Assembly (NCBI GenBank): GCA_002238945.1
Contig: MPNI01000002.1
Coordinates: 72,855-136,854 of the forward strand
Reading direction: 5' to 3'
DNA length: 64,000 nucleotides
Source of the DNA: Proteobacteria bacterium bin106
GTDB taxonomy: Bacteria > Bdellovibrionota_B > Oligoflexia > Oligoflexales > Bin106
Positions 1-64,000 of the stretch are shown piece by piece; the first letter of the stretch is position 1; every line of letters begins with the position of its first letter. Both the position numbers and the translations under genes were made by a program. The notes below the pieces were generated by a model. That model was not told the origin of the DNA. It made no database searches and saw only the letters and a program-made list of their open reading frames with translations.

Positions 1-336
1 TATGACAGCAAAAGGTACATGCCAAGGCTCAGCAGTTCCTTAGAGGACTACAGCGGAGACAAGGTCTATGACGGAGGAGAAGTAAAAAGAAGCCGCGACA
101 GCGTAGATGCATATTCCACAGATGACTCCTCAGCTACCACAGACGATGCATCTCCATATCGCGGCAAGAAGGGTAAATACTTATACCCGCAAGAACATTA
201 CGATAGAATGGAAGCCGGTGCGCAGTTTCTTGTGAAAGAATTTTTAAAGAATGTTTTAGATGACAAAGATGTACATTCCATTAAACTCCATCGCAAAAAA
301 GGAGGCGCCTTTTTATGTGCTTACCGTTACGAATAA
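1..336 (+). CDS. hypothetical protein, C-terminal fragment (frame open to window start)
   Basis: The frame of ORF 19..336 has no stop back to position 1. It is followed by a hairpin terminator at 392-440. No family recognised. Confidence 0.35.
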   Translation, partial: YDSKRYMPRLSSSLEDYSGDKVYDGGEVKRSRDSVDAYSTDDSSATTDDASPYRGKKGKYLYPQEHYDRMEAGAQFLVKEFLKNVLDDKDVHSIKLHRKKGGAFLCAYRYE

Positions 337-391
337 ATAGGAGTCAACATCATAATCATCAGCACAAGAACGTCATGATGTGACACACCTA

Positions 392-440
392 AGCAGGTCC
401 TCTCTTAAGATCTTTTAAGAAAGGACCTGCTTTACGTTTT
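392..440 (+). terminator. putative intrinsic terminator
   Basis: 9-bp stem agcaggtcc (392-400) / ggacctgct (423-431) with an inner tcttaa/ttaaga stem, followed by the T-rich ttacgtttt. Confidence 0.45.
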
Positions 441-664
441 AAGCGTTCTATCTCGTTTTTTTACCACATCTTACCCGCTACAAACAATCTGTATTCTTTA
501 ACTAGACAAAAATACAACATAGTGTCTGCCAGTGCCGTTAAGTACTTTTTGTGGCCAAAACCATAATGCACATCTCAATCACGAAACTTTTAAAAATCTA
601 ACGTCTTAAAATGAGCCCGTTTACTCTGTTTGTTTCTTTAACCTCAAGTTCTACGCCATAAGTC

Positions 665-1450
665 ATGTCTTTTTTTCACATCATATGTCTAGTATGTGCT
701 TTGTTAGCTTTTCCTAATTTTTTACATGCTGCCCAAAGATATGGCACTGTTTCACCTTTACGTTGGGACACTAACAACACCTGCACTCAAAGTATCAATG
801 CACACATCCAAATCAGAGGCATTGACTTTGAAGCTGGTGCTCATACCTCTCGTTTTTTTGCTCAACAACCAGCCAAAGAACCCTTTCAAACAGAACTCAC
901 AGCATACGAGCCCTATGTTGGTGTATTCAGCTTCCATGGATCAAACACATCAAGTCATCCCTATAATTTTGAAAACTATCCGTTTTATATCCATCACATA
1001 GCTCCTTTTATTATCTATAACGGCATGATTTTTAGTGGAAACCAACAAGCAGATGGATCTTTTCAGCCTCTTAGTGCCACATTTGCTGCTTTAGCTGACT
1101 ACCCAGGAGTATTGGATGTGGTCTTGCACATATCCTTCCACCCCACCTTAACCCCTCAACCAGCAGTGGTGGGATATCGTTTAAATCTTCCGCTAAATAA
1201 TAGCAGAGAAGATGGACAGTGGTCTTTTGAGTTATGGGATAACTCACAGGTGTTCGTCAATTCCACATTTATCCTCCATGATTATGCCTGCTTGGTGTAT
1301 TACTATCCTACGTACTCACACGTCGTAAATGCATTTGGAAAAATACACCTAGGCACCACCAACTTGCCCAACTTGCCCAACTTGCCCAGCTTGCAAGGAA
1401 CTTTGGATAGCAACAATAGATGGCGCTTTTTGTTTGTAGTGGTAAGGTAG
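665..1450 (+). CDS. secreted hypothetical protein
   Basis: N-terminal signal peptide MSFFHIICLVCALLAFPNFLHA|AQ. In-frame 9-nt repeat encoding NLPNLPNLPSL near the C-terminus. No family recognised. Confidence 0.5.
   Translation: MSFFHIICLVCALLAFPNFLHAAQRYGTVSPLRWDTNNTCTQSINAHIQIRGIDFEAGAHTSRFFAQQPAKEPFQTELTAYEPYVGVFSFHGSNTSSHPYNFENYPFYIHHIAPFIIYNGMIFSGNQQADGSFQPLSATFAALADYPGVLDVVLHISFHPTLTPQPAVVGYRLNLPLNNSREDGQWSFELWDNSQVFVNSTFILHDYACLVYYYPTYSHVVNAFGKIHLGTTNLPNLPNLPSLQGTLDSNNRWRFLFVVVR
1361..1394. repeat. 9-nt tandem repeat (aacttgccc x3 plus a degenerate copy), in frame
   Basis: Read directly from the sequence; encodes (NLP)n in CDS 665..1450. Confidence 0.9.
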
Positions 1451-1485
1451 CTTATTTATTGATTTATGGGTTTATTGAGCTCTAG

Positions 1486-2238
1486 CTATTTCTTTGTAGG
1501 CACATCCATGTGTTTGATGATGTTATCAAGCTTTTTTTCAATGGATACAAGTCTTTTGTTGTAAACTTCTTCTTTATTTTGATCGTCGAGTTCAATGAAG
1601 TAGCTTGCCAGTAAGCCAGAAATACCACCATAAAAAGCCACACCATAAATCATCACCACAATGCCCAGTATGCGGCCATTAAAGGTGATGGGTACGACAT
1701 TGCCATATCCCACAGTCGTAAGCGTGACAACACTCCACCACACAGCATCCAGTGGTGTTTTAATGCTCGAGTCAGGCGCATTTTCAAAATAGAGAATCAA
1801 CGTCGAAGTCAGAAAGATAATTAAGCTGGTAATAAGAGCAATCAACACCGGAGCTGAGACATTATTGTTTTTGATCAAATAGGGAATTATACCCCTAAAA
1901 ACCTTTAAAGAACGCAACAAATAATATAATCGTGCTAAGTGAGAAAGACGTCCTAAGCGGAAAACATCAAACCAAGCCATACAAGATAGCAGATCCAACC
2001 ATCCACCTTGCTTAAAAAAATACACTTTGCGAGATGAGGCGCGTTTGAGGCGATAGAAAAAATCCATCAAAAAAACAACACATAACAAACGATCAAAACC
2101 CAAGGCTAAAGCTCTTGAAGCCTCAGCCTTACCTTCTAAAGTAAGAGGGACAAGATTGATCAAGCTCACCAGCGATAAAATACCCACAGCGAGTTCATAA
2201 ATGACCTGTTTTTTGCGAAAAAGCTCCATTCGTGGCAT
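1486..2238 (-). CDS. 6TM voltage-gated-type K+ channel
   Basis: K+ selectivity filter TLTTVGYG. S4-like helix FRLGRLSHLARLYYLLRSLKVFR with a basic residue at nearly every third position. S5-pore-S6 layout. Confidence 0.85.
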   Translation of the reverse strand: MPRMELFRKKQVIYELAVGILSLVSLINLVPLTLEGKAEASRALALGFDRLLCVVFLMDFFYRLKRASSRKVYFFKQGGWLDLLSCMAWFDVFRLGRLSHLARLYYLLRSLKVFRGIIPYLIKNNNVSAPVLIALITSLIIFLTSTLILYFENAPDSSIKTPLDAVWWSVVTLTTVGYGNVVPITFNGRILGIVVMIYGVAFYGGISGLLASYFIELDDQNKEEVYNKRLVSIEKKLDNIIKHMDVPTKK

Positions 2239-2266
2239 ACATGAACCTTACATCAACAATAAAAGC

Positions 2267-3115
2267 TTATTCATCCTCATCAGAAATGACGATTTCTGCG
2301 ATTTTCATGCGTGGAGAGGTGTTTTGTGATGCATCCACCTTTTCCACACTGGCACGGATCAACAACTTCACACCCGCAGAAGGACCAATGGTTTCTACAC
2401 GCAAAGACTCATCCTCTTGGAGCGGATAAAGAGCCTCAAGACTATCGAGTTCTTGGATATCATTGATTTCTTTGCGCACCAGTTCCATGATGGTTTTTTC
2501 TTTAGAAAAAGCCATATTCGATCCCAAACAATCCCCATTCATACGAAAATAAGCCGTAGGTGATGGCATATCAGCTATGAGAGTTAGGATGATTTTACGA
2601 ATCTCAGCGAGTCGTCCAGCATACTGAGATGAGGTTTTATCCATGGCATCAAGAGCTGAGTTAAAAAGAGAGGCAAATTGAGAAAGCTCATCAAAACCAC
2701 TCATCACCAAACGTTTATGCAGTAACCCATGACTATGACTATCTAAAACAAAACGCCTTAAAGAATTCAGACGTGTCACCACATGCTTTTTTAAAGTGCT
2801 CATCCCAATGGCAAAAAGCAACATAACCAGCACAGCTGATATCACCATCAGCAAATACATTTGATAGCGGTAATTTTCAAAATCTTTAAGAATGGTTTGC
2901 CCTCTGGTTTGCAGAGCAGCAAGCTGTAAAGCAAGCTCGTTGGTCATGTGATCTTGCAGATGTTGAGCGGGAACAGCCGCAAGTGTCAGTAAACCAAGGG
3001 ATTTTTCCAGATTTTGAAAGATTATGCTCTGATTGATGTAATTGATCATCATCATGGCAGCCAGAAGGATCATAGCAGCCATAAATAAAAATGTGATACG
3101 TGTGCGTAATTTCAT
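2267..3115 (-). CDS. membrane protein with two TM helices, a HAMP domain and a PAS-like C-terminal region; no recognisable output domain
   Basis: TM1 ITFLFMAAMILLAAMMMI, TM2 MYLLMVISAVLVMLLFAIGM. HAMP-like segment RLNSLRRFV...GFDELSQFASLFNSALDAM. The C-terminal ~120 aa has a PAS-like start (PSPTAYFRMNGDCLGSNMAF). Confidence 0.55.
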   Translation of the reverse strand: MKLRTRITFLFMAAMILLAAMMMINYINQSIIFQNLEKSLGLLTLAAVPAQHLQDHMTNELALQLAALQTRGQTILKDFENYRYQMYLLMVISAVLVMLLFAIGMSTLKKHVVTRLNSLRRFVLDSHSHGLLHKRLVMSGFDELSQFASLFNSALDAMDKTSSQYAGRLAEIRKIILTLIADMPSPTAYFRMNGDCLGSNMAFSKEKTIMELVRKEINDIQELDSLEALYPLQEDESLRVETIGPSAGVKLLIRASVEKVDASQNTSPRMKIAEIVISDEDE

Positions 3116-3123
3116 GGCTGCTC

Positions 3124-3780
3124 CTAGGAGATACTCGCTAGTTTTTGAATATCCTCTGAGCTTCCCACTAACACCAACTTATCCACACTTTGAATAATCT
3201 CTGTAGCCTTAGGCGATGCAATAACCATATCTCCTCGATAAAGAGCTACCACACTGACGTTATAACGATTACGTAATTTAAGATCTTGAAGAGATTTATT
3301 GACAAAACGCTGCGGGGTACTGATCTCAGAAAGTCTCAAATCATGACCAAGATTAAACTGCTCCAATAAATACGGCTGAGACAGACGTTCAGCTAAACGC
3401 CTCCCCAGCTCTTCTTCAGGATTGATCACCTCATGAGCTCCCACAGAGCGCAATACCTTTTCATGTAATGCATGAATACCACGAGAAATAATACGAGCAC
3501 AGCCAATCTGAGAGAGCAAAGCTGTGGTGAGAATTGATGCTTCAAGAGAGCTCGCTCCAATCCCCACAACCACACAAGAAAACTTTTGGATCTCCAACTC
3601 CAAAAGACTATCTTTATCTGTGGTGTCACTTTGCACCGCTGCTGATACTTCACTGGAAATCTCCTCGATAAGCTCTTTCTTGCTATCGATGACAAGCACA
3701 GGATAGCCTTTCTGAGAGAGAGTTCTAGCCACAGAGCTACCAAAACGTCCGAGGCCAATAACAGCAAATGCATGAGTCAT
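3124..3780 (-). CDS. trkA: K+ uptake regulatory subunit TrkA/KtrA (RCK_N + RCK_C)
   Basis: Rossmann motif AVIGLGRFGSSVARTL and a C-terminal TrkA_C-like segment. I prefer the ATG at 3780 (MTHAFAVIG) because AGGAG lies 8 nt upstream; the ORF track starts at 3807. Confidence 0.85.
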   Translation of the reverse strand: MTHAFAVIGLGRFGSSVARTLSQKGYPVLVIDSKKELIEEISSEVSAAVQSDTTDKDSLLELEIQKFSCVVVGIGASSLEASILTTALLSQIGCARIISRGIHALHEKVLRSVGAHEVINPEEELGRRLAERLSQPYLLEQFNLGHDLRLSEISTPQRFVNKSLQDLKLRNRYNVSVVALYRGDMVIASPKATEIIQSVDKLVLVGSSEDIQKLASIS

Positions 3781-3814
3781 GGAAAGATCTCCTGGACAGA
3801 TGAACAAAACACAT

Positions 3815-3844
3815 CACTCAACCGCACTCAACCGCACTCAACCG
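3815..3844. repeat. 10-nt tandem repeat (cactcaaccg x3) spanning the trkH stop codon
   Basis: Read directly. The trkH TGA (3838-3840) lies inside the third copy. Confidence 0.9.
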
Positions 3845-5958
3845 ATCATCACTTCAGCACTGGGAAAATTGATGCGTGAACGATCATCACTAGCTAAAGC
3901 AATGGCAAGGGTTAAGGGGCCAATACGACCAATAAACATCCCAATAGCTATAATCACTTGTCCCACAAGATCGAGTTTATCAGTAATACCTAATGTTAGG
4001 CCAACAGTTCCACTGGCACTAAATATCTCAAATAACAATAACATGGGTGGTAAATCTTGGGTGAGCAGTAACAAAAACCATAATACACCGATAGTTGAAA
4101 AGGAAAGAATGATCAGAGCCGAACTTTTTGCCACCGTTTGCATGGAAAAATTTCGAGAAAATAACATCACTCTATTATCATTGCGAATCAACGTAGGAAG
4201 GGTGGCTAAAAGAGTGGCAAATGTCGTAACTTTAACTCCTCCAGCCGTACCGGCAGGAGCTCCTCCCACAAACATAAACAGCAACATCACCACAAATGAA
4301 GGATACGTAAAAAGCTCTAAAGGCAAGGTATTAAAACCCGCTGTTCTTAAAGTGATGCTATGAAAAAAACTATTCATTATCTTATCGCGAAGTGACAAGC
4401 TTGCCAGAGCTGAATCCCATTCCAACATCAAAAACAACACCCCACCAGCAACCACAAACACAACCGTTGCCACCACAACCACTTTGGTTTGAACACTCAA
4501 AGGAGTGATATGCGTCCTTTTGAAAAGCCGAGAGATCAACTCAAACAACACCACAAAGCCCATGCCACCAAGCACAATCAAAACCCCATAAGCTGCAAGC
4601 GCTACAGGAGAGCCGTGGAGATGAGTCAGAGAATCATCAGTGAGAGAAAAGCCTGCGTTACAAAAAGCACTCACAGCCTGAAATATACCCAACTTTAAAG
4701 ACGTATAAAAAGAAGGATCTTTCACACTATGATAATGTTGATAACCGATGATCGCTGCACCTATCAACTCAATGATCACTGTGGATATCACAATAAAAAT
4801 AATCAATTGACTGGTAGACTTCATACCTTTTCTAGAAAAAAACTCTGAAAAAGCTTTTTCTGTACGCACACCGAGCTTTCCACCTAAGGCAATGGTTGCA
4901 AAAGTAGATAGCACCATAATCCCTAAACCACCCACCTGCATCAGCCCAAGGATGACAAACCGGCCAAACTCAGAAAACACCTCTGAAATATTCACCACCG
5001 TTAATCCTGTGACACAGGTAGCAGAGATAGCGGTAAACAAAGCCTGCATAAATGTGATAGAGCTTCCCGTAGCAGAAGCTGCTGGAAGATAAAGAAACAA
5101 TGATCCTAAACTAATCAAAACAGCAAAGCTAAAAAGGACCAATAAAGCAGGAGCTGATTGAAAATTTTCTAAAATATCTCTTACTGTTGAGTTTTCAGCC
5201 ACAAGAAAACTCAACACCGTAATAAAATACATAAACATGAAAATCTGAGAGAGTATCCCTCCCCATACTCCAAAAAGAGAGATAGCACTCAATGCGAGTA
5301 TCACTAAAATCACACCCAGAGTTCTAAAGGCTGGATGATAGCGAATAAGCATATAAAGAAAACGGGTGGTAAGAAGTAAAGCCACCGCTGCATACAACAC
5401 AATAGCGTTACTCACAGCTTTCAACTCTGTAACCTTAAAACCATACGTTAAAAGCAAGCTGATGGCTGAAATCAACACCACATGAGACAGAGCAGGAGCA
5501 TAGTTCTGCATCCAAACACGATAAGGATTGTAACCGCGAAGACGACGATCAGAAAAACCAATAAAAGCAGAATGTCCTTCTGGTTCTAAAGGACGAGCGT
5601 ACATAAATGTAACAGCACCGAGATAGGCCTGATAAAACACCAAGATACCAGCTAACCATGTATCCACTGGCATAGCTAAAGCAAACACACCCACACTGGA
5701 AAACATCACTAACCAAGCCAAGCTTGTGGCCCAAAACAGCTTAAAACTAAAGCCAATGATAGCTAAAACACTGATAGTGATCCAAAACACTGACAGCACA
5801 GCCCCTGTCAGGCTATATTTTCCTCCAACGCCTAATAACCCCTCAGGATCATCTACCAAAAAAGCACCAAGAAGACTGATCAAACACGATGTAGCAATAC
5901 GTGTCACAGATGTCAGTATGGCAGCTCTCGCAGGTTCTTGAGGTGGCAAAAGGCGCAT
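3838..5958 (-). CDS. trkH: TrkH/KtrB-family K+ transporter with a ~265-aa N-terminal polytopic extension
   Basis: The C-terminal ~440 aa have the TrkH layout with repeated pore-loop glycine motifs (TCVTGLTV, FCNAGFSL, RTAGFNT, SASGTVGLT). The first ~265 aa are additional hydrophobic helices. Confidence 0.85.
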   Translation of the reverse strand: MRLLPPQEPARAAILTSVTRIATSCLISLLGAFLVDDPEGLLGVGGKYSLTGAVLSVFWITISVLAIIGFSFKLFWATSLAWLVMFSSVGVFALAMPVDTWLAGILVFYQAYLGAVTFMYARPLEPEGHSAFIGFSDRRLRGYNPYRVWMQNYAPALSHVVLISAISLLLTYGFKVTELKAVSNAIVLYAAVALLLTTRFLYMLIRYHPAFRTLGVILVILALSAISLFGVWGGILSQIFMFMYFITVLSFLVAENSTVRDILENFQSAPALLVLFSFAVLISLGSLFLYLPAASATGSSITFMQALFTAISATCVTGLTVVNISEVFSEFGRFVILGLMQVGGLGIMVLSTFATIALGGKLGVRTEKAFSEFFSRKGMKSTSQLIIFIVISTVIIELIGAAIIGYQHYHSVKDPSFYTSLKLGIFQAVSAFCNAGFSLTDDSLTHLHGSPVALAAYGVLIVLGGMGFVVLFELISRLFKRTHITPLSVQTKVVVVATVVFVVAGGVLFLMLEWDSALASLSLRDKIMNSFFHSITLRTAGFNTLPLELFTYPSFVVMLLFMFVGGAPAGTAGGVKVTTFATLLATLPTLIRNDNRVMLFSRNFSMQTVAKSSALIILSFSTIGVLWFLLLLTQDLPPMLLLFEIFSASGTVGLTLGITDKLDLVGQVIIAIGMFIGRIGPLTLAIALASDDRSRINFPSAEVMIG

Positions 5959-6167
5959 AAAAGAGAGTGCTTTTCAAAAAATATAATCTATAAAGCCGCT
6001 TTTTTCATGTTATCCTCAAGAGTTTACACAATTTATTTTGATAAACGAAACAAAGCCCAGTGTCGTATTCGGCATGATTTTCCTGCAGAAAGCAACATAG
6101 ACCATCTCAGGCATGCTACTTTGATGCTGAAAAGTAGGGGACTCTCCACCATACGTGCGAGCTAGCT

Positions 6168-6452
6168 ATGCTGATATACACCTTGTGGTCACGATGCATT
6201 ATTGTTGCTCTTTTAGGAATCTTACTCAATGGTGTTATTCGCGGTGAACGCACCCTTTCCGATTACGTAGAGCTTAAAGAAAAAAGAGATCTGCTCTCAG
6301 AAGTAGTCGATAAGCTCGAAGCAGAAAGCCAAGCTATTAGCGTTGAGATTCATCGCATTCGTCACTCTCATCAATATGCTAAAAAGGTCCTGCGTAGCAA
6401 ATATCACATTATGGAAGATAACGAAGAGCTGATCTTCTTTGAAGATGAGTAA
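6168..6452 (+). CDS. ftsB: septum formation initiator family protein (FtsB/DivIC-like)
   Basis: 94 aa: one N-terminal TM helix followed by a coiled coil (LSDYVELKEKRDLLSEVVDKLEAESQAISVEI) and a tail ...KYHIMEDNEELIFF, typical of FtsB. Confidence 0.55.
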   Translation: MLIYTLWSRCIIVALLGILLNGVIRGERTLSDYVELKEKRDLLSEVVDKLEAESQAISVEIHRIRHSHQYAKKVLRSKYHIMEDNEELIFFEDE

Positions 6453-6743
6453 GCCACGCTCGTAATCTCATAACAATAAACCACCCAAACAGATATGATC
6501 GTATGTGATGGCTGGAAAAATGCCCTCCCGTTATCACAGACACCATAGCTATAAGCAGACTTTGCCCTTTGCTAGCATATCTCTTAGCAAAGACCATTCG
6601 ATAAGATAGGGCTATGAATTCATAAAGATATGATCATAAAACCGATCGGCTCAGCAGCTATACACAAAGCTATACAATATACAAAAAGCTATACACAACC
6701 AAAAAAACGCATCCTTATATCTAGAGAGTAGGACAGTAGCTCC

Positions 6744-8216
6744 ATGAAGAAGTTAACCACAGAGTTTCGAGTGGGTATCTTCACCATTCTCTCCATTGCT
6801 GCTTTAAGTTATATTCTCTTTCTTCTTAATTCCAAATATTTCAGCTCTAAAAAAACCATCTCTCACTACACCCTTACCAACAATGCAAAAGGGGTTGTGA
6901 ACATGACAAATGTAAGAGCTGGTGGTGTGACCGTAGGACAGGTTACAGGCATTAAGCTGAAAGGACAGATGACACAGATCTATTTTGCCATTGATAGCAG
7001 CATCCTTATTCCCGAAGGATCAAAGATGGAACTACGTACCCGTGGTTTACTCGGTGAAACCTTCCTTGAGGTGGTAAGAGCTCCTGATTCAGGAAGATAT
7101 ATTGCCGAAGGAGATCTGGTTCCCATGAACACCCAATTTGTGGATTTCTCGGATTTGATCCGTATCATTGGCAGTATTGCTGTGGATGTGAAACATGTCA
7201 CAGAATCCTTTTCCAACTTGGTCAAAAAAGATTCCCATGGAAAAAGTCGGATTGAAACCGTTTTTGATGGCGTAGAACAATCCACCACCGATCTCAGACG
7301 TATCATTCAAAGCAATGAAGCTCAGGTAAAAAAGATACTCAGCAATATAAAAACCACCAGTGACCATCTTGTGGCCTATACCCAACAAGATCCTCTCAAA
7401 AATCTCAAAGAAGCTTCAGCCAAAATCGATGATTTCATCACAGATGCCAAAGGAGCTGTCACGGGACTTCAAGATATTGTGAGCGGGATGCAGCAAGGCA
7501 AAGGCACAGTGGGAAAATTACTCACCGATGAAGATCTTGCTGAAGACCTACGAGAAACAGCTGCAAAGATCCGTCAGGTGGTTTCTCCTAAGGAAGGATT
7601 AAGCATACAACTACAGTACAATAATGAATTCCGTTGGGGCTCTCACTCCCAGCATTATTTGCAAACTATTGTGAGTTTGCAAAAAAACACTTTCTATACC
7701 TTAGGCTTAACTGCTTATCCAGCTACCACCACCACCTCTAGTCGTATTGTTGCTAAAGAAAATGGACAAGAAGTTATAACCACACAAGAAGCTACCACAC
7801 AAAAAGACACCATCGGATTTCATCTTCAATGGGGACATCGTTTCAACCACTGGGCTTTTCGTCTCGGTGTGTTTGAAAACTCTGGAGGCTTAGCCACCGA
7901 TTTGCATCTGTTAGACAATCGGTTACGCTTCTCTCTAGAGGCTTTTCGTTTTAGCCAAAGCTCTCCGAAACGCTGGTTAGCGCAGTTTAAGTTTTATGGG
8001 TTTTGGTACTTTCTTCCCCATGTTTATGCTTCTTTTGGACTCGCTGATATCAGTGGACGTGGCCAAACAGAAAACCCCACCGATACATCCTCCCATAACA
8101 ACAACAATAACATAGGATCATCCATAGAGAATATGAGCCCATTTGTTGGCGCTGGATTCCATTTCAATGATGCTGACATCAAACGTTTAACCAGCTCAGC
8201 AGCTTTGATGTTTTGA
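6744..8216 (+). CDS. MCE/MlaD-family protein with a long helical region and a beta-rich C-terminal domain
   Basis: N-terminus MKKLTTEFRVGIFTILSIAALSYILF and MCE core VRAGGVTVGQVTGIKL...LRTRGLLGETFLEV. The C-terminal ~190 aa have alternating aromatic/hydrophobic patterns and end in ...AALMF. Confidence 0.7.
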   Translation: MKKLTTEFRVGIFTILSIAALSYILFLLNSKYFSSKKTISHYTLTNNAKGVVNMTNVRAGGVTVGQVTGIKLKGQMTQIYFAIDSSILIPEGSKMELRTRGLLGETFLEVVRAPDSGRYIAEGDLVPMNTQFVDFSDLIRIIGSIAVDVKHVTESFSNLVKKDSHGKSRIETVFDGVEQSTTDLRRIIQSNEAQVKKILSNIKTTSDHLVAYTQQDPLKNLKEASAKIDDFITDAKGAVTGLQDIVSGMQQGKGTVGKLLTDEDLAEDLRETAAKIRQVVSPKEGLSIQLQYNNEFRWGSHSQHYLQTIVSLQKNTFYTLGLTAYPATTTTSSRIVAKENGQEVITTQEATTQKDTIGFHLQWGHRFNHWAFRLGVFENSGGLATDLHLLDNRLRFSLEAFRFSQSSPKRWLAQFKFYGFWYFLPHVYASFGLADISGRGQTENPTDTSSHNNNNNIGSSIENMSPFVGAGFHFNDADIKRLTSSAALMF

Positions 8217-8375
8217 TTTAAGGAAAACTCTATATTTGATGTTGTATTCTGTATCGTAAACATTATATTGCGGGTATCTTTGCTAGACATAAGACTCAAA
8301 AAACACAACTGACATCCTATCCCTTCTACAAAACACATAATAAAAACACAAAAAAAAAGGTTGAGGCATAGCACT

Positions 8376-9803
8376 ATGCATATTTCTACAGGTCTAGACA
8401 TTCCTATTAAAGGATCACCTAGACATGTGGTGGACCAGCTTAAACCTGTAAGCTCTTATGCTTTACTCGCCCGTGATTATCATGGTATGCGTCCTACCAT
8501 GCATGTGCGTGTGGGTGATGAGGTAAAGCTAGGGGATATACTTTTTGAAGACAAAAAACAACCAGGTGTGTCCTTTGTCTCTCCTGCTTCAGGCAAAGTA
8601 ACTGCTATCCATCGTGGCGAGCGTCGCACTTTTTTGTCATGTGTGATCAAAAGCTCTGCAAAGCACTTAGAAGATGATGATGGTTTAAGTAAAAAGGCTT
8701 TCTTTACTCCCATAGATCCAGGCACTTTAGCTTCTTTATCCTCAGCAGACATACGCAGGCGCTTGCTTGATTCTGGCTTATGGACAGCTATCCGCAGAAG
8801 ACCTTTTTCTAAAACCCCTGCTGTGGATGAACAGCCTCGAGCGGTCTTTGTTTCCACAGTGGATTCAAGGCCTTTAGCCTTTAATCCCCAAATAGTCATT
8901 GCTGAGCACTCAGAGGCTTTTGATGCAGGCCTTGGGGTGTTACATGGCTTAACCGGTAAAGATATTTACTTGAATACGGCTCCTAATCAAAGTGTTCCAA
9001 ACAAGCCGTTTATTCACCATGAAGAATGGCAAGGCAAGCATCCTTGTGGATTAGTGGGAACACATATGCATATGCTACTGCCTGTGAGTTTAACGCATGT
9101 GAATTGGCATGTGGGCTATCAAGATGTGATAGCCATGGGATATCTTTTTATAAAAGGATGTCATTGGTTAGATCGTTATGTGGCTTTATGTGGTCCGGTG
9201 GTGGATAATCCTCGCATTATCAAAACCCGTCTTGGTGCTTGCTTAAGTGAGTTAGTGGGGCAAGAACATATCAACCTCAAAGGACTTACGACAGCTCCTT
9301 ATGATCAGCTTAGTCCTACAGAGAATAAAAAAAACCGCATTCGAGTGATATCAGGCTCGGTATTAGGGGGACATACAGCTAGAGAAGCTCACGATTATTT
9401 ATCACGTTTTGACTATCAAGTCACTTTGCTAGCAGAAGGCCACGAGCGCGATTTCTTTTTAACCAAAGGCTGGTTATCTCCTGGCTTTCATAAGTTTTCA
9501 TTACTTGGAACCTATCTGGGTAAGTTTGTACCAGGCTATCTGTTTCCTATGACCACTTCTACTCAAGGATCGAAGCGAGCCATGGTCCCTATTGGGTTAT
9601 ATGAAAAAGTGATGCCTTTGGATATTTTAGCCACCTATTTGCTCCGAGCTTTGATTGCTAAAGATACCCAAAGAGCTCAAGAACTAGGGGCTTTAGAGCT
9701 TGATGAAGAGGATCTAGCCTTAGCTACATTTGTGTGTGCTGGCAAATATGAGTATGGCCCTATTTTAAGAGATAACCTTACAGACATAGAGAAAAACGGT
9801 TGA
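8376..9803 (+). CDS. nqrA: Na+-translocating NADH:quinone oxidoreductase subunit A
   Basis: N-terminus MHISTGLDIPIKGSP is typical of NqrA, and this is the first gene of the nqrA-F order. ATG at 8376 has GAGG 9 nt upstream; the ORF track's TTG is at 8361. Confidence 0.9.
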   Translation: MHISTGLDIPIKGSPRHVVDQLKPVSSYALLARDYHGMRPTMHVRVGDEVKLGDILFEDKKQPGVSFVSPASGKVTAIHRGERRTFLSCVIKSSAKHLEDDDGLSKKAFFTPIDPGTLASLSSADIRRRLLDSGLWTAIRRRPFSKTPAVDEQPRAVFVSTVDSRPLAFNPQIVIAEHSEAFDAGLGVLHGLTGKDIYLNTAPNQSVPNKPFIHHEEWQGKHPCGLVGTHMHMLLPVSLTHVNWHVGYQDVIAMGYLFIKGCHWLDRYVALCGPVVDNPRIIKTRLGACLSELVGQEHINLKGLTTAPYDQLSPTENKKNRIRVISGSVLGGHTAREAHDYLSRFDYQVTLLAEGHERDFFLTKGWLSPGFHKFSLLGTYLGKFVPGYLFPMTTSTQGSKRAMVPIGLYEKVMPLDILATYLLRALIAKDTQRAQELGALELDEEDLALATFVCAGKYEYGPILRDNLTDIEKNG

Positions 9804-9804
9804 T

Positions 9805-11013
9805 ATGATTCGCAAGCTTCGCTCCATATTAGATACCCTAGAGCCTCATTTTCTTAAAGGAGGTAAGCTAGCTAAGTTGTTTCCATTGTATGAAGCAGCT
9901 GACACCTTCTTGTTTACGCCCTCATCGGTGACACAAACCACAGCTCACGTGCGTGATGCCATTGATTTAAAGCGCATGATGTTTTCTGTGATTATCGCTC
10001 TCCAGCCGGTGATTTTGATGGCTCAGTACAACACCGGCTTGCAAGCTAACTTAGGCTTGCAAGCCATGGGAATGGATGCTTCTCCTTCACAGTGGCGAGC
10101 CCTGATTTTGGAGTTTTTAGGCTTAGGATACAACCCTCATAGTCTATGGGATAACTTTGTCCATGGCATGCTGTATTTTGTACCTATTTTTCTAGTGACT
10201 CAACTTGCAGGGGGCATCACTGAGGCTTTATTTGCTAGCTTTCGTAAGCATGAAATCAACGAAGGATTTCTTGTTACCGGCATGCTTTATCCTTTAACTC
10301 TGCCTCCTGATATACCTCTGTGGCAAGTGGCTTTAGGGATTATTTTTGGTGTAGCTGTGGGTAAGGAGATTTTTGGAGGTACGGGCAAGAACTTTCTTAA
10401 TCCTGCTTTAACAGGCAGAGCCTTTTTGTATTTTGCTTACCCAGCTGACAGCTCTGGCAACTCGGTGTGGGTTGCAGTGGATGGTTATTCCAAAGCTACT
10501 CCTTTGGCTGATGCTGCCGAAGGTGGCATGCCTATGCTTACAGCAAACTTTGATTGGTGGTCCTCTTTTTTAGGTTTTATCCCAGGATCCATGGGAGAAA
10601 CCTCTGCTTTAGGGTGTTTGCTGGGAGCTTCTTTGCTTGTGGTCATGGGCATTGCTTCATTGCGGATCATGGTAGCCATGGTCCTTGCCAGTGCTACCGT
10701 TATCACTTTATTCAATGTATTTGGTAGCTCTGGGTATTTTGACGTGCCTTTTTATTGGCATTTTGTCATGGGAGGGTTTGCTTTTGCCATGGCTTTTATG
10801 GCCACAGATCCTGTTTCAGCAGCCTATACCGGTACCGGTAAGATTTATTATGGGTTATTGATTGGTGTTATGGTTGCTATTGTCCGAGTGATCAACCCTG
10901 CTTATCCTGAAGGCACCATGCTGGCTATCTTATTTGCTAATTCTTTTGCTCCTCTTATCGATTACTTTGTGATCCGCTCTAACATCAAAAGGAGGTTAGC
11001 GCGCGATGGCTAA
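9805..11013 (+). CDS. nqrB: Na+-NQR subunit B
   Basis: Polytopic membrane protein with NqrB/RnfD-type motifs (GKEIFGGTGKNFLNPALTGRAFL, ATDPVSA). Position in the operon fits. Confidence 0.93.
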   Translation: MIRKLRSILDTLEPHFLKGGKLAKLFPLYEAADTFLFTPSSVTQTTAHVRDAIDLKRMMFSVIIALQPVILMAQYNTGLQANLGLQAMGMDASPSQWRALILEFLGLGYNPHSLWDNFVHGMLYFVPIFLVTQLAGGITEALFASFRKHEINEGFLVTGMLYPLTLPPDIPLWQVALGIIFGVAVGKEIFGGTGKNFLNPALTGRAFLYFAYPADSSGNSVWVAVDGYSKATPLADAAEGGMPMLTANFDWWSSFLGFIPGSMGETSALGCLLGASLLVVMGIASLRIMVAMVLASATVITLFNVFGSSGYFDVPFYWHFVMGGFAFAMAFMATDPVSAAYTGTGKIYYGLLIGVMVAIVRVINPAYPEGTMLAILFANSFAPLIDYFVIRSNIKRRLARDG

Positions 11014-11881
11014 GCACTCCACTCAATCTATTTTTCTTGTGGCCACAATTCTTGCTGTATTCTGCTCGGTGTTAGTGAGTAGTGCTGTGGTGTTGTTAGC
11101 TGACAAGCAAGAAAAGAACATGTTGCTCTTTAAACGCTCAAATGTGTTGGTTGCAGCAGGTTTAACAGTGGCTAACGATCAGGTAGAAGAGGTTTATGAG
11201 GCAACTATTGAAAAACGTTTTGTGGATCTCAGCAAAGGCACCTACACCAAAGCTCCTGATGATCCCACTTTTGATTCTGTGGATGCAGCCAAAGAGCCTG
11301 CTTGGATGGAAATTATCCCAGCCAAAAAAGATGTAGCACGCATCAAAAGACGTTCTCGGATCAGTGAGGTGTATTTTTTTCGTGCTACAAGACTTCCTGA
11401 GGGTTTTCAAGAAAGACCCGACAACAGTACCAACAAAGCAGATGATGGGGATAAGGATAAAGATAAAGATAAGGATGAGAATAAGGATACCATCACCAGT
11501 ATTATTTTACCGCTACGAGGCAAGGGATTATGGTCCACTATGAAAGGATTTCTGGCTTTAGATCCCACATCTTTGGTGGTTAAAGGATTGAGTTTTTATT
11601 CCCATGGTGAAACCCCGGGACTTGGTGGAGAAATTGATAATCCTCGCTGGCGGGCTCAGTGGCCTGGTAAGCGCATTTATAATGATCGTGGTGATGTGGC
11701 TATTAGGGTTTTAAAAGGGCAGGTACCAGCAAATGATCCAAGGAAAAACTATCATCTTGATGGCCTTTCTGGTGCCACTTTAACATCCAATGGAGTGACG
11801 ATGATGATGGTGTATTGGCTGGGTGAAAGTGGCTATCAGCGATTTTTAAAAGAGCAACAAAAGCAAGGTTGGCCGTTATGA
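11006..11881 (+). CDS. nqrC: Na+-NQR subunit C (with a KD-rich insertion)
   Basis: N-terminal TM helix, FMN-attachment region [14 protein letters not shown], and operon position. Contains the insertion [18 protein letters not shown]. Confidence 0.85.
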
Positions 11882-12504
11882 TAACCAAAGCAAAAACATT
11901 ACTCTTTCGGCCTATTATTGCCAACAACCCTATTGCTTTACAGGTTTTAGGGATTTGTTCCGCTCTTGCTGTAACCACTCAGATGAAACAAGTTATGGCT
12001 ATGTGTATAGCTGTGGTGTTTGTGTGTGGTGTTTCATCCCTTGCTGTCTCTTTGATCCGTAAGTACATACCTGGATCTATCCGTATTATTGTCCAGATGG
12101 TGATTATTGCTTCAGCTGTTATTGTGGTGGATCAGTTTCTCAAAGCTTATGCTTTTGAGGTTTCTAAAACCATGAGTGTTTTTGTGGGACTTATTATCAC
12201 CAACTGTATTGTGCTTGGACGTGCTGGAGGCTTTGCCATGGAAAACCCTCCTTTATCTTCTTTTATAGACGGCATTGGCAATGGGTTAGGCTATAGCTTT
12301 GTTTTGATTATTGTGGGTGTTGTCCGTGAATTGCTAGGATCAGGTAGCCTGTTTGGTATAGAGATATTATCTAAGGTTTCTGATGGTGGTTGGTACACAC
12401 CAAATGGCTTATTTTTACTTGCTCCCAGTGCCTTTTTTATTATCGGTTTTATTATCTGCGCTATCCGTCTCTATGATTCTGCACAAATTGAAGAAGACAA
12501 CTAA
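11878..12504 (+). CDS. nqrD: Na+-NQR subunit D
   Basis: [18 protein letters not shown] motif. ATG at 11878 overlaps the nqrC stop (ATGA); the ORF track's TTG is at 11869. Confidence 0.93.
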
Positions 12505-12532
12505 ACTCTCATCTATATTATCTATAAAATAA

Positions 12533-12556
12533 AACAACACAACAACACAACAACAC
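12533..12556. repeat. 8-nt tandem repeat (aacaacac x3) in the nqrD-nqrE spacer
   Basis: Read directly. Confidence 0.9.
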
Positions 12557-12574
12557 AAAAAGGAACCTCTTGCG

Positions 12575-13195
12575 ATGATGTGGGATCACTATCTTGCCAT
12601 TTTGATTAAAGCGGTTTTTGTGGAAAACCTCGCTTTAGCTTTTTTTCTTGGCATGTGTACATTTCTTGCGGTATCCAAACAAGTAAGTACTGCTATAGGT
12701 TTAGGTATTGCGGTGATTGTAGTACAAGGCATCACTGTTCCTTTGAACCATCTTTTTTTAAAATACCTTCTTGCTGAAGGCTCTGTTGTGTTATCTTTTT
12801 TTTCGCTTAAGGATATAGATCTCACTTTTCTGTCTCTTATTACCTTTATTGGTACCATTGCAGCTTCTGTACAGATCCTTGAAATGACCTTAGATCGTTT
12901 TACCCCTAAGCTTTACAATGCTTTAGGCATTTTTCTGCCACTCATCACCGTGAATTGTGCCATTCTTGGCGGCAGTTTATTTATGCAAGAGCGGGAGTAC
13001 AACTTTGCCGAAAGTATGGTGTATGGGGTGGGAACAGGTATTGGTTGGGCATTAGCTATTGCTGCTTTAGCTGGTATTCGTGAAAAAATGAAATACTCTG
13101 ATGTTCCTGCTCCTTTACGTGGTCTTGGCATCACCTTTATCACAGTGGGCTTGATGGCTCTGAGTTTTCTTGCCTTTTCTGGCATAGATATCTAA
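12575..13195 (+). CDS. nqrE: Na+-NQR subunit E
   Basis: [22 protein letters not shown] motif typical of NqrE/RnfE. Confidence 0.93.
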
Positions 13196-13262
13196 AAATA
13201 AAACATGTATACCGATAACAACAAGCAAGAACAAGAAAGAGAGTAAGAAAGGTCTTTAATTA

Positions 13263-14483
13263 ATGGAACTCATACTGGGCCCTGTGGTTTTTACATGCAT
13301 TGTATTGCTTTTAGTGGCCGTGATTTTGCTTGCAAGGTACTATCTTGTTCCTGCTGGTAATGTAACCATAAAAATCAACAATGAGCGCGAGATTAAAACC
13401 GAGCCTTCAGGAAAATTACTGGAAGTTCTTGCTGGTAACGGCATATTTGTGGGTTCTGCTTGTGGTGGAGGTGGTACATGTGCCCAATGCACGGTGAAGG
13501 TGTTTTCTGGTGGAGGTGATATTTTAGCTACAGAAAAAGGCCATATTTCCAATAAAGAAGCTAAAGAGGGCCAACGACTTTCCTGTCAAGTGGCTGTGAA
13601 GCAGGATATGGAAATTGAAGTTCCTGCTGAGGTTTTTGCTACTAAGAAATGGCAATGTAAGGTAAAAAGCAATAATAATGTGGCTACTTTCATCAAAGAG
13701 CTAGTCCTTGAGCTTCCTCCCGGAGAGGATGTCCATTTTAAAGCCGGTGGTTATATTCAAATCGAAGCTCCACCGTCAACCATTGATTTTAACAAGATCA
13801 TTGTGGATGATCAGTATCGCAGTGAATGGGATCAATACAAGATCTTTGATTTAAAATGTCATATCACAGAGCCCGTCATTCGTGCGTATTCCATGGCCAA
13901 CTGTCCTGCTGAAAAGGGTATTATTATGCTTAATGTCCGTATCGCCACACCTCCACCGGCTCTATGGAATAAGGTTTCACCGGGATGGATGTCATCATAT
14001 ATTTTTCAATTAAAACCCGGTGATACGGTCACAATTTCGGGACCTTATGGAGAGTTTTTTGCAAAAAACACCCAAGCTGAAATGATCTATGTGGGTGGAG
14101 GGGCTGGTATGGCCCCCATGCGATCTCATCTCTTTGATCTGCTTAAAACCAAGAGATCCACTAGAAAAATATCTTTTTGGTATGGAGCTCGCTCTAAAAA
14201 AGAGATGTTCTATGATGAAGATTTTAAGGCTCTAGCAGAAAAATGTGCCAATTTCACCTATCATGTGGGATTATCTGATGCCCTCCCTGAAGATGATTGG
14301 CAAGGCTACAAAGGCTTTATTCATCAGATTCTCTTAGATGAATACTTACAAAACCATGAAGCACCAGAGGATTGTGAATACTATATCTGTGGCCCTCCCA
14401 TGATGAACACCTCAGTGATTGCCATGTTAACTTCTTTAGGTGTGGAGCCAGAAAACATTATGCTCGATGATTTTGGTGGATAA
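13263..14483 (+). CDS. nqrF: Na+-NQR subunit F
   Basis: N-terminal TM helix, 2Fe-2S ferredoxin cysteines ([10 protein letters not shown]...C) and an FNR-like FAD/NAD module ([16 protein letters not shown]). Confidence 0.95.
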
Positions 14484-14551
14484 GATAGATAAAAATAGCA
14501 TAAACACAACAAGCTGATCTTAAAATTCACATTAACAATAACAGTAGAAGT

Positions 14552-14575
14552 AAACTTAAACTTAAACTTAAACTT
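14552..14575. repeat. 6-nt tandem repeat (aaactt x4) upstream of apbE
   Basis: Read directly. Confidence 0.9.
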
Positions 14576-14589
14576 AAAAAAGCCCTCAC

Positions 14590-15795
14590 ATGGTCACCGA
14601 AGATTACAAACACATTCCCAAAAAAGCCCTAGAGCATGCTTTAAGGCAACCCGAGAAATCACCTGCACAAACAAAAGCATCTCTTTTTGCTTTAGCTGTG
14701 GTGAGTGTTGGGTTATTAGGCTGGTTTGTCTATGCCTCCACTAACCCTAGGCAACTTGTCATTAAGGGCCAAACCATGGGCACCCATTATGTGGTGAAAT
14801 ACATCAGTGGGGCAGTGGATGAAGAAGATAGCTCAGCAACGCAAGCTGACTTCACATCCTTAACGACGGGCATAGAGGATCTCCTGGAACGTCTTAACGC
14901 TCAGGTTTCCACCTACGATCCTGACTCTGAGATTTCCAAATTCAATAACTCTCGATCTTTAGAACCCATTACCCTTTCAGCAGATTTTTTTGCCGTAGTA
15001 GAGCTTGCCAGTAAGGTCCATGAACGTTCTAGATTTGCTTTTGATCCCACCATCGCTCCTTTGATCAATGTCTGGGGATTTGGTGAAAAAACCTCCAGAA
15101 AAAAGATGGTACTACCAGATCCGGATGCTTTAAAGAAAGCTGCAGCAAAAGTAGGCTTTAAAAAACACCTCAAACTTGATCCACAGACCCAAAGCTTGCA
15201 GAAAATGCATCCTGAAATATCTGTAAATATATCTGCTATAGCTAAAGGTTATGGGGTAGATAAGATAGCTCAATATCTTGAAGAGCAGGGATTAAAACAT
15301 TATCTTGTGGATATCGGGGGTGAAACTCGTGCTCGTGGTATGAATGTGAACAAACAACCATGGTCTGTGGGCATTCAAACCCCCACAGCGGTAACAGAGA
15401 ACTCTCCCTCAGAAGAAGCTAGTCATGTGAAGCGAGTGATACCTCTCAAAAACATGTCTTTAGCAACCTCAGGTACGTATTTGAATTTTTTTATTAAAGA
15501 TGGCAAGCGTTATTCACATATCCTCGATCCCCGGACTTCTTATCCCATCGATCATCTGGTAGCTTCTGTATCTGTGATGGCTAAACGTTGCATCGAAGCT
15601 GATGCTTACGCCACAGCACTTTTGGTTTTAGGGCTAAAAGAAGGATTAGCCCTTGCCGAAAAACTCGGCATTGCTGCTCTTTTTATGACAGGTGATGTGC
15701 CTCATGGTACAAACAAAGATTTTAAAATCACCACATCTAGTGCTTGGAAAAGCTTAGTCAAAAATCAACACAACTTACAAAAAACACAACCTTAG
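14590..15795 (+). CDS. apbE: FAD:protein FMN transferase ApbE
   Basis: ApbE-type motifs (TMGTHYVVKY, FDPTIAPLINVWGFG, AIAKGYGVD, ATSGTY...HILDPRT, ADAYATAL). Lies immediately downstream of nqrF. Confidence 0.85.
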   Translation: MVTEDYKHIPKKALEHALRQPEKSPAQTKASLFALAVVSVGLLGWFVYASTNPRQLVIKGQTMGTHYVVKYISGAVDEEDSSATQADFTSLTTGIEDLLERLNAQVSTYDPDSEISKFNNSRSLEPITLSADFFAVVELASKVHERSRFAFDPTIAPLINVWGFGEKTSRKKMVLPDPDALKKAAAKVGFKKHLKLDPQTQSLQKMHPEISVNISAIAKGYGVDKIAQYLEEQGLKHYLVDIGGETRARGMNVNKQPWSVGIQTPTAVTENSPSEEASHVKRVIPLKNMSLATSGTYLNFFIKDGKRYSHILDPRTSYPIDHLVASVSVMAKRCIEADAYATALLVLGLKEGLALAEKLGIAALFMTGDVPHGTNKDFKITTSSAWKSLVKNQHNLQKTQP

Positions 15796-15894
15796 TTTTA
15801 ATTTTTTATAGCTAGCCTAAAACGAGCCTAAGCAAGCTCTTATCCTAACTGAATTTTCATATCACATTTTTCATCTGCTACGGTGTGTCTTTCT

Positions 15895-16113
15895 ATGCTA
15901 ACGATGGTGATTCTATGTTGTGTGATCGTTTTGCTATCCATAGCTATGATGGCTGTGGGTTATATATGTCAAAAAAAAGCTATTAAGGGCAGTTGTGGAG
16001 GCATAGCTGCTTGGCAGAACACGCAAGCCTCTTTGTCAGACACAAACACCACCATAGAATGCAGGCAGTGTGGCAAACCTTTAACGTCTGAATCCCCTTG
16101 TGAACAATCCTAG
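15895..16113 (+). CDS. nqrM: (Na+)-NQR maturation factor NqrM (DUF539-like)
   Basis: Small single-TM protein with KGSCGGIA followed by CxxC and a further Cys. Lies directly after apbE, as in characterised nqr loci. ATG at 15895 preferred over GTG at 15883. Confidence 0.65.
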   Translation: MLTMVILCCVIVLLSIAMMAVGYICQKKAIKGSCGGIAAWQNTQASLSDTNTTIECRQCGKPLTSESPCEQS

Positions 16114-16122
16114 TCGATATCC

Positions 16123-17217
16123 CTAATCTCTATGAGGACTATGAGCATAGGGATAGAGTGTTTTGAGCACTGTTTTAAATTCATCAGGTAGTGGTGAGCT
16201 AAAGGTGAGATGGGTTTTATGATGAGGATGCTTAAAGCCTAGATAACGTGCATGAAGCAGCTGTCCTGATAGTTGCAATGGCTGTGTATCTGTAGACGTA
16301 GACAAAGAACCACTGGAAAGGCCCATTTCTTTTAAAAAAGCACCGTACCGACATTTTCTATGTCGTTTATAGGTCTTATCGCCTAATACCGGTGTTTTAA
16401 GGTGTTGTGCGTGAACGCGAATTTGATGAGTACGGCCAGTACTGAGTTTGATGGTGCATAAATCAAAGCGTTTGGCAAAACTCACTTTTTGTACAAATTG
16501 AGAGCAAGCATAATGAAAATAAGCTGGTAAGGATGCGTTATAGGTCTTTTTTGCTTCATCTATTTCCATGGATGTGTAACGGGTACGTGAAGTAGGGCAG
16601 CGATAAAGATAGCTTTCATAGCGAATGGCTGGCTGACTTAAACAGCCATCTAATAAGGCAACATACTCACGATAAGTGGTACGCTGATGAAACTGCTGGG
16701 TAAGATCTTTATGGGTAAGACCGTCCTTTGCTATCACAATAACCCCTGAAGTGTCTTTGTCGAGACGATGCACAAGCCCACAACGTGGTGGCACATCTGG
16801 CTGCAAAGAAGAACCTATACCAAGGTAAGCCATAACACCTTGAATAAGAGTCTTTTCCTGCTGCCTACCAGCACCAGGATGAATGATAATACCTGGTGGT
16901 TTATTGATAACAAGAAGATAGTCATCTTCAAAGACAATATCTAACTCCATATTTTCAGGCTGCCAAAGAGATGGCTTTTGCGTTAAAGCATGCTCAAGCA
17001 AGGAGTTAAAGCTGTCAGGATTTTTACATATCACCTCATCGCCAGCTTTCAGTAAAGTGCTCGCTTGCGCAGGTTTATCATTGACATAGATATCTTTAGA
17101 AAGAATATATTTTTGAATCACTGATCGTGATAAAGCAGGCCACTGTGCTGTAAGCCATATATCAAGCCTTTGTCCCGATTGCTCTTCGTCAACAATGAAA
17201 GGAACCGAAACGTTCAT
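16123..17217 (-). CDS. rluD: RluA-family 23S rRNA pseudouridine synthase (RluD-like)
   Basis: N-terminal S4-like domain (QRLDIWL...), catalytic HRLDKDTSGV motif, and GRTHQIRVH. Confidence 0.85.
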   Translation of the reverse strand: MNVSVPFIVDEEQSGQRLDIWLTAQWPALSRSVIQKYILSKDIYVNDKPAQASTLLKAGDEVICKNPDSFNSLLEHALTQKPSLWQPENMELDIVFEDDYLLVINKPPGIIIHPGAGRQQEKTLIQGVMAYLGIGSSLQPDVPPRCGLVHRLDKDTSGVIVIAKDGLTHKDLTQQFHQRTTYREYVALLDGCLSQPAIRYESYLYRCPTSRTRYTSMEIDEAKKTYNASLPAYFHYACSQFVQKVSFAKRFDLCTIKLSTGRTHQIRVHAQHLKTPVLGDKTYKRHRKCRYGAFLKEMGLSSGSLSTSTDTQPLQLSGQLLHARYLGFKHPHHKTHLTFSSPLPDEFKTVLKTLYPYAHSPHRD

Positions 17218-17230
17218 AGCACCTGGCTTA

Positions 17231-17842
17231 CTATGTGATATTGCCCCATATGAACAAACTTAGGACCATGCAAATAATATAAAAAGGCGTTTGTAAAAAC
17301 TTTGCCACCAGCCATGATACATCACTCCAGTGTTTAGCCACATAAACCATTCCAGCCCCATAAATCAACGAAGCTACAATCAATGATATCTCTATCACAC
17401 TCATAATCACAGGATCATCTTCTAATATTCCTAAGACAAGCCGGAATACTTCGCCTATTTCTGGGGCATCTGTGAATAAATCGTGGCTACTCATATGGCT
17501 CATAACATCTTCAATAACCGGTGATGAAACCACGCGAAAATAAACAAAATAACCAGCTGTAGCAAATCCTTTAATAGCTGGTTCTAGTCTAAAAAAATAC
17601 GGATTATCTGATCTATAGCTAATGGTTCCTAAAACAACAATGCCCAAAGCAGCTGCAATGATTTTATCACCCAAGCCATCCATCAAAAAATACATCAAGC
17701 CACAGCCCATCACCGTAGCGATCATGCTGACAAGCACAGCCTTCTTTGTACCTTGATGCTTACGCACCACAACATACAATACAAAAGGCACCACAAGAAT
17801 CAGTAGTATAGGTAATATTGTGTTCAAAACATTACCAGACAC
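17231..17842 (-). CDS. polytopic inner-membrane protein (possibly YciB/IspZ-like)
   Basis: About 5-6 hydrophobic helices, GTG start, 13-nt gap to rluD. The family assignment is only an impression. Confidence 0.4.
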   Translation of the reverse strand: MSGNVLNTILPILLILVVPFVLYVVVRKHQGTKKAVLVSMIATVMGCGLMYFLMDGLGDKIIAAALGIVVLGTISYRSDNPYFFRLEPAIKGFATAGYFVYFRVVSSPVIEDVMSHMSSHDLFTDAPEIGEVFRLVLGILEDDPVIMSVIEISLIVASLIYGAGMVYVAKHWSDVSWLVAKFLQTPFYIICMVLSLFIWGNIT

Positions 17843-18105
17843 AAAATAAACCCTTATAACCAGGATAACCAGGCAGCAGCCAAGGATCGCGGCTACAAAC
17901 CATGCTGATTTTCTACTATGAAGCTACTTTCTTTATACGCTACATGTAAGCTATTTACGTATATTACGTATGAGATGTTACGTGTACTACTTATTATATA
18001 TGTATTATGTATGGGCTTTCTATATATTTTGTATACTGTGATGTTATTACCCCAAAAAACACAACCACCTTGTTTTATCTTACTACGTCTTTCAGCAACT
18101 CTGCC

Positions 18106-19848
18106 TTATGGCTGACATGTGTTTGTAGCAGGAGTGCCGGCAGATGCTGTCCCATCACTCGACCTTCTTTGTTGGGCTAATCGTAACTTCTCCTCCAACA
18201 ATCCTAGTTCCCTGTTTATTGGAGCAGTAGCATCTGCTACTAGCTTTTGGTACTCTTTCTCCCTTTGTTGCCTCTCAGCCTCTGTTTCTCCACTATCTTG
18301 CGTTACCTCTGTTGTTGTAGGCGTATGATCCCGTTCATCTGCTTTGTCCTTATTCTGCAGTTTTGCCATTTCAATACTATGACCCTTATTCAGCGCATTA
18401 GTGTTGACTTTATATTGAAGTATGTCAGGCACAACTTCTAATACACTTTGAAAAATCTGTCCTGCACCTCCTCCTAAAAAGGATCTCTGCTCATTACCAG
18501 CACCAGCGGTATTGTCTGTGGTGGTATTTGTACCATTACCCGTAGCAGGTGTGCCCGAAATAGCAGCCAAGCCATCATCCCAATTGAGAGTTGTTTCCTC
18601 AAGACCTTGACTTGCCCACTCAGGTAAATTTGGTGCTTCTAACGGACCTTGCTTTACAGCAACAACACGGTTACTCACCATCAAAAAGGCATCATCAGCT
18701 TTGGCTACATCACCACAGCCACTTTCATCTGATACAACAAGATGGCCACTAGGATCATCATTAGGAGAAAGTGTGACACTACAACCTTTAGTGAGCAACA
18801 TATCATCACTTTGACTTTTAGCAAGCCCCACAAGTGTAGCTTTTGTAGCACTTCTAAGAGCGGCCCATACCGGTAATCGCGACATTTGCAACATATCCGG
18901 GCCTGTCTGCGTGGTGCTGCCTTTTTGAGCATTGATATACGCCAATATATCTGCATCCCAAGCTCCCCAGTCGGAGACCTCACTCACCGTAGCCATGTCC
19001 ACGTCGATTGTCTTAAACACACCCCAATCTGGATTTCCTCCTGCAAATCCCGCCAAGACCACAAACCGGTTATAGAGCTCCTTTTCAACATCGCCTTTGT
19101 TAAGATCAACATCTATTTCCATAATGTGATCAAAATGAAAGCCTGCTTCTGTAGTCTCCTCAGTCCCCGCTACCCCACTAGCGTCTGGCTCAGCTTCTGT
19201 AGATACTTCTGCTGATTCTTGGCCTTCAGGTTCTCCTCCAGCAGCTGTTGTCCCAGTTGATGATGACTCAGGTGATCGAGAAGCTGGTAGTTCAATCGTT
19301 ACATCGTCCATCCGGTCCTTCAAGGATATGCTTAAAATCTTTTTGCTCATGATTTCATGATACTGATCTTCACTAAGAGGAACCTCCAATGTCTTTGTAT
19401 GCTCTTCATAACTTTCTCCTAGTGATTTTTTAAAATCCACATTCAGTAACAATTGAGCATTCTCTTTATTTTCAAGAACTTGCTTTATACAATCAACTTT
19501 TCCAGCAAGAGTGAATTTTTTATAACGATCTTCATAAAGAGGATCTTTATTTTCATAGTCCTCGTTTATGTAGTTATACACATATACAGCACAACCTTTT
19601 ACTGTTGTTCCTTCCGTCCATTTAACAGCACCCACATAAAACTTGTCATCTTGTGAGGCTGTTCCACCAGAGTAAGCAGCCACATCGGACGTGTCACATG
19701 TTGACGTAGGAGTTTTACGGCAAGAAACTGCAAAAAAAACCATAAGTACCGATAACACAAATGGCCGCCCTAGAGTTCTGATTGTCTGTTTCCATAGAAG
19801 AAAAGATAAGCTACGAAACTCTCCTGCTTTCTTTCGCGTTTTAGACAT
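18106..19848 (-). CDS. lipoprotein, hypothetical
   Basis: The internal ATG at 19848 gives MSKTRKKAGEFRS...VLMVFFAVSC|RK (basic n-region plus lipobox). Acidic/Thr-rich linker and a C-terminal coiled-coil-like region. The ORF track starts at 19965. Confidence 0.5.
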   Translation of the reverse strand: MSKTRKKAGEFRSLSFLLWKQTIRTLGRPFVLSVLMVFFAVSCRKTPTSTCDTSDVAAYSGGTASQDDKFYVGAVKWTEGTTVKGCAVYVYNYINEDYENKDPLYEDRYKKFTLAGKVDCIKQVLENKENAQLLLNVDFKKSLGESYEEHTKTLEVPLSEDQYHEIMSKKILSISLKDRMDDVTIELPASRSPESSSTGTTAAGGEPEGQESAEVSTEAEPDASGVAGTEETTEAGFHFDHIMEIDVDLNKGDVEKELYNRFVVLAGFAGGNPDWGVFKTIDVDMATVSEVSDWGAWDADILAYINAQKGSTTQTGPDMLQMSRLPVWAALRSATKATLVGLAKSQSDDMLLTKGCSVTLSPNDDPSGHLVVSDESGCGDVAKADDAFLMVSNRVVAVKQGPLEAPNLPEWASQGLEETTLNWDDGLAAISGTPATGNGTNTTTDNTAGAGNEQRSFLGGGAGQIFQSVLEVVPDILQYKVNTNALNKGHSIEMAKLQNKDKADERDHTPTTTEVTQDSGETEAERQQREKEYQKLVADATAPINRELGLLEEKLRLAQQRRSSDGTASAGTPATNTCQP

Positions 19849-20238
19849 TAAAGGCTCGGTTAACAAGACGATATCTTCAATCATGAAATTATCCTTACTC
19901 TCTATATGGATGATGTTACAAATCAGTCTTATAATTAAGCTCATAACATGTCCTAAAAGACTCACTACCTAAGCTAGATAAATGTAGACACGTAACTTGC
20001 TTAACGGTATTGGCTGGTAAAAACTTAGCCTGTTTATAAAAAACGAAACATTTCATATATCTAAAAAAGACCTAAAATGCTTACAATCACACCAGTACAT
20101 GTTGTTATGGATGTATTTGTGCTGTTAGAATGCCTGATAAGAACACACAAATAGCTCTGTCAACAGATAACACATGACTCGTAGAAAAGAAGTATAACCA
20201 CCAAACACCTTTTCAAGAAAGAACGGCTTATCTCTCAA

Positions 20239-20274
20239 CGTATTTTCAAACGTATTTTCAAACTTATTTTCAAA
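20239..20274. repeat. 12-nt tandem repeat (cgtattttcaaa x3, third copy ctt...)
   Basis: Read directly. In the frame of the downstream lipoprotein gene it encodes RIFK-RIFK-LIFK. Confidence 0.9.
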
Positions 20275-20310
20275 CGAGGTCTTTGTGCCTCTTTTTACAT
20301 CTTCTTAATA

Positions 20311-21468
20311 GTGTCTTTGGGTGTTGCAGGTATAGCTGGGTGCCAGAACCCAAGATCCGCACAAAGTGAGCTTTCTGGCAAAATAGTACTAAGCACTTCT
20401 TTTGACAACCTAGAACCTTACGCAAACCCTTACCCTCTAAGGATGGCACTAGCTATAAGTAATACTCCCGCTACACAGCATCATGGACCTGACCTACTGA
20501 ACACGTTTATGAAACAAGCTGCCAAACATCTAGCATGGCATAAACTCAATAAAATCATGATTATCAGCTGTCTTAAAGGGGACAAAAATAACGATGCTAC
20601 CTGCATCCAAAAGCTACCACATCCCCCTCATACTCCCCAGACAAAGACACATATAGGCCTAAAGACTAACCATTTTGATATCTTCCTCGGTACACATTTG
20701 CTCAAAACACTCAATGAACTCTTTCGTGGCATGTATCACGACTTTTTTCAACTAAAACAAGATCAACCCTATATTAATGTGTTTATCCAGGTTGCTGTCT
20801 TTCCTTCTAAGCTAGATGGTGAGTTTGAAGAAAACACATTCCTTTCAGATCTACCAACACTTACAAAAACCCTTTACCGAAAGTATATTGCCAAAGCTGT
20901 TTATCGTAGGCCATCTCTCAGTGTTGAAAGACGCACCACAAATCCTTCCAGTGAGTTCTCTCCTTTATTGTTTTTTCATTTCCTCGGTGGACAATACCCG
21001 CCGAGCCTAAGCCATGCAACACTGAACAATGGCTCCCATGGAGATACATTCCGCCACAAGCTCAACGAGCCTCTTATCGATCTGAATTTGCCTTTTAAAA
21101 ACCTTCTTCCCGGAACGGTTTTTGATTTAAACACTGTTACGTCTCCAAAATTTGGCAGGCTCCTCCAAAATCGTCTTGCGCGCTATATGCGTCTACTACC
21201 TAGCCATAGCACCTCTGAGGCTCATCCCAGTTATCATCCACCCGCTCCTTACAGTGATCATTTAGGTATTCTATTTGGCCATATTGCCAAACACCAACCT
21301 CCTTACACAGTACCTCTTCCCACCTTCTGCCGAGAGATCATCGCTATCAACCTACCAGAAAAAATCATCACCGATACAGCCTCTCTAAGCTGCTCCAGGC
21401 AACACGTTGTCATTCCGTACCATCTCATCCCACCCACAGTTGGCCCTGTAACCATCTCCTACAAGTAA
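20311..21468 (+). CDS. putative lipoprotein, hypothetical (true start probably upstream of 20311)
   Basis: The GTG at 20311 gives only VSLGVAGIAGC|QN before the lipobox Cys. The same frame is open back to 20185 and encodes a proper n-region and h-region, but without ATG/GTG/TTG. Confidence 0.45.
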   Translation: MSLGVAGIAGCQNPRSAQSELSGKIVLSTSFDNLEPYANPYPLRMALAISNTPATQHHGPDLLNTFMKQAAKHLAWHKLNKIMIISCLKGDKNNDATCIQKLPHPPHTPQTKTHIGLKTNHFDIFLGTHLLKTLNELFRGMYHDFFQLKQDQPYINVFIQVAVFPSKLDGEFEENTFLSDLPTLTKTLYRKYIAKAVYRRPSLSVERRTTNPSSEFSPLLFFHFLGGQYPPSLSHATLNNGSHGDTFRHKLNEPLIDLNLPFKNLLPGTVFDLNTVTSPKFGRLLQNRLARYMRLLPSHSTSEAHPSYHPPAPYSDHLGILFGHIAKHQPPYTVPLPTFCREIIAINLPEKIITDTASLSCSRQHVVIPYHLIPPTVGPVTISYK

Positions 21469-21799
21469 TAATTTGACAGCCATCTTCTATGTCTCATCTA
21501 TTTTCTCTTGAATGATCTTCGCTTTCATCCAAAGAGCTAAGCATTGTCTTAAGCGGCAAGTTATCTGCTCATCTTGCAAAATCCTTCTCCACAGTGTATA
21601 CATAATCGAGCCATGTACTCATGTACAGGGCTCGATGTGAAAGCATGAACATTAAATGAACACTAAAAGAACCAAACACATGTAATGTAAGGAGTGTAAG
21701 ATGAAGTTAAAAACATACAACACTACTTACAACGCCTCCTAATAACATAAACAAGCAAAAAACAGACAAGCATACATATATGACATCATAGGACCAACT

Positions 21800-22813
21800 A
21801 TGCACGTGTCTTTGAGCTATTATATCTCTCATATCTTCTATATCTCTATCCCACTCTTTGCAGGGAGTTTATGTCTACTCCTCAGTGGCTGTGGAAAGAA
21901 TCATAACAGCCACCACCATAGCAAGCTTCACTTAGTGGGCGGTGATACCGTACCCCTTCAGCAAAAAAATGCTGTTTCCGTTATTTTACGAGAAAACAGA
22001 CAAGCTATCTGTGAAGGCAGCTACATCCACACAGGAGTGATACTCACTGCAGCACACTGCCTCATCGGACCTGTGAACGCTGACGAAATCATGTTTGCAA
22101 GCCTTAACGCTATTAACAAAACAGACTACACTTCTATAGATATCAAGGATCACGTTGTCTTAGAGAAAGCTGACATGGCTTTAGCCTTTTTTGATGAGAT
22201 GGACCTTCAAAAAGACCTAAGAAAACAATTTCTTAAGCCACCAAGCACCACCCGCTTGCTAGACAAACCACTCACAGCACCCACCAGCCTGACTCTTCAA
22301 GGTTTTGCTGGCACCAATCCGGCCCATGCCACCAAGTATCACTTACGACAGGGCCGCGTGATGTTTTATCCCTTTGATAAGTGGAAAGATTTCATAACTC
22401 ATAGCTTTGTGAAAAATGCAGCTCCTTACCTTGAACGGCTGATTACCAGCGAGAGGAAATTTCTGCGCTTTTTAAGTACCTATTTAGCCAACATCTCATC
22501 ACACCACCATCAACACACCGGCTTCATCATGCCTGTCAATGCTGAAGAATTCTTACAAACAAGAACCCAACCATCTCTATGGGTATGTACCGGAGATTCA
22601 GGAGCTCCTCTCTATCAAAAATACTTCGATTCAGCTTATGTAGCAGCTGTACTCACCGCTGCTACATCCACCAAATACAACCTCTTGCTACCACACCCCC
22701 AACCTAATCAAGCCACCTCATGCAATCCTATCGGTATAGCACGTCCCGTTTATCCTTACCTCAACTGGATCAACCAAAAAATCCGTGCCTTTCATCGAGG
22801 TTCTTCTTCGTAG
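21800..22813 (+). CDS. trypsin-like (S1 family) serine protease, lipoprotein
   Basis: Lipobox LLLSGC. Catalytic triad context: LTAAHC (His), DMALAFF (Asp), GDSGAPL (Ser). Confidence 0.7.
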   Translation: MHVSLSYYISHIFYISIPLFAGSLCLLLSGCGKNHNSHHHSKLHLVGGDTVPLQQKNAVSVILRENRQAICEGSYIHTGVILTAAHCLIGPVNADEIMFASLNAINKTDYTSIDIKDHVVLEKADMALAFFDEMDLQKDLRKQFLKPPSTTRLLDKPLTAPTSLTLQGFAGTNPAHATKYHLRQGRVMFYPFDKWKDFITHSFVKNAAPYLERLITSERKFLRFLSTYLANISSHHHQHTGFIMPVNAEEFLQTRTQPSLWVCTGDSGAPLYQKYFDSAYVAAVLTAATSTKYNLLLPHPQPNQATSCNPIGIARPVYPYLNWINQKIRAFHRGSSS

Positions 22814-22854
22814 CACATCTCGTGTTTTAAAAGAAAATGCCACACACTCTCTAG

Positions 22855-25800
22855 AGTTATCCATATAAAAACAAAAAAGGTTATGTTATCTCTAGCTCTA
22901 CCGTTTGCCCTCCGCAGCAAAAACACAGCCAAGATTTTCTTAACACTCTTAAAAATCATCACGATTTTTGTGGAGTCATCACCACTTCTATCAGTCATTT
23001 AGCCGTACATTCCACCGATAACAGCATCTATGAACTCACTCCCCGTGCTGTGATTTATCCCAAGCAAGAACGTGATATTTCCCTTGTTTTATCCTTACTC
23101 GAACGTAAAGAATATAGAAACATAGCTATCACAGCTAAAGGAGGAGGTACATCTACCAATGGCCAATGTCTTGCTTGGCAAGAAGGGATTATCCTTGATA
23201 CCTCAAGATTTATGAATCATATCCTTGAGATCTGTCTTAAAGAACAATACGTACGCGTACAAAGTGGAGTGGTGCTGGGAAGACTCAATGAGGAGCTGGC
23301 AAAGCATGGTTACATGTTTGCTCCCACCACCTCCACCAGCTCACGTGTCACTATCGGAGGAATGGTTTCCACAAACGCCTCTGGAATTGGCTCAAGCAAG
23401 TGGGGACGTACCAGCGATCATCTCAAGTCAGTACGTCTTATATTGCTGGGAGGAGAGAGTTGGGATGTTACAACCCTAGCTACTAAAACCTCACCAAACA
23501 CCCTTTCTCCAAGGATCCGTTTGATCATCAAACGGATCTGTGAAGAAATCCAAAAAAATACCACCCAGATAGCACGGGTTTTTCAAAAGATGCCCCGCTC
23601 TCTTACCGGCTACAACCTAGATATTCTCTCTCAAAACACATTACATCTACCAGCTCTCATCTCTGGCTCTGAGGGCACTCTTGGCATCATCAGTGAATGC
23701 ACATTAGCTATAGTGAAAAAACCTCGCCATAAAACCTTACTTGCCTGTGTTTTTAAAGACTGGGATGCTTGCTTACAAGCAGGCCAGTGGAGTGTGGCTT
23801 TGGGAGCAAGCTGTGTTGAAGCCTTAGACCACTCACTACTCACTGCTGCTCGTAACGATATCACCTGGCACAGCCAGCCTCTTGCAACAAAGCTCTCCCA
23901 GATCACCGACAGTACACTCACTGTACAACTCGTGGAGTTTGATGCCACAGATCAAACCGAAATAGAAGACATTCAAAGCCGTTGCATCAAAGCCATAGAA
24001 AGCCACGGCAAACAACACAAAATCATTGCCTGGCACTTTTCTTCCAGTGAAGAAGAACGCTTAGCTTTATGGAATATCCGCAAAAATGCCGTGGGATTAT
24101 TTGCAGCAAGCTCATCATCTGCACATTCCTCGCTACGAAGCTGTGCTTTTATAGAAGACGCTGCTGTGCATCCTCAAGACCTACCAGAGTTTATCAAAGC
24201 TTTTGGTGCCATCCTGGATAAACATCAAGTACCTTATGGTATGTATGGGCATCTTGATGCAGGATGCATGCATGTACGTCCCAAACTCGATACCGCTGCA
24301 CCACAATTTGCCAAGCAAATAGCTCGCATCAGCGAAGATATCAAAAATCTCTCTTTAAAATACAAAGGACTATTATGGGGAGAGCACGGCAAAGGACTCC
24401 GTAGCCAATACACCAAAGAGTTTTTTGGAGACACACTCTATGATTCTCTGCAAGTTATCAAAACTCTATTTGATCCTCATTATCAACTCAATTGTGGAAA
24501 AATCTGTCCTCCACAAAACTACAGCGATGAAGCTATCCCGCAAGTTGATGAAGTCCCCATGCGAGCAGACCACGAACACTCTATTCCTCATTTAGACAAA
24601 GAGCTCTTTGCTGATGCCTATCGCTGTGATGGCAACGGACTCTGCTTCAGTGTACATAGCCACGATATCATGTGTCCGAGTTTTCGAGCCACTGGCTCAA
24701 GAGTTCATTCGCCAAAAGGACGAGCTGCCATCATCAGAGCATGGTTGCAGCAATCTCAGTTATCATCAGGGCGAGCCACTCAAAAACACAGCAATATCGC
24801 CAAAATTCGGCTCCAACTCACCAAGCCCTTTAAAGCTCGGCTGCAGCAAAAGTCTTCTTTTTACGAACACGAAAGTGATGATATCTCTGAGCATCTCTAT
24901 CACAGCCTCAACGGCTGTTTATCCTGTCGAGCATGCAGTGGTACCTGTCCTTTAAAAGTGGATATTCCAGAGCTCAAATCACGCTTTCTTGACATCTACC
25001 ACAAGCAACGTCCTCGGCCACTGCGAGACTATATCATCGCTTTCAGCGAAGATATTCTGCCACGTCTTGCACGTAACACACTGTTACGCACCCTCTACAA
25101 CACCACCATCTCTTTAAAACCTTCACTATGGTTTATGAAGCATGTCATCCGTCTGTGTGATCCTCCACCTCTCTGTGATGGTACACAACATCTCAAAAAA
25201 CATCACATCCTTCACTCCTATAGCCCCCCACAGCCATCACTTCTTATTGTTGCCGATATGATGTCTTTAGCTCTTGAAAAGGACCTGCTCCATTACAGTT
25301 TTCATTTTTTAGAAGCCGTAAACCTCTCTCCTTATCTTGCTCCTTATTCTGCTAGCGGCAAATCCTGGCATCTCAGAGGTTTTCTCAAACGCTTTAGCCA
25401 CATCGCCCTTACGCGTCACCAACATCTCGAAAAACTTGCCGCAAGCCATACTCTCATGGGCATAGACCCTGCCTTCACATTCACCTATCGTGGTGATTAT
25501 GCTAAATACCTGCCCAAAAATAGCCCTCGTAACTGGCATGTCCTCACCCCTCAAGAATGTCTTCATCAACTGTTTCAAAAAAAAGATGCTTGTGGTGAGT
25601 CCATAAAATCCCTTAAACAATCCGCATCAAAATGGCGAGCTCTATTAGTGGAGCATTGTTTTGAACGCACCACTTTAGCTGGGAGTGCAAAATTGTGGCA
25701 GGAGGTATGTGCTAAGATGGATATTTCTCTCGAATACCAACCCATGGGATGTTGTGGTATGGCAGGATTTTTTGGGCATGAAAAAGAACATCTCAAAGAA

Positions 25801-26025
25801 TCCAAAGATATTTTTTCTATCCACTGGCAAAACACCCTCAATACTTTTATTGCTGAAACACCAGGTCATATCACACCGGTGTTTTTGGTCCCTGGTGGCA
25901 GCTGTCGCATGCAAATAAAACGTTTTTTTTCAAAAAAGAATTGTCACATCTACCATCCCCTAGAGTGGCTAGGAAGACTTTGCAAAACACATTATGAAGT
26001 ATCTCCAAAACCGGTAATATGTTAG
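22855..26025 (+). CDS. ydiJ: FAD-linked oxidase fused to an Fe-S/CCG oxidoreductase (YdiJ/GlcD-GlcF-fusion type); start codon unresolved
   Basis: FAD_binding_4 motifs (AKGGGTSTNGQ, GGMVSTNASG), a 4Fe-4S motif (CLSCRACSGTCP) and C-terminal CCG-type cysteines. The conserved STDNSIYELTPRAVIYP lies upstream of the first canonical start (GTG 23050). The frame is open from 22855. Confidence 0.8.
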   Translation, partial: SYPYKNKKGYVISSSTVCPPQQKHSQDFLNTLKNHHDFCGVITTSISHLAVHSTDNSIYELTPRAVIYPKQERDISLVLSLLERKEYRNIAITAKGGGTSTNGQCLAWQEGIILDTSRFMNHILEICLKEQYVRVQSGVVLGRLNEELAKHGYMFAPTTSTSSRVTIGGMVSTNASGIGSSKWGRTSDHLKSVRLILLGGESWDVTTLATKTSPNTLSPRIRLIIKRICEEIQKNTTQIARVFQKMPRSLTGYNLDILSQNTLHLPALISGSEGTLGIISECTLAIVKKPRHKTLLACVFKDWDACLQAGQWSVALGASCVEALDHSLLTAARNDITWHSQPLATKLSQITDSTLTVQLVEFDATDQTEIEDIQSRCIKAIESHGKQHKIIAWHFSSSEEERLALWNIRKNAVGLFAASSSSAHSSLRSCAFIEDAAVHPQDLPEFIKAFGAILDKHQVPYGMYGHLDAGCMHVRPKLDTAAPQFAKQIARISEDIKNLSLKYKGLLWGEHGKGLRSQYTKEFFGDTLYDSLQVIKTLFDPHYQLNCGKICPPQNYSDEAIPQVDEVPMRADHEHSIPHLDKELFADAYRCDGNGLCFSVHSHDIMCPSFRATGSRVHSPKGRAAIIRAWLQQSQLSSGRATQKHSNIAKIRLQLTKPFKARLQQKSSFYEHESDDISEHLYHSLNGCLSCRACSGTCPLKVDIPELKSRFLDIYHKQRPRPLRDYIIAFSEDILPRLARNTLLRTLYNTTISLKPSLWFMKHVIRLCDPPPLCDGTQHLKKHHILHSYSPPQPSLLIVADMMSLALEKDLLHYSFHFLEAVNLSPYLAPYSASGKSWHLRGFLKRFSHIALTRHQHLEKLAASHTLMGIDPAFTFTYRGDYAKYLPKNSPRNWHVLTPQECLHQLFQKKDACGESIKSLKQSASKWRALLVEHCFERTTLAGSAKLWQEVCAKMDISLEYQPMGCCGMAGFFGHEKEHLKESKDIFSIHWQNTLNTFIAETPGHITPVFLVPGGSCRMQIKRFFSKKNCHIYHPLEWLGRLCKTHYEVSPKPVIC

Positions 26026-26159
26026 AGTTTTGAATGATTGCTTAGATTTTCCATGAAACCTAAGGATAATATATCTATTCCTATCATCCATACATTTTTT
26101 GCAACGTAACCCATTAACCATCATATAAAAAATAGACAAAAGAAAAAACCTACACAGCC

Positions 26160-26546
26160 ATGAAAAACAACTTTATGCACACATTTTACCTGCTTAAAGA
26201 CCTTGCTGAAGAAGCTCTTTTGAGCAAAGATTCCTTAGCTCGTCTTATTCAACAAGCATCTATTAAAGTAGCTCGACAAAGACCGCGTCTCAAAGAAACC
26301 GGAAAAGATCTTCTCACCTTTATCGACCTTCTTAAAAACTATAGCACTGGCTATTACCGCAACATTTCTCCTCAAAACATTGCTGTTGTGGCGATGGTGT
26401 GTTTATACTTCTTTAACCCTTTTGATGCTGTACCTGACTTTTTACCTCTAGGATTACTCGATGATATTCAAGTGGTGGCACTGGCTATCAATCTGTTAAA
26501 AAATGACATCAAAAAGTTTCGAGACTTTTGCCAAAAACCCTCATAA
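26160..26546 (+). CDS. DUF1232 (YkvA-like) membrane protein
   Basis: Motif NPFDAVPDFLPLGLLDDIQVV is typical of DUF1232. Confidence 0.6.
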   Translation: MKNNFMHTFYLLKDLAEEALLSKDSLARLIQQASIKVARQRPRLKETGKDLLTFIDLLKNYSTGYYRNISPQNIAVVAMVCLYFFNPFDAVPDFLPLGLLDDIQVVALAINLLKNDIKKFRDFCQKPS

Positions 26547-26559
26547 CTGGCTATAAACT

Positions 26560-27117
26560 ATGAAATCTCCATCCAGCTCTAGCCCCAACATTAACTTAAA
26601 CTCTTACTTACCTTTGGTTTGGGTGTTAATGTGTGCTGTTGCTCTAGCCTGCTTGCGGGTTCTCTATCTTAGTGACTCTAGCAGCGAACCTTTAAATGAA
26701 TCTTTAAAAGAACTCATCATGTCTGCAATGGGTTATTTTGTATGTAACCTCGCTTTTTTAAAACTCTTAGATGTTGGTGCATTTAAGAAAAGTTTTCTAC
26801 GCTATGATCTTGTGGCATCTCGGCTCCCTTATTACGGCACAGTTTATCCGTGGCTAGAACTGAGTGTAGGAATAAGTTTTTTAGCTTTTCCTGAACAACT
26901 CGCTAGCGGTATTCTCGCTACCTTTATGGGGGTTTCTGGTGCTATCTCCATCACCATAAACAAGCTCAAACCTGAACAAAATACCGCCAGCGGCCATGCA
27001 GCCAACCATTGCGCTTGTACTGGTGGGCACTTAAAAGTTCCTTTAGGCCTACTCAGCATCGCTGAAAACATCGCCATGATCGTTATGGGTATCATGCTGC
27101 TAGGTTATTTAGGTTAA
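26560..27117 (+). CDS. MauE/DoxX-like membrane protein
   Basis: Four hydrophobic helices and a C-terminal CACTGG motif resembling the MauE CGCFG region. 13-nt gap to the DUF1232 gene. Confidence 0.45.
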   Translation: MKSPSSSSPNINLNSYLPLVWVLMCAVALACLRVLYLSDSSSEPLNESLKELIMSAMGYFVCNLAFLKLLDVGAFKKSFLRYDLVASRLPYYGTVYPWLELSVGISFLAFPEQLASGILATFMGVSGAISITINKLKPEQNTASGHAANHCACTGGHLKVPLGLLSIAENIAMIVMGIMLLGYLG

Positions 27118-27160
27118 TAATAACGTCAACCAAGACAAACCATCTTCATAAACATAGCCT

Positions 27161-28702
27161 ATGCATCAACGCTCCTCCACCCGGATTATTTGGAACCTAT
27201 CAGCCAGGCAACTGCTTAACTCAAAAGTAGGTTGTTGTCTTATCGGAGCCGGTGATAAGCCTGAGGTCAACAAACCGCCATTCATCCAATGGCCCCATGG
27301 CTTATGCATTGAATCGTCTCAAAGACACAAAAAAGAGACCTTATCTTATCTCCATAAAATGCGTACTTACTTTGCCTCACTGCAAAGCCCTATGCCTGCA
27401 CTTATGCTCTCATTTCGCAAAACACCTAAAGGGCACGTGCTCTCTGAGAGCCAAGATGTGACAACAGGTCAAACCATCATGATCTACGCCTCAAACCAAA
27501 CCCGTCAACACAGTCAACATAGTCGTCAACACAGTCAACATAGTCGTCAACATAATAAACCACAAAACAACTCTCCTTTGTGCCCATCAGTTGTGGTTTC
27601 TATGCAAGACTTTGCAAGTGTGCGTTGTGGTGATGAGCTTTATTTTGGCTATGGAGATTGTGTTGTTAAGGCTTTAGAGGTTAAAGAAAAAAGCCTCTTA
27701 GCTGAAGTGGTATCCCAAGGTACCATCCATACTGAAGCTTCCTTTGTTGTGGATGTCTCTGACGAAACCACAGAAAACCTCTTAGAGCAACACATCAGTG
27801 CCGGAGAGCTTAAACAGGTCGGTGTGAATTATCTCATGTTACCCGGCTCGCTATCACCAAAAACCGTTAAAACTTTACGCCGGCATCTTAGGCGAGATGA
27901 TGAAACCTCTCCATGGCTGATCTTTCGCATCGATTCCAAACAGGCTATTAAGCGCTTTCGCGCTGTTGAAGAGGATGTTGATGGGGTGATGATCTCAAGA
28001 CGAGATCTTGCTCTCACAGAAAATCCTGACATGCTGCCTATTCTTACCAAAGAATTGATTGCCCGCTGTCGCTATAAAGCCAAACTAGCCATTGTTGCCT
28101 CTCATATGTTGGGCTCCATGAGACAACAGGTCACACCTACCCGTGCAGAGGTGAGTGATATCGCTTATGCGGTTTTTGATGGAGCTGATGCCATCACTCT
28201 TCCTGAAAAAACCCTCATAGGCCCTTATGGAACCACTGCCACCGAAGTTGCCTCACGAGTCATTGAAGATGTCACCTCCAATCGTTCAACGTTACATCAT
28301 CATCATAACAAACTGCGAGATGTGGATCCTTCAGATATGGAAATGGATGTGATCTGTATCGAAGCTGCAAAAACAGCTCTACACATTAACGCTAAGGCCC
28401 TTGTCTGTATAACCAAAACCGGAAATACCGCCCTGCGTCTTTCCAGTATTGATATAGGACTGCCCATTATCGCTATCACTTTCCATGAAACCATCTCCCG
28501 TAAGCTGCAACTCCTCAGAGGAGTGGAAAGTCTTGTGCTCAAATCCAACCCAGGAGTAGATAAAATATTGCCACGTATCAATGAACTCATCAAAGCCATG
28601 GGATGGCTTAAAAAAGGCGATAAAATTGTCTTTGTTACGGTCACTCTTTCTTCCATGAGTGATGAAGCCAGTAACCTCTTTACGGTCCAAAATATCTATT
28701 GA
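27161..28702 (+). CDS. pyruvate-kinase-like protein with degenerate catalytic motifs
   Basis: PTRAEVSDIAYAVFDGADAITL, SHMLGSM and MISRRDLALTE align to PK motifs (PTRAE.SDVANAV.DG.D..ML, TQMLESM, MVARGDLGVE). The N-terminal K+/substrate motifs are not conserved. Contains an RQHSQHS repeat. Confidence 0.6.
   Translation: MHQRSSTRIIWNLSARQLLNSKVGCCLIGAGDKPEVNKPPFIQWPHGLCIESSQRHKKETLSYLHKMRTYFASLQSPMPALMLSFRKTPKGHVLSESQDVTTGQTIMIYASNQTRQHSQHSRQHSQHSRQHNKPQNNSPLCPSVVVSMQDFASVRCGDELYFGYGDCVVKALEVKEKSLLAEVVSQGTIHTEASFVVDVSDETTENLLEQHISAGELKQVGVNYLMLPGSLSPKTVKTLRRHLRRDDETSPWLIFRIDSKQAIKRFRAVEEDVDGVMISRRDLALTENPDMLPILTKELIARCRYKAKLAIVASHMLGSMRQQVTPTRAEVSDIAYAVFDGADAITLPEKTLIGPYGTTATEVASRVIEDVTSNRSTLHHHHNKLRDVDPSDMEMDVICIEAAKTALHINAKALVCITKTGNTALRLSSIDIGLPIIAITFHETISRKLQLLRGVESLVLKSNPGVDKILPRINELIKAMGWLKKGDKIVFVTVTLSSMSDEASNLFTVQNIY
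27504..27557. repeat. 21-nt tandem repeat (cgtcaacacagtcaacatagt x2.6), in frame
   Basis: Read directly; encodes RQHSQHS-RQHSQHS-RQHN. Confidence 0.9.
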
Positions 28703-28876
28703 TATCCGTGATATCAAATAGCACACTCACTCATCACCTTGACCTTTCTTGCCGACCATGATAGTCTGGCGTGCCTATCTTGGAAAAGATGGTGGTGCTT
28801 AGAAAAAAGCACTTTCACCACAACTTCCATAAGGCTAACCCAACTCCAACATTTACCATCGCCGAGAGTCTTTCAT

Positions 28877-30409
28877 ATGCTACGTTCATGCGAACTTTTT
28901 GCTGTCTTTCTGATATTACTGAGTTTATCCATTGATCACACTTACGGACAAAACAATCCCTCATCAGCACGTTCTTATCTTGATGATATTTTTGAATCAG
29001 GTGGTGCCTTAGATCAAGAACCAATAACAGATAGATCAGCTTCTTTTTTCTCTGCATTTTTGCCAAACCAGCAATTTGTATTAAATCCTAACTATAACAA
29101 TAAACGCCCAGCAGTAAGAATTCGTTTTCTACAATCGGTACACTTTGATGCAGGACCTTCACTCCAAAAACGTACTTCCTCTCTTAAAGTCACATTGATC
29201 GGAACACAGCAACAAACCAGCACAGATGAGCAAGGACGCCTTATAATCAGCAACCTTCCTCCAGGAAGTGAATTTCTCTTAGCTTCAGGAGAAGATATTA
29301 CCTATAAGCCCATGCTTCACAGAGTGATTGTACCCACAGCCATAGACGAAGAAGACACACCTATGATCTCACTAGAACAGATCACCACAGAGCATTTTAA
29401 CTCATGGCTTGAAGCTGTGGGTATAAAAGAAGAAAACAACCGTGGGCATATTTGTGGAAAAGTGTCATGGCAAAGTCATCAAAACACCAACAAAACTTTT
29501 CGAAAAAACTTTAAAGTTTCTATTTTTCAAAGCTCCGTTCAACCTATCTACTTTGATGCCAATGGTCAGGTTAATTTAGACCTTAAAGCCACTTCCTCTT
29601 CAGGAAAATTCTGCTTCTTCAATCACCCAGCAGAATCTGTGCTCTTAAGTGTTGCGTTTAATGATGTAAGCGCTCCCCTAAGAACCTTAAGTGCCGTATT
29701 TGCAGGCTACACCACCTCTATCGATATCATCAATGTAGCTGAACCTTCTCCTTATGACATCACATATTTACATGGAGGTTCAGCCACCGATTTAACCCTT
29801 CATGTCCCACAACCACAATTCCTTCATACCCAACCACAACCATCCACCAGACCCTTACATGTCATTGAAGGACAGATCAAACACAACCGCGCGCAACCAC
29901 AAACTGGCACCAAAGTATCTCAATTACGTGACGCTAATAGTGTCTCGTTATCTCTTCATACAGCTGCCCGAAGACCCACTGTTAGCACCACAAACCCTCT
30001 TTGGGAAAGTGCTCTAAGCACCATCCCTCCTATGGACGCCACAGATCATCATTTCCTCTTAGTCTTCCCCAAAAGCACCTTTTCTGAACTTGCTCACATG
30101 ATTGGAGCAGGGTTCATAGAAAATCTATCCTCTTTGATAATCACTCATGGTCTTAAGCCTCAAGAAAAAAACATCTCTGTTATAAGTGAGCTATGGGATG
30201 AAAGAGGACTGGTGAAAAAACACGACTGGCTACGTGTCCATGACAATGACGTATTACACGCTGCTTTCTTTAATCTTTATCCTGGCCGTTATCAGTGGCT
30301 TCTCAAATCTGAAAACGGTTATTGGTTAGACAGTCGTGTTGTGGATATTTTAGAAAGAATTCATCACTCTGTACAATCAGGAAGACAGTACATACTCACA
30401 GAAAAGTAA
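28877..30409 (+). CDS. secreted protein with carboxypeptidase-regulatory-like beta-sandwich domain(s)
   Basis: The ATG at 28877 gives signal peptide MLRSCELFAVFLILLSLSIDHTYG|Q. The segment LKVTLIGTQQQTSTDEQGRLIISNLPPGSEFLL resembles CarboxypepD_reg. The ORF track starts at TTG 28739. Confidence 0.5.
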   Translation: MLRSCELFAVFLILLSLSIDHTYGQNNPSSARSYLDDIFESGGALDQEPITDRSASFFSAFLPNQQFVLNPNYNNKRPAVRIRFLQSVHFDAGPSLQKRTSSLKVTLIGTQQQTSTDEQGRLIISNLPPGSEFLLASGEDITYKPMLHRVIVPTAIDEEDTPMISLEQITTEHFNSWLEAVGIKEENNRGHICGKVSWQSHQNTNKTFRKNFKVSIFQSSVQPIYFDANGQVNLDLKATSSSGKFCFFNHPAESVLLSVAFNDVSAPLRTLSAVFAGYTTSIDIINVAEPSPYDITYLHGGSATDLTLHVPQPQFLHTQPQPSTRPLHVIEGQIKHNRAQPQTGTKVSQLRDANSVSLSLHTAARRPTVSTTNPLWESALSTIPPMDATDHHFLLVFPKSTFSELAHMIGAGFIENLSSLIITHGLKPQEKNISVISELWDERGLVKKHDWLRVHDNDVLHAAFFNLYPGRYQWLLKSENGYWLDSRVVDILERIHHSVQSGRQYILTEK

Positions 30410-30452
30410 TCCAAAAGATGCTTACGCAAACATCATATAAGATATAGAAAAA

Positions 30453-30486
30453 CCCAACCTCAACAAAAGAGATTGGGCTTTTTTTA
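30453..30486. terminator. putative bidirectional intrinsic terminator between convergent genes
   Basis: cccaa-c-ctc / gag-a-ttggg hairpin, flanked by an A-run on the left and T7 on the right, so there is a U-tract on both strands. Confidence 0.5.
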
Positions 30487-30530
30487 TTAAAATATTGATT
30501 CACGTCACACATGTTTAAATCACTGAACAG

Positions 30531-30566
30531 CTTATTGCACAACTTATTGCACAACTTATTGCACAA
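30531..30566. repeat. 12-nt tandem repeat (cttattgcacaa x3) containing the stop codon of the repeat lipoprotein
   Basis: Read directly. On the minus strand it reads gtt gtg caa taa x3, i.e. VVQ-stop three times in frame. Confidence 0.9.
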
Positions 30567-31965
30567 CGAGCACCAACGCTTGATCACCTAAGTAGGATAG
30601 ATCATTAACATTTTTATACAAAGCTAAACACGTACCATAGTGAGAAAAATCAAACTTCGTATTCCGCTCCACAGGTTGGCTGCCTTCTGCAGTCAAGTCA
30701 GATGTGTAATTCCCTGAACTCACTGAGCCCAAGACCACATCAGAACCTTTCATATAGACATTTCCTTGATTAACCTCTAAGCCAAGAGCTTGGGTTATAA
30801 GGCGGCCACTTTTTACCACAAATGTAGCTAAGGTGCTGGCTGTCACTCGATACAGTGAACCAAACAACACTGTGGCAAAACCAGCATAATCCAAAATACT
30901 ACCTTGATCATCTACCTGATTGCTATACAACGTTGTCACATAACGATCTATGACATATTCCCCACCGTCATGATAAATGACCTGATTAACCGCATTTTCA
31001 CACGCCAAATCACCTCTCGTTTCTTGAGCCCACATTCTCACGGTTTCTCCTTGAGCACCAGTGCCTCCTGTCTGTTGTTGCATAGCGCCTTTGCCCTGCA
31101 ATACACCAGCCTTACCTTTACCTTGCGCTACACCGCCTTGAAGAACACCACCCTTACCTTGACCTACGCCACCTTTGCCCTGAAGTACACCACCCTTACC
31201 TTGACCTACACCACCTTTGCCCTGAAGAACGCCACCCTTACCTTGACCTACGCCACCTTTGCCCTGAAGAACACCGCCCTTACCCTGCGCTACACCGCCC
31301 TGAAGAACGCCACCCTTACCTTGACCTACACCGCCTTTGCCTTGAAGAACACCACCCTTACCTTGACCTACACCGCCTTTGCCTTGAAGAACACCGCCTT
31401 GAAGAACACCGCCCTTACCTTGCAATACGCCTCCTTGAAGTACGCCGCCTTTAGTTGGTTCTCCTTTGCCTACAACCACAGCACCTTGCATGACACCGCC
31501 CTGAAGAACACCACCCTTACCTTGACCTACACCGCCTTTGCCTTGAAGTACGCCACCTTTGCCTTGACCTACACCGCCTTTGCCTTGAAGTACGCCGCCC
31601 TTGCCTTGAAGAACACCACCCTTACCTTGCAATACGCCACCTTTACCCTGAAGTACGCCGCCTTTGCCTTGACCTACACCACCTTGCTGGACGACTCCAC
31701 CTTGAAGTACGCCTTTTTGGCTAACCACAGTACCGCTGCTATCTTCAGGAACTTCTTCCACATCCTCAAGAACTTCCTCTGGCTCTTCTTGTTCCTGAAT
31801 TTCTTCAACAGGTGGTGGTGCAGCGGGAGCGTCAGGCTCGTTTGGAGCCAAAGTCTGATCTGCTGACTCACCACAGCTCCACACAATTACGCTAGCAAAA
31901 CACACACAGGCCAGCATTTTATAGGCACTCAAAGTAAACAATTGCCTGTTAACCAATGTTTTCAT
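30556..31965 (-). CDS. lipoprotein with an acidic linker, about 30 Gly-rich heptad repeats and a Cys-bracketed C-terminal domain
   Basis: ATG at 31965 has GGGGAG 8 nt upstream. Signal/lipobox MKTLVNRQ...VIVWSC|G. GKGGV[LG]Q repeats span aa ~87-299. The C-terminal domain is paralogous to CDS 32251..33132. Confidence 0.6.
   Translation of the reverse strand: MKTLVNRQLFTLSAYKMLACVCFASVIVWSCGESADQTLAPNEPDAPAAPPPVEEIQEQEEPEEVLEDVEEVPEDSSGTVVSQKGVLQGGVVQQGGVGQGKGGVLQGKGGVLQGKGGVLQGKGGVLQGKGGVGQGKGGVLQGKGGVGQGKGGVLQGGVMQGAVVVGKGEPTKGGVLQGGVLQGKGGVLQGGVLQGKGGVGQGKGGVLQGKGGVGQGKGGVLQGGVAQGKGGVLQGKGGVGQGKGGVLQGKGGVGQGKGGVLQGKGGVGQGKGGVLQGGVAQGKGKAGVLQGKGAMQQQTGGTGAQGETVRMWAQETRGDLACENAVNQVIYHDGGEYVIDRYVTTLYSNQVDDQGSILDYAGFATVLFGSLYRVTASTLATFVVKSGRLITQALGLEVNQGNVYMKGSDVVLGSVSSGNYTSDLTAEGSQPVERNTKFDFSHYGTCLALYKNVNDLSYLGDQALVLVVQ
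31078..31716. repeat. 21-nt (heptad) tandem repeat array, with a 42-nt higher-order unit in part
   Basis: Near-identical units, read directly, encoding GKGGVLQ/GKGGVGQ with shorter GGVLQ/GGVAQ variants. Confidence 0.95.
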
Positions 31966-32250
31966 ACTTCTCACTCCCCAACCTTTTCATGATTACTGAC
32001 CATCTAAAATCTTTACTTCAGCTCTAATGTCTAATCGTTATCACTGCCTTAATTATGCTGGGCAACGCTTTTGCCAATCTATCCTGCATTTAAAGACCTC
32101 ATGATTCTCGGACAAGCAAGGAAGCAAATAAGTAATATTTTCCTAAGAACTTATTTTTGTTTTTAATATCAATGAGTTAAGCAATAATCCTTGCCGCTTC
32201 TTTGTGGCAGGGATCGGCTAAAAGGGACATAAAAAAAAGCTATTTAGGTG

Positions 32251-33132
32251 TTATTTTAAAGGCGTTGCACGCAAGTAATGCTCTACTTGAGGCAGTTTGG
32301 GTAGAAGTAAAAGAGGCATGCCGCCGGAGAAATAAGCCCCTGCTGCATTTTTATAAGTAGCAAGACATGCTCCATAGGCTGATAAGTTAAGAAGATAGTT
32401 TTCCCCTTCCTCACTTACGGCCTCTTTTTTGATCAACTCACCCAAAGGATGAATATATTCATGACGCTCTGCTCCGTCTGTTGAGGTTCTCACAAACTTC
32501 AACACCAAATAACCTTCTCGCTCACCAACGGAAGCATGACGATACCAATGGCCTGATATCAAATTGCGAAAGCCAGGTATGAATCTATTTCTACGTCCGG
32601 TGACATCTATGTAATAGAATTCAAATCTCTTATGCAACATATGCTTAAACACACTCAATTGCACATATGTTTCAGCCATAGCAAAGGCATAAGAGCCAAT
32701 CTGAATCACCTGATTTGCAGGATCATCACAAGCCTCAGAAACAGGAGCGCGGCTTGCTCTCATGGCTCTGGTGCTCATGGGGTTTGTGCTACCAGCTGGA
32801 ATGTTAGCATTAACGTTTTCTGCTGTCATGTTCGAGCTTATCCCAGTCGGCTCTGTGGAAGGAGGTATCCTACTCGCATCTCTTGGTATTCTTGGCATCC
32901 TAACCACTTCTTCACCCTCCATAGCCACCGGTGGGCGAGAACGTGGTGACATCACCACCGTTTCCCCTCTCATAGGCTCAGCTGCAGCATCAACAAAATC
33001 ACTTTCCGTAACTGTTGGCCCCTGACGACGTGTTATGGGTATATCTCCACAACCACTAACAAGTTCACAAAAAAGCGCACATATGATCAGTGAATGCTTG
33101 CTTTTAGCTGTTGCCATATCTACACAGAACAT
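32251..33132 (-). CDS. lipoprotein, paralog of the 30556..31965 C-terminal domain
   Basis: ATG at 33132 has AAGGAG 6 nt upstream. Lipobox ELVSGC|G. Pro/Arg/Met-rich linker. Shared motifs AC[ED]xxxNQVI and YGxCLAxYKN at the same spacing. Confidence 0.55.
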   Translation of the reverse strand: MFCVDMATAKSKHSLIICALFCELVSGCGDIPITRRQGPTVTESDFVDAAAEPMRGETVVMSPRSRPPVAMEGEEVVRMPRIPRDASRIPPSTEPTGISSNMTAENVNANIPAGSTNPMSTRAMRASRAPVSEACDDPANQVIQIGSYAFAMAETYVQLSVFKHMLHKRFEFYYIDVTGRRNRFIPGFRNLISGHWYRHASVGEREGYLVLKFVRTSTDGAERHEYIHPLGELIKKEAVSEEGENYLLNLSAYGACLATYKNAAGAYFSGGMPLLLLPKLPQVEHYLRATPLK

Positions 33133-33350
33133 ATGAAACTCCTTAACACATCTCTTAAGCTCTTACTTTTAGCCTGGCTCTGTGAAACTCGGCTTAGCCA
33201 AGCAGATCATAAGACAGCGTGCTAGGCGATTTTTTTCGTATCCATCTGATTCATCTTGCAAACAAGCTGCCTAGAAAAGCTTAAAAGATGTTATGTTGTA
33301 GAAAATGTGTTTGAATCATTCAACACCCACACATACTTCTTGATCAAAGC

Positions 33351-35207
33351 TTGAATCATTCACAGGCACTTATGTTCACAGCCCTCAAACAACACCCCCT
33401 TTTTCAACTCTGGCTTAAACGTAAAGATTGGCGACGTAGAAGCGTTGTAGGAGCTGTATTTTCTTCTCTGAACAAGCTCTTTGATATCGCCCCAGAAATT
33501 CTTATTGGCCTTGCTGTAGATACTGTGGTGAATCGAGAAAGCAGTTTTCTTGCTGATATCCTTCATACCTCAGATCTTTTTTCCCAAATCCTCGCCCTTG
33601 GCGCTCTTACATTTCTTATTTGGGGACTCGAGTCTGTTTTTGAGTATTTACAAAAAATCACCTGGCGACGACTGGCACAAAATGTTCAACATGCCTTACG
33701 TATCGAAGCTTTCAGCCAAACCATTCATTATGCATTGAGTTGGTTTGAAAAAGAAACCACCGGAAACTACGTAACAACATTAAATGAAGATATCCATCAA
33801 CTGGAAAGATTTCTTGATGGTGGTATCAACACCATCATTCAACTGATCTGTTCAACGGTTTTTGTGTCATTGGTGTTTTTTTATGTCTCTCCCTTATTGG
33901 GCATTCTCTCTTTAATTCCCATCCCTTTACTCTTTGTGTGGTCTTCTCTATTTCATAAAAAATTACGCACCCTCTATAGCTTTGCACGCAAAGCCTCAGA
34001 AGATGTAGCGGTACGACTTAGTGGAGTCTTTTCAGGTATTGTGGTGATAAAAAGTTTTAATCAAGAAGATAATGAAACCAAAACACTCACCTCATTATCC
34101 AATGCCTATGTGGAAGCTAACCAGAAAGCTATTCTACTCAGCAGTGCTTTCACTCCCACTGTAAGAGTGTTTATTCTGCTGGGTTTTCTTTCCACATTGA
34201 TGGTAGGAGGATATTTGTGTCTTAGCGGAAAAATTGGTGTACCTGCTTACTCCATCGTGGTTTTCCTCACCCAACGCCTACTTTGGCCCTTCACCACCCT
34301 TGCTGAAACCATCGATCAATATCAACGCGCTATGGCTTCAAGTCATAGAGTGATGACATTCCTTTCTCAAAAAACCCAAAACCTCGAAGCAGCACAGCTT
34401 GCCACACCTAGCCCTATAACCAGCCCTATAACTAGCACTATAACTAGCACCCCGCCTTCTGCTTTGACATGTCAAAGCTTGCACTTTAAAGATGTTCACT
34501 TTTCTTACCCAGCATCTGAAAAGCCCACTTTGATAAATGTGAATATTGCAGCAAAAAAAGGTGAAGTGATTGGCATCTGTGGCCCAACAGGCAGTGGTAA
34601 ATCCACTCTTGCCAAACTCTTGCTACAGTTTTATCCACCAGCATCAGGAGGTATTTATTTTGATGATCATCTCACAGGAACAAGTCTACCCCAAGCCATG
34701 CGTCATTCCATAGCTTTTGTTTCACAAGACACGTTCTTGTTCGATGACACCATCGGCCATAACCTACTCTATGGCAATCCTGATGCCACAACGAGCCAAC
34801 TTCAAGAGGTGATGGATTTATGCAAGCTTTCTCCGTGGATAGCCACCTTACAAGAAGGCCTCAACACCGTTATTGGCGAAAGAGGGGTGAAGATATCAGG
34901 AGGACAAAGACAAAGGATATCACTAGCACGAGCATTGCTCAAAAAAGCACCCATTCTCGTCCTCGATGAAGCCACCTCTGCCATCGATAATGATACCGAA
35001 AAAGATATTAATGAGGTGATTTACGGACAAGCAAGCGATAAAATCACGCTCGTCATTGCCCACCGGCTCTCTACCATCAGAGCCGCTCATCGTATTTATG
35101 TGCTTGTAGAAGGGAAAGTTACCGAAACAGGAACCCATCAAGATCTCTGCAACAAACCACAAGGCACTTACCATAATCTGTGGAAACTTCAAACAGGAGA
35201 GTCTTAA
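33351..35207 (+). CDS. ABC exporter, fused permease/ATPase (MsbA-like type I)
   Basis: Six-TM domain, then Walker A GPTGSGKST, signature ISGGQRQR and Walker B ILVLDEATSAID. The linker carries the SPITSPITSTITST repeat. Start is TTG 33351 or ATG 33372. Confidence 0.85.
   Translation: MNHSQALMFTALKQHPLFQLWLKRKDWRRRSVVGAVFSSLNKLFDIAPEILIGLAVDTVVNRESSFLADILHTSDLFSQILALGALTFLIWGLESVFEYLQKITWRRLAQNVQHALRIEAFSQTIHYALSWFEKETTGNYVTTLNEDIHQLERFLDGGINTIIQLICSTVFVSLVFFYVSPLLGILSLIPIPLLFVWSSLFHKKLRTLYSFARKASEDVAVRLSGVFSGIVVIKSFNQEDNETKTLTSLSNAYVEANQKAILLSSAFTPTVRVFILLGFLSTLMVGGYLCLSGKIGVPAYSIVVFLTQRLLWPFTTLAETIDQYQRAMASSHRVMTFLSQKTQNLEAAQLATPSPITSPITSTITSTPPSALTCQSLHFKDVHFSYPASEKPTLINVNIAAKKGEVIGICGPTGSGKSTLAKLLLQFYPPASGGIYFDDHLTGTSLPQAMRHSIAFVSQDTFLFDDTIGHNLLYGNPDATTSQLQEVMDLCKLSPWIATLQEGLNTVIGERGVKISGGQRQRISLARALLKKAPILVLDEATSAIDNDTEKDINEVIYGQASDKITLVIAHRLSTIRAAHRIYVLVEGKVTETGTHQDLCNKPQGTYHNLWKLQTGES
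34410..34448. repeat. 12-nt tandem repeat (agccctataacc x3.3), in frame
   Basis: Read directly; encodes (SPIT/STIT)n in the ABC exporter's TMD-NBD linker. Confidence 0.9.
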
Positions 35208-35229
35208 AACATGGCCTAACAAACACGCC

Positions 35230-35556
35230 TTATCTGCCGTAATAGACCGCAAAGTAATGAAAAGCACCAGCTGCTAACAAAACTACACCCACAAGGACTA
35301 GCACAATCCAAAGCGAAGATTTTGATGTCTTCTTAACAGAGGTTCTTTGGGTAGAAGAAGTCCAATCACCTCCTGAAAAAGAACTTAGCTTTGACATAGA
35401 TGAAGATATTGAGCGAGCGCTTTTACCACTTGCCATTTTTTTGGAAGAACCTCTTGTCTTTGACATAGGCTTTTTTTCAAGACGTTCATCCACCAATTGC
35501 AAGAGCTTTTCGAGCTCTTGTTTCTCATCCAATTGAGGTAGTTCAAATTCCGCCAA
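35230..35556 (-). CDS. small tail-anchored hypothetical protein
   Basis: TTG start, Ser/Lys-rich middle, single C-terminal TM helix WIVLVLVGVVLLAAGAF. Lies downstream of secA. Confidence 0.35.
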   Translation of the reverse strand: MAEFELPQLDEKQELEKLLQLVDERLEKKPMSKTRGSSKKMASGKSARSISSSMSKLSSFSGGDWTSSTQRTSVKKTSKSSLWIVLVLVGVVLLAAGAFHYFAVYYGR

Positions 35557-35586
35557 TTTTACCTCTCAGTAGCTCTTTAGCTCTTA

Positions 35587-35610
35587 TTCTATAGCTAGTT
35601 CTATAGCTAG
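35587..35610. repeat. 12-nt tandem repeat (ttctatagctag x2) spanning the secA stop codon
   Basis: Read directly. The secA TAG (35607-35609) lies in the second copy. Confidence 0.85.
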
Positions 35611-38444
35611 GAAACATTCCTGCCACAACAATGTTTATACTTCTTTTTTGAACCACATGGACACGGATCATTACGACCCACCTTTTTTTCAGACTTACGT
35701 ACCACAGTTCCCAGACTTTTTTGAGACGAACTCTGACCCTCTGTCATAGCTCGTCTACCATCACTGTTATCTCCACCACCAGCTCCATGATAAGATACAC
35801 GCTTATCAAGATCCAAGTCCGCTGTTTTCTTATTAAGAATCTTGCGAGCTTTTTTGGGAAGAGTGTTTAAAGCATCGCTGAGTAACGCTTGAGTCGTTGG
35901 ACTCACCTCAGCTGTATCTTGCTGCTGTTCTTGCTGTTCTTGTTCTCCTTGTTGTTGCTGCTGTTCTTGTAAGGCAGCCTCTTTAGCACGCACAATTTCT
36001 TGGCGTGGAGGCACAGATAACAAAAAGCGGCTTATCTCACGATTGATGGTATCCATCAATCGGCTAAATAATTGATAAGCTTCTTTTTTATACTCCTGAA
36101 GAGGATCCCTTTGCCCATAACCACGTAATCTTACCGCATCTTTCAAACCATCCATATCCAAGAGATGACTCTTCCATTTCACATCCACTATTTGCAAATA
36201 CACCGACTGAGAAAGAGAATGGATTTCTTTAAACTCTTTAAGCACATCAAGTACATCGTCACATTTTTTATGAAGGTCCTGTTTGAGTATATCAAGAAAA
36301 GACTCCTCATCTTGAGGTAATGGTGCCGAACGTGATACATCGTCTTTGCTTCCTAAAATCACAGGAACGTAATGAAAGAGCTCCTGAGCCTTCTCTCTCA
36401 TTTTAGCTAAAGGCCAGCTGTCACGTTCTTCTTGATCATCTTTGAGCTGTTTTGGCACTAAAGAAGAATCGTGCGTATCTTTATCCATCGCTTGAAGCTC
36501 TTTAACCATGGCAGCATCTTCGAGTAACTCTGCTGCCATACGATCCACAGCATCAAACATCACCTCAGCAAAGTCCATTTCACCTCTAAGAGCCTCACCA
36601 CGTCTTTGATAAATAATCGTGCGCTGAGTGTTCATCACATCATCGTATTCTAGAAGATGCTTTCTTGATGAAAAGTTTTGTTCTTCCACACGTTTTTGAG
36701 CTTTTTCAATAGCCCGTGACACCATGGATGATTCAATAGCTGCACCACCTGTAAGACCCATGGTTTTCATAATTCCTGATAAACGATCTGAAGCAAAAAT
36801 ACGCATCAAATCATCTTCTAAAGACAGATAAAAACTGCTTTTTCCAGGATCACCTTGACGGCCTGAACGCCCCCTCAGCTGATTATCAATACGACGTGAT
36901 TCATGACGCTCTGTACCGATAACCAACAAACCACCTAAAGCTAAGGTTTCATCGCTTAACTGAATATCCGTTCCTCGACCTGCCATATTGGTAGCAATGG
37001 TGACATGTCCGCGCTCTCCAGCATGAGCAATAATATCCGCCTCACGAGAATGGTTTTTGGCATTAAGAATCTCATGAGGAGTGCCCTTATCTTTAAGAAG
37101 AGATGATAACAGCTCTGATTTTTCCACCGATGTTGTTCCTACCAGAACCGGCTGACCACGATGCGATTCTTTGGCAATCTGAGCAGCAATAGCTTCAAAT
37201 TTCTCAGAAGCTGTACGATACACCACATCCACCATATCCTGACGAATAATGGGCTTATTGGTGGGAATAACGACCACATCGAGATTGTAAATCTTCTTAA
37301 ACTCCACAGCCTCTGTATCAGCCGTACCTGTCATGCCAGAAAGAGTAGGGTACATGCGAAAGAAATTCTGAAAGGTAATACTCGCTAGAGTTTGTGTCTC
37401 TTTTTGGACCTCCACACTTTCTTTAGCCTCAAGGGCTGAATGCAAACCATCACCATAACGCCTACCAGGCATCAAACGCCCGGTGTGTTCATCGATGATC
37501 ATCACCCGGTTTTGCTGAACCACATAATGCACATCCTTTTTAAATAACACCTCAGCTTTAAGCGCCTGATGAATATGATGCAATAAATGTGCATGGGAAA
37601 GATCAAACATATTGGCTATCTTTAAACGCTTTTCTATACGTGATACCCCATCATCTGTTAAAGAAACACTACGGGATTTTTCATCGATCACATAATCACT
37701 GTCTTTGCGTAATCCTGTAATGGTCCGTCGCGCAAGATGATAACTGTCCTGCTCACCTTCAGCATCACCCGAAATAATCAAAGGAGTACGAGCCTCATCG
37801 ATAAGAATAGAGTCCACTTCATCCACAATGGCAAAATGAAAAGGCCTTTGTACCAAGTGATCCACATCCACTTTCATATTATCGCGCAAATAATCAAAGC
37901 CAAACTCGTTGTTAGTACCATAGGTGATATCAGCAGCATAAGCCTTCTTACGCTCCGCATAAGACAAACCCTGAACAATCACCCCAACCGATAAACCCAG
38001 AAAAGTATATGTGGCTCCCATCCACTTAGCATCACGCTGAGCTAAATACTCATTAACCGTAACAACATGAGCACCTTTGCCGGTTAAACCTCTTAAATAA
38101 CACGGCAAAGTTGCTGTAAGTGTTTTACCTTCACCGGTTTTCATCTCAGCAATATTGCCATAATGCAAGACAATACCACCAGCAAGTTGTACAGGGAAAT
38201 GTCTTTGAGAAAGAACACGTTTGCTCGCTTCACGACATACCGCAAACACTTCACATAACAGATCATCAAGAGATTTTCCGTTACGCAACAATTCTTTGAA
38301 ATAAGGCGTTTTAGCTTGCAACTCCTCATCGCTCAAAGCACTGATAGTAGGCTCTAAAGCCTCTATGTTTTTGACTAAAGGAGATATCTTTTTTTTAAGA
38401 ATTCTATCGTTTTGGGTGCCAAACAATCGCTGCATAAAAGCCAT
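35607..38444 (-). CDS. secA: preprotein translocase ATPase SecA
   Basis: MAFMQRLFGTQNDRILKK N-terminus, DEAD-like motifs (MKTGEGKTL, DEVDSILIDEARTPLIISG), TNMAGRGTDI, and the C-terminal Zn finger CPCGSKKKYKHCCG. ATG at 38444 has AGGTG 6 nt upstream. Confidence 0.97.
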   Translation of the reverse strand: MAFMQRLFGTQNDRILKKKISPLVKNIEALEPTISALSDEELQAKTPYFKELLRNGKSLDDLLCEVFAVCREASKRVLSQRHFPVQLAGGIVLHYGNIAEMKTGEGKTLTATLPCYLRGLTGKGAHVVTVNEYLAQRDAKWMGATYTFLGLSVGVIVQGLSYAERKKAYAADITYGTNNEFGFDYLRDNMKVDVDHLVQRPFHFAIVDEVDSILIDEARTPLIISGDAEGEQDSYHLARRTITGLRKDSDYVIDEKSRSVSLTDDGVSRIEKRLKIANMFDLSHAHLLHHIHQALKAEVLFKKDVHYVVQQNRVMIIDEHTGRLMPGRRYGDGLHSALEAKESVEVQKETQTLASITFQNFFRMYPTLSGMTGTADTEAVEFKKIYNLDVVVIPTNKPIIRQDMVDVVYRTASEKFEAIAAQIAKESHRGQPVLVGTTSVEKSELLSSLLKDKGTPHEILNAKNHSREADIIAHAGERGHVTIATNMAGRGTDIQLSDETLALGGLLVIGTERHESRRIDNQLRGRSGRQGDPGKSSFYLSLEDDLMRIFASDRLSGIMKTMGLTGGAAIESSMVSRAIEKAQKRVEEQNFSSRKHLLEYDDVMNTQRTIIYQRRGEALRGEMDFAEVMFDAVDRMAAELLEDAAMVKELQAMDKDTHDSSLVPKQLKDDQEERDSWPLAKMREKAQELFHYVPVILGSKDDVSRSAPLPQDEESFLDILKQDLHKKCDDVLDVLKEFKEIHSLSQSVYLQIVDVKWKSHLLDMDGLKDAVRLRGYGQRDPLQEYKKEAYQLFSRLMDTINREISRFLLSVPPRQEIVRAKEAALQEQQQQQGEQEQQEQQQDTAEVSPTTQALLSDALNTLPKKARKILNKKTADLDLDKRVSYHGAGGGDNSDGRRAMTEGQSSSQKSLGTVVRKSEKKVGRNDPCPCGSKKKYKHCCGRNVS

Positions 38445-38485
38445 GAAACACACCTACACCAAAACCATAGAAAACATTTACAAGC

Positions 38486-39490
38486 TTACAATTTATCCGA
38501 AGCACTCGCTGCTGCAAAGTTCCAGGCCAGGTCAGTTTGCATCATAAACTTACGGGGATCACGTGCTCGTCCATTCACCCATACCTCATAGTGAAGATGA
38601 GGCCCTGTGGAACGCCCTGAAGAGCCCACAGCAGCAATGGGATCACCACGTTGCACCTTCTCTCCTGTTTGTACAAACAACTCCGAATTATGACCATATT
38701 TTGTCACCATGCCATGATCATGAGCAATCATCAATAACAAGCCAAAGCCAGGCTTTTTACCTGAAAAAATCACCACGCCACTAGCTGGGGCATACACCGG
38801 AGAACCCACCCGAGCAGCTATATCAATGCCATAATGCATGGTACGTTGCCCCGTAAAAGGAGAAATACGGTACCCATACCCTGAAGTGACCCACCCCTTC
38901 ACCGGCTTGCCCAGAGGAATTGATGAAAACAAATGACGCTTTTGCTGAAGGGTTAAGAGTAATTGTTTTAAAAGATTGCTCTGCTGATAAGCTAATTTAT
39001 CCACAGTATGAATCTCTTGGATCAAAGGACGAAACACAAAATCATCAAAAACAATCCCCAAAGCTCCACGATCAGCATTATCCCTTTGTGGCTGAGCTAG
39101 CTGATTGCGATGATGAATACGCTCTTCTTCTGCGGTTAAAGGACCTATGCCAGCACGCTTAGAAACACGGTCCACTTTAAAAGCTACTAACTCACTGAGA
39201 TTTGCCATGTAACTATCCACCTTCTTGAGCTGCTTTTTAGCCACTTCAAGCTGAGATGACACCAAAGATGCTTCTGAACGCATATGCTCACGCTCACTCA
39301 AAGCTTCTCTATATTCATGCTGCATCCCACGCAACGACAGATAATGACTCACCACAAACACAGCCACACCTAACAACACGCTACTCATTGCCATCACCAC
39401 CATCAACAAACGATGGGAGACATGTAAACGACGTGTTGTGTGGCTTTCCTCAGAAAGCAACATAACCGTATAGTGTTTAGACAATGACAT
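38486..39490 (-). CDS. M23-family metallopeptidase (murein endopeptidase-like)
   Basis: N-terminal TM helix, coiled coil, then HYGIDIAARVGSPVYAPASGVV and HLHYEVWVNG (the HxxxD / HxH metal motifs). Confidence 0.85.
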   Translation of the reverse strand: MSLSKHYTVMLLSEESHTTRRLHVSHRLLMVVMAMSSVLLGVAVFVVSHYLSLRGMQHEYREALSEREHMRSEASLVSSQLEVAKKQLKKVDSYMANLSELVAFKVDRVSKRAGIGPLTAEEERIHHRNQLAQPQRDNADRGALGIVFDDFVFRPLIQEIHTVDKLAYQQSNLLKQLLLTLQQKRHLFSSIPLGKPVKGWVTSGYGYRISPFTGQRTMHYGIDIAARVGSPVYAPASGVVIFSGKKPGFGLLLMIAHDHGMVTKYGHNSELFVQTGEKVQRGDPIAAVGSSGRSTGPHLHYEVWVNGRARDPRKFMMQTDLAWNFAAASASDKL

Positions 39491-39645
39491 CCCTCTCTGA
39501 TCCGTTAAAAACGATCTAACTCTCTTCGCTCATTCTCTCTATTTCGTCTATTGTTTTATCTCTCTTGTTTGCTCTCAAGTAACATCACCTAAGCCATCAC
39601 TTCGACAATAACACCTCTTCACATAATGAGAATTACACTCTCTCT

Positions 39646-39689
39646 CTCATTCATCTCTCATTCATCTCTCATTCATCTCTCATTCATAT
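39646..39689. repeat. 11-nt tandem repeat (ctcattcatct x4)
   Basis: Read directly. Lies in the spacer between the PP2C gene and the M23 peptidase gene. Confidence 0.9.
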
Positions 39690-39828
39690 ATAGCGCCTCA
39701 ACTGGTTCACCTGTATCCATGGTGGATTGTGTATTATTTGTATCTGTATCACTCATTACGGTAGATTATAGATTATAGATATTCTGTGGCATAACTCAAA
39801 GATGAGCTAGAGGTGAACTAGAGGTGAG

Positions 39829-40554
39829 CTAAAGAATAGACACGATGATCACCGATATATTATCTTCTCCTCCAGCCGCATTGGCTAACTCAATCAATTC
39901 ATGCTGCTTTTCTAACTCATCTCCATTAAGCACCTTAGCGATCACAGAATCAGAAACTTTACCATGCAAGCCGTCGCTACACAGCAACAACTTATCTCCT
40001 GAGCGTAAAGACTGAGAAAAGGTATCAATATGCTCTTCTTTACGATACCCCACAGATCGAGTGATCACATTCCTTAATGCATGATTTTTTGCCGAACTCT
40101 CTGAGATAAGTCCGGCTTTTAATTGCTCAGCAATCAAAGAGTGATCCTCAGAAATCTGATAGAGAAACCCCGAGCGCAACATGTAAATCCGTGAATCTCC
40201 AGCATGAGCACAATGAGCTTTACGATCATGGATCCATATCATAGAACATGTCGTACCCATAGCTCGTAAATCAGGCTTTTCTAAAGAACGCAAAAAGATC
40301 GTAGAAGAAGCCGTATTCACCTGCTTTTCAAAAAACACCTGAATCTTACGGTCTGATTGTCCCCGAGGTAATGATGAGCGCTGCAAAGTTTGAAAGTGAC
40401 TCACCACCATCTGTGATGCCACTTCTCCTCCAGCATGCCCCCCCATACCGTCAGCCACAATAAAAAGAAGATTTTCATTGTCAATAAAGATCGAATCCTG
40501 ATTACTCTTCCGTACGATCCCCACATCTGTCATGCCAATGCCGTAGGCTTCCAT
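39829..40554 (-). CDS. PP2C-family Ser/Thr protein phosphatase
   Basis: TDVGIVRKSNQD, ADGMGGHAGGEVAS, LLLCSDGL and GGEDNISVIIV motifs. ATG at 40554 has AGGA upstream; the ORF track's TTG is at 40572. Confidence 0.85.
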   Translation of the reverse strand: MEAYGIGMTDVGIVRKSNQDSIFIDNENLLFIVADGMGGHAGGEVASQMVVSHFQTLQRSSLPRGQSDRKIQVFFEKQVNTASSTIFLRSLEKPDLRAMGTTCSMIWIHDRKAHCAHAGDSRIYMLRSGFLYQISEDHSLIAEQLKAGLISESSAKNHALRNVITRSVGYRKEEHIDTFSQSLRSGDKLLLCSDGLHGKVSDSVIAKVLNGDELEKQHELIELANAAGGEDNISVIIVSIL

Positions 40555-40783
40555 ACAGTTCCTATAACACAAAACCCAGCTTACAACCAGCTTATAAACG
40601 TCTTCTCTACAATGAAATATTCATTATTCATATTCTTTGACGTATGTTTACTTATGCGTCCTTATAAACTCTTATATGTCATATATCTTTTGTTATCAAA
40701 GAGCTTGCCTGCTCTATTTATCATTTCTCTTCGTCTTTCTTCATCTTTCTTCGTCATCTCTATCACTCATCTTGTAACACATC

Positions 40784-41404
40784 TTAAAGCAAAAGATGTC
40801 GCTGCTCATACAAAAACTCTGCAGTTATCATAGCAGCCTTGCCATAATTCTCACGCCACTGCCTACGACCATCCTTGCCGACAACATTTGTGATGCCAAG
40901 AACAATAGTCACGTCTTGACAACGGGCTAAATAATCACCCACAGCATACAACTCAAGATTTTCAACACCTCGGCTAGCTGTGCTTAACTGACTCGGAACG
41001 AGGTCAGCACACAACGTGATAGCAGGAGAGGTAAAACACATCACCGAAGAAAGCTGAGAAGCCACCGCATTACGAGACACACAAGGGAGCGACAAGGGAG
41101 GAGCGGGTTCCACTAAAGCAGCCATGTTTGTGCGTATGGATGGCGGAGACCAATACAGCGTCTCACAGGTCACTAACTCCAAAACATGATGACAAGCAAA
41201 CTCTCCACAACTACCAATATAGATCACCTTCGAAGATGGAGGCAGTTGCGCAACAGACCGTCCTGCTACTAAAGGCCCTATGCCTAATTCATAAAATCTA
41301 TAAGACAAAGCCACATCAGACAACATATCCAAAGTCGGCTTAGCTTCAAAAGCCTGAGCTGCAAGTACCTGAAGTGGAGCCTCTACTGTCAAAGATATCC
41401 TCAC
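40784..41404 (-). CDS. PNP_UDP_1-like nucleosidase (MTA/futalosine-hydrolase-like)
   Basis: ELGIGPLVAG and VENLELYAVGDY...GITNVVG resemble the GIGKV.A and E(D/N)MEG.AV...ISN motifs of this fold. GTG start. Confidence 0.4.
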   Translation of the reverse strand: MRISLTVEAPLQVLAAQAFEAKPTLDMLSDVALSYRFYELGIGPLVAGRSVAQLPPSSKVIYIGSCGEFACHHVLELVTCETLYWSPPSIRTNMAALVEPAPPLSLPCVSRNAVASQLSSVMCFTSPAITLCADLVPSQLSTASRGVENLELYAVGDYLARCQDVTIVLGITNVVGKDGRRQWRENYGKAAMITAEFLYEQRHLLL

Positions 41405-41440
41405 CCCTACTGAACAATCATCATCTCAAGTAGCTATCTA

Positions 41441-41481
41441 TTATAGCTAGTCTGTTATAGCTAGTCTGTCATAGCTAGTCC
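41441..41481. repeat. 14-nt tandem repeat (ttatagctagtctg x2.9) spanning the RNase J stop codon
   Basis: Read directly. The TAG (41475-41477) lies in the third copy. Confidence 0.85.
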
Positions 41482-43247
41482 AAAACCCAAACATGAGATA
41501 ATACCTGGCTCTTACACTGCCATCTCTGGGAAAGAAAGCTCTCAAAACGTACCGAAATAAACTGATCCAAAGAGGTGTCTTGGTTATGACGTCCTGAAAG
41601 ATACTTCTCTATAATTTTATACATAACCTCACAAGCTTCCTCGTAGTCATGGTCTTGCCAGTCCAGTGCAGAACCTTTGTTTTCAAACACAGGTCCATGG
41701 GTAAAGTCATCTTGATGAACCATATATATCCCAGACACCACCATAACCCCCCCTAGAGCTAACTTGCGACGAGCTATCACGTTGTCATGAGAAATCACCC
41801 GATCATATCTGTCCACATAACACTCATTAAAAGATTCTTCACAAGAGTAAGGGAATATCTGATCTTTATAGAGCAAACAGCCATTTTGATTTTTCCACAT
41901 AAATGTGGGATGTTCCTTGCGATGCTGGGCATTGGCCATCAAATGCATTAACTCACCATGAATAGGAATGAAATAACGCGGTTTAATCAACGAAAGCATA
42001 ATATCAATATCTGTACTATAAGCATGACCCGACACATGAATAGGACTTTCTGTATCAGCTACCACCACACTCGCTCCTTGCCACATAATCATGCCCTGGG
42101 CTCGAACAATCTCGCGCTCATGACCAGGAATGGTGCGGGATGAAAACACCACCGTATCACCTTCCTGCAAAGACAAACTGCCATAAGTCCGATTGATGAT
42201 ACGAGACAGCACAGAACGTGGTTCCATCTGTGAGCCAGACACAATAAAAACATCACCATTATCACGACTCGCCTCATGCTCTTCAGCAGATAAAGAAAAA
42301 ACACCTCCTTTATAACCACTCACCGCTTCCCCATAACTCACCCCTTCTTTGGGAGGTTCATATACTCCTAAAGCCTTACCCATTTCCAAGGTTTTATTCA
42401 TACCAAAACCCAACACATACACCCGCTTACCACACTGCCTAGCTGCTTCAATAATATGAATCAAGCGCCATAAATTCGATGAAAAAGTGGAAACAAATAT
42501 CCGGCCTTCACTACGAGCAAAAACAGCGCCAAGATGCACGCGTGTGCTTTCTTCTGAAGGACTAGCTCCTTGGCGATGAGCATTGGTGCTATCACAAAGA
42601 AAAACATCAATCATGCCATCTGATGCAATCTCTTGCCAACGTTGTAAGTCCGCAGGTTTTTCTAAAGAAGAATGCCGATCGATTTTAAAATCTCCACTAT
42701 GGGCAATACGATGGTACCTGGTTTCAATAAACACACTGTATGATTCAGGAATAGAGTGATTCACAGAAATATACTCAAAATACACAGAACCCACAGAAAA
42801 ACGCTCTCCACAAGATAGAGATACCAAAAACTTACGAAAATCAGGTTTGTTCTGTCTTTGAATGTCCCCTTCAATACAGGCAATGGTCCAAGGGGTGGCA
42901 TATACCGGAGCAGGCCAACGCTCCAAAAAATACATCAAAGCACCCACATGATCACGATGAGCATGAGTGATCACATACCCCTTAGGATGACCATAACGCT
43001 TAACCAATGGCGTGATCTCATAAAACAAGCCCGATAATCCCAAATGGCTTTCTCGAGAAAACAACACCCCACAATCCACAAGAATAAAGTCATCATCACA
43101 CAAAAGAGCTGTCATATTCCGGCCAAACTCTCCACAACCACCTAAAGGCAATAACACCGTACTGCCTTGCCAAGCTGGACCTTTAGCTAAGTATGACTGC
43201 AACTCTTGAGGAGGAATAAACGGCTTATGAGGAGGATTGATGATCAT
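41475..43247 (-). CDS. rnj: ribonuclease J (metallo-beta-lactamase / beta-CASP)
   Basis: VITHAHRDHVGAL motif, beta-CASP-like middle region and HVSGHA. ATG at 43247 (MIINPP...) preferred; the ORF track starts at 43313. Confidence 0.8.
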   Translation of the reverse strand: MIINPPHKPFIPPQELQSYLAKGPAWQGSTVLLPLGGCGEFGRNMTALLCDDDFILVDCGVLFSRESHLGLSGLFYEITPLVKRYGHPKGYVITHAHRDHVGALMYFLERWPAPVYATPWTIACIEGDIQRQNKPDFRKFLVSLSCGERFSVGSVYFEYISVNHSIPESYSVFIETRYHRIAHSGDFKIDRHSSLEKPADLQRWQEIASDGMIDVFLCDSTNAHRQGASPSEESTRVHLGAVFARSEGRIFVSTFSSNLWRLIHIIEAARQCGKRVYVLGFGMNKTLEMGKALGVYEPPKEGVSYGEAVSGYKGGVFSLSAEEHEASRDNGDVFIVSGSQMEPRSVLSRIINRTYGSLSLQEGDTVVFSSRTIPGHEREIVRAQGMIMWQGASVVVADTESPIHVSGHAYSTDIDIMLSLIKPRYFIPIHGELMHLMANAQHRKEHPTFMWKNQNGCLLYKDQIFPYSCEESFNECYVDRYDRVISHDNVIARRKLALGGVMVVSGIYMVHQDDFTHGPVFENKGSALDWQDHDYEEACEVMYKIIEKYLSGRHNQDTSLDQFISVRFESFLSQRWQCKSQVLSHVWVLD

Positions 43248-43377
43248 AAAAAAATATACAAGGTGAGAAAGGAGTATAGAATCATGCAGAACAACAGAAA
43301 GGAGATGCCACATGCTCTACGTTAACCCAATGATAGCTAATCCTATACAACTATTTTTGAGGGGTTGTAAAAAAAAC

Positions 43378-44934
43378 CTAAGCCGGCTTAAGAGCCCGTT
43401 TTTGTGTACCGGTACTTAAAGATATCTGACCATTATCAAAAGCACGCCCAAAGGCTTTAAGAATATCAGGATCAAAAATATCCGTTTCTTTGCTTAATCT
43501 TTCCACAGCATCATAGTCTTCCATAAAGCCAGCATAACTACGCCCACTCACCATGGCATCAAAAGAATCCGCAATGGCCACCACCCGCCCAAAGAAAGGG
43601 ATATCATCACCCACCAAACCATCGGGATAACCCGTACCATCACGACGTTCATGGTGATGACGAACACCTCCCATAATCTCATGATAATTCGGCCAGTGAC
43701 GGATAATTTTATCACCAATACTAGGATGATGCTTGATCTCTTCAAACTCTTCATGGGTGAGCATAGAAGAGTTTTTCAAAATATGATCAGGCGTTCCAAT
43801 CTTACCCACATCATGACATAAAGACGATATAATCAGCCATTGTTTGGTGCGACGATCACAGTTTAATTCATCGGCAATAGCCAAAGAATAACGACACACT
43901 CTTTCAGAGTGTCCTGCTGTATAGGTGTCTTTTGCCTCAAGAGCCGTCATCAAGGAATCCACAGAGCTCAAGGTCCAAGCATCAATACCAGCACGTAAAA
44001 TCAAGCGATCAATACTCGGAGAAACCCGTGATAAAAAAGCCTGACAAAAACTCAACTGTGGCACAATCACATCAAAAGCCACTTGGCCTTCTATCTCTAA
44101 ATGCACTAAAGCAATCACCTCTCCTTGAGAGAATATGGGAGCAATCAAACGATGCACTCGCTGAGGATGTTGATGCTCAGAAGCTTTCAAAAAGATGGGT
44201 TTTTTCTGATTCATCACCTCCCCAAGACCACGTACTTGCAACCAACACGGTGCAGGGTCTTCATCAAAGTAATGCACAGCCTTAGGAATCAATTGCTTGG
44301 TTTTTTGAGAAGGTAACAAAAACATACCACGCTTCATACCACTCAGATTTTGCCCTAGCACATTGAGCAAAGTCGAGCCAGCATCAGACAGGCTATCTTT
44401 AACCAAAAAATCACCAAGATAGTTAAATAATGCCTCACCATGACCTACAGAGCTGATATAAGAAGCTACCAAAGCAGACATCTCCACTGTCTCAGGATGA
44501 TAAGGAGCATCAAGCTGCTCTTCATAAAAGACCCATTCCTGAGATCCAGATGACACATCAGCAGACTCTCCAAAAGACAGATGCTGTCCCCAACGTGATG
44601 AATAAGCTGGCAGATCCTTTGAGAGTGCATAACTCTGTTCATTTTTCTTATACAGCACCATCTCTGTGGTACCAATTAAGATACGATCACTTAAACTAAA
44701 CATGGCACTCATCACGCGATTGCCGTTTAAGTAGGTTCCATTGGTGGAGCCTAGATCTTCCACAAAAAACACATTATTTTTTCGAAGTATTTGAAAATGC
44801 TGACGAGATGTCTCTCCATCCTCCACACTCACTCCCTCTGCCACTTCTCTTCCCACCACAACAGGAAATTGCGACAAAGGTACACATTGCCCTTGATTAG
44901 GACCACGGGTAATATGAAGGTAATAAGCACTCAT
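43378..44934 (-). CDS. FHA domain - GAF-like - HD-GYP domain protein (putative c-di-GMP phosphodiesterase)
   Basis: FHA: VVGRE...SRQHFQI...FFVEDLGSTNGTYLNG. HD-GYP: HSERV...LCHDVGKIG...HHERRDGTGYPDGL. Confidence 0.8.
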   Translation of the reverse strand: MSAYYLHITRGPNQGQCVPLSQFPVVVGREVAEGVSVEDGETSRQHFQILRKNNVFFVEDLGSTNGTYLNGNRVMSAMFSLSDRILIGTTEMVLYKKNEQSYALSKDLPAYSSRWGQHLSFGESADVSSGSQEWVFYEEQLDAPYHPETVEMSALVASYISSVGHGEALFNYLGDFLVKDSLSDAGSTLLNVLGQNLSGMKRGMFLLPSQKTKQLIPKAVHYFDEDPAPCWLQVRGLGEVMNQKKPIFLKASEHQHPQRVHRLIAPIFSQGEVIALVHLEIEGQVAFDVIVPQLSFCQAFLSRVSPSIDRLILRAGIDAWTLSSVDSLMTALEAKDTYTAGHSERVCRYSLAIADELNCDRRTKQWLIISSLCHDVGKIGTPDHILKNSSMLTHEEFEEIKHHPSIGDKIIRHWPNYHEIMGGVRHHHERRDGTGYPDGLVGDDIPFFGRVVAIADSFDAMVSGRSYAGFMEDYDAVERLSKETDIFDPDILKAFGRAFDNGQISLSTGTQKRALKPA

Positions 44935-44946
44935 ATATTCTACTTA

Positions 44947-44972
44947 TTTTTTTCGCTAGTTTTTTTCGCTAG
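44947..44972. repeat. 13-nt tandem repeat (tttttttcgctag x2) in the 5' leader of the FHA/HD-GYP gene
   Basis: Read directly. Starts 13 nt upstream of the start codon at 44934. Confidence 0.85.
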
Positions 44973-45378
44973 TTTTATGCCACTTACAAAACACCATAAA
45001 CACAACAGATAATTGCTTTCGGCCTAACAACCGTACATACCTCGGCTTAATCGAGGCATAGATTTAACCCACAATGCTGGGTTAAAGACGCAAGGGTTAT
45101 GAAAACACACCTTTGGTCAAAAACAACCCCCACCATCAACCATTACAGCTAAAGTAATCTGCTATTTTTTGCTGATTATCTAACTTTTTTGCTTTTTTAT
45201 AATGACATCTCAAGCAAACCCACGGTTTTTTCCAACTGAACCCTAGGATCTTTGATTGACTCTCTTTGGTGCGCATAGTAGGGTGAGCCACTAGCCACGG
45301 TGAGGTTATTTGACGAACCGAGTGCTGGGTTCATTTGCTCATAACCTACAAAAAACATAAAAAAAAGGAGACGAAACT

Positions 45379-46950
45379 ATGATGCAACCAGCAAAACAGC
45401 TTCTGGCAAAAATAGTGTTAGTAAGAATTGTGATAACCACCTTTTATAAAAACATAACTGACAGTTTTTTGTGGCACAAACTTATACTTTCTCGTTTTGC
45501 AAGAATATGCCTCATACCTGTCGTTATCATAAGTGTATCGAGCTCACCATACGCACAAGCTGAACCCGAACTCGAAACAGAACTCTCTGAAGAAAATTAT
45601 TTTATCCCTGACTATCTCCCCGATTACCTTGTTCATGCTGCAACAAGCCCGCTAGCCCTTGGAGCAGCATTGCAGGTTTTTTCTCCAAAAATGCTACAAC
45701 CTCCTTTTATAAACATCCCTAAAACTGTCTTTAAAAGATCTGCACTTTATACCGCAGCAGCTTTAGGAGTGGGAGCATATGTTCATCATAAAACCACCGG
45801 CCAAGAGACAGCTTTAGATGCTGTGTGGATGAGTCATGGTGAACAAACTCACTCAAACGAGGGCGTTTGGTCTGAGGCAGCTCCCTCTGAGACCGACTTT
45901 CTAGCTGCTGGTAGCCCCAAAGAGCCCAAATTAGTGCCTGCAGCACCGCCACATTCTGATGCCGCAGATAACACACAAGATGTGCTGACTCTTTACAATA
46001 CACCTGTTAAAAGAATGTCTATGGCACTATCTGCTTCTTTAGCCTCTATATTGCCTTTGGTCTCAAATCTCACACAAACCACTTATGGTGCAAGCAATGT
46101 AGCTTTGCATAAAGAATTTTTTGTAAAAATGCTTAAAGCCTATAACCATTTTAATAACCTCAAAGCATCTCTTTTTACCATGCCCGCTTTACATCAAGCC
46201 TTACCTGAAAACATAGGCATCTTATATCGCTCACCTCACTCATTTGCTCTTGTGGAAACGTATGGCATCTTACAAAAAGTGAGTACTGCCTTAGATCTCT
46301 CACCTCAAGCTTTACAAAAAAATGCTCTCACTTGGAGCAATACCTCTTTAGAAGATAAAAAAGCTTTTTTAAACGCTTCTTACAAAGGCAACCATCCTGA
46401 AGGCTTAAAGGCTCATGACACTGCCACACAACTGCTTTTTACAAGCGTGCAACTTGAAGCCCTCTATGCCTTAGTATTTCCATTAGTCACCCGGCTTATG
46501 GCACAAAGAATGGATCCTAAGCAACAAGCATCTGGCAGAGAAACAAGAGCACTGATGAAATCTCTGGCTCTCAAAGAGCCCGTACTCAGTAGCCAGGATC
46601 AACAAGAGTTAGCTGTGGTCAAAGAATTTCAAAGCAAGCTGATTCAATTCATTATGAATGCCAACCAAGAAAGTCGTGCGAAACCAACGCAACCAACCCC
46701 CACAACCACCAGATCCACTCAAAATGGCCAAACGGTCATAACCGTGAGTTTAGGCGATGCGCAAGCTCCAACATTTCTTGAAAAAAAACCACCCACTCAA
46801 ACAAAAAACTCTCTTGGGCAGCAACAACTCAACAACATAGTCTCTGTGGAACAAACCAAAGGTATTCTTTACTCTGGCTCTTTTAAATACCTCAAACACT
46901 TCAAAAACACGTTACTGAACTATATAAGCAGTGATATAAGTAGTGAATAA
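45379..46950 (+). CDS. hypothetical secreted/membrane protein
   Basis: AAGGAG 7 nt upstream of ATG 45379. Hydrophobic segment ICLIPVVIISVSSSPYAQA|EPE. No family recognised. Confidence 0.45.
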   Translation: MMQPAKQLLAKIVLVRIVITTFYKNITDSFLWHKLILSRFARICLIPVVIISVSSSPYAQAEPELETELSEENYFIPDYLPDYLVHAATSPLALGAALQVFSPKMLQPPFINIPKTVFKRSALYTAAALGVGAYVHHKTTGQETALDAVWMSHGEQTHSNEGVWSEAAPSETDFLAAGSPKEPKLVPAAPPHSDAADNTQDVLTLYNTPVKRMSMALSASLASILPLVSNLTQTTYGASNVALHKEFFVKMLKAYNHFNNLKASLFTMPALHQALPENIGILYRSPHSFALVETYGILQKVSTALDLSPQALQKNALTWSNTSLEDKKAFLNASYKGNHPEGLKAHDTATQLLFTSVQLEALYALVFPLVTRLMAQRMDPKQQASGRETRALMKSLALKEPVLSSQDQQELAVVKEFQSKLIQFIMNANQESRAKPTQPTPTTTRSTQNGQTVITVSLGDAQAPTFLEKKPPTQTKNSLGQQQLNNIVSVEQTKGILYSGSFKYLKHFKNTLLNYISSDISSE

Positions 46951-46991
46951 GCAGCACCTATAAGTAAAAGTGATTTAAAAACTCATACACT

Positions 46992-48389
46992 TTAGGCAAG
47001 AATATCTTTGATATAAGACTGAAAAGCCAAGCCTCGAGCTGCAAAGTTTTGATATTCTCCAAAAGACTCACATCCAGGAGATAACACCAACACCACCTGC
47101 TGGTGCATTCGCCACCACTGAGCAAGTGCGCCATTGGGGGACATCAATTCTTTAAGCGATGGAGAAAGAACAGAGTCCCTAACAGCGGTTAAGCTTTTGG
47201 CTATGTCATGGCAAGCTTTTCCATAAATAAAGACTTTACAAATCTGCTTAAGATGTTCTGTAAGTAATGAAAAATCTTGATCTTTTTTAGGACAACCTCC
47301 CAAAATCACCGCCACATAACATGGCTTATAAGTCACCAAAATCCTACGTAAACCATAAGCCACAGCTTCCACATTGGTAGCTTTAGAGTCATCGATGGCC
47401 GTATAGATATGGCCTTTATAAGGAAATGTATGCTTACTGCAACGATGAGGCAAACCTTCAAAACTTTTGAGCACCGTTTTCATTGCTGATACGGGCATAT
47501 TTGCTACACGCATCATGGCATCTTTAAGCTTGATGTCATACCTTACTGTGCTGTTAGCCAAGGGATGATAACAACGTTGGTAATAAGCCTGAGCTGCTTC
47601 TTTAAGGGTGGTTATGGCTAAAGTTTCTAAAAGATCCTCCTCTTGTGCTGTCACTTCACAGTAACGATGCAGAGGAGCTGAAAGATTATGGGTGTGTGCT
47701 ATATCCATCACCGCTTTGGTAGTAATAAAAGGCGGTGGTATGGCACAACGGTTGTTATACAGTGATATCAGCCGCCATTTTGTTTGAATGTAGCAAGCAA
47801 GGCTCTGATGACGATTGAGGTGATCTTTACCCAGGCCTGTCATCACGCTGGCTAAAGCAGATATATGCTGACTACTTGCCAGCTGATAACTCGAAAGCTC
47901 CACCACATACCATGGTGTGTCATGCTCAGATAAAGCTGCCGTACTCATAGCAACACCGATATTTCCAAGCATCGGACACTTCAAACCATAGTGTTCACTG
48001 AGATAACTGATCATAGCTGTCAGGGTGGATTTGCCATTGGTACCTGTGACAGCTATCACCGGACGTGGTAGAAAAAACCAGCCAAAGTCAAGTTCTGAAA
48101 CACATCCACAACAGTGTTTCTGAGCAAACTGGTACGTTTGCGTTGTTTCAGGTATACCCGGTGAAGGCATAAACCATAAATCTTTTAAGCATATATTTTT
48201 TTGCTGGATACTACTGGCATATGATCTGATATCTGCTGGAATATCCATATGATCGTGTGGTTTAACGAACGCATCATCCCATAGATGAAACGCAATATGA
48301 TGTTTCATGGCAAGTCTTGCTGCTGCAAGACCACTGATACCCACACCATAAATCAACAATCCCTGAAAAAAACGCTTTTTTTTAGGCAT
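46992..48389 (-). CDS. murD: UDP-N-acetylmuramoylalanine--D-glutamate ligase
   Basis: N-terminal Rossmann GVGISGLAAARL, Mur ligase P-loop VTGTNGKST, and its position after mraY. Confidence 0.85.
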   Translation of the reverse strand: MPKKKRFFQGLLIYGVGISGLAAARLAMKHHIAFHLWDDAFVKPHDHMDIPADIRSYASSIQQKNICLKDLWFMPSPGIPETTQTYQFAQKHCCGCVSELDFGWFFLPRPVIAVTGTNGKSTLTAMISYLSEHYGLKCPMLGNIGVAMSTAALSEHDTPWYVVELSSYQLASSQHISALASVMTGLGKDHLNRHQSLACYIQTKWRLISLYNNRCAIPPPFITTKAVMDIAHTHNLSAPLHRYCEVTAQEEDLLETLAITTLKEAAQAYYQRCYHPLANSTVRYDIKLKDAMMRVANMPVSAMKTVLKSFEGLPHRCSKHTFPYKGHIYTAIDDSKATNVEAVAYGLRRILVTYKPCYVAVILGGCPKKDQDFSLLTEHLKQICKVFIYGKACHDIAKSLTAVRDSVLSPSLKELMSPNGALAQWWRMHQQVVLVLSPGCESFGEYQNFAARGLAFQSYIKDILA

Positions 48390-48458
48390 TGTTGAATGCT
48401 TCCCTCTCTATAAACACCTATTTTTTATAACCATATAACAAGAGGTATACAGCACACA

Positions 48459-49577
48459 TTAACGAAGCTTAAGACTTAACAACCCCACCATAGCTAAAAT
48501 AATAGCAATTATCCAAAAGCGTACAATCACCCTGGGCTCAGGCCAACCTTTTAACTCAAAATGATGATGAATAGGAGCCATTTTAAACAGCCTTTTACCT
48601 GTTAGCTTAAACGATATCACTTGTGTGATCACACTGAGTGTTTCTAAAACAAATATCCCACCGATAATCACCCATAAAATCTCATGACGTGTCAGAACAG
48701 CAAAAAGTCCTAAAGCTCCCCCCAAAGGCAAAGAGCCCACATCACCCATAAAGACCTGAGCTGGATAAGTATTATACCAAAGAAAGCCTAACCCTGCACC
48801 CACCATGGCTGCAGCAAAAATACTTAACTCTCCACTACCGGGCAGATGATGGTAATGTAAATACCGTGATATTTCGATATGCCCCGTCACATAAGCAAGA
48901 AGAGCGAAAGTAGCAGAAGCAATCATCACCGGACCAATAGCTAAACCATCCAAACCATCGGTGAGATTGACGGCATTTGAACTTCCCACAATCACCACAC
49001 ACGCAAACGGAATAGCGAGCCAACTTAAAGGGATAACCACCTGTTTTAAAAAAGGCACATACACCAGCGATAACTGCGGAGCTCCACTGTCTGCCAGTAC
49101 GTCATAAGAACCCTGATCACCGTACCAATACTGAAATATCACCACCACAATGGCTGCCACAGAAAACTGCCAGATCAACTTCCCATACGGTCTGACACCT
49201 TGTGAATTTTTGGCACGTATTTTTAAATAATCATCTAAAAAACCTAATGCACCATAACTAGCAACCACTATAAAAGGGAGCCACAGAAAAGGACTATTCA
49301 GGTCCATCCAAAGAAAACTCGGTATCAACACAGAAAGGATGATCAGTCCTCCTCCCATAGTGGGTGTACCACGCTTTACATAATGAGAATCAGGACCATC
49401 CTCTCTGATCACCTGCCGCAATTGACCATTTTTAAGACGCCGAATAAACCACGGAGAAAATATAAAACTGATCAACAAGGCACTTAAAAGAGCCATGGGA
49501 GCACGAAAAGTGATATAACGAGCCACATTCATCAAGGGCCATTCACTTGCAAGCATGGAAAACACATAAGGAATCAT
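48459..49577 (-). CDS. mraY: phospho-N-acetylmuramoyl-pentapeptide transferase
   Basis: GTPTMGG, NAVNLTDGLDGLA, MGDVGSLPLGG and APIHHHFELKGW motifs. Confidence 0.95.
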   Translation of the reverse strand: MIPYVFSMLASEWPLMNVARYITFRAPMALLSALLISFIFSPWFIRRLKNGQLRQVIREDGPDSHYVKRGTPTMGGGLIILSVLIPSFLWMDLNSPFLWLPFIVVASYGALGFLDDYLKIRAKNSQGVRPYGKLIWQFSVAAIVVVIFQYWYGDQGSYDVLADSGAPQLSLVYVPFLKQVVIPLSWLAIPFACVVIVGSSNAVNLTDGLDGLAIGPVMIASATFALLAYVTGHIEISRYLHYHHLPGSGELSIFAAAMVGAGLGFLWYNTYPAQVFMGDVGSLPLGGALGLFAVLTRHEILWVIIGGIFVLETLSVITQVISFKLTGKRLFKMAPIHHHFELKGWPEPRVIVRFWIIAIILAMVGLLSLKLR

Positions 49578-49584
49578 CTTTGAT

Positions 49585-51195
49585 TCATTCTAAATTTAAT
49601 GAAGCCACCATATCATCTGCCACCTTATCAAGCTTCATACCACGAGATCCCTTGATATACACCCATTGCCCGCCATACTCCAACCACTGTGTCATATAAT
49701 CCCTATACACCTCTGAGCTTAACAAATCATCCACTTTGGGATAATAGTGAATACATGCATTTTCCAAACCAGACACACGAGCAAAACCAGCCTTCATAGC
49801 CGCCCCTACCAACAACAAAGATGTATCTTTAAAAGAAAACCTTTCTGCAATCCACTCTCCCAACAAGCCATGTAGCGTACCAGAAGCAGCCCCCAAATCC
49901 AGCATATCTGCTAATATCAACACTTTTGTTGCTCTTGCAGCAAGCTTGTGAAAACTCAGTAACCCAGCACGCATACTCTGCAGATGAGCATTATAGCTAT
50001 CATCCACAACAGTCACACCCAAAGGCGATGATAGCAAACAAAACCGACCATTCAATGGCAAGAGCTTCAACTCAGAGCGTGCTTGTAACGCCTCTCCTCT
50101 ACCCAGTGCAAGTATCACAGCACAAGCAGCAGCCACATGCAAAGACGTGCTTTGATGCACACCTTTTACCGTAACCGTAACACTTACTGTATCACCTAGC
50201 TTGTCAGCTAGGTGATACAAAGAAGCAAGCTTTGAAGCTATGTTCATCTCCACAGTTGTGGATCTTGCTGCTACATCTAAATGACTGTGTTGAATACAGA
50301 CTTGAGCTTCTTTGCAAACCCCGAAACCATAACTCTGATCATGAGATAACATCACCTGCCTGATACGCTCATCATCCATCCATCCTACCCATTTAGCTTG
50401 CTTGCTATGATGGAACATTTCCAGTTTTCCAGCATAAAGATTGTCAAGAGATCTGATAGCTTGTAGATGACTTGGATAAACACAGGTAAGGACACACACT
50501 TGAGGACATGCCATCTTTAACAAAAAAGCAATATCTCCCTTGTGACGCATGCCCATTTCCACAATAAGATCATTGGTGGTTGGATGAGTTTGTAATAAGG
50601 TTTTAGCCACACCGATTTCATTGTTTTCATTGTTAACCGTTGCAGCTACCACATGACCTTGCCCCATCAACTCCATCAGCCATTTTTTCACATATTCTTT
50701 TAATGTGGTTTTACCAGATGATCCTGTAATAGCAATCACAGTGGTGTGTTTAAGGATCTGCCTACGATACACTCTACTAAGAACACAATACGCCTCTTTG
50801 CTGCAACGCACAGCTATGGCAACAACTTCAACTGGCTCACCTTGCTCACCTTGCTCATCAATCTCTTTTCTCATAGCTTTGATGTCATAGCGCTTGGGCT
50901 CATAAAAAAACCCACGCACTCCTTGCTGCACAGCTGCTGCTATAAAATCATGACCATCATAGTTCTTGCCAGCTAAAGGCATAAACACAGCATGATCAGC
51001 TAAATGACGGCTGTCTGTGGATAACCACTCTTGGGTGGGATCCACAATAAAGCTCGTTACAGAGCTAGTTTTAGGGCTAGTTTTAGGGCTAGCTTTAGGG
51101 CTAGTCTGAGCTCTTTGAGCCACACGGCTAGCACCTATAAAAACCTCTTCTTGTGCTAAAGCAGCCACAACATCAAAATAAGGCGTTTTATCCAC
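49585..51195 (-). CDS. murF: UDP-N-acetylmuramoyl-tripeptide--D-alanyl-D-alanine ligase (with an N-terminal PKTS repeat insertion)
   Basis: Mur ligase P-loop ITGSSGKTT, DDSYNA, and its position between murE and mraY. Contains the insertion SPKASPKTSPKTSS. Confidence 0.85.
   Translation of the reverse strand: MDKTPYFDVVAALAQEEVFIGASRVAQRAQTSPKASPKTSPKTSSVTSFIVDPTQEWLSTDSRHLADHAVFMPLAGKNYDGHDFIAAAVQQGVRGFFYEPKRYDIKAMRKEIDEQGEQGEPVEVVAIAVRCSKEAYCVLSRVYRRQILKHTTVIAITGSSGKTTLKEYVKKWLMELMGQGHVVAATVNNENNEIGVAKTLLQTHPTTNDLIVEMGMRHKGDIAFLLKMACPQVCVLTCVYPSHLQAIRSLDNLYAGKLEMFHHSKQAKWVGWMDDERIRQVMLSHDQSYGFGVCKEAQVCIQHSHLDVAARSTTVEMNIASKLASLYHLADKLGDTVSVTVTVKGVHQSTSLHVAAACAVILALGRGEALQARSELKLLPLNGRFCLLSSPLGVTVVDDSYNAHLQSMRAGLLSFHKLAARATKVLILADMLDLGAASGTLHGLLGEWIAERFSFKDTSLLLVGAAMKAGFARVSGLENACIHYYPKVDDLLSSEVYRDYMTQWLEYGGQWVYIKGSRGMKLDKVADDMVASLNLE
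51064..51111. repeat. 12-nt tandem repeat (gctagttttagg x3 plus a degenerate copy), in frame in murF
   Basis: Read directly; encodes (PKTS)n on the minus strand. The same 12-mer unit recurs at 54371-54394. Confidence 0.9.
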
Positions 51196-52696
51196 TCGTG
51201 TCTTTCATAAAAAACTCTTCCACAACGTTTCGATCCGAAAAAGGCACACTCACATCGCCTATGATTTGTCTATCTTCTACCCCTTTACCTGCAACCAACA
51301 CACTCACTTGCCCTTGATAATCTTTGATAGCCATTTTAAGAGCATATTCCACAGCTTCTCTACGATGGACATAAACATACACTCGTTTGTGATCCTGTGT
51401 GGTTAGGGCTACTTTGATGTCTTCAATGATCTTCAAAGGATCTTCGCTACGAGGATTATCACTGGTTAATACAATGGTCTCAGCTCCTTTTAGGGCTTCT
51501 TGCATCATCAAAGGACGTTTCTTACGATCCCGATCTCCTCCACAACCAAAAACACAGATAATAGGCAACCCAAATTGATGACGGATATCACACAAAGCCA
51601 GTTTCAATGCACGAGGACTGTGAGCATAATCAATGATCACATAAGGCACAGAGTGTACCACATTCATACGCCCAGGCACCTGTGGGAGTTGCTTAAAATC
51701 ACAACGATCCCACAACTCCTCAACTGTTATCTCAAGTGTTTGTGCTGCCACATGAGCAGCTAATACAAAGTTTCTTTGCATCACACCCACATAAGGAAAA
51801 CCACTACGAGCACCTCCAAAAGCAGCTACATCCACGCTCTTATACGGTACAGATTGAGCTTGCAATGTCTCACGGATAAGATGTTTGAAGCGAGGCACAC
51901 TCAAGACCTGTTGATCTATGAAAACAGCGCTCTTGGCTGTGATATAAGGATGCTGCAGGAGACGCACTTTAGCAGCAAAATACTGATCAAGACTCTTGTG
52001 CACATCCAGATGGTCCTGAGAGAAACTGGTCCATACAACAGCACAAAAACACATGCCATATAATCGGTGTTGTTCAAGACTATGAGATGACACCTCCATA
52101 ACCAACCAAGTGATGCCTTGTTGTACAGCAGAGAATAACACAGGAAAGAGTCGATCTGGATTAGGTGTTGTATGGGTGTTAAAAGATAAAAGAGGAAAAC
52201 GTTCCGTGCTTTCCAGATCCCCAAGTAACCCTAACGTTCCTAAAGCCATATGCTTCACTGCCAGCTGTTTCCATAACTGATGGACCATAAACACCGTCGA
52301 ACTTTTACCATTCGTTCCTGTAACGGCAATAGAGCGTAGCTGATTTTGAGGATGATCATAAATATATGACATCCCAAGAGCCCAACCCTTTCTCGCATCT
52401 GTCAGCTGAATATAAGAGATGTTCTTCAGCCTATCTTTGGTGATAGCTGTTATATCTTCAAGAAGATATAACAGGATAGGTTTTGTAGCTTTCCTGTGTA
52501 ATCGCAGGTGATGATCAAAATGCACGCCTTTATATAACACCACTCCCCATAAAGGATCTTGATGATCATCCCATAAGGTGAGTCCTTTAATGGGCTGTAA
52601 AGGATTGAGCAATTGAGCCCCTACCACCAAGCCTTTGCTGGTTAACATGTCACAGAGCATGGAGTGGGTTTTCATGGCTGGGGAAGGCATCATCAC
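51188..52696 (-). CDS. murE: UDP-N-acetylmuramoyl-L-alanyl-D-glutamate--2,6-diaminopimelate ligase
   Basis: VTGTNGKSS P-loop, IIDYAHSP, CVFGCGGDRDRKKRP, SDNPRSEDP. 8-nt overlap with murF. Confidence 0.9.
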   Translation of the reverse strand: MMMPSPAMKTHSMLCDMLTSKGLVVGAQLLNPLQPIKGLTLWDDHQDPLWGVVLYKGVHFDHHLRLHRKATKPILLYLLEDITAITKDRLKNISYIQLTDARKGWALGMSYIYDHPQNQLRSIAVTGTNGKSSTVFMVHQLWKQLAVKHMALGTLGLLGDLESTERFPLLSFNTHTTPNPDRLFPVLFSAVQQGITWLVMEVSSHSLEQHRLYGMCFCAVVWTSFSQDHLDVHKSLDQYFAAKVRLLQHPYITAKSAVFIDQQVLSVPRFKHLIRETLQAQSVPYKSVDVAAFGGARSGFPYVGVMQRNFVLAAHVAAQTLEITVEELWDRCDFKQLPQVPGRMNVVHSVPYVIIDYAHSPRALKLALCDIRHQFGLPIICVFGCGGDRDRKKRPLMMQEALKGAETIVLTSDNPRSEDPLKIIEDIKVALTTQDHKRVYVYVHRREAVEYALKMAIKDYQGQVSVLVAGKGVEDRQIIGDVSVPFSDRNVVEEFFMKDTSG

Positions 52697-52734
52697 CGAC
52701 GATTATCTGTTATAAATCATCCGTTCTCAATGTG

Positions 52735-54138
52735 CTAAGGATCTTGGTTCTTCTCAGCATTCTTAGAATCCTGTGAGTCAGCAGGGAGTTGTTGAGTACT
52801 GAGAAGCTCTACTTCAAGTGTTTCCAGCTTGGCTTGAATCACCTCCAAATTGCCCTGAACTCTATTTAACCACCGAGAGGTAGGATAAGAGGCCATGGCT
52901 TCTTGTAACTTCTTTTCTGCATCACGCAAGTACGTTATTTTTCTTTGTAAAGAATTCACACGTACATGGTTTTGAAACAATTGAGCCGCTTCTTTGCGCA
53001 ATTCACTCACTGCAGCATCTGAATATTGAGCTGCCAAAGAACGAGCACTGCCAAAATGAGGCGATGATTGAGGAATGCCCTCTAACAAAGCCACCGCCTT
53101 TTTATACTCTTCTTTCACATAAAGGTCTTTAGCTTGACGAATCAGCTTATCGCCTTCAGCAAACACTCCCGCTGAATATTCCTGTTGTGGCTTTTCTTGA
53201 AGAGTGTTCACTTCTGGCAAAACTGCTGGCACAGACACAGGAGATGAAAACTGCTCAGAGTCTTCTCCTGCTGAGTCATAACTTTCAATCAAACGATCCA
53301 GCCCTGTCCATAAACGTGATTTAGGCTTCACAAATGACACCACAGAAAGAATAGTGCTGTCTTTAGCACCCACATACATCAACACCAATAAAGTCACATG
53401 AAATATGGTTGGATGAAAAAGGATACGATTATTTTTTAACTCATACACCAAGTTTAAACGATACTCTTTAGCTAAATCCGATAACAGCTCAGCGGATTCT
53501 TCATCCGTTACCCCCTCATCTTTTGAACGATTTTGCAAAAGATGCTCAAATTCCACCACAGCATGTTCTAGCAATGCTAGAAACAAAATAGCTTTTTCTT
53601 TATCCGTACGACTATCAGGATCCTGATCCATAAGATACTCAATAATCTGCTCTTGTTTCACAGAAACGTTAGCTGTAAATATACGCCCTGTAGCCACTAT
53701 GTTACGTCCATAACGCAACAAACTTTTCCATAATTGATCCATTTCTTCTACAGTAGGAGCAACCATCACCACATCATCAAAATCGCCATCAAACACCGGT
53801 TGAGATATGGATAACTCTTCTGGCCCCAATACAGATAAACCCGATGAATCAGATGAAGACACATCCACATCTACTCCTGCTAAAGAGTTGGATGGAGACA
53901 AAGCTGTTTTTTCTTTCATATCCTTGGCAAGATTTTTGTTCTTAAGAGAGTTTTCTTTACTTTTGTTTTTCTCTTGTTCTTTCTTTTGTGTATCCATTTT
54001 TTCTGGAAGTGTTGCAGAATCCTCAATAGGCGATTCTACAGATGATGTCACACAACCTGTTGTTGCAAAAAGCATAACAGCCATAAAAATGCATACATAA
54101 TATACAGACATATGTTGTAGTGATGAAAAATGTTTCAT
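52735..54138 (-). CDS. lipoprotein, hypothetical (acidic linker and helical/TPR-like C-terminal region)
   Basis: Signal/lipobox MKHFSS...VMLFATTGC|V. No penicillin-binding motifs despite occupying the position upstream of murE. Confidence 0.5.
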   Translation of the reverse strand: MKHFSSLQHMSVYYVCIFMAVMLFATTGCVTSSVESPIEDSATLPEKMDTQKKEQEKNKSKENSLKNKNLAKDMKEKTALSPSNSLAGVDVDVSSSDSSGLSVLGPEELSISQPVFDGDFDDVVMVAPTVEEMDQLWKSLLRYGRNIVATGRIFTANVSVKQEQIIEYLMDQDPDSRTDKEKAILFLALLEHAVVEFEHLLQNRSKDEGVTDEESAELLSDLAKEYRLNLVYELKNNRILFHPTIFHVTLLVLMYVGAKDSTILSVVSFVKPKSRLWTGLDRLIESYDSAGEDSEQFSSPVSVPAVLPEVNTLQEKPQQEYSAGVFAEGDKLIRQAKDLYVKEEYKKAVALLEGIPQSSPHFGSARSLAAQYSDAAVSELRKEAAQLFQNHVRVNSLQRKITYLRDAEKKLQEAMASYPTSRWLNRVQGNLEVIQAKLETLEVELLSTQQLPADSQDSKNAEKNQDP

Positions 54139-54144
54139 GGTTTT

Positions 54145-54256
54145 CTTTATGTGAGTTGCTTTATGTGAGTTGCTTTATGTGAGTTGCTTTATGTGAGTTG
54201 CTTTATGTGAGTTGCTTTATGTGAGTTGCTTTATGTGAGTTGCTTTACGTGAGTAA
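54145..54256. repeat. 14-nt tandem repeat (ctttatgtgagttg, 7 perfect copies plus 1 degenerate)
   Basis: Read directly. The array ends 6 nt upstream of the ATG (54138) of the lipoprotein gene. Confidence 0.95.
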
Positions 54257-54346
54257 CTGGCACAAAGTGTTTTTATATTGTTTATATACATGATCACAGT
54301 CATTATGCGTTGTTCTTTGGTTTTTTGATGTTATGGGTTCTTTTTG

Positions 54347-54406
54347 GCTAGTTTTATAGCTAGTTTTATAGCTAGTTTTAGGGCTAGTTTTAGGGCTAGG
54401 TTTACT
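54347..54406. repeat. 12-nt tandem repeat (gctagttttata x2, gctagttttagg x2, gctaggtttact)
   Basis: Read directly. Confidence 0.9.
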
Positions 54407-54444
54407 GTTTATTGCTGATAAGAAACTCAAAAAAAGCACTCTTA

Positions 54445-54496
54445 TAACTTATACCGATAACTTATACCTATAATTCATATCTATAACTCATATCAT
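54445..54496. repeat. 13-nt tandem repeat (ataacttataccg-like, x4, diverging)
   Basis: Read directly. Confidence 0.8.
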
Positions 54497-54589
54497 TTTG
54501 AGAGCACCATAAAAACCCGCAGAGCTTTCTTGTTACGACTTAGTTTACTACATGCCAGAGGTGAAACAAAAGCAAGGCTATGGGCAATC

Positions 54590-56014
54590 TCACAACGGTT
54601 CTACCACATCTGCACTTGCTAGCAAGCCAGGATGAGATACTTCTTTGAGTGGTTGCCTGCCTAGAAGCGATGAAACCAGCATTTTGCCAAAATAAGCAGC
54701 AAAAAAATAGCCGGTTTTATCCAAACCTCCAAACAACCACATAGAAGCATACTTCTTTGCAACACGACTGTGTTCATTTTGCCAAAGAGCGCCCATAACA
54801 GGCTTGCCCTCACGCAAAGTAAGACGTCTAGCTGAATGCATCCACAATGCTTGGGCTTTTAAAAATCCTGCACGACCTTCTCTAAGAGACATTTTATGGC
54901 TCGCTTGATAAAACTGCCTGATAGCCTTTTGACACTCCTGACACACCTGATCTTTAACACCACTCTCAGTCCCATTCCCTGTGAAATAGGACTGCTTTAT
55001 GCTTAGAGGCCTTTTTGCTGTTAAGCAATATGGACACCCCTGAGATGATAATGAGCTAGCAACTTTTGTATTAAATGAACCAAACGCATACTTCACACAA
55101 GAAGAATCTATCACCTCTCCTCGGCACGATCTTGCCCCTTGCTTCCAAGCAAACATATTACTTTGCACAGGATTGTCGATATTAAGAGCTGCAAGCAAAG
55201 TGTTACGACAATCAGGTGCAAGCCACGAAAATACCCGTCCATAACTCATAGAGCTCTTTACAGAAAATCTCAGCTTCAACTGTTTCAATGTTGTAGGTAA
55301 AGCATCACCCACACATAACACCACATGACTATAAGAACGATGAGCAATATGCCAGCAAGAACCTTTATAAACAGGCAATGCGTGATGATGAAAGAAACGG
55401 TTGTTTTTATGAGTGAGTACGAAAGCCTTTAAAGATTCCAGTAAACGCTTTGGAGAATACACAAAACCCTGAGGATACACGTAAGCATACGGAAACATAC
55501 CTTCACTTAGCTTTTCACGTAATAACCGTGAATTGTTAGAATCAGAATGATGATACGATAGAAAATCTTTGGTAAAAAAACCCTGAGGAGCTCTTTGATA
55601 AGTACGTTGTGCCTGAAGACGATAATCTTTTAACGTTTGAAACGGCTCTATCACACCGCCTTGATGCCAAAGAGAAGAAGCAGGTGATATGTCTTTACAA
55701 GATAAAGAGTGAGAAGATAACTCGCTTAGTAACTCTTTAAGAGCCCAAAAACCACGCATTTTTCCATGAAATACACCACTACGAGCTAGTGATATGCCCT
55801 TAAGAGTAGCAACGCCTTGAGCTGCCTCACTGGCACTCATAGTACCACTCTGTTGATGATGATAGATATGCACACACCGCTGAGCTTTACAGAGATAATA
55901 AGCTACAGATAATCCAGCAATACCTGCTCCTATCACAGCAATAGGAAGATCATCCTGTAAAGAGTTATGTTGCTTCAGGTGAGCCATCGTTATCATCACC
56001 AGATGGTGAAGCAC
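54590..56014 (-). CDS. FAD-dependent oxidoreductase (DAO/glycine-oxidase-like fold)
   Basis: N-terminal dinucleotide-binding motif [16 protein letters not shown]. The 5' end overlaps the gyrA 3' end by 23-50 nt, depending on which Met is used. Confidence 0.6.
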
Positions 56015-58505
56015 TTGGTGAAGATGTGGTCAGTAAAGAATCTTGATCAGGACGAATAATAGCCACTGTTTGAATGGTTTCCTCTTCTCTAACATTCATC
56101 ATCCGCACCCCTTGAGTGTTTCGGCTCATGGTTGACATGCGTGATAGCCCCATTCTTAACATCGTGCCACGTGAAGTCATCAACACCACTTCATCATGAG
56201 AAGCTAAATGATACACACCCACAAGAGGACCATTACGGTTATTGACCTTAATGGTGATCACACCTTTACCACCACGTGAGGTGAGACGATAATCATCCAT
56301 AGAAGAGCATTTTCCATAACCATTCTTACACACCGAAAGAAGAGTTTTACCACGTACAGATTCAGGATCAAAAACCTCTAAAGCCACTGCTTGTTCATCT
56401 TTAGCTAAACGCATAGCTATGACACCACTGGAATTACGCCCTGTGGCACGAAAATCTTTGGCTTTAAAACGAATCACTTTTCCAGCAGAAGAAGCAATCA
56501 AAATATGATCGCTTTCTTTGGATAACTCCACTTCAAGAAGCCCATCACCCTCTTTAAGCAAGATACCAATAATGCCACTATTACGTATTTTGCTAAATAA
56601 ACGCAGAGGCGTTTTTTTGATCTGGCCTCTCACTGTCAAGCATGTAACATAAAGATCATCTTTGAAATCTGCCACCGGCATCACAGCCACAACATTTTCA
56701 CCTTCCGTTAGCGATAGCAAGTTAGCTACATGTTTACCACGAGAACGCTGGTGAGCTTCCGGTATCTCATAAACCTTAAGACAATACACTCTGCCAAAGT
56801 TGGTAAAACATAAAAGATCTTGATGATTGGTACACTCAAAAACCTGAGCTGTAGAATCATCGTCTTTCATCAACATACCACTACGACCACGACCACCCCG
56901 TCTTTGTGTCTGAATATCCTCTGTGGTAGTACGCTTGATATAACCAGCTAGTGATAAGGTGACAACAACAGACACATCTTCAACTAAAGATTGCAACGTG
57001 ATTTCATCAGCCGGCGTTTGAAAGATCTCGGTACGACGCTCATCACCAAAGCGCTCCACCACTTCATTAAGTTCGGTTAAGATAATATCCGTCACGCGCT
57101 GAGGAGTTGCCAAAATATCTTCTAAATCTTTAATGCTATCTTGTAAGTCTTTGACTTCTGCTATAACCTTTTCTCTTTCTAGTCCCGTCAAGCGCGCTAG
57201 ACGCATATCAAGAATAGCCTTAGCCTGCACCTCAAGAAGCTTAAAACGCTCCATAAGAAACTGCTGAGCCGCACTGTTATCAGCAGCAGCACGAATACCT
57301 GCCACCACTTCGTCAATGTTTTCAATGGCAACTTTTAAGCCCAAATACAAAGTCAGTTTTTCTTCTGCTTTAACAAGCAAAAACGATGTTCGTCTCAGCA
57401 CGATCTCTCGACGAAAGCTGTAAAACTCACTGAGCATTTCTTTAAGACTGACTCGCTTAGGAACACCTCTTAACAAAGCCACCATGTTCATGCCATAAGA
57501 TGTTTGCAAAGGCGTGAGCTTAAAAAGATGATTGCGTATCACCTCTGCAGACTCTCCTTGCTTACACTCCACCACAACACGAATACCCTGCTTCGATGAT
57601 TCATCACGGATATCAGCTATGCCTTCAATCTTCTTTTCATGAACAAGCTTAGCTATATTTTCCACCAAACGCGCTTTATTCACCAAATACGGGATTTGTG
57701 TGATGATAATCCGTGACTTACCACGGAATTTGGGATGATCATCCGCTGATTCTATCTCAGTACGAGATCTCACCTGAATGGATCCTCGCCCAGTAAGATA
57801 ACCCTGACGAATACCACTCACTCCATGAATCTCTCCACCACCAGGAAAGTCAGGGCCAGGCATATGCTCAAGAAGCTCATCCACTGTGATACTAGGACGC
57901 TCCATCAAGGCCTTAAGTGCTGAAACCACTTCTGTGAGATTGTGAGGCAAAATAAAGGTTGCCATACCCACCGCAATACCTGATGAACCATTCACCAAAA
58001 GATGAGGAATGCGAGTCGGTAGCACGACAGGCTCTTGTTCTTTGTTGTCATAATTAGGCACAAAATCCACTGTGCCTTTATCAATATCAGCAAGCAAATA
58101 CTCTGCATATTGCTGCATACGTGACTCGGTATAACGCATGGCTGCTGCACTATCACCATCGATGGAACCAAAGTTTCCCTGACCATCCACCACAGGATAA
58201 CGCATGGCAAATTCTTGAGCCATACGCACCAAAGCATCATATACAGAGTTATCACCATGAGGATGGTATTTTCCAAGTACATCACCCACAATCCGAGCTG
58301 ATTTAAGATAAGGGCGATTATGAAGCATTTTCAATTCATGCATGGCATATAAAATGCGCCGGTGTACAGGCTTTAAACCATCACGAATATCCGGTAAAGC
58401 CCGAGAGACAATAACACTCATGGCATAACTCAAAAAAGAGTTATGCATCTCTTCTTCAATATGTGTGGTTTCAATGATTTCTGTTTGTTCTTCCAAAAGC
58501 CTCAC
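55965..58505 (-). CDS. gyrA: DNA gyrase subunit A
   Basis: [38 protein letters not shown] and AAMRYTE (active-site Tyr region), plus C-terminal beta-pinwheel repeats. GTG start. Confidence 0.97.
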
Positions 58506-58544
58506 CCACTAACATGTCAATAGCTACTAATGTTATTTCATCTG

Positions 58545-61367
<2,823 letters not shown>

Positions 61368-61423
61368 TTATATGGAAATAGATATGAAATTTTGTAAAAA
61401 TGTGTTTATGAGACTCATAACAC

Positions 61424-62596
61424 TCATGATGTTCCGTACTGTTCATCCACAGGAGCAAAAACATGCCTTGAATGACAACCGTAAGGTTCCTCAAGTGCAT
61501 ATATCACAAATGGAGCATGACGTCCTAAGACAGTTAATATAACGTGTGTACCAGCAAGATGAGATAGTACATCAATAATACCCGTTCCATGTAGCCCTAT
61601 TTCTATCTTTTGGGGAAACGATGTGGACAACTCCATAACTTCTTTACCCCAAGACTCTTTGTTTTGCGATGAAATCGTCAATTGGCTTTCAAAGAAGCTC
61701 AACTGAACAATAGGAATTTGGGGTGACACAAGGAGTATACGTCTCATTGTGCCAAGAAACAACTCTCGGGATATATTTACTTTAAATAATCCAGGAGTAT
61801 CTTCATTAAGAAGAACACTCATATAATGCGGATAAGCCGCATAAGAAAGACGGATAAACACTTTAAACCCTGGCACAGACATAGAACACATATCTTGTTG
61901 AGCTGATAAAGAAAAATCGATGGTTTCTCCATCATGATCAGCCATTTTTTGCATCACCATAAGGCCCTTTCGAGCAATACAAATGCCTTCTTTGAGAAAG
62001 CTTTCATCAATGTCACAAGCACCAATGTCACAAGGCATTTGACTATAAGATAGCCGCACACTATCTGTGGCCACAAGACGTAAATGCCCATCTATATGAT
62101 GAAAGTAGCCTACTTCAGAATAAATATACGCACTATCAAGTCCCACCGCTGTAATCACTTGAGAGGTAAGATAACTCAAAGCTTGAGTCTCAAGCTTCAC
62201 TGTGGTGACATCATTTAAGTGAGGTTCTTCAAGCCAACTGAATTTATCAATTAAAGGAAGTTTCATTTGAAACTGAGTGTTTTCAAATACTCTTACCACA
62301 AGCGCGTTTTCTTCTATAGATAAACCCACTTCTCCAGTAGGAAGCTGTTTAACTATTTCAGTGAATAAACGTGCTGCAATAAAACACTCTCCAACTCCCT
62401 GTACCATACAGTTGACTTGTGCATAAAGATCCATATGCGCATCAGAAGCATTGAGCTGTAATGTTCCGTTCATACCTTCAAGGCTTTGGTCTAAATGTGC
62501 TCTTACTCCCACATACCCCATCTTACGATCCATGAGTACAGGCTGAAGCTTAACAACAATAGAAGATAGCTCTTGTGATGAAACAGTGATGCGCAC
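61424..62596 (-). CDS. dnaN: DNA polymerase III beta sliding clamp
   Basis: Size, three-domain repeat pattern, and position between dnaA and gyrB. The N-terminus (V)RITVSSQELSS is typical. GTG start. Confidence 0.88.
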   Translation of the reverse strand: MRITVSSQELSSIVVKLQPVLMDRKMGYVGVRAHLDQSLEGMNGTLQLNASDAHMDLYAQVNCMVQGVGECFIAARLFTEIVKQLPTGEVGLSIEENALVVRVFENTQFQMKLPLIDKFSWLEEPHLNDVTTVKLETQALSYLTSQVITAVGLDSAYIYSEVGYFHHIDGHLRLVATDSVRLSYSQMPCDIGACDIDESFLKEGICIARKGLMVMQKMADHDGETIDFSLSAQQDMCSMSVPGFKVFIRLSYAAYPHYMSVLLNEDTPGLFKVNISRELFLGTMRRILLVSPQIPIVQLSFFESQLTISSQNKESWGKEVMELSTSFPQKIEIGLHGTGIIDVLSHLAGTHVILTVLGRHAPFVIYALEEPYGCHSRHVFAPVDEQYGTS

Positions 62597-62599
62597 GCT

Positions 62600-62844
62600 T
62601 TATCCACTCCTTATGGTGTCTCTATAGCTATAAAGAAGGAGTATAATATATCTGTAGTAGTATTAGTAGGTGATTTTTTCTGTGGAAAAGCCTATGAAAC
62701 CTCTGTGTAGCCCACAATCTTCATAGGATAACTTTGTGGAAAACTTTCTTAAAGGATGTGGATAGAATGGGATATCATAGAGCCTAAGGGGAACATGTTC
62801 GTTACACATCAATCCATACACAACGTATCCCCAACTTATTCACA
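62600..62844. promoter_or_regulatory. DnaA-box cluster / candidate oriC in the dnaA-dnaN spacer
   Basis: Five 9-mers, each one mismatch from TTATCCACA; three of them also fit the looser TTWTNCACA. TTATCCACT 62600-62608; TGTGGAAAA 62681-62689 and 62735-62743 (rc TTTTCCACA); TGTGGATAG 62757-62765 (rc CTATCCACA); TTATTCACA 62836-62844. AT-rich stretch at 62641-62670. Confidence 0.6.
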
Positions 62845-62896
62845 ACACGTTTTTTACAATAAGATAAGAAGCTATAATCGCCAAAGAGGTAGGTGT

Positions 62897-64000
62897 TTAG
62901 CAAGATACTTGTTGACTTAAAGAGATGATGGTGGATGTGATTTGATCCACATGAAAGCGTAGCTTAGCATCTGTTTTGCAGCTAGCAGCGATTTTCTTAA
63001 CTCCATAAAGCACGGTGGTGTGGTCTTTACCACCAAAGGCAGCCCCTATCTCAGGTAAGGAATGAGAGGTGAGCTCCTTAGATAGGTAAAACGCCACTTG
63101 ACGTGGAAGTGATACCACTCGATGGCGTTTTGCAGAACGTAGATCACAGGCTTTGATGTCGTAATGTTTTGCCACAGTTTTTTGTATGAGATCTATACTG
63201 ACTTTGTTTTGCTGATGGTTGTTGAGATGCTGAAACGCTGATACAGCAAGATCAAGATTGATGGTGTGAGCATGGAATCCAGCGAAAGCCACAAGACGCC
63301 TTAGAGCTCCTTCCAGTTCTCTAACATTACGTCTACAACGTGAGGCGATATAAGCAATCACATCAGCAGGAACGTTTACTTTCATATCTTCAGCTTTTGA
63401 ATAAAGGATAGCCATGCGATGTTCCGTGTCAGGAGGCTGGATATCAGAAATAAGCCCCCACTCAAAACGATTGCGCAATCGATCCTCAATATCACTGATT
63501 TCGTTAGGATATTTATCAGAAGTGATAATGATTTGTTGCTTACGTTCATAAAGAGCATTGAATACATGGAAGAATTCTTCTTGAGTAGCTTTTTTGCCAG
63601 ATATGAACTGAATATCATCCACTAAAAGTACATCACATCGCGTGTACTTTTCTTTGAAACGAGCCTGCTGACCATGACGTATGCAATGAATGAGCTCGTT
63701 CATAAAGTTATGGGTTGTGGTATGAAGCACATGAAGATGATCATGTATAGCTGCTATCTTACCCCCTACTGCATGAAGGAGGTGGGTTTTTCCAAGCCCA
63801 GAATGTCCGTAAATAAACAAAGGATTGTAGTTGGTACCTGGACTTTCAGCTACACTCTGACAGGTAGCATAAGCAAACTGATTGGAGGGGCCTTTAACAA
63901 AGTTATCAAAGGTGTAAGAAGAGTTTAGAGTGTTAGAAGTGGCTGTTTGACTAGAATGACTAGCAGAGGACTCCTGAGAGGCTGTAGGTAGTACGACGGT
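62897..64000 (-). CDS. dnaA: chromosomal replication initiator DnaA (N-terminus beyond window end)
   Basis: YNPLFIYGHSGLGKTHL (Walker A), LLVDDIQF (Walker B), and the C-terminal DNA-binding domain GGKDHTTVLYGVKKI. The frame continues upstream of the ORF-track start (63820) to the window edge. Confidence 0.95.
   Translation of the reverse strand, partial: TVVLPTASQESSASHSSQTATSNTLNSSYTFDNFVKGPSNQFAYATCQSVAESPGTNYNPLFIYGHSGLGKTHLLHAVGGKIAAIHDHLHVLHTTTHNFMNELIHCIRHGQQARFKEKYTRCDVLLVDDIQFISGKKATQEEFFHVFNALYERKQQIIITSDKYPNEISDIEDRLRNRFEWGLISDIQPPDTEHRMAILYSKAEDMKVNVPADVIAYIASRCRRNVRELEGALRRLVAFAGFHAHTINLDLAVSAFQHLNNHQQNKVSIDLIQKTVAKHYDIKACDLRSAKRHRVVSLPRQVAFYLSKELTSHSLPEIGAAFGGKDHTTVLYGVKKIAASCKTDAKLRFHVDQITSTIISLSQQVSC

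Follow-up and report, generated by a model that had tools for sequence, protein, structure and literature searches.

The spacer upstream of an orphan lipoprotein gene carries three tandem arrays, and these are, with a probability of roughly 70%, short VNTRs that arise, and change in size, by replication slippage in non-coding DNA. They lie in a 64-kb stretch of DNA (the window, by which the whole analysed stretch is meant) from a symbiont of the sponge Aplysina aerophoba, an Oligoflexia-like bacterium that is uncultured and deep-branching and whose genome is unusually rich in repeats of this kind. The window matches the NCBI MAG GCA_026712765.1 (contig JAPOPS010000065.1), and assemblies from ENA, JGI and Logan contain the same organism; two of the Logan runs, SRR8093131 and SRR6214543, are metagenomes of this sponge (10.1101/2024.01.09.574914). 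SecA is 62-65% identical to the proteins of the nearest contigs and about 55% identical to those of named Oligoflexales, Zetaproteobacteria and Deltaproteobacteria MAGs, low values that indicate a deep, uncultured lineage. Because several samples derive from one sponge specimen, the assemblies compared below represent few independent populations.

The repeat nest upstream of the lipoprotein gene

The spacer occupies 54139-54589 (451 nt). Tandem arrays cover about 53% of it, the highest repeat density among the spacers of the window. The spacer and the genes on either side of it comprise:

52735-54138, minus strand: orphan lipoprotein gene, 467 aa from M1, with signal peptide and lipobox (...LFATTGC)
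54139-54144, minus strand: AAAACC linker from the last 14-mer unit to the ATG, without a Shine-Dalgarno (SD) sequence
54145-54256, minus strand: 14-nt tandem array, seven perfect copies and one distal degenerate copy
54257-54346, minus strand: A+T-rich unique segment between the 12-mer and 14-mer arrays
54347-54404, minus strand: 12-nt tandem array, 4.8 copies, unit CTAGCCCTAAAA / CTAGCTATAAAA (TRF)
54443-54492, minus strand: 13-nt tandem array, 3.8 copies, unit GGTATAAGTTATA, 83% matches (TRF)
54590-55987, minus strand: FAD-dependent oxidoreductase gene (DAO family), upstream of the spacer

Direct reading gives CAT at 54136-54138, ggtttt at 54139-54144 and then the 14-mer array, whose unit is CTTTATGTGAGTTG on the plus strand and CAACTCACATAAAG on the strand of the gene. 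A pattern search returns seven exact copies of CAACTCACATAAAG on the minus strand (54145-54242) and an eighth, distal copy with three mismatches (54243-54256, TTACTCACGTAAAG), while TRF reports a period-14 array at 54145-54254 (7.9 copies, 98% matches, score 213). This is the longest and purest array of the window; it stands in forward orientation and ends 6 nt 5' of the ATG at 54138. The three approaches agree, and they bear out the arrays, coordinates and geometry given in the initial annotation. AGGA, GGAG and GAGG are all absent ahead of the lipoprotein ATG, and no sequence resembling a ribosome-binding site precedes it. The spacer further contains a weak 11-mer repeat (1.9 copies at 54268-54288, TRF). 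Ten shuffles of the window yielded no array at a TRF score of at least 60, which excludes a chance origin of the arrays, and the 14-mer array is present in five independent assemblies. A pattern search found the 14-mer unit at no other site of the 64-kb window.

The 14-mer array is non-coding, with a TAA in every frame within three units, and a coding reading was rejected on account of these stops. A 64-aa ORF (54245-54439) crosses the 12-mer array, which it would translate as SPKT/SYKT repeats; it has no family match, is absent from both the NCBI and the ENA gene calls, and was not accepted as a gene. At the RNA level, the 14-mer unit is A/C-rich and G-poor, and the leader folds with a z-score of +0.45, no stabler than shuffled sequences; a second fold z-score (+1.9) leads to the same result. 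A search of the whole window against Rfam at the gathering threshold gave no match, and no terminator-like site was detected after the oxidoreductase gene or elsewhere in the 54139-54589 spacer. A structured RNA, riboswitch or terminator was discarded on these three grounds. A replication origin with iterons was likewise considered and dropped: DnaA boxes cluster 8 kb away at 62600-62951, within and adjoining the dnaA-dnaN spacer, and the 54139-54589 spacer contains no TTATCCACA-like DnaA box (at most one mismatch). The box cluster places the end of the window near the replication origin, of which the repeat nest forms no part.

The lipoprotein gene and its product

The position of the start codon differs between annotation pipelines. 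ENA calls the ATG at 54138 (467 aa) and NCBI a start 18 codons later, at M19 (449 aa). The latter leaves only 10 residues ahead of the lipobox Cys and is disfavoured, because the signal peptide would be too short, while the M1 start (MKHFSSLQH...) gives a signal peptide with the usual charged n-region. Translation might also begin at M10, in which case the array would end 33 nt upstream of the start. An SD sequence is absent at all three candidates (M1, M10 and M19).

Behind the signal peptide and its lipobox, about 100 residues form a disordered linker, and the rest of the protein is all-helical. A search of NCBIfam gave no match, and Pfam returned sub-threshold TPR and BamD-like hints and nothing above threshold. 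The AlphaFold model is poor (pLDDT 55), and a Foldseek search with this model found no match at E <=0.001. In GTDB species genomes, JGI metagenome contigs and IMG/VR, neither the lipoprotein nor the 28-nt double unit of the array found a match. The family has three members, all from the same lineage; identity to the nearest homologue is 44%, compared with 65% for SecA from the contig of the same relative. The lipoprotein is accordingly described here as fast-evolving and lineage-restricted. In each of the three genomes its gene is linked to ftsZ or to mur genes, a linkage which suggests that the product may act in the envelope or in division and is less likely to be a variable antigen.

Gene setting and candidate promoters

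Read along the minus strand, the genes are dnaA (truncated at the window end), dnaN, gyrB, gyrA, the DAO-family FAD oxidoreductase gene, the spacer and the lipoprotein gene, followed 3' by murE, murF, mraY and murD in that order. The downstream genes and the candidate promoters are:

46992-52696, minus strand: murE, murF, mraY and murD, downstream of the lipoprotein gene
52730->52702, minus strand: candidate murE promoter, TTGAGA-17-GATAAT, 10/12 (a consensus match only)
54329->54302, minus strand: weak sigma-70-like candidate, ATCAAA-16-CATAAT, 8/12, the only candidate on the strand of the lipoprotein gene

No sigma-70-like site of at least 9/12 occurs on the strand of the gene in the lipoprotein spacer. 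If the weak candidate is used, the whole 14-mer array would be transcribed as 5' leader. The candidate ahead of murE fills the 41-nt gap between the lipoprotein gene and murE and is one of four 10/12 sites in the 18 kb scanned on both strands; if real, it would uncouple the mur genes from the array. To judge from this consensus match, the mur genes may have a transcription start of their own. Read-through from gyrBA and the oxidoreductase gene into the lipoprotein and mur genes is also possible. That the array stands in front of the only transcription unit carrying murE-murF-mraY-murD, as had been proposed, is consequently not established, in view of the 10/12 site at murE and of the missing terminator upstream.

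Tandem arrays across the window

The repeat nest is one instance of a pattern found along the whole window. Intergenic DNA carries 28 arrays in 6.8 kb of spacer (4.1 per kb) and coding DNA 25 arrays in 57 kb (0.44 per kb), so that spacers are about nine times denser; the period is a multiple of 3 in 21 of the 25 coding arrays. The enrichment in spacers and the in-frame periods in genes indicate a genome-wide mutational process filtered by selection, and not a design tied to promoters. At a TRF score of at least 50, the window has 22 arrays, its shuffles 0-2 and a 50-kb stretch of E. coli K-12 one, a density about 17 times that of the E. coli control in a comparison of one window with one control stretch. 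At the same threshold, one related genome has five arrays in 21 kb. The coding density of the window is normal (89%).

Arrays are also found in convergent (3'-3') spacers, and the divergent, promoter-bearing spacers are the least dense. Within operons, arrays occupy the trkH-trkA, nqrD-E, nqrE-F and nqrF-apbE gaps, and the secA gap has one too. Nearly every array of the window has a private unit (TRF). Of 46 genes, 9 have an array no more than about 40 nt ahead of the start, and an SD sequence is lacking in 29 of 45. The initial annotation had seen in the nest the design of a contingency locus and had noted that its period of 14 nt is not divisible by 3. Neither feature sets the lipoprotein gene apart: 28 intergenic arrays exist, those of convergent spacers and intra-operon gaps included, and periods that are not multiples of 3 are tolerated in non-coding DNA, those of coding arrays being mostly multiples.

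One unit recurs. Arrays of the 12-mer family are found at three unlinked sites of the window, namely the lipoprotein spacer and two coding regions:

51064-51105, minus strand: 12-mer family, 3.5 copies, unit CTAGCCCTAAAA, N-terminus of murF, read as SPKT repeats
34408-34448, plus strand: 12-mer family, 3.4 copies, unit CTAGCCCTATAA, linker of an ABC transporter, read as TSPI repeats

The three sites have no flanking sequence in common, and an origin from a mobile element was rejected for this reason. Three unlinked sites without common flanks are also not accounted for by purely local slippage.

Copy number in other assemblies

Besides the 14-mer array, two repeats of the window vary in unit number:

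39643-39687, no strand assigned: intergenic 11-mer array, unit TCTCTCATTCA, 4.1 perfect copies, copy-number variable
31088-31685, minus strand: in-frame GKGGVLQ-type coding repeat with a 21/42-nt period, in a putative lipoprotein

Aligned with the window, the retrieved contigs are about 100% identical (0-1 SNP per 10-20 kb), and all indels found, at three loci, correspond to whole repeat units. Over about 53 kb, the window and JAPOPS010000065.1 differ by no SNP and by two indels of 70 and 11 nt. The larger one equals exactly five units of the 14-mer, of which the window has eight copies and the NCBI MAG three (two perfect and one degenerate). Assembly ERZ27241797 has at least eight copies, with a variant unit on the gene-side contig. 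The copy-number variation that the initial annotation had proposed to look for is thus seen between assemblies. The 3-copy allele is the only full-length alternative among the retrieved contigs and comes from one assembly, the NCBI MAG. Three contigs (L001, L021 and L022) end inside the array. Among such broken contigs, those of ERZ27241797 and JGI 3300027386 retain at least 4.7 and at least 3 perfect units, respectively, and therefore do not represent the 3-copy allele.

The 11-mer array at 39643 has four copies in the window and in JGI 3300027328, and three in the NCBI MAG and in two k141 MEGAHIT assemblies. Assembler collapse is not credible here, since the array is only 45 nt long and the MEGAHIT assemblies were made at k141. 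At the third locus, ERZ27241794 lacks one 42-nt unit of the coding repeat (31310-31351). Unit-level polymorphism in the symbiont population is real. Of all intergenic arrays in the window, the two with the highest scores are those in which the NCBI MAG departs from it, as would be expected under slippage.

The 14-mer allele of the NCBI MAG needs separate consideration. Its periodic run measures 33 nt, which is exactly what the collapse of a de Bruijn loop yields at k<=33; at k>=55, such a collapse would not produce it. On balance, the 3-unit allele is more likely genuine than not.

Related genomes

In two relatives, represented by contigs L025 and L002, the lipoprotein gene lies directly downstream of ftsZ. 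Their lipoproteins have a canonical lipobox (MRVLAIIAMATWLSGC) and their genes are preceded by AGGAG. Upstream of the gene, L002 retains a decayed 12-mer trace (TRF score 48, 67% matches), and TRF reported no array at this position in L025. The ftsZ leaders of the two relatives differ mainly in a 12-mer array (4.4 copies) that is present in one and absent from the other and in the size of a GAGAGAC 7-mer array; they are otherwise alignable (77% column identity). This comparison indicates that arrays are gained and lost rapidly and that even an essential gene can carry them in its leader. A conserved TTGACA-17-TAGAAT promoter lies upstream of the arrays in both ftsZ leaders, from which it appears that the lineage uses ordinary sigma-70 promoters.

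Alternative explanations

In the initial annotation, the nest was read as a classic contingency locus, that is, a 14-mer array kept by selection as a reversible switch or rheostat for the lipoprotein gene and possibly for the mur operon. Alleles with differing expression levels would then coexist in the population. The array is the longest and purest of the window and abuts a start codon, it shows the largest copy-number difference (five units) in the most array-rich spacer (53%), and the product is a fast-evolving protein restricted to its lineage. The hmw genes offer a precedent in which the number of 5'-UTR repeats sets expression inversely to length (PMC12721329). Such a locus is nevertheless unlikely, because similar arrays occur throughout the window, even where there is no promoter, and turn over between close relatives, whose orthologous genes follow an ordinary AGGAG and lack a genuine array. 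No hairpin partner is predicted, and copy number leaves the accessibility of the start unchanged. In the relatives the gene and ftsZ stay together, which suggests a housekeeping role in the envelope, and a cell that shut off its mur genes would die if no separate promoter served them. What stands of the contingency-locus claim is the perfect tract of variable length beside the start; its weak point is that arrays are not confined to dedicated genes. A distinctly improbable alternative is that the 14-mer copy difference is an assembly artefact and the array itself stable non-coding DNA. Short-read contigs do break within the array, the 33-nt periodic run of the NCBI allele is the minimal traversal of a loop at k<=33, and with no SNP over 53 kb, reads or host specimen may be common to both assemblies. 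Against this, differences of unit size also affect the 45-nt array and the 42-nt coding repeat, with several k141 assemblies on each side; modern assemblers usually stop at unresolved loops without inventing junctions, and the variant unit in ERZ27241797 reveals heterogeneity inside the array.

The remaining alternatives assign a function to the repeat units as such. It is quite improbable that 5'-leader arrays with units of 6-14 nt serve as a genome-wide system of heritable, reversible tuning, in a sub-variant as SD-independent landing pads for ribosomes. If this were true, gain or loss of units would reset the leader length and the output of many genes, the lipoprotein gene and, in the relatives, ftsZ among them, and each host-bound population would include cells in a range of expression states although point mutations hardly diversify it. 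Least probable, and only a slight chance, is an array of binding sites for a protein (S1, Csp, a CsrA-type protein or a DNA-binding regulator) or for the ribosome, with copy number acting as the number of sites. The array does lie 6 nt from the ATG in forward orientation, in the place of an SD sequence, and TAACTGA sets are similarly placed, mostly a few nt from SD-less starts (PMC4679880). The unit is A/C-rich, G-poor and unstructured, and 9 of 46 genes have a start-proximal array. However, the 14-mer unit is unique in the 64 kb and nearly all arrays are private, which leaves no common recognition motif; arrays are present in convergent spacers too, and absence of an SD sequence is the norm (29 of 45 genes).

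A model for the origin and effect of the arrays

Under the preferred reading, that of slippage-generated VNTRs, replication slippage would create and resize the arrays, and selection would remove the out-of-frame ones inside genes. The 14-mer array would then be situated in the transcribed 5' leader of the lipoprotein gene, or just upstream of it. As the unit is G-poor and the RNA largely unstructured, a change in copy number would alter nothing but the length of the leader or the distance to the promoter. In modelled leaders with 0-16 copies of the 14-mer (an in-silico proxy), the start region is equally accessible throughout, and no complementary partner with which the repeat could form an hmw-like hairpin was found. 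Together with the unstructured RNA, these results point to leader length or promoter distance as the source of any effect. Copy number may plausibly affect expression. Lipoprotein levels would then likely shift by degrees and modestly at most, without ON/OFF switching. The essential mur genes would probably be buffered, either through a promoter of their own between the lipoprotein gene and murE, through transcripts that continue from upstream, or through the two combined. Selection could act at the lipoprotein spacer, which is the most repeat-dense and shows a five-unit difference, far above the one-unit changes elsewhere.

Comparison with known systems

That promoters and leaders can contain repeats is well known. 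Among known cases, Ehrlichia ruminantium and the VNTR loci of bacteria at large come nearest to the pattern seen across the genome, and the hmw 5'-UTR repeats and the TAACTGA repeats to the local geometry. The non-coding DNA of E. ruminantium is reported to be laden with repeats, whose expansion and contraction distinguish near-identical genomes (Collins 2005 and Frutos et al. 2006, as cited in PMC10710844). Both organisms are host-associated and have non-coding DNA rich in tandem repeats, with gain and loss of units as a major genome difference. The lineages are unrelated, however, units are 6-14 nt long in the window, and coding density is 89% here and 64% there. The E. ruminantium repeat units are reportedly about 150 bp long. 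As to VNTR/MLVA loci, of which the Wolbachia tandem-repeat markers are an example (PMC3287509), the likeness extends to intergenic minisatellites whose copy number differs between near-identical strains and which are usable for typing. Nothing fundamental separates the two, apart from a density here about 17 times that of the one E. coli control stretch.

In Haemophilus influenzae, hmw1A and hmw2A have 7-bp repeats in their 5'-UTRs (PMC12721329; PMC8262952). The hmw repeat acts via a long hairpin with a G-rich partner, which is processed by RNase III (PMC12721329). Among models of how such an array can tune expression, it is the best studied. As in hmw, the array in the window has a period not divisible by 3, lies between a promoter (here a candidate) and the start, and varies in length among closely related cells. 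In contrast to hmw, no hairpin partner is predicted, and the arrays are genome-wide, whereas hmw comprises few dedicated loci. [quoted passage not shown] They resemble the arrays described here in being intergenic direct repeats, often a few nt before SD-less starts, those of essential genes included. They consist of one conserved heptamer at about 170 loci (PMC4679880), whereas the units of the window are private, with a single recurring family, the 12-mer at three loci.

Implications

For annotation, the arrays are a warning: MAG assemblies break or disagree at them, and pipelines differ on the lipoprotein start codon. As a regulatory mechanism, they so far add little. If the copy variation is real, the arrays would be the fastest-changing sites of a nearly SNP-free symbiont population and ready strain markers for following sponge-symbiont transmission. 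They would then also be a place to ask whether slippage generates useful expression diversity in a clonal, host-restricted bacterium.

Tandem repeat units shared among unlinked sites

Arrays of a single 12-mer family (ACTAGCCCTAAA, or a form ending in TATA) occur at three unlinked sites without common flanks: two lie inside genes, where they are read in frame, and the third is found among the arrays that precede the orphan lipoprotein gene (52735-54138, minus strand).

51064-51105, 12-mer family array, in frame at the MurF N-terminus, read as SPKT repeats
34408-34448, 12-mer family array, in frame in an ABC-transporter linker, read as TSPI repeats
54347-54404, 12-mer family array, third site
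54245-54439, minus strand, 64-aa ORF with a GTG start, crossing the 12-mer array in the SPKT frame as in the murF copy

The unit common to these three sites is not explained by local slippage alone. The 64-aa ORF, which has neither a family match nor a gene call, is probably not a real gene.

Other repeats are likewise coding, two of them as low-complexity runs in conserved genes (SecA and NqrC).

30556-31965, minus strand, putative lipoprotein (…VWSCG) with ~27 GKGGVLQ/GKGGVGQ heptad-like repeats at a 21/42-nt period
35911-35969, in-frame low-complexity array, Q/E-rich run near the SecA C-terminus
11449-11489, in-frame low-complexity array, DK repeats in NqrC

The putative lipoprotein has no Pfam match, and its gene contains one 42-nt unit fewer in another assembly of this organism (ERZ27241794). 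Assemblies also differ by one unit in a perfect 11-mer array (x4.1), one of four arrays in the following spacer, exactly where Logan contigs end or start.

39491-39828, spacer flanked by the genes for the PP2C phosphatase and the M23 peptidase, four arrays

Repeat units also bear on tetranucleotide composition. CTAG is moderately depleted in the whole window (observed/expected 0.58), but 22% of its occurrences are intergenic, compared with an intergenic share of 10.7% of the sequence, and these lie largely within repeat units bearing GCTAG or CTAGC.

Related genomes

In contigs of two related genomes, L025 and L002, the lipoprotein gene lies directly downstream of ftsZ, whose leader contains a conserved TTGACA-17-TAGAAT promoter (L025:5340-5700, L002:7312-7575). 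Downstream of this promoter are the arrays AAAACAGTAAGC (x4.4) and GAGAGAC (x4.9); the leader arrays are present or expanded in one relative, whereas they are absent or short in the other. In L002, a low-coverage ('4x') contig, a stop breaks the lipoprotein frame shortly past the signal peptide (9847-9950), and the gene call (359 aa) therefore begins at an internal start codon. Since the gene is intact in the sister contig L025, this stop is probably a sequencing error.

Probable replication origin region

The end of the window is probably the replication origin.

62597-64000 region, dnaA, dnaN, gyrB and gyrA in a row, dnaA being cut by the window end

Six DnaA-box-like sites (TTATCCACA, at most 1 mismatch) fall within 62600-62951, in and beside the dnaA-dnaN spacer, and the sign of the GC skew flips within the final 2 kb. 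Across the whole window, such 9-mers (at most 1 mismatch) number 58 against 20 expected from shuffles, a ~3-fold excess that no shuffle attained and behind which there may be an oligonucleotide bias.

Start sites of the lipoprotein gene and murE

In the NCBI annotation the lipoprotein begins at M19 (54084), just 10 residues ahead of the lipobox cysteine, whereas the ENA calls have it begin at M1 (54138). Whether the 14-mer array abuts the gene depends on which start codon is chosen. Between this gene and murE lies a candidate promoter.

52702-52730, minus strand, sigma-70-like site TTGAGA-17-GATAAT (10/12), ending ~6-9 nt ahead of the murE GTG/ATG

If this site is used, the murE leader would be very short or absent.
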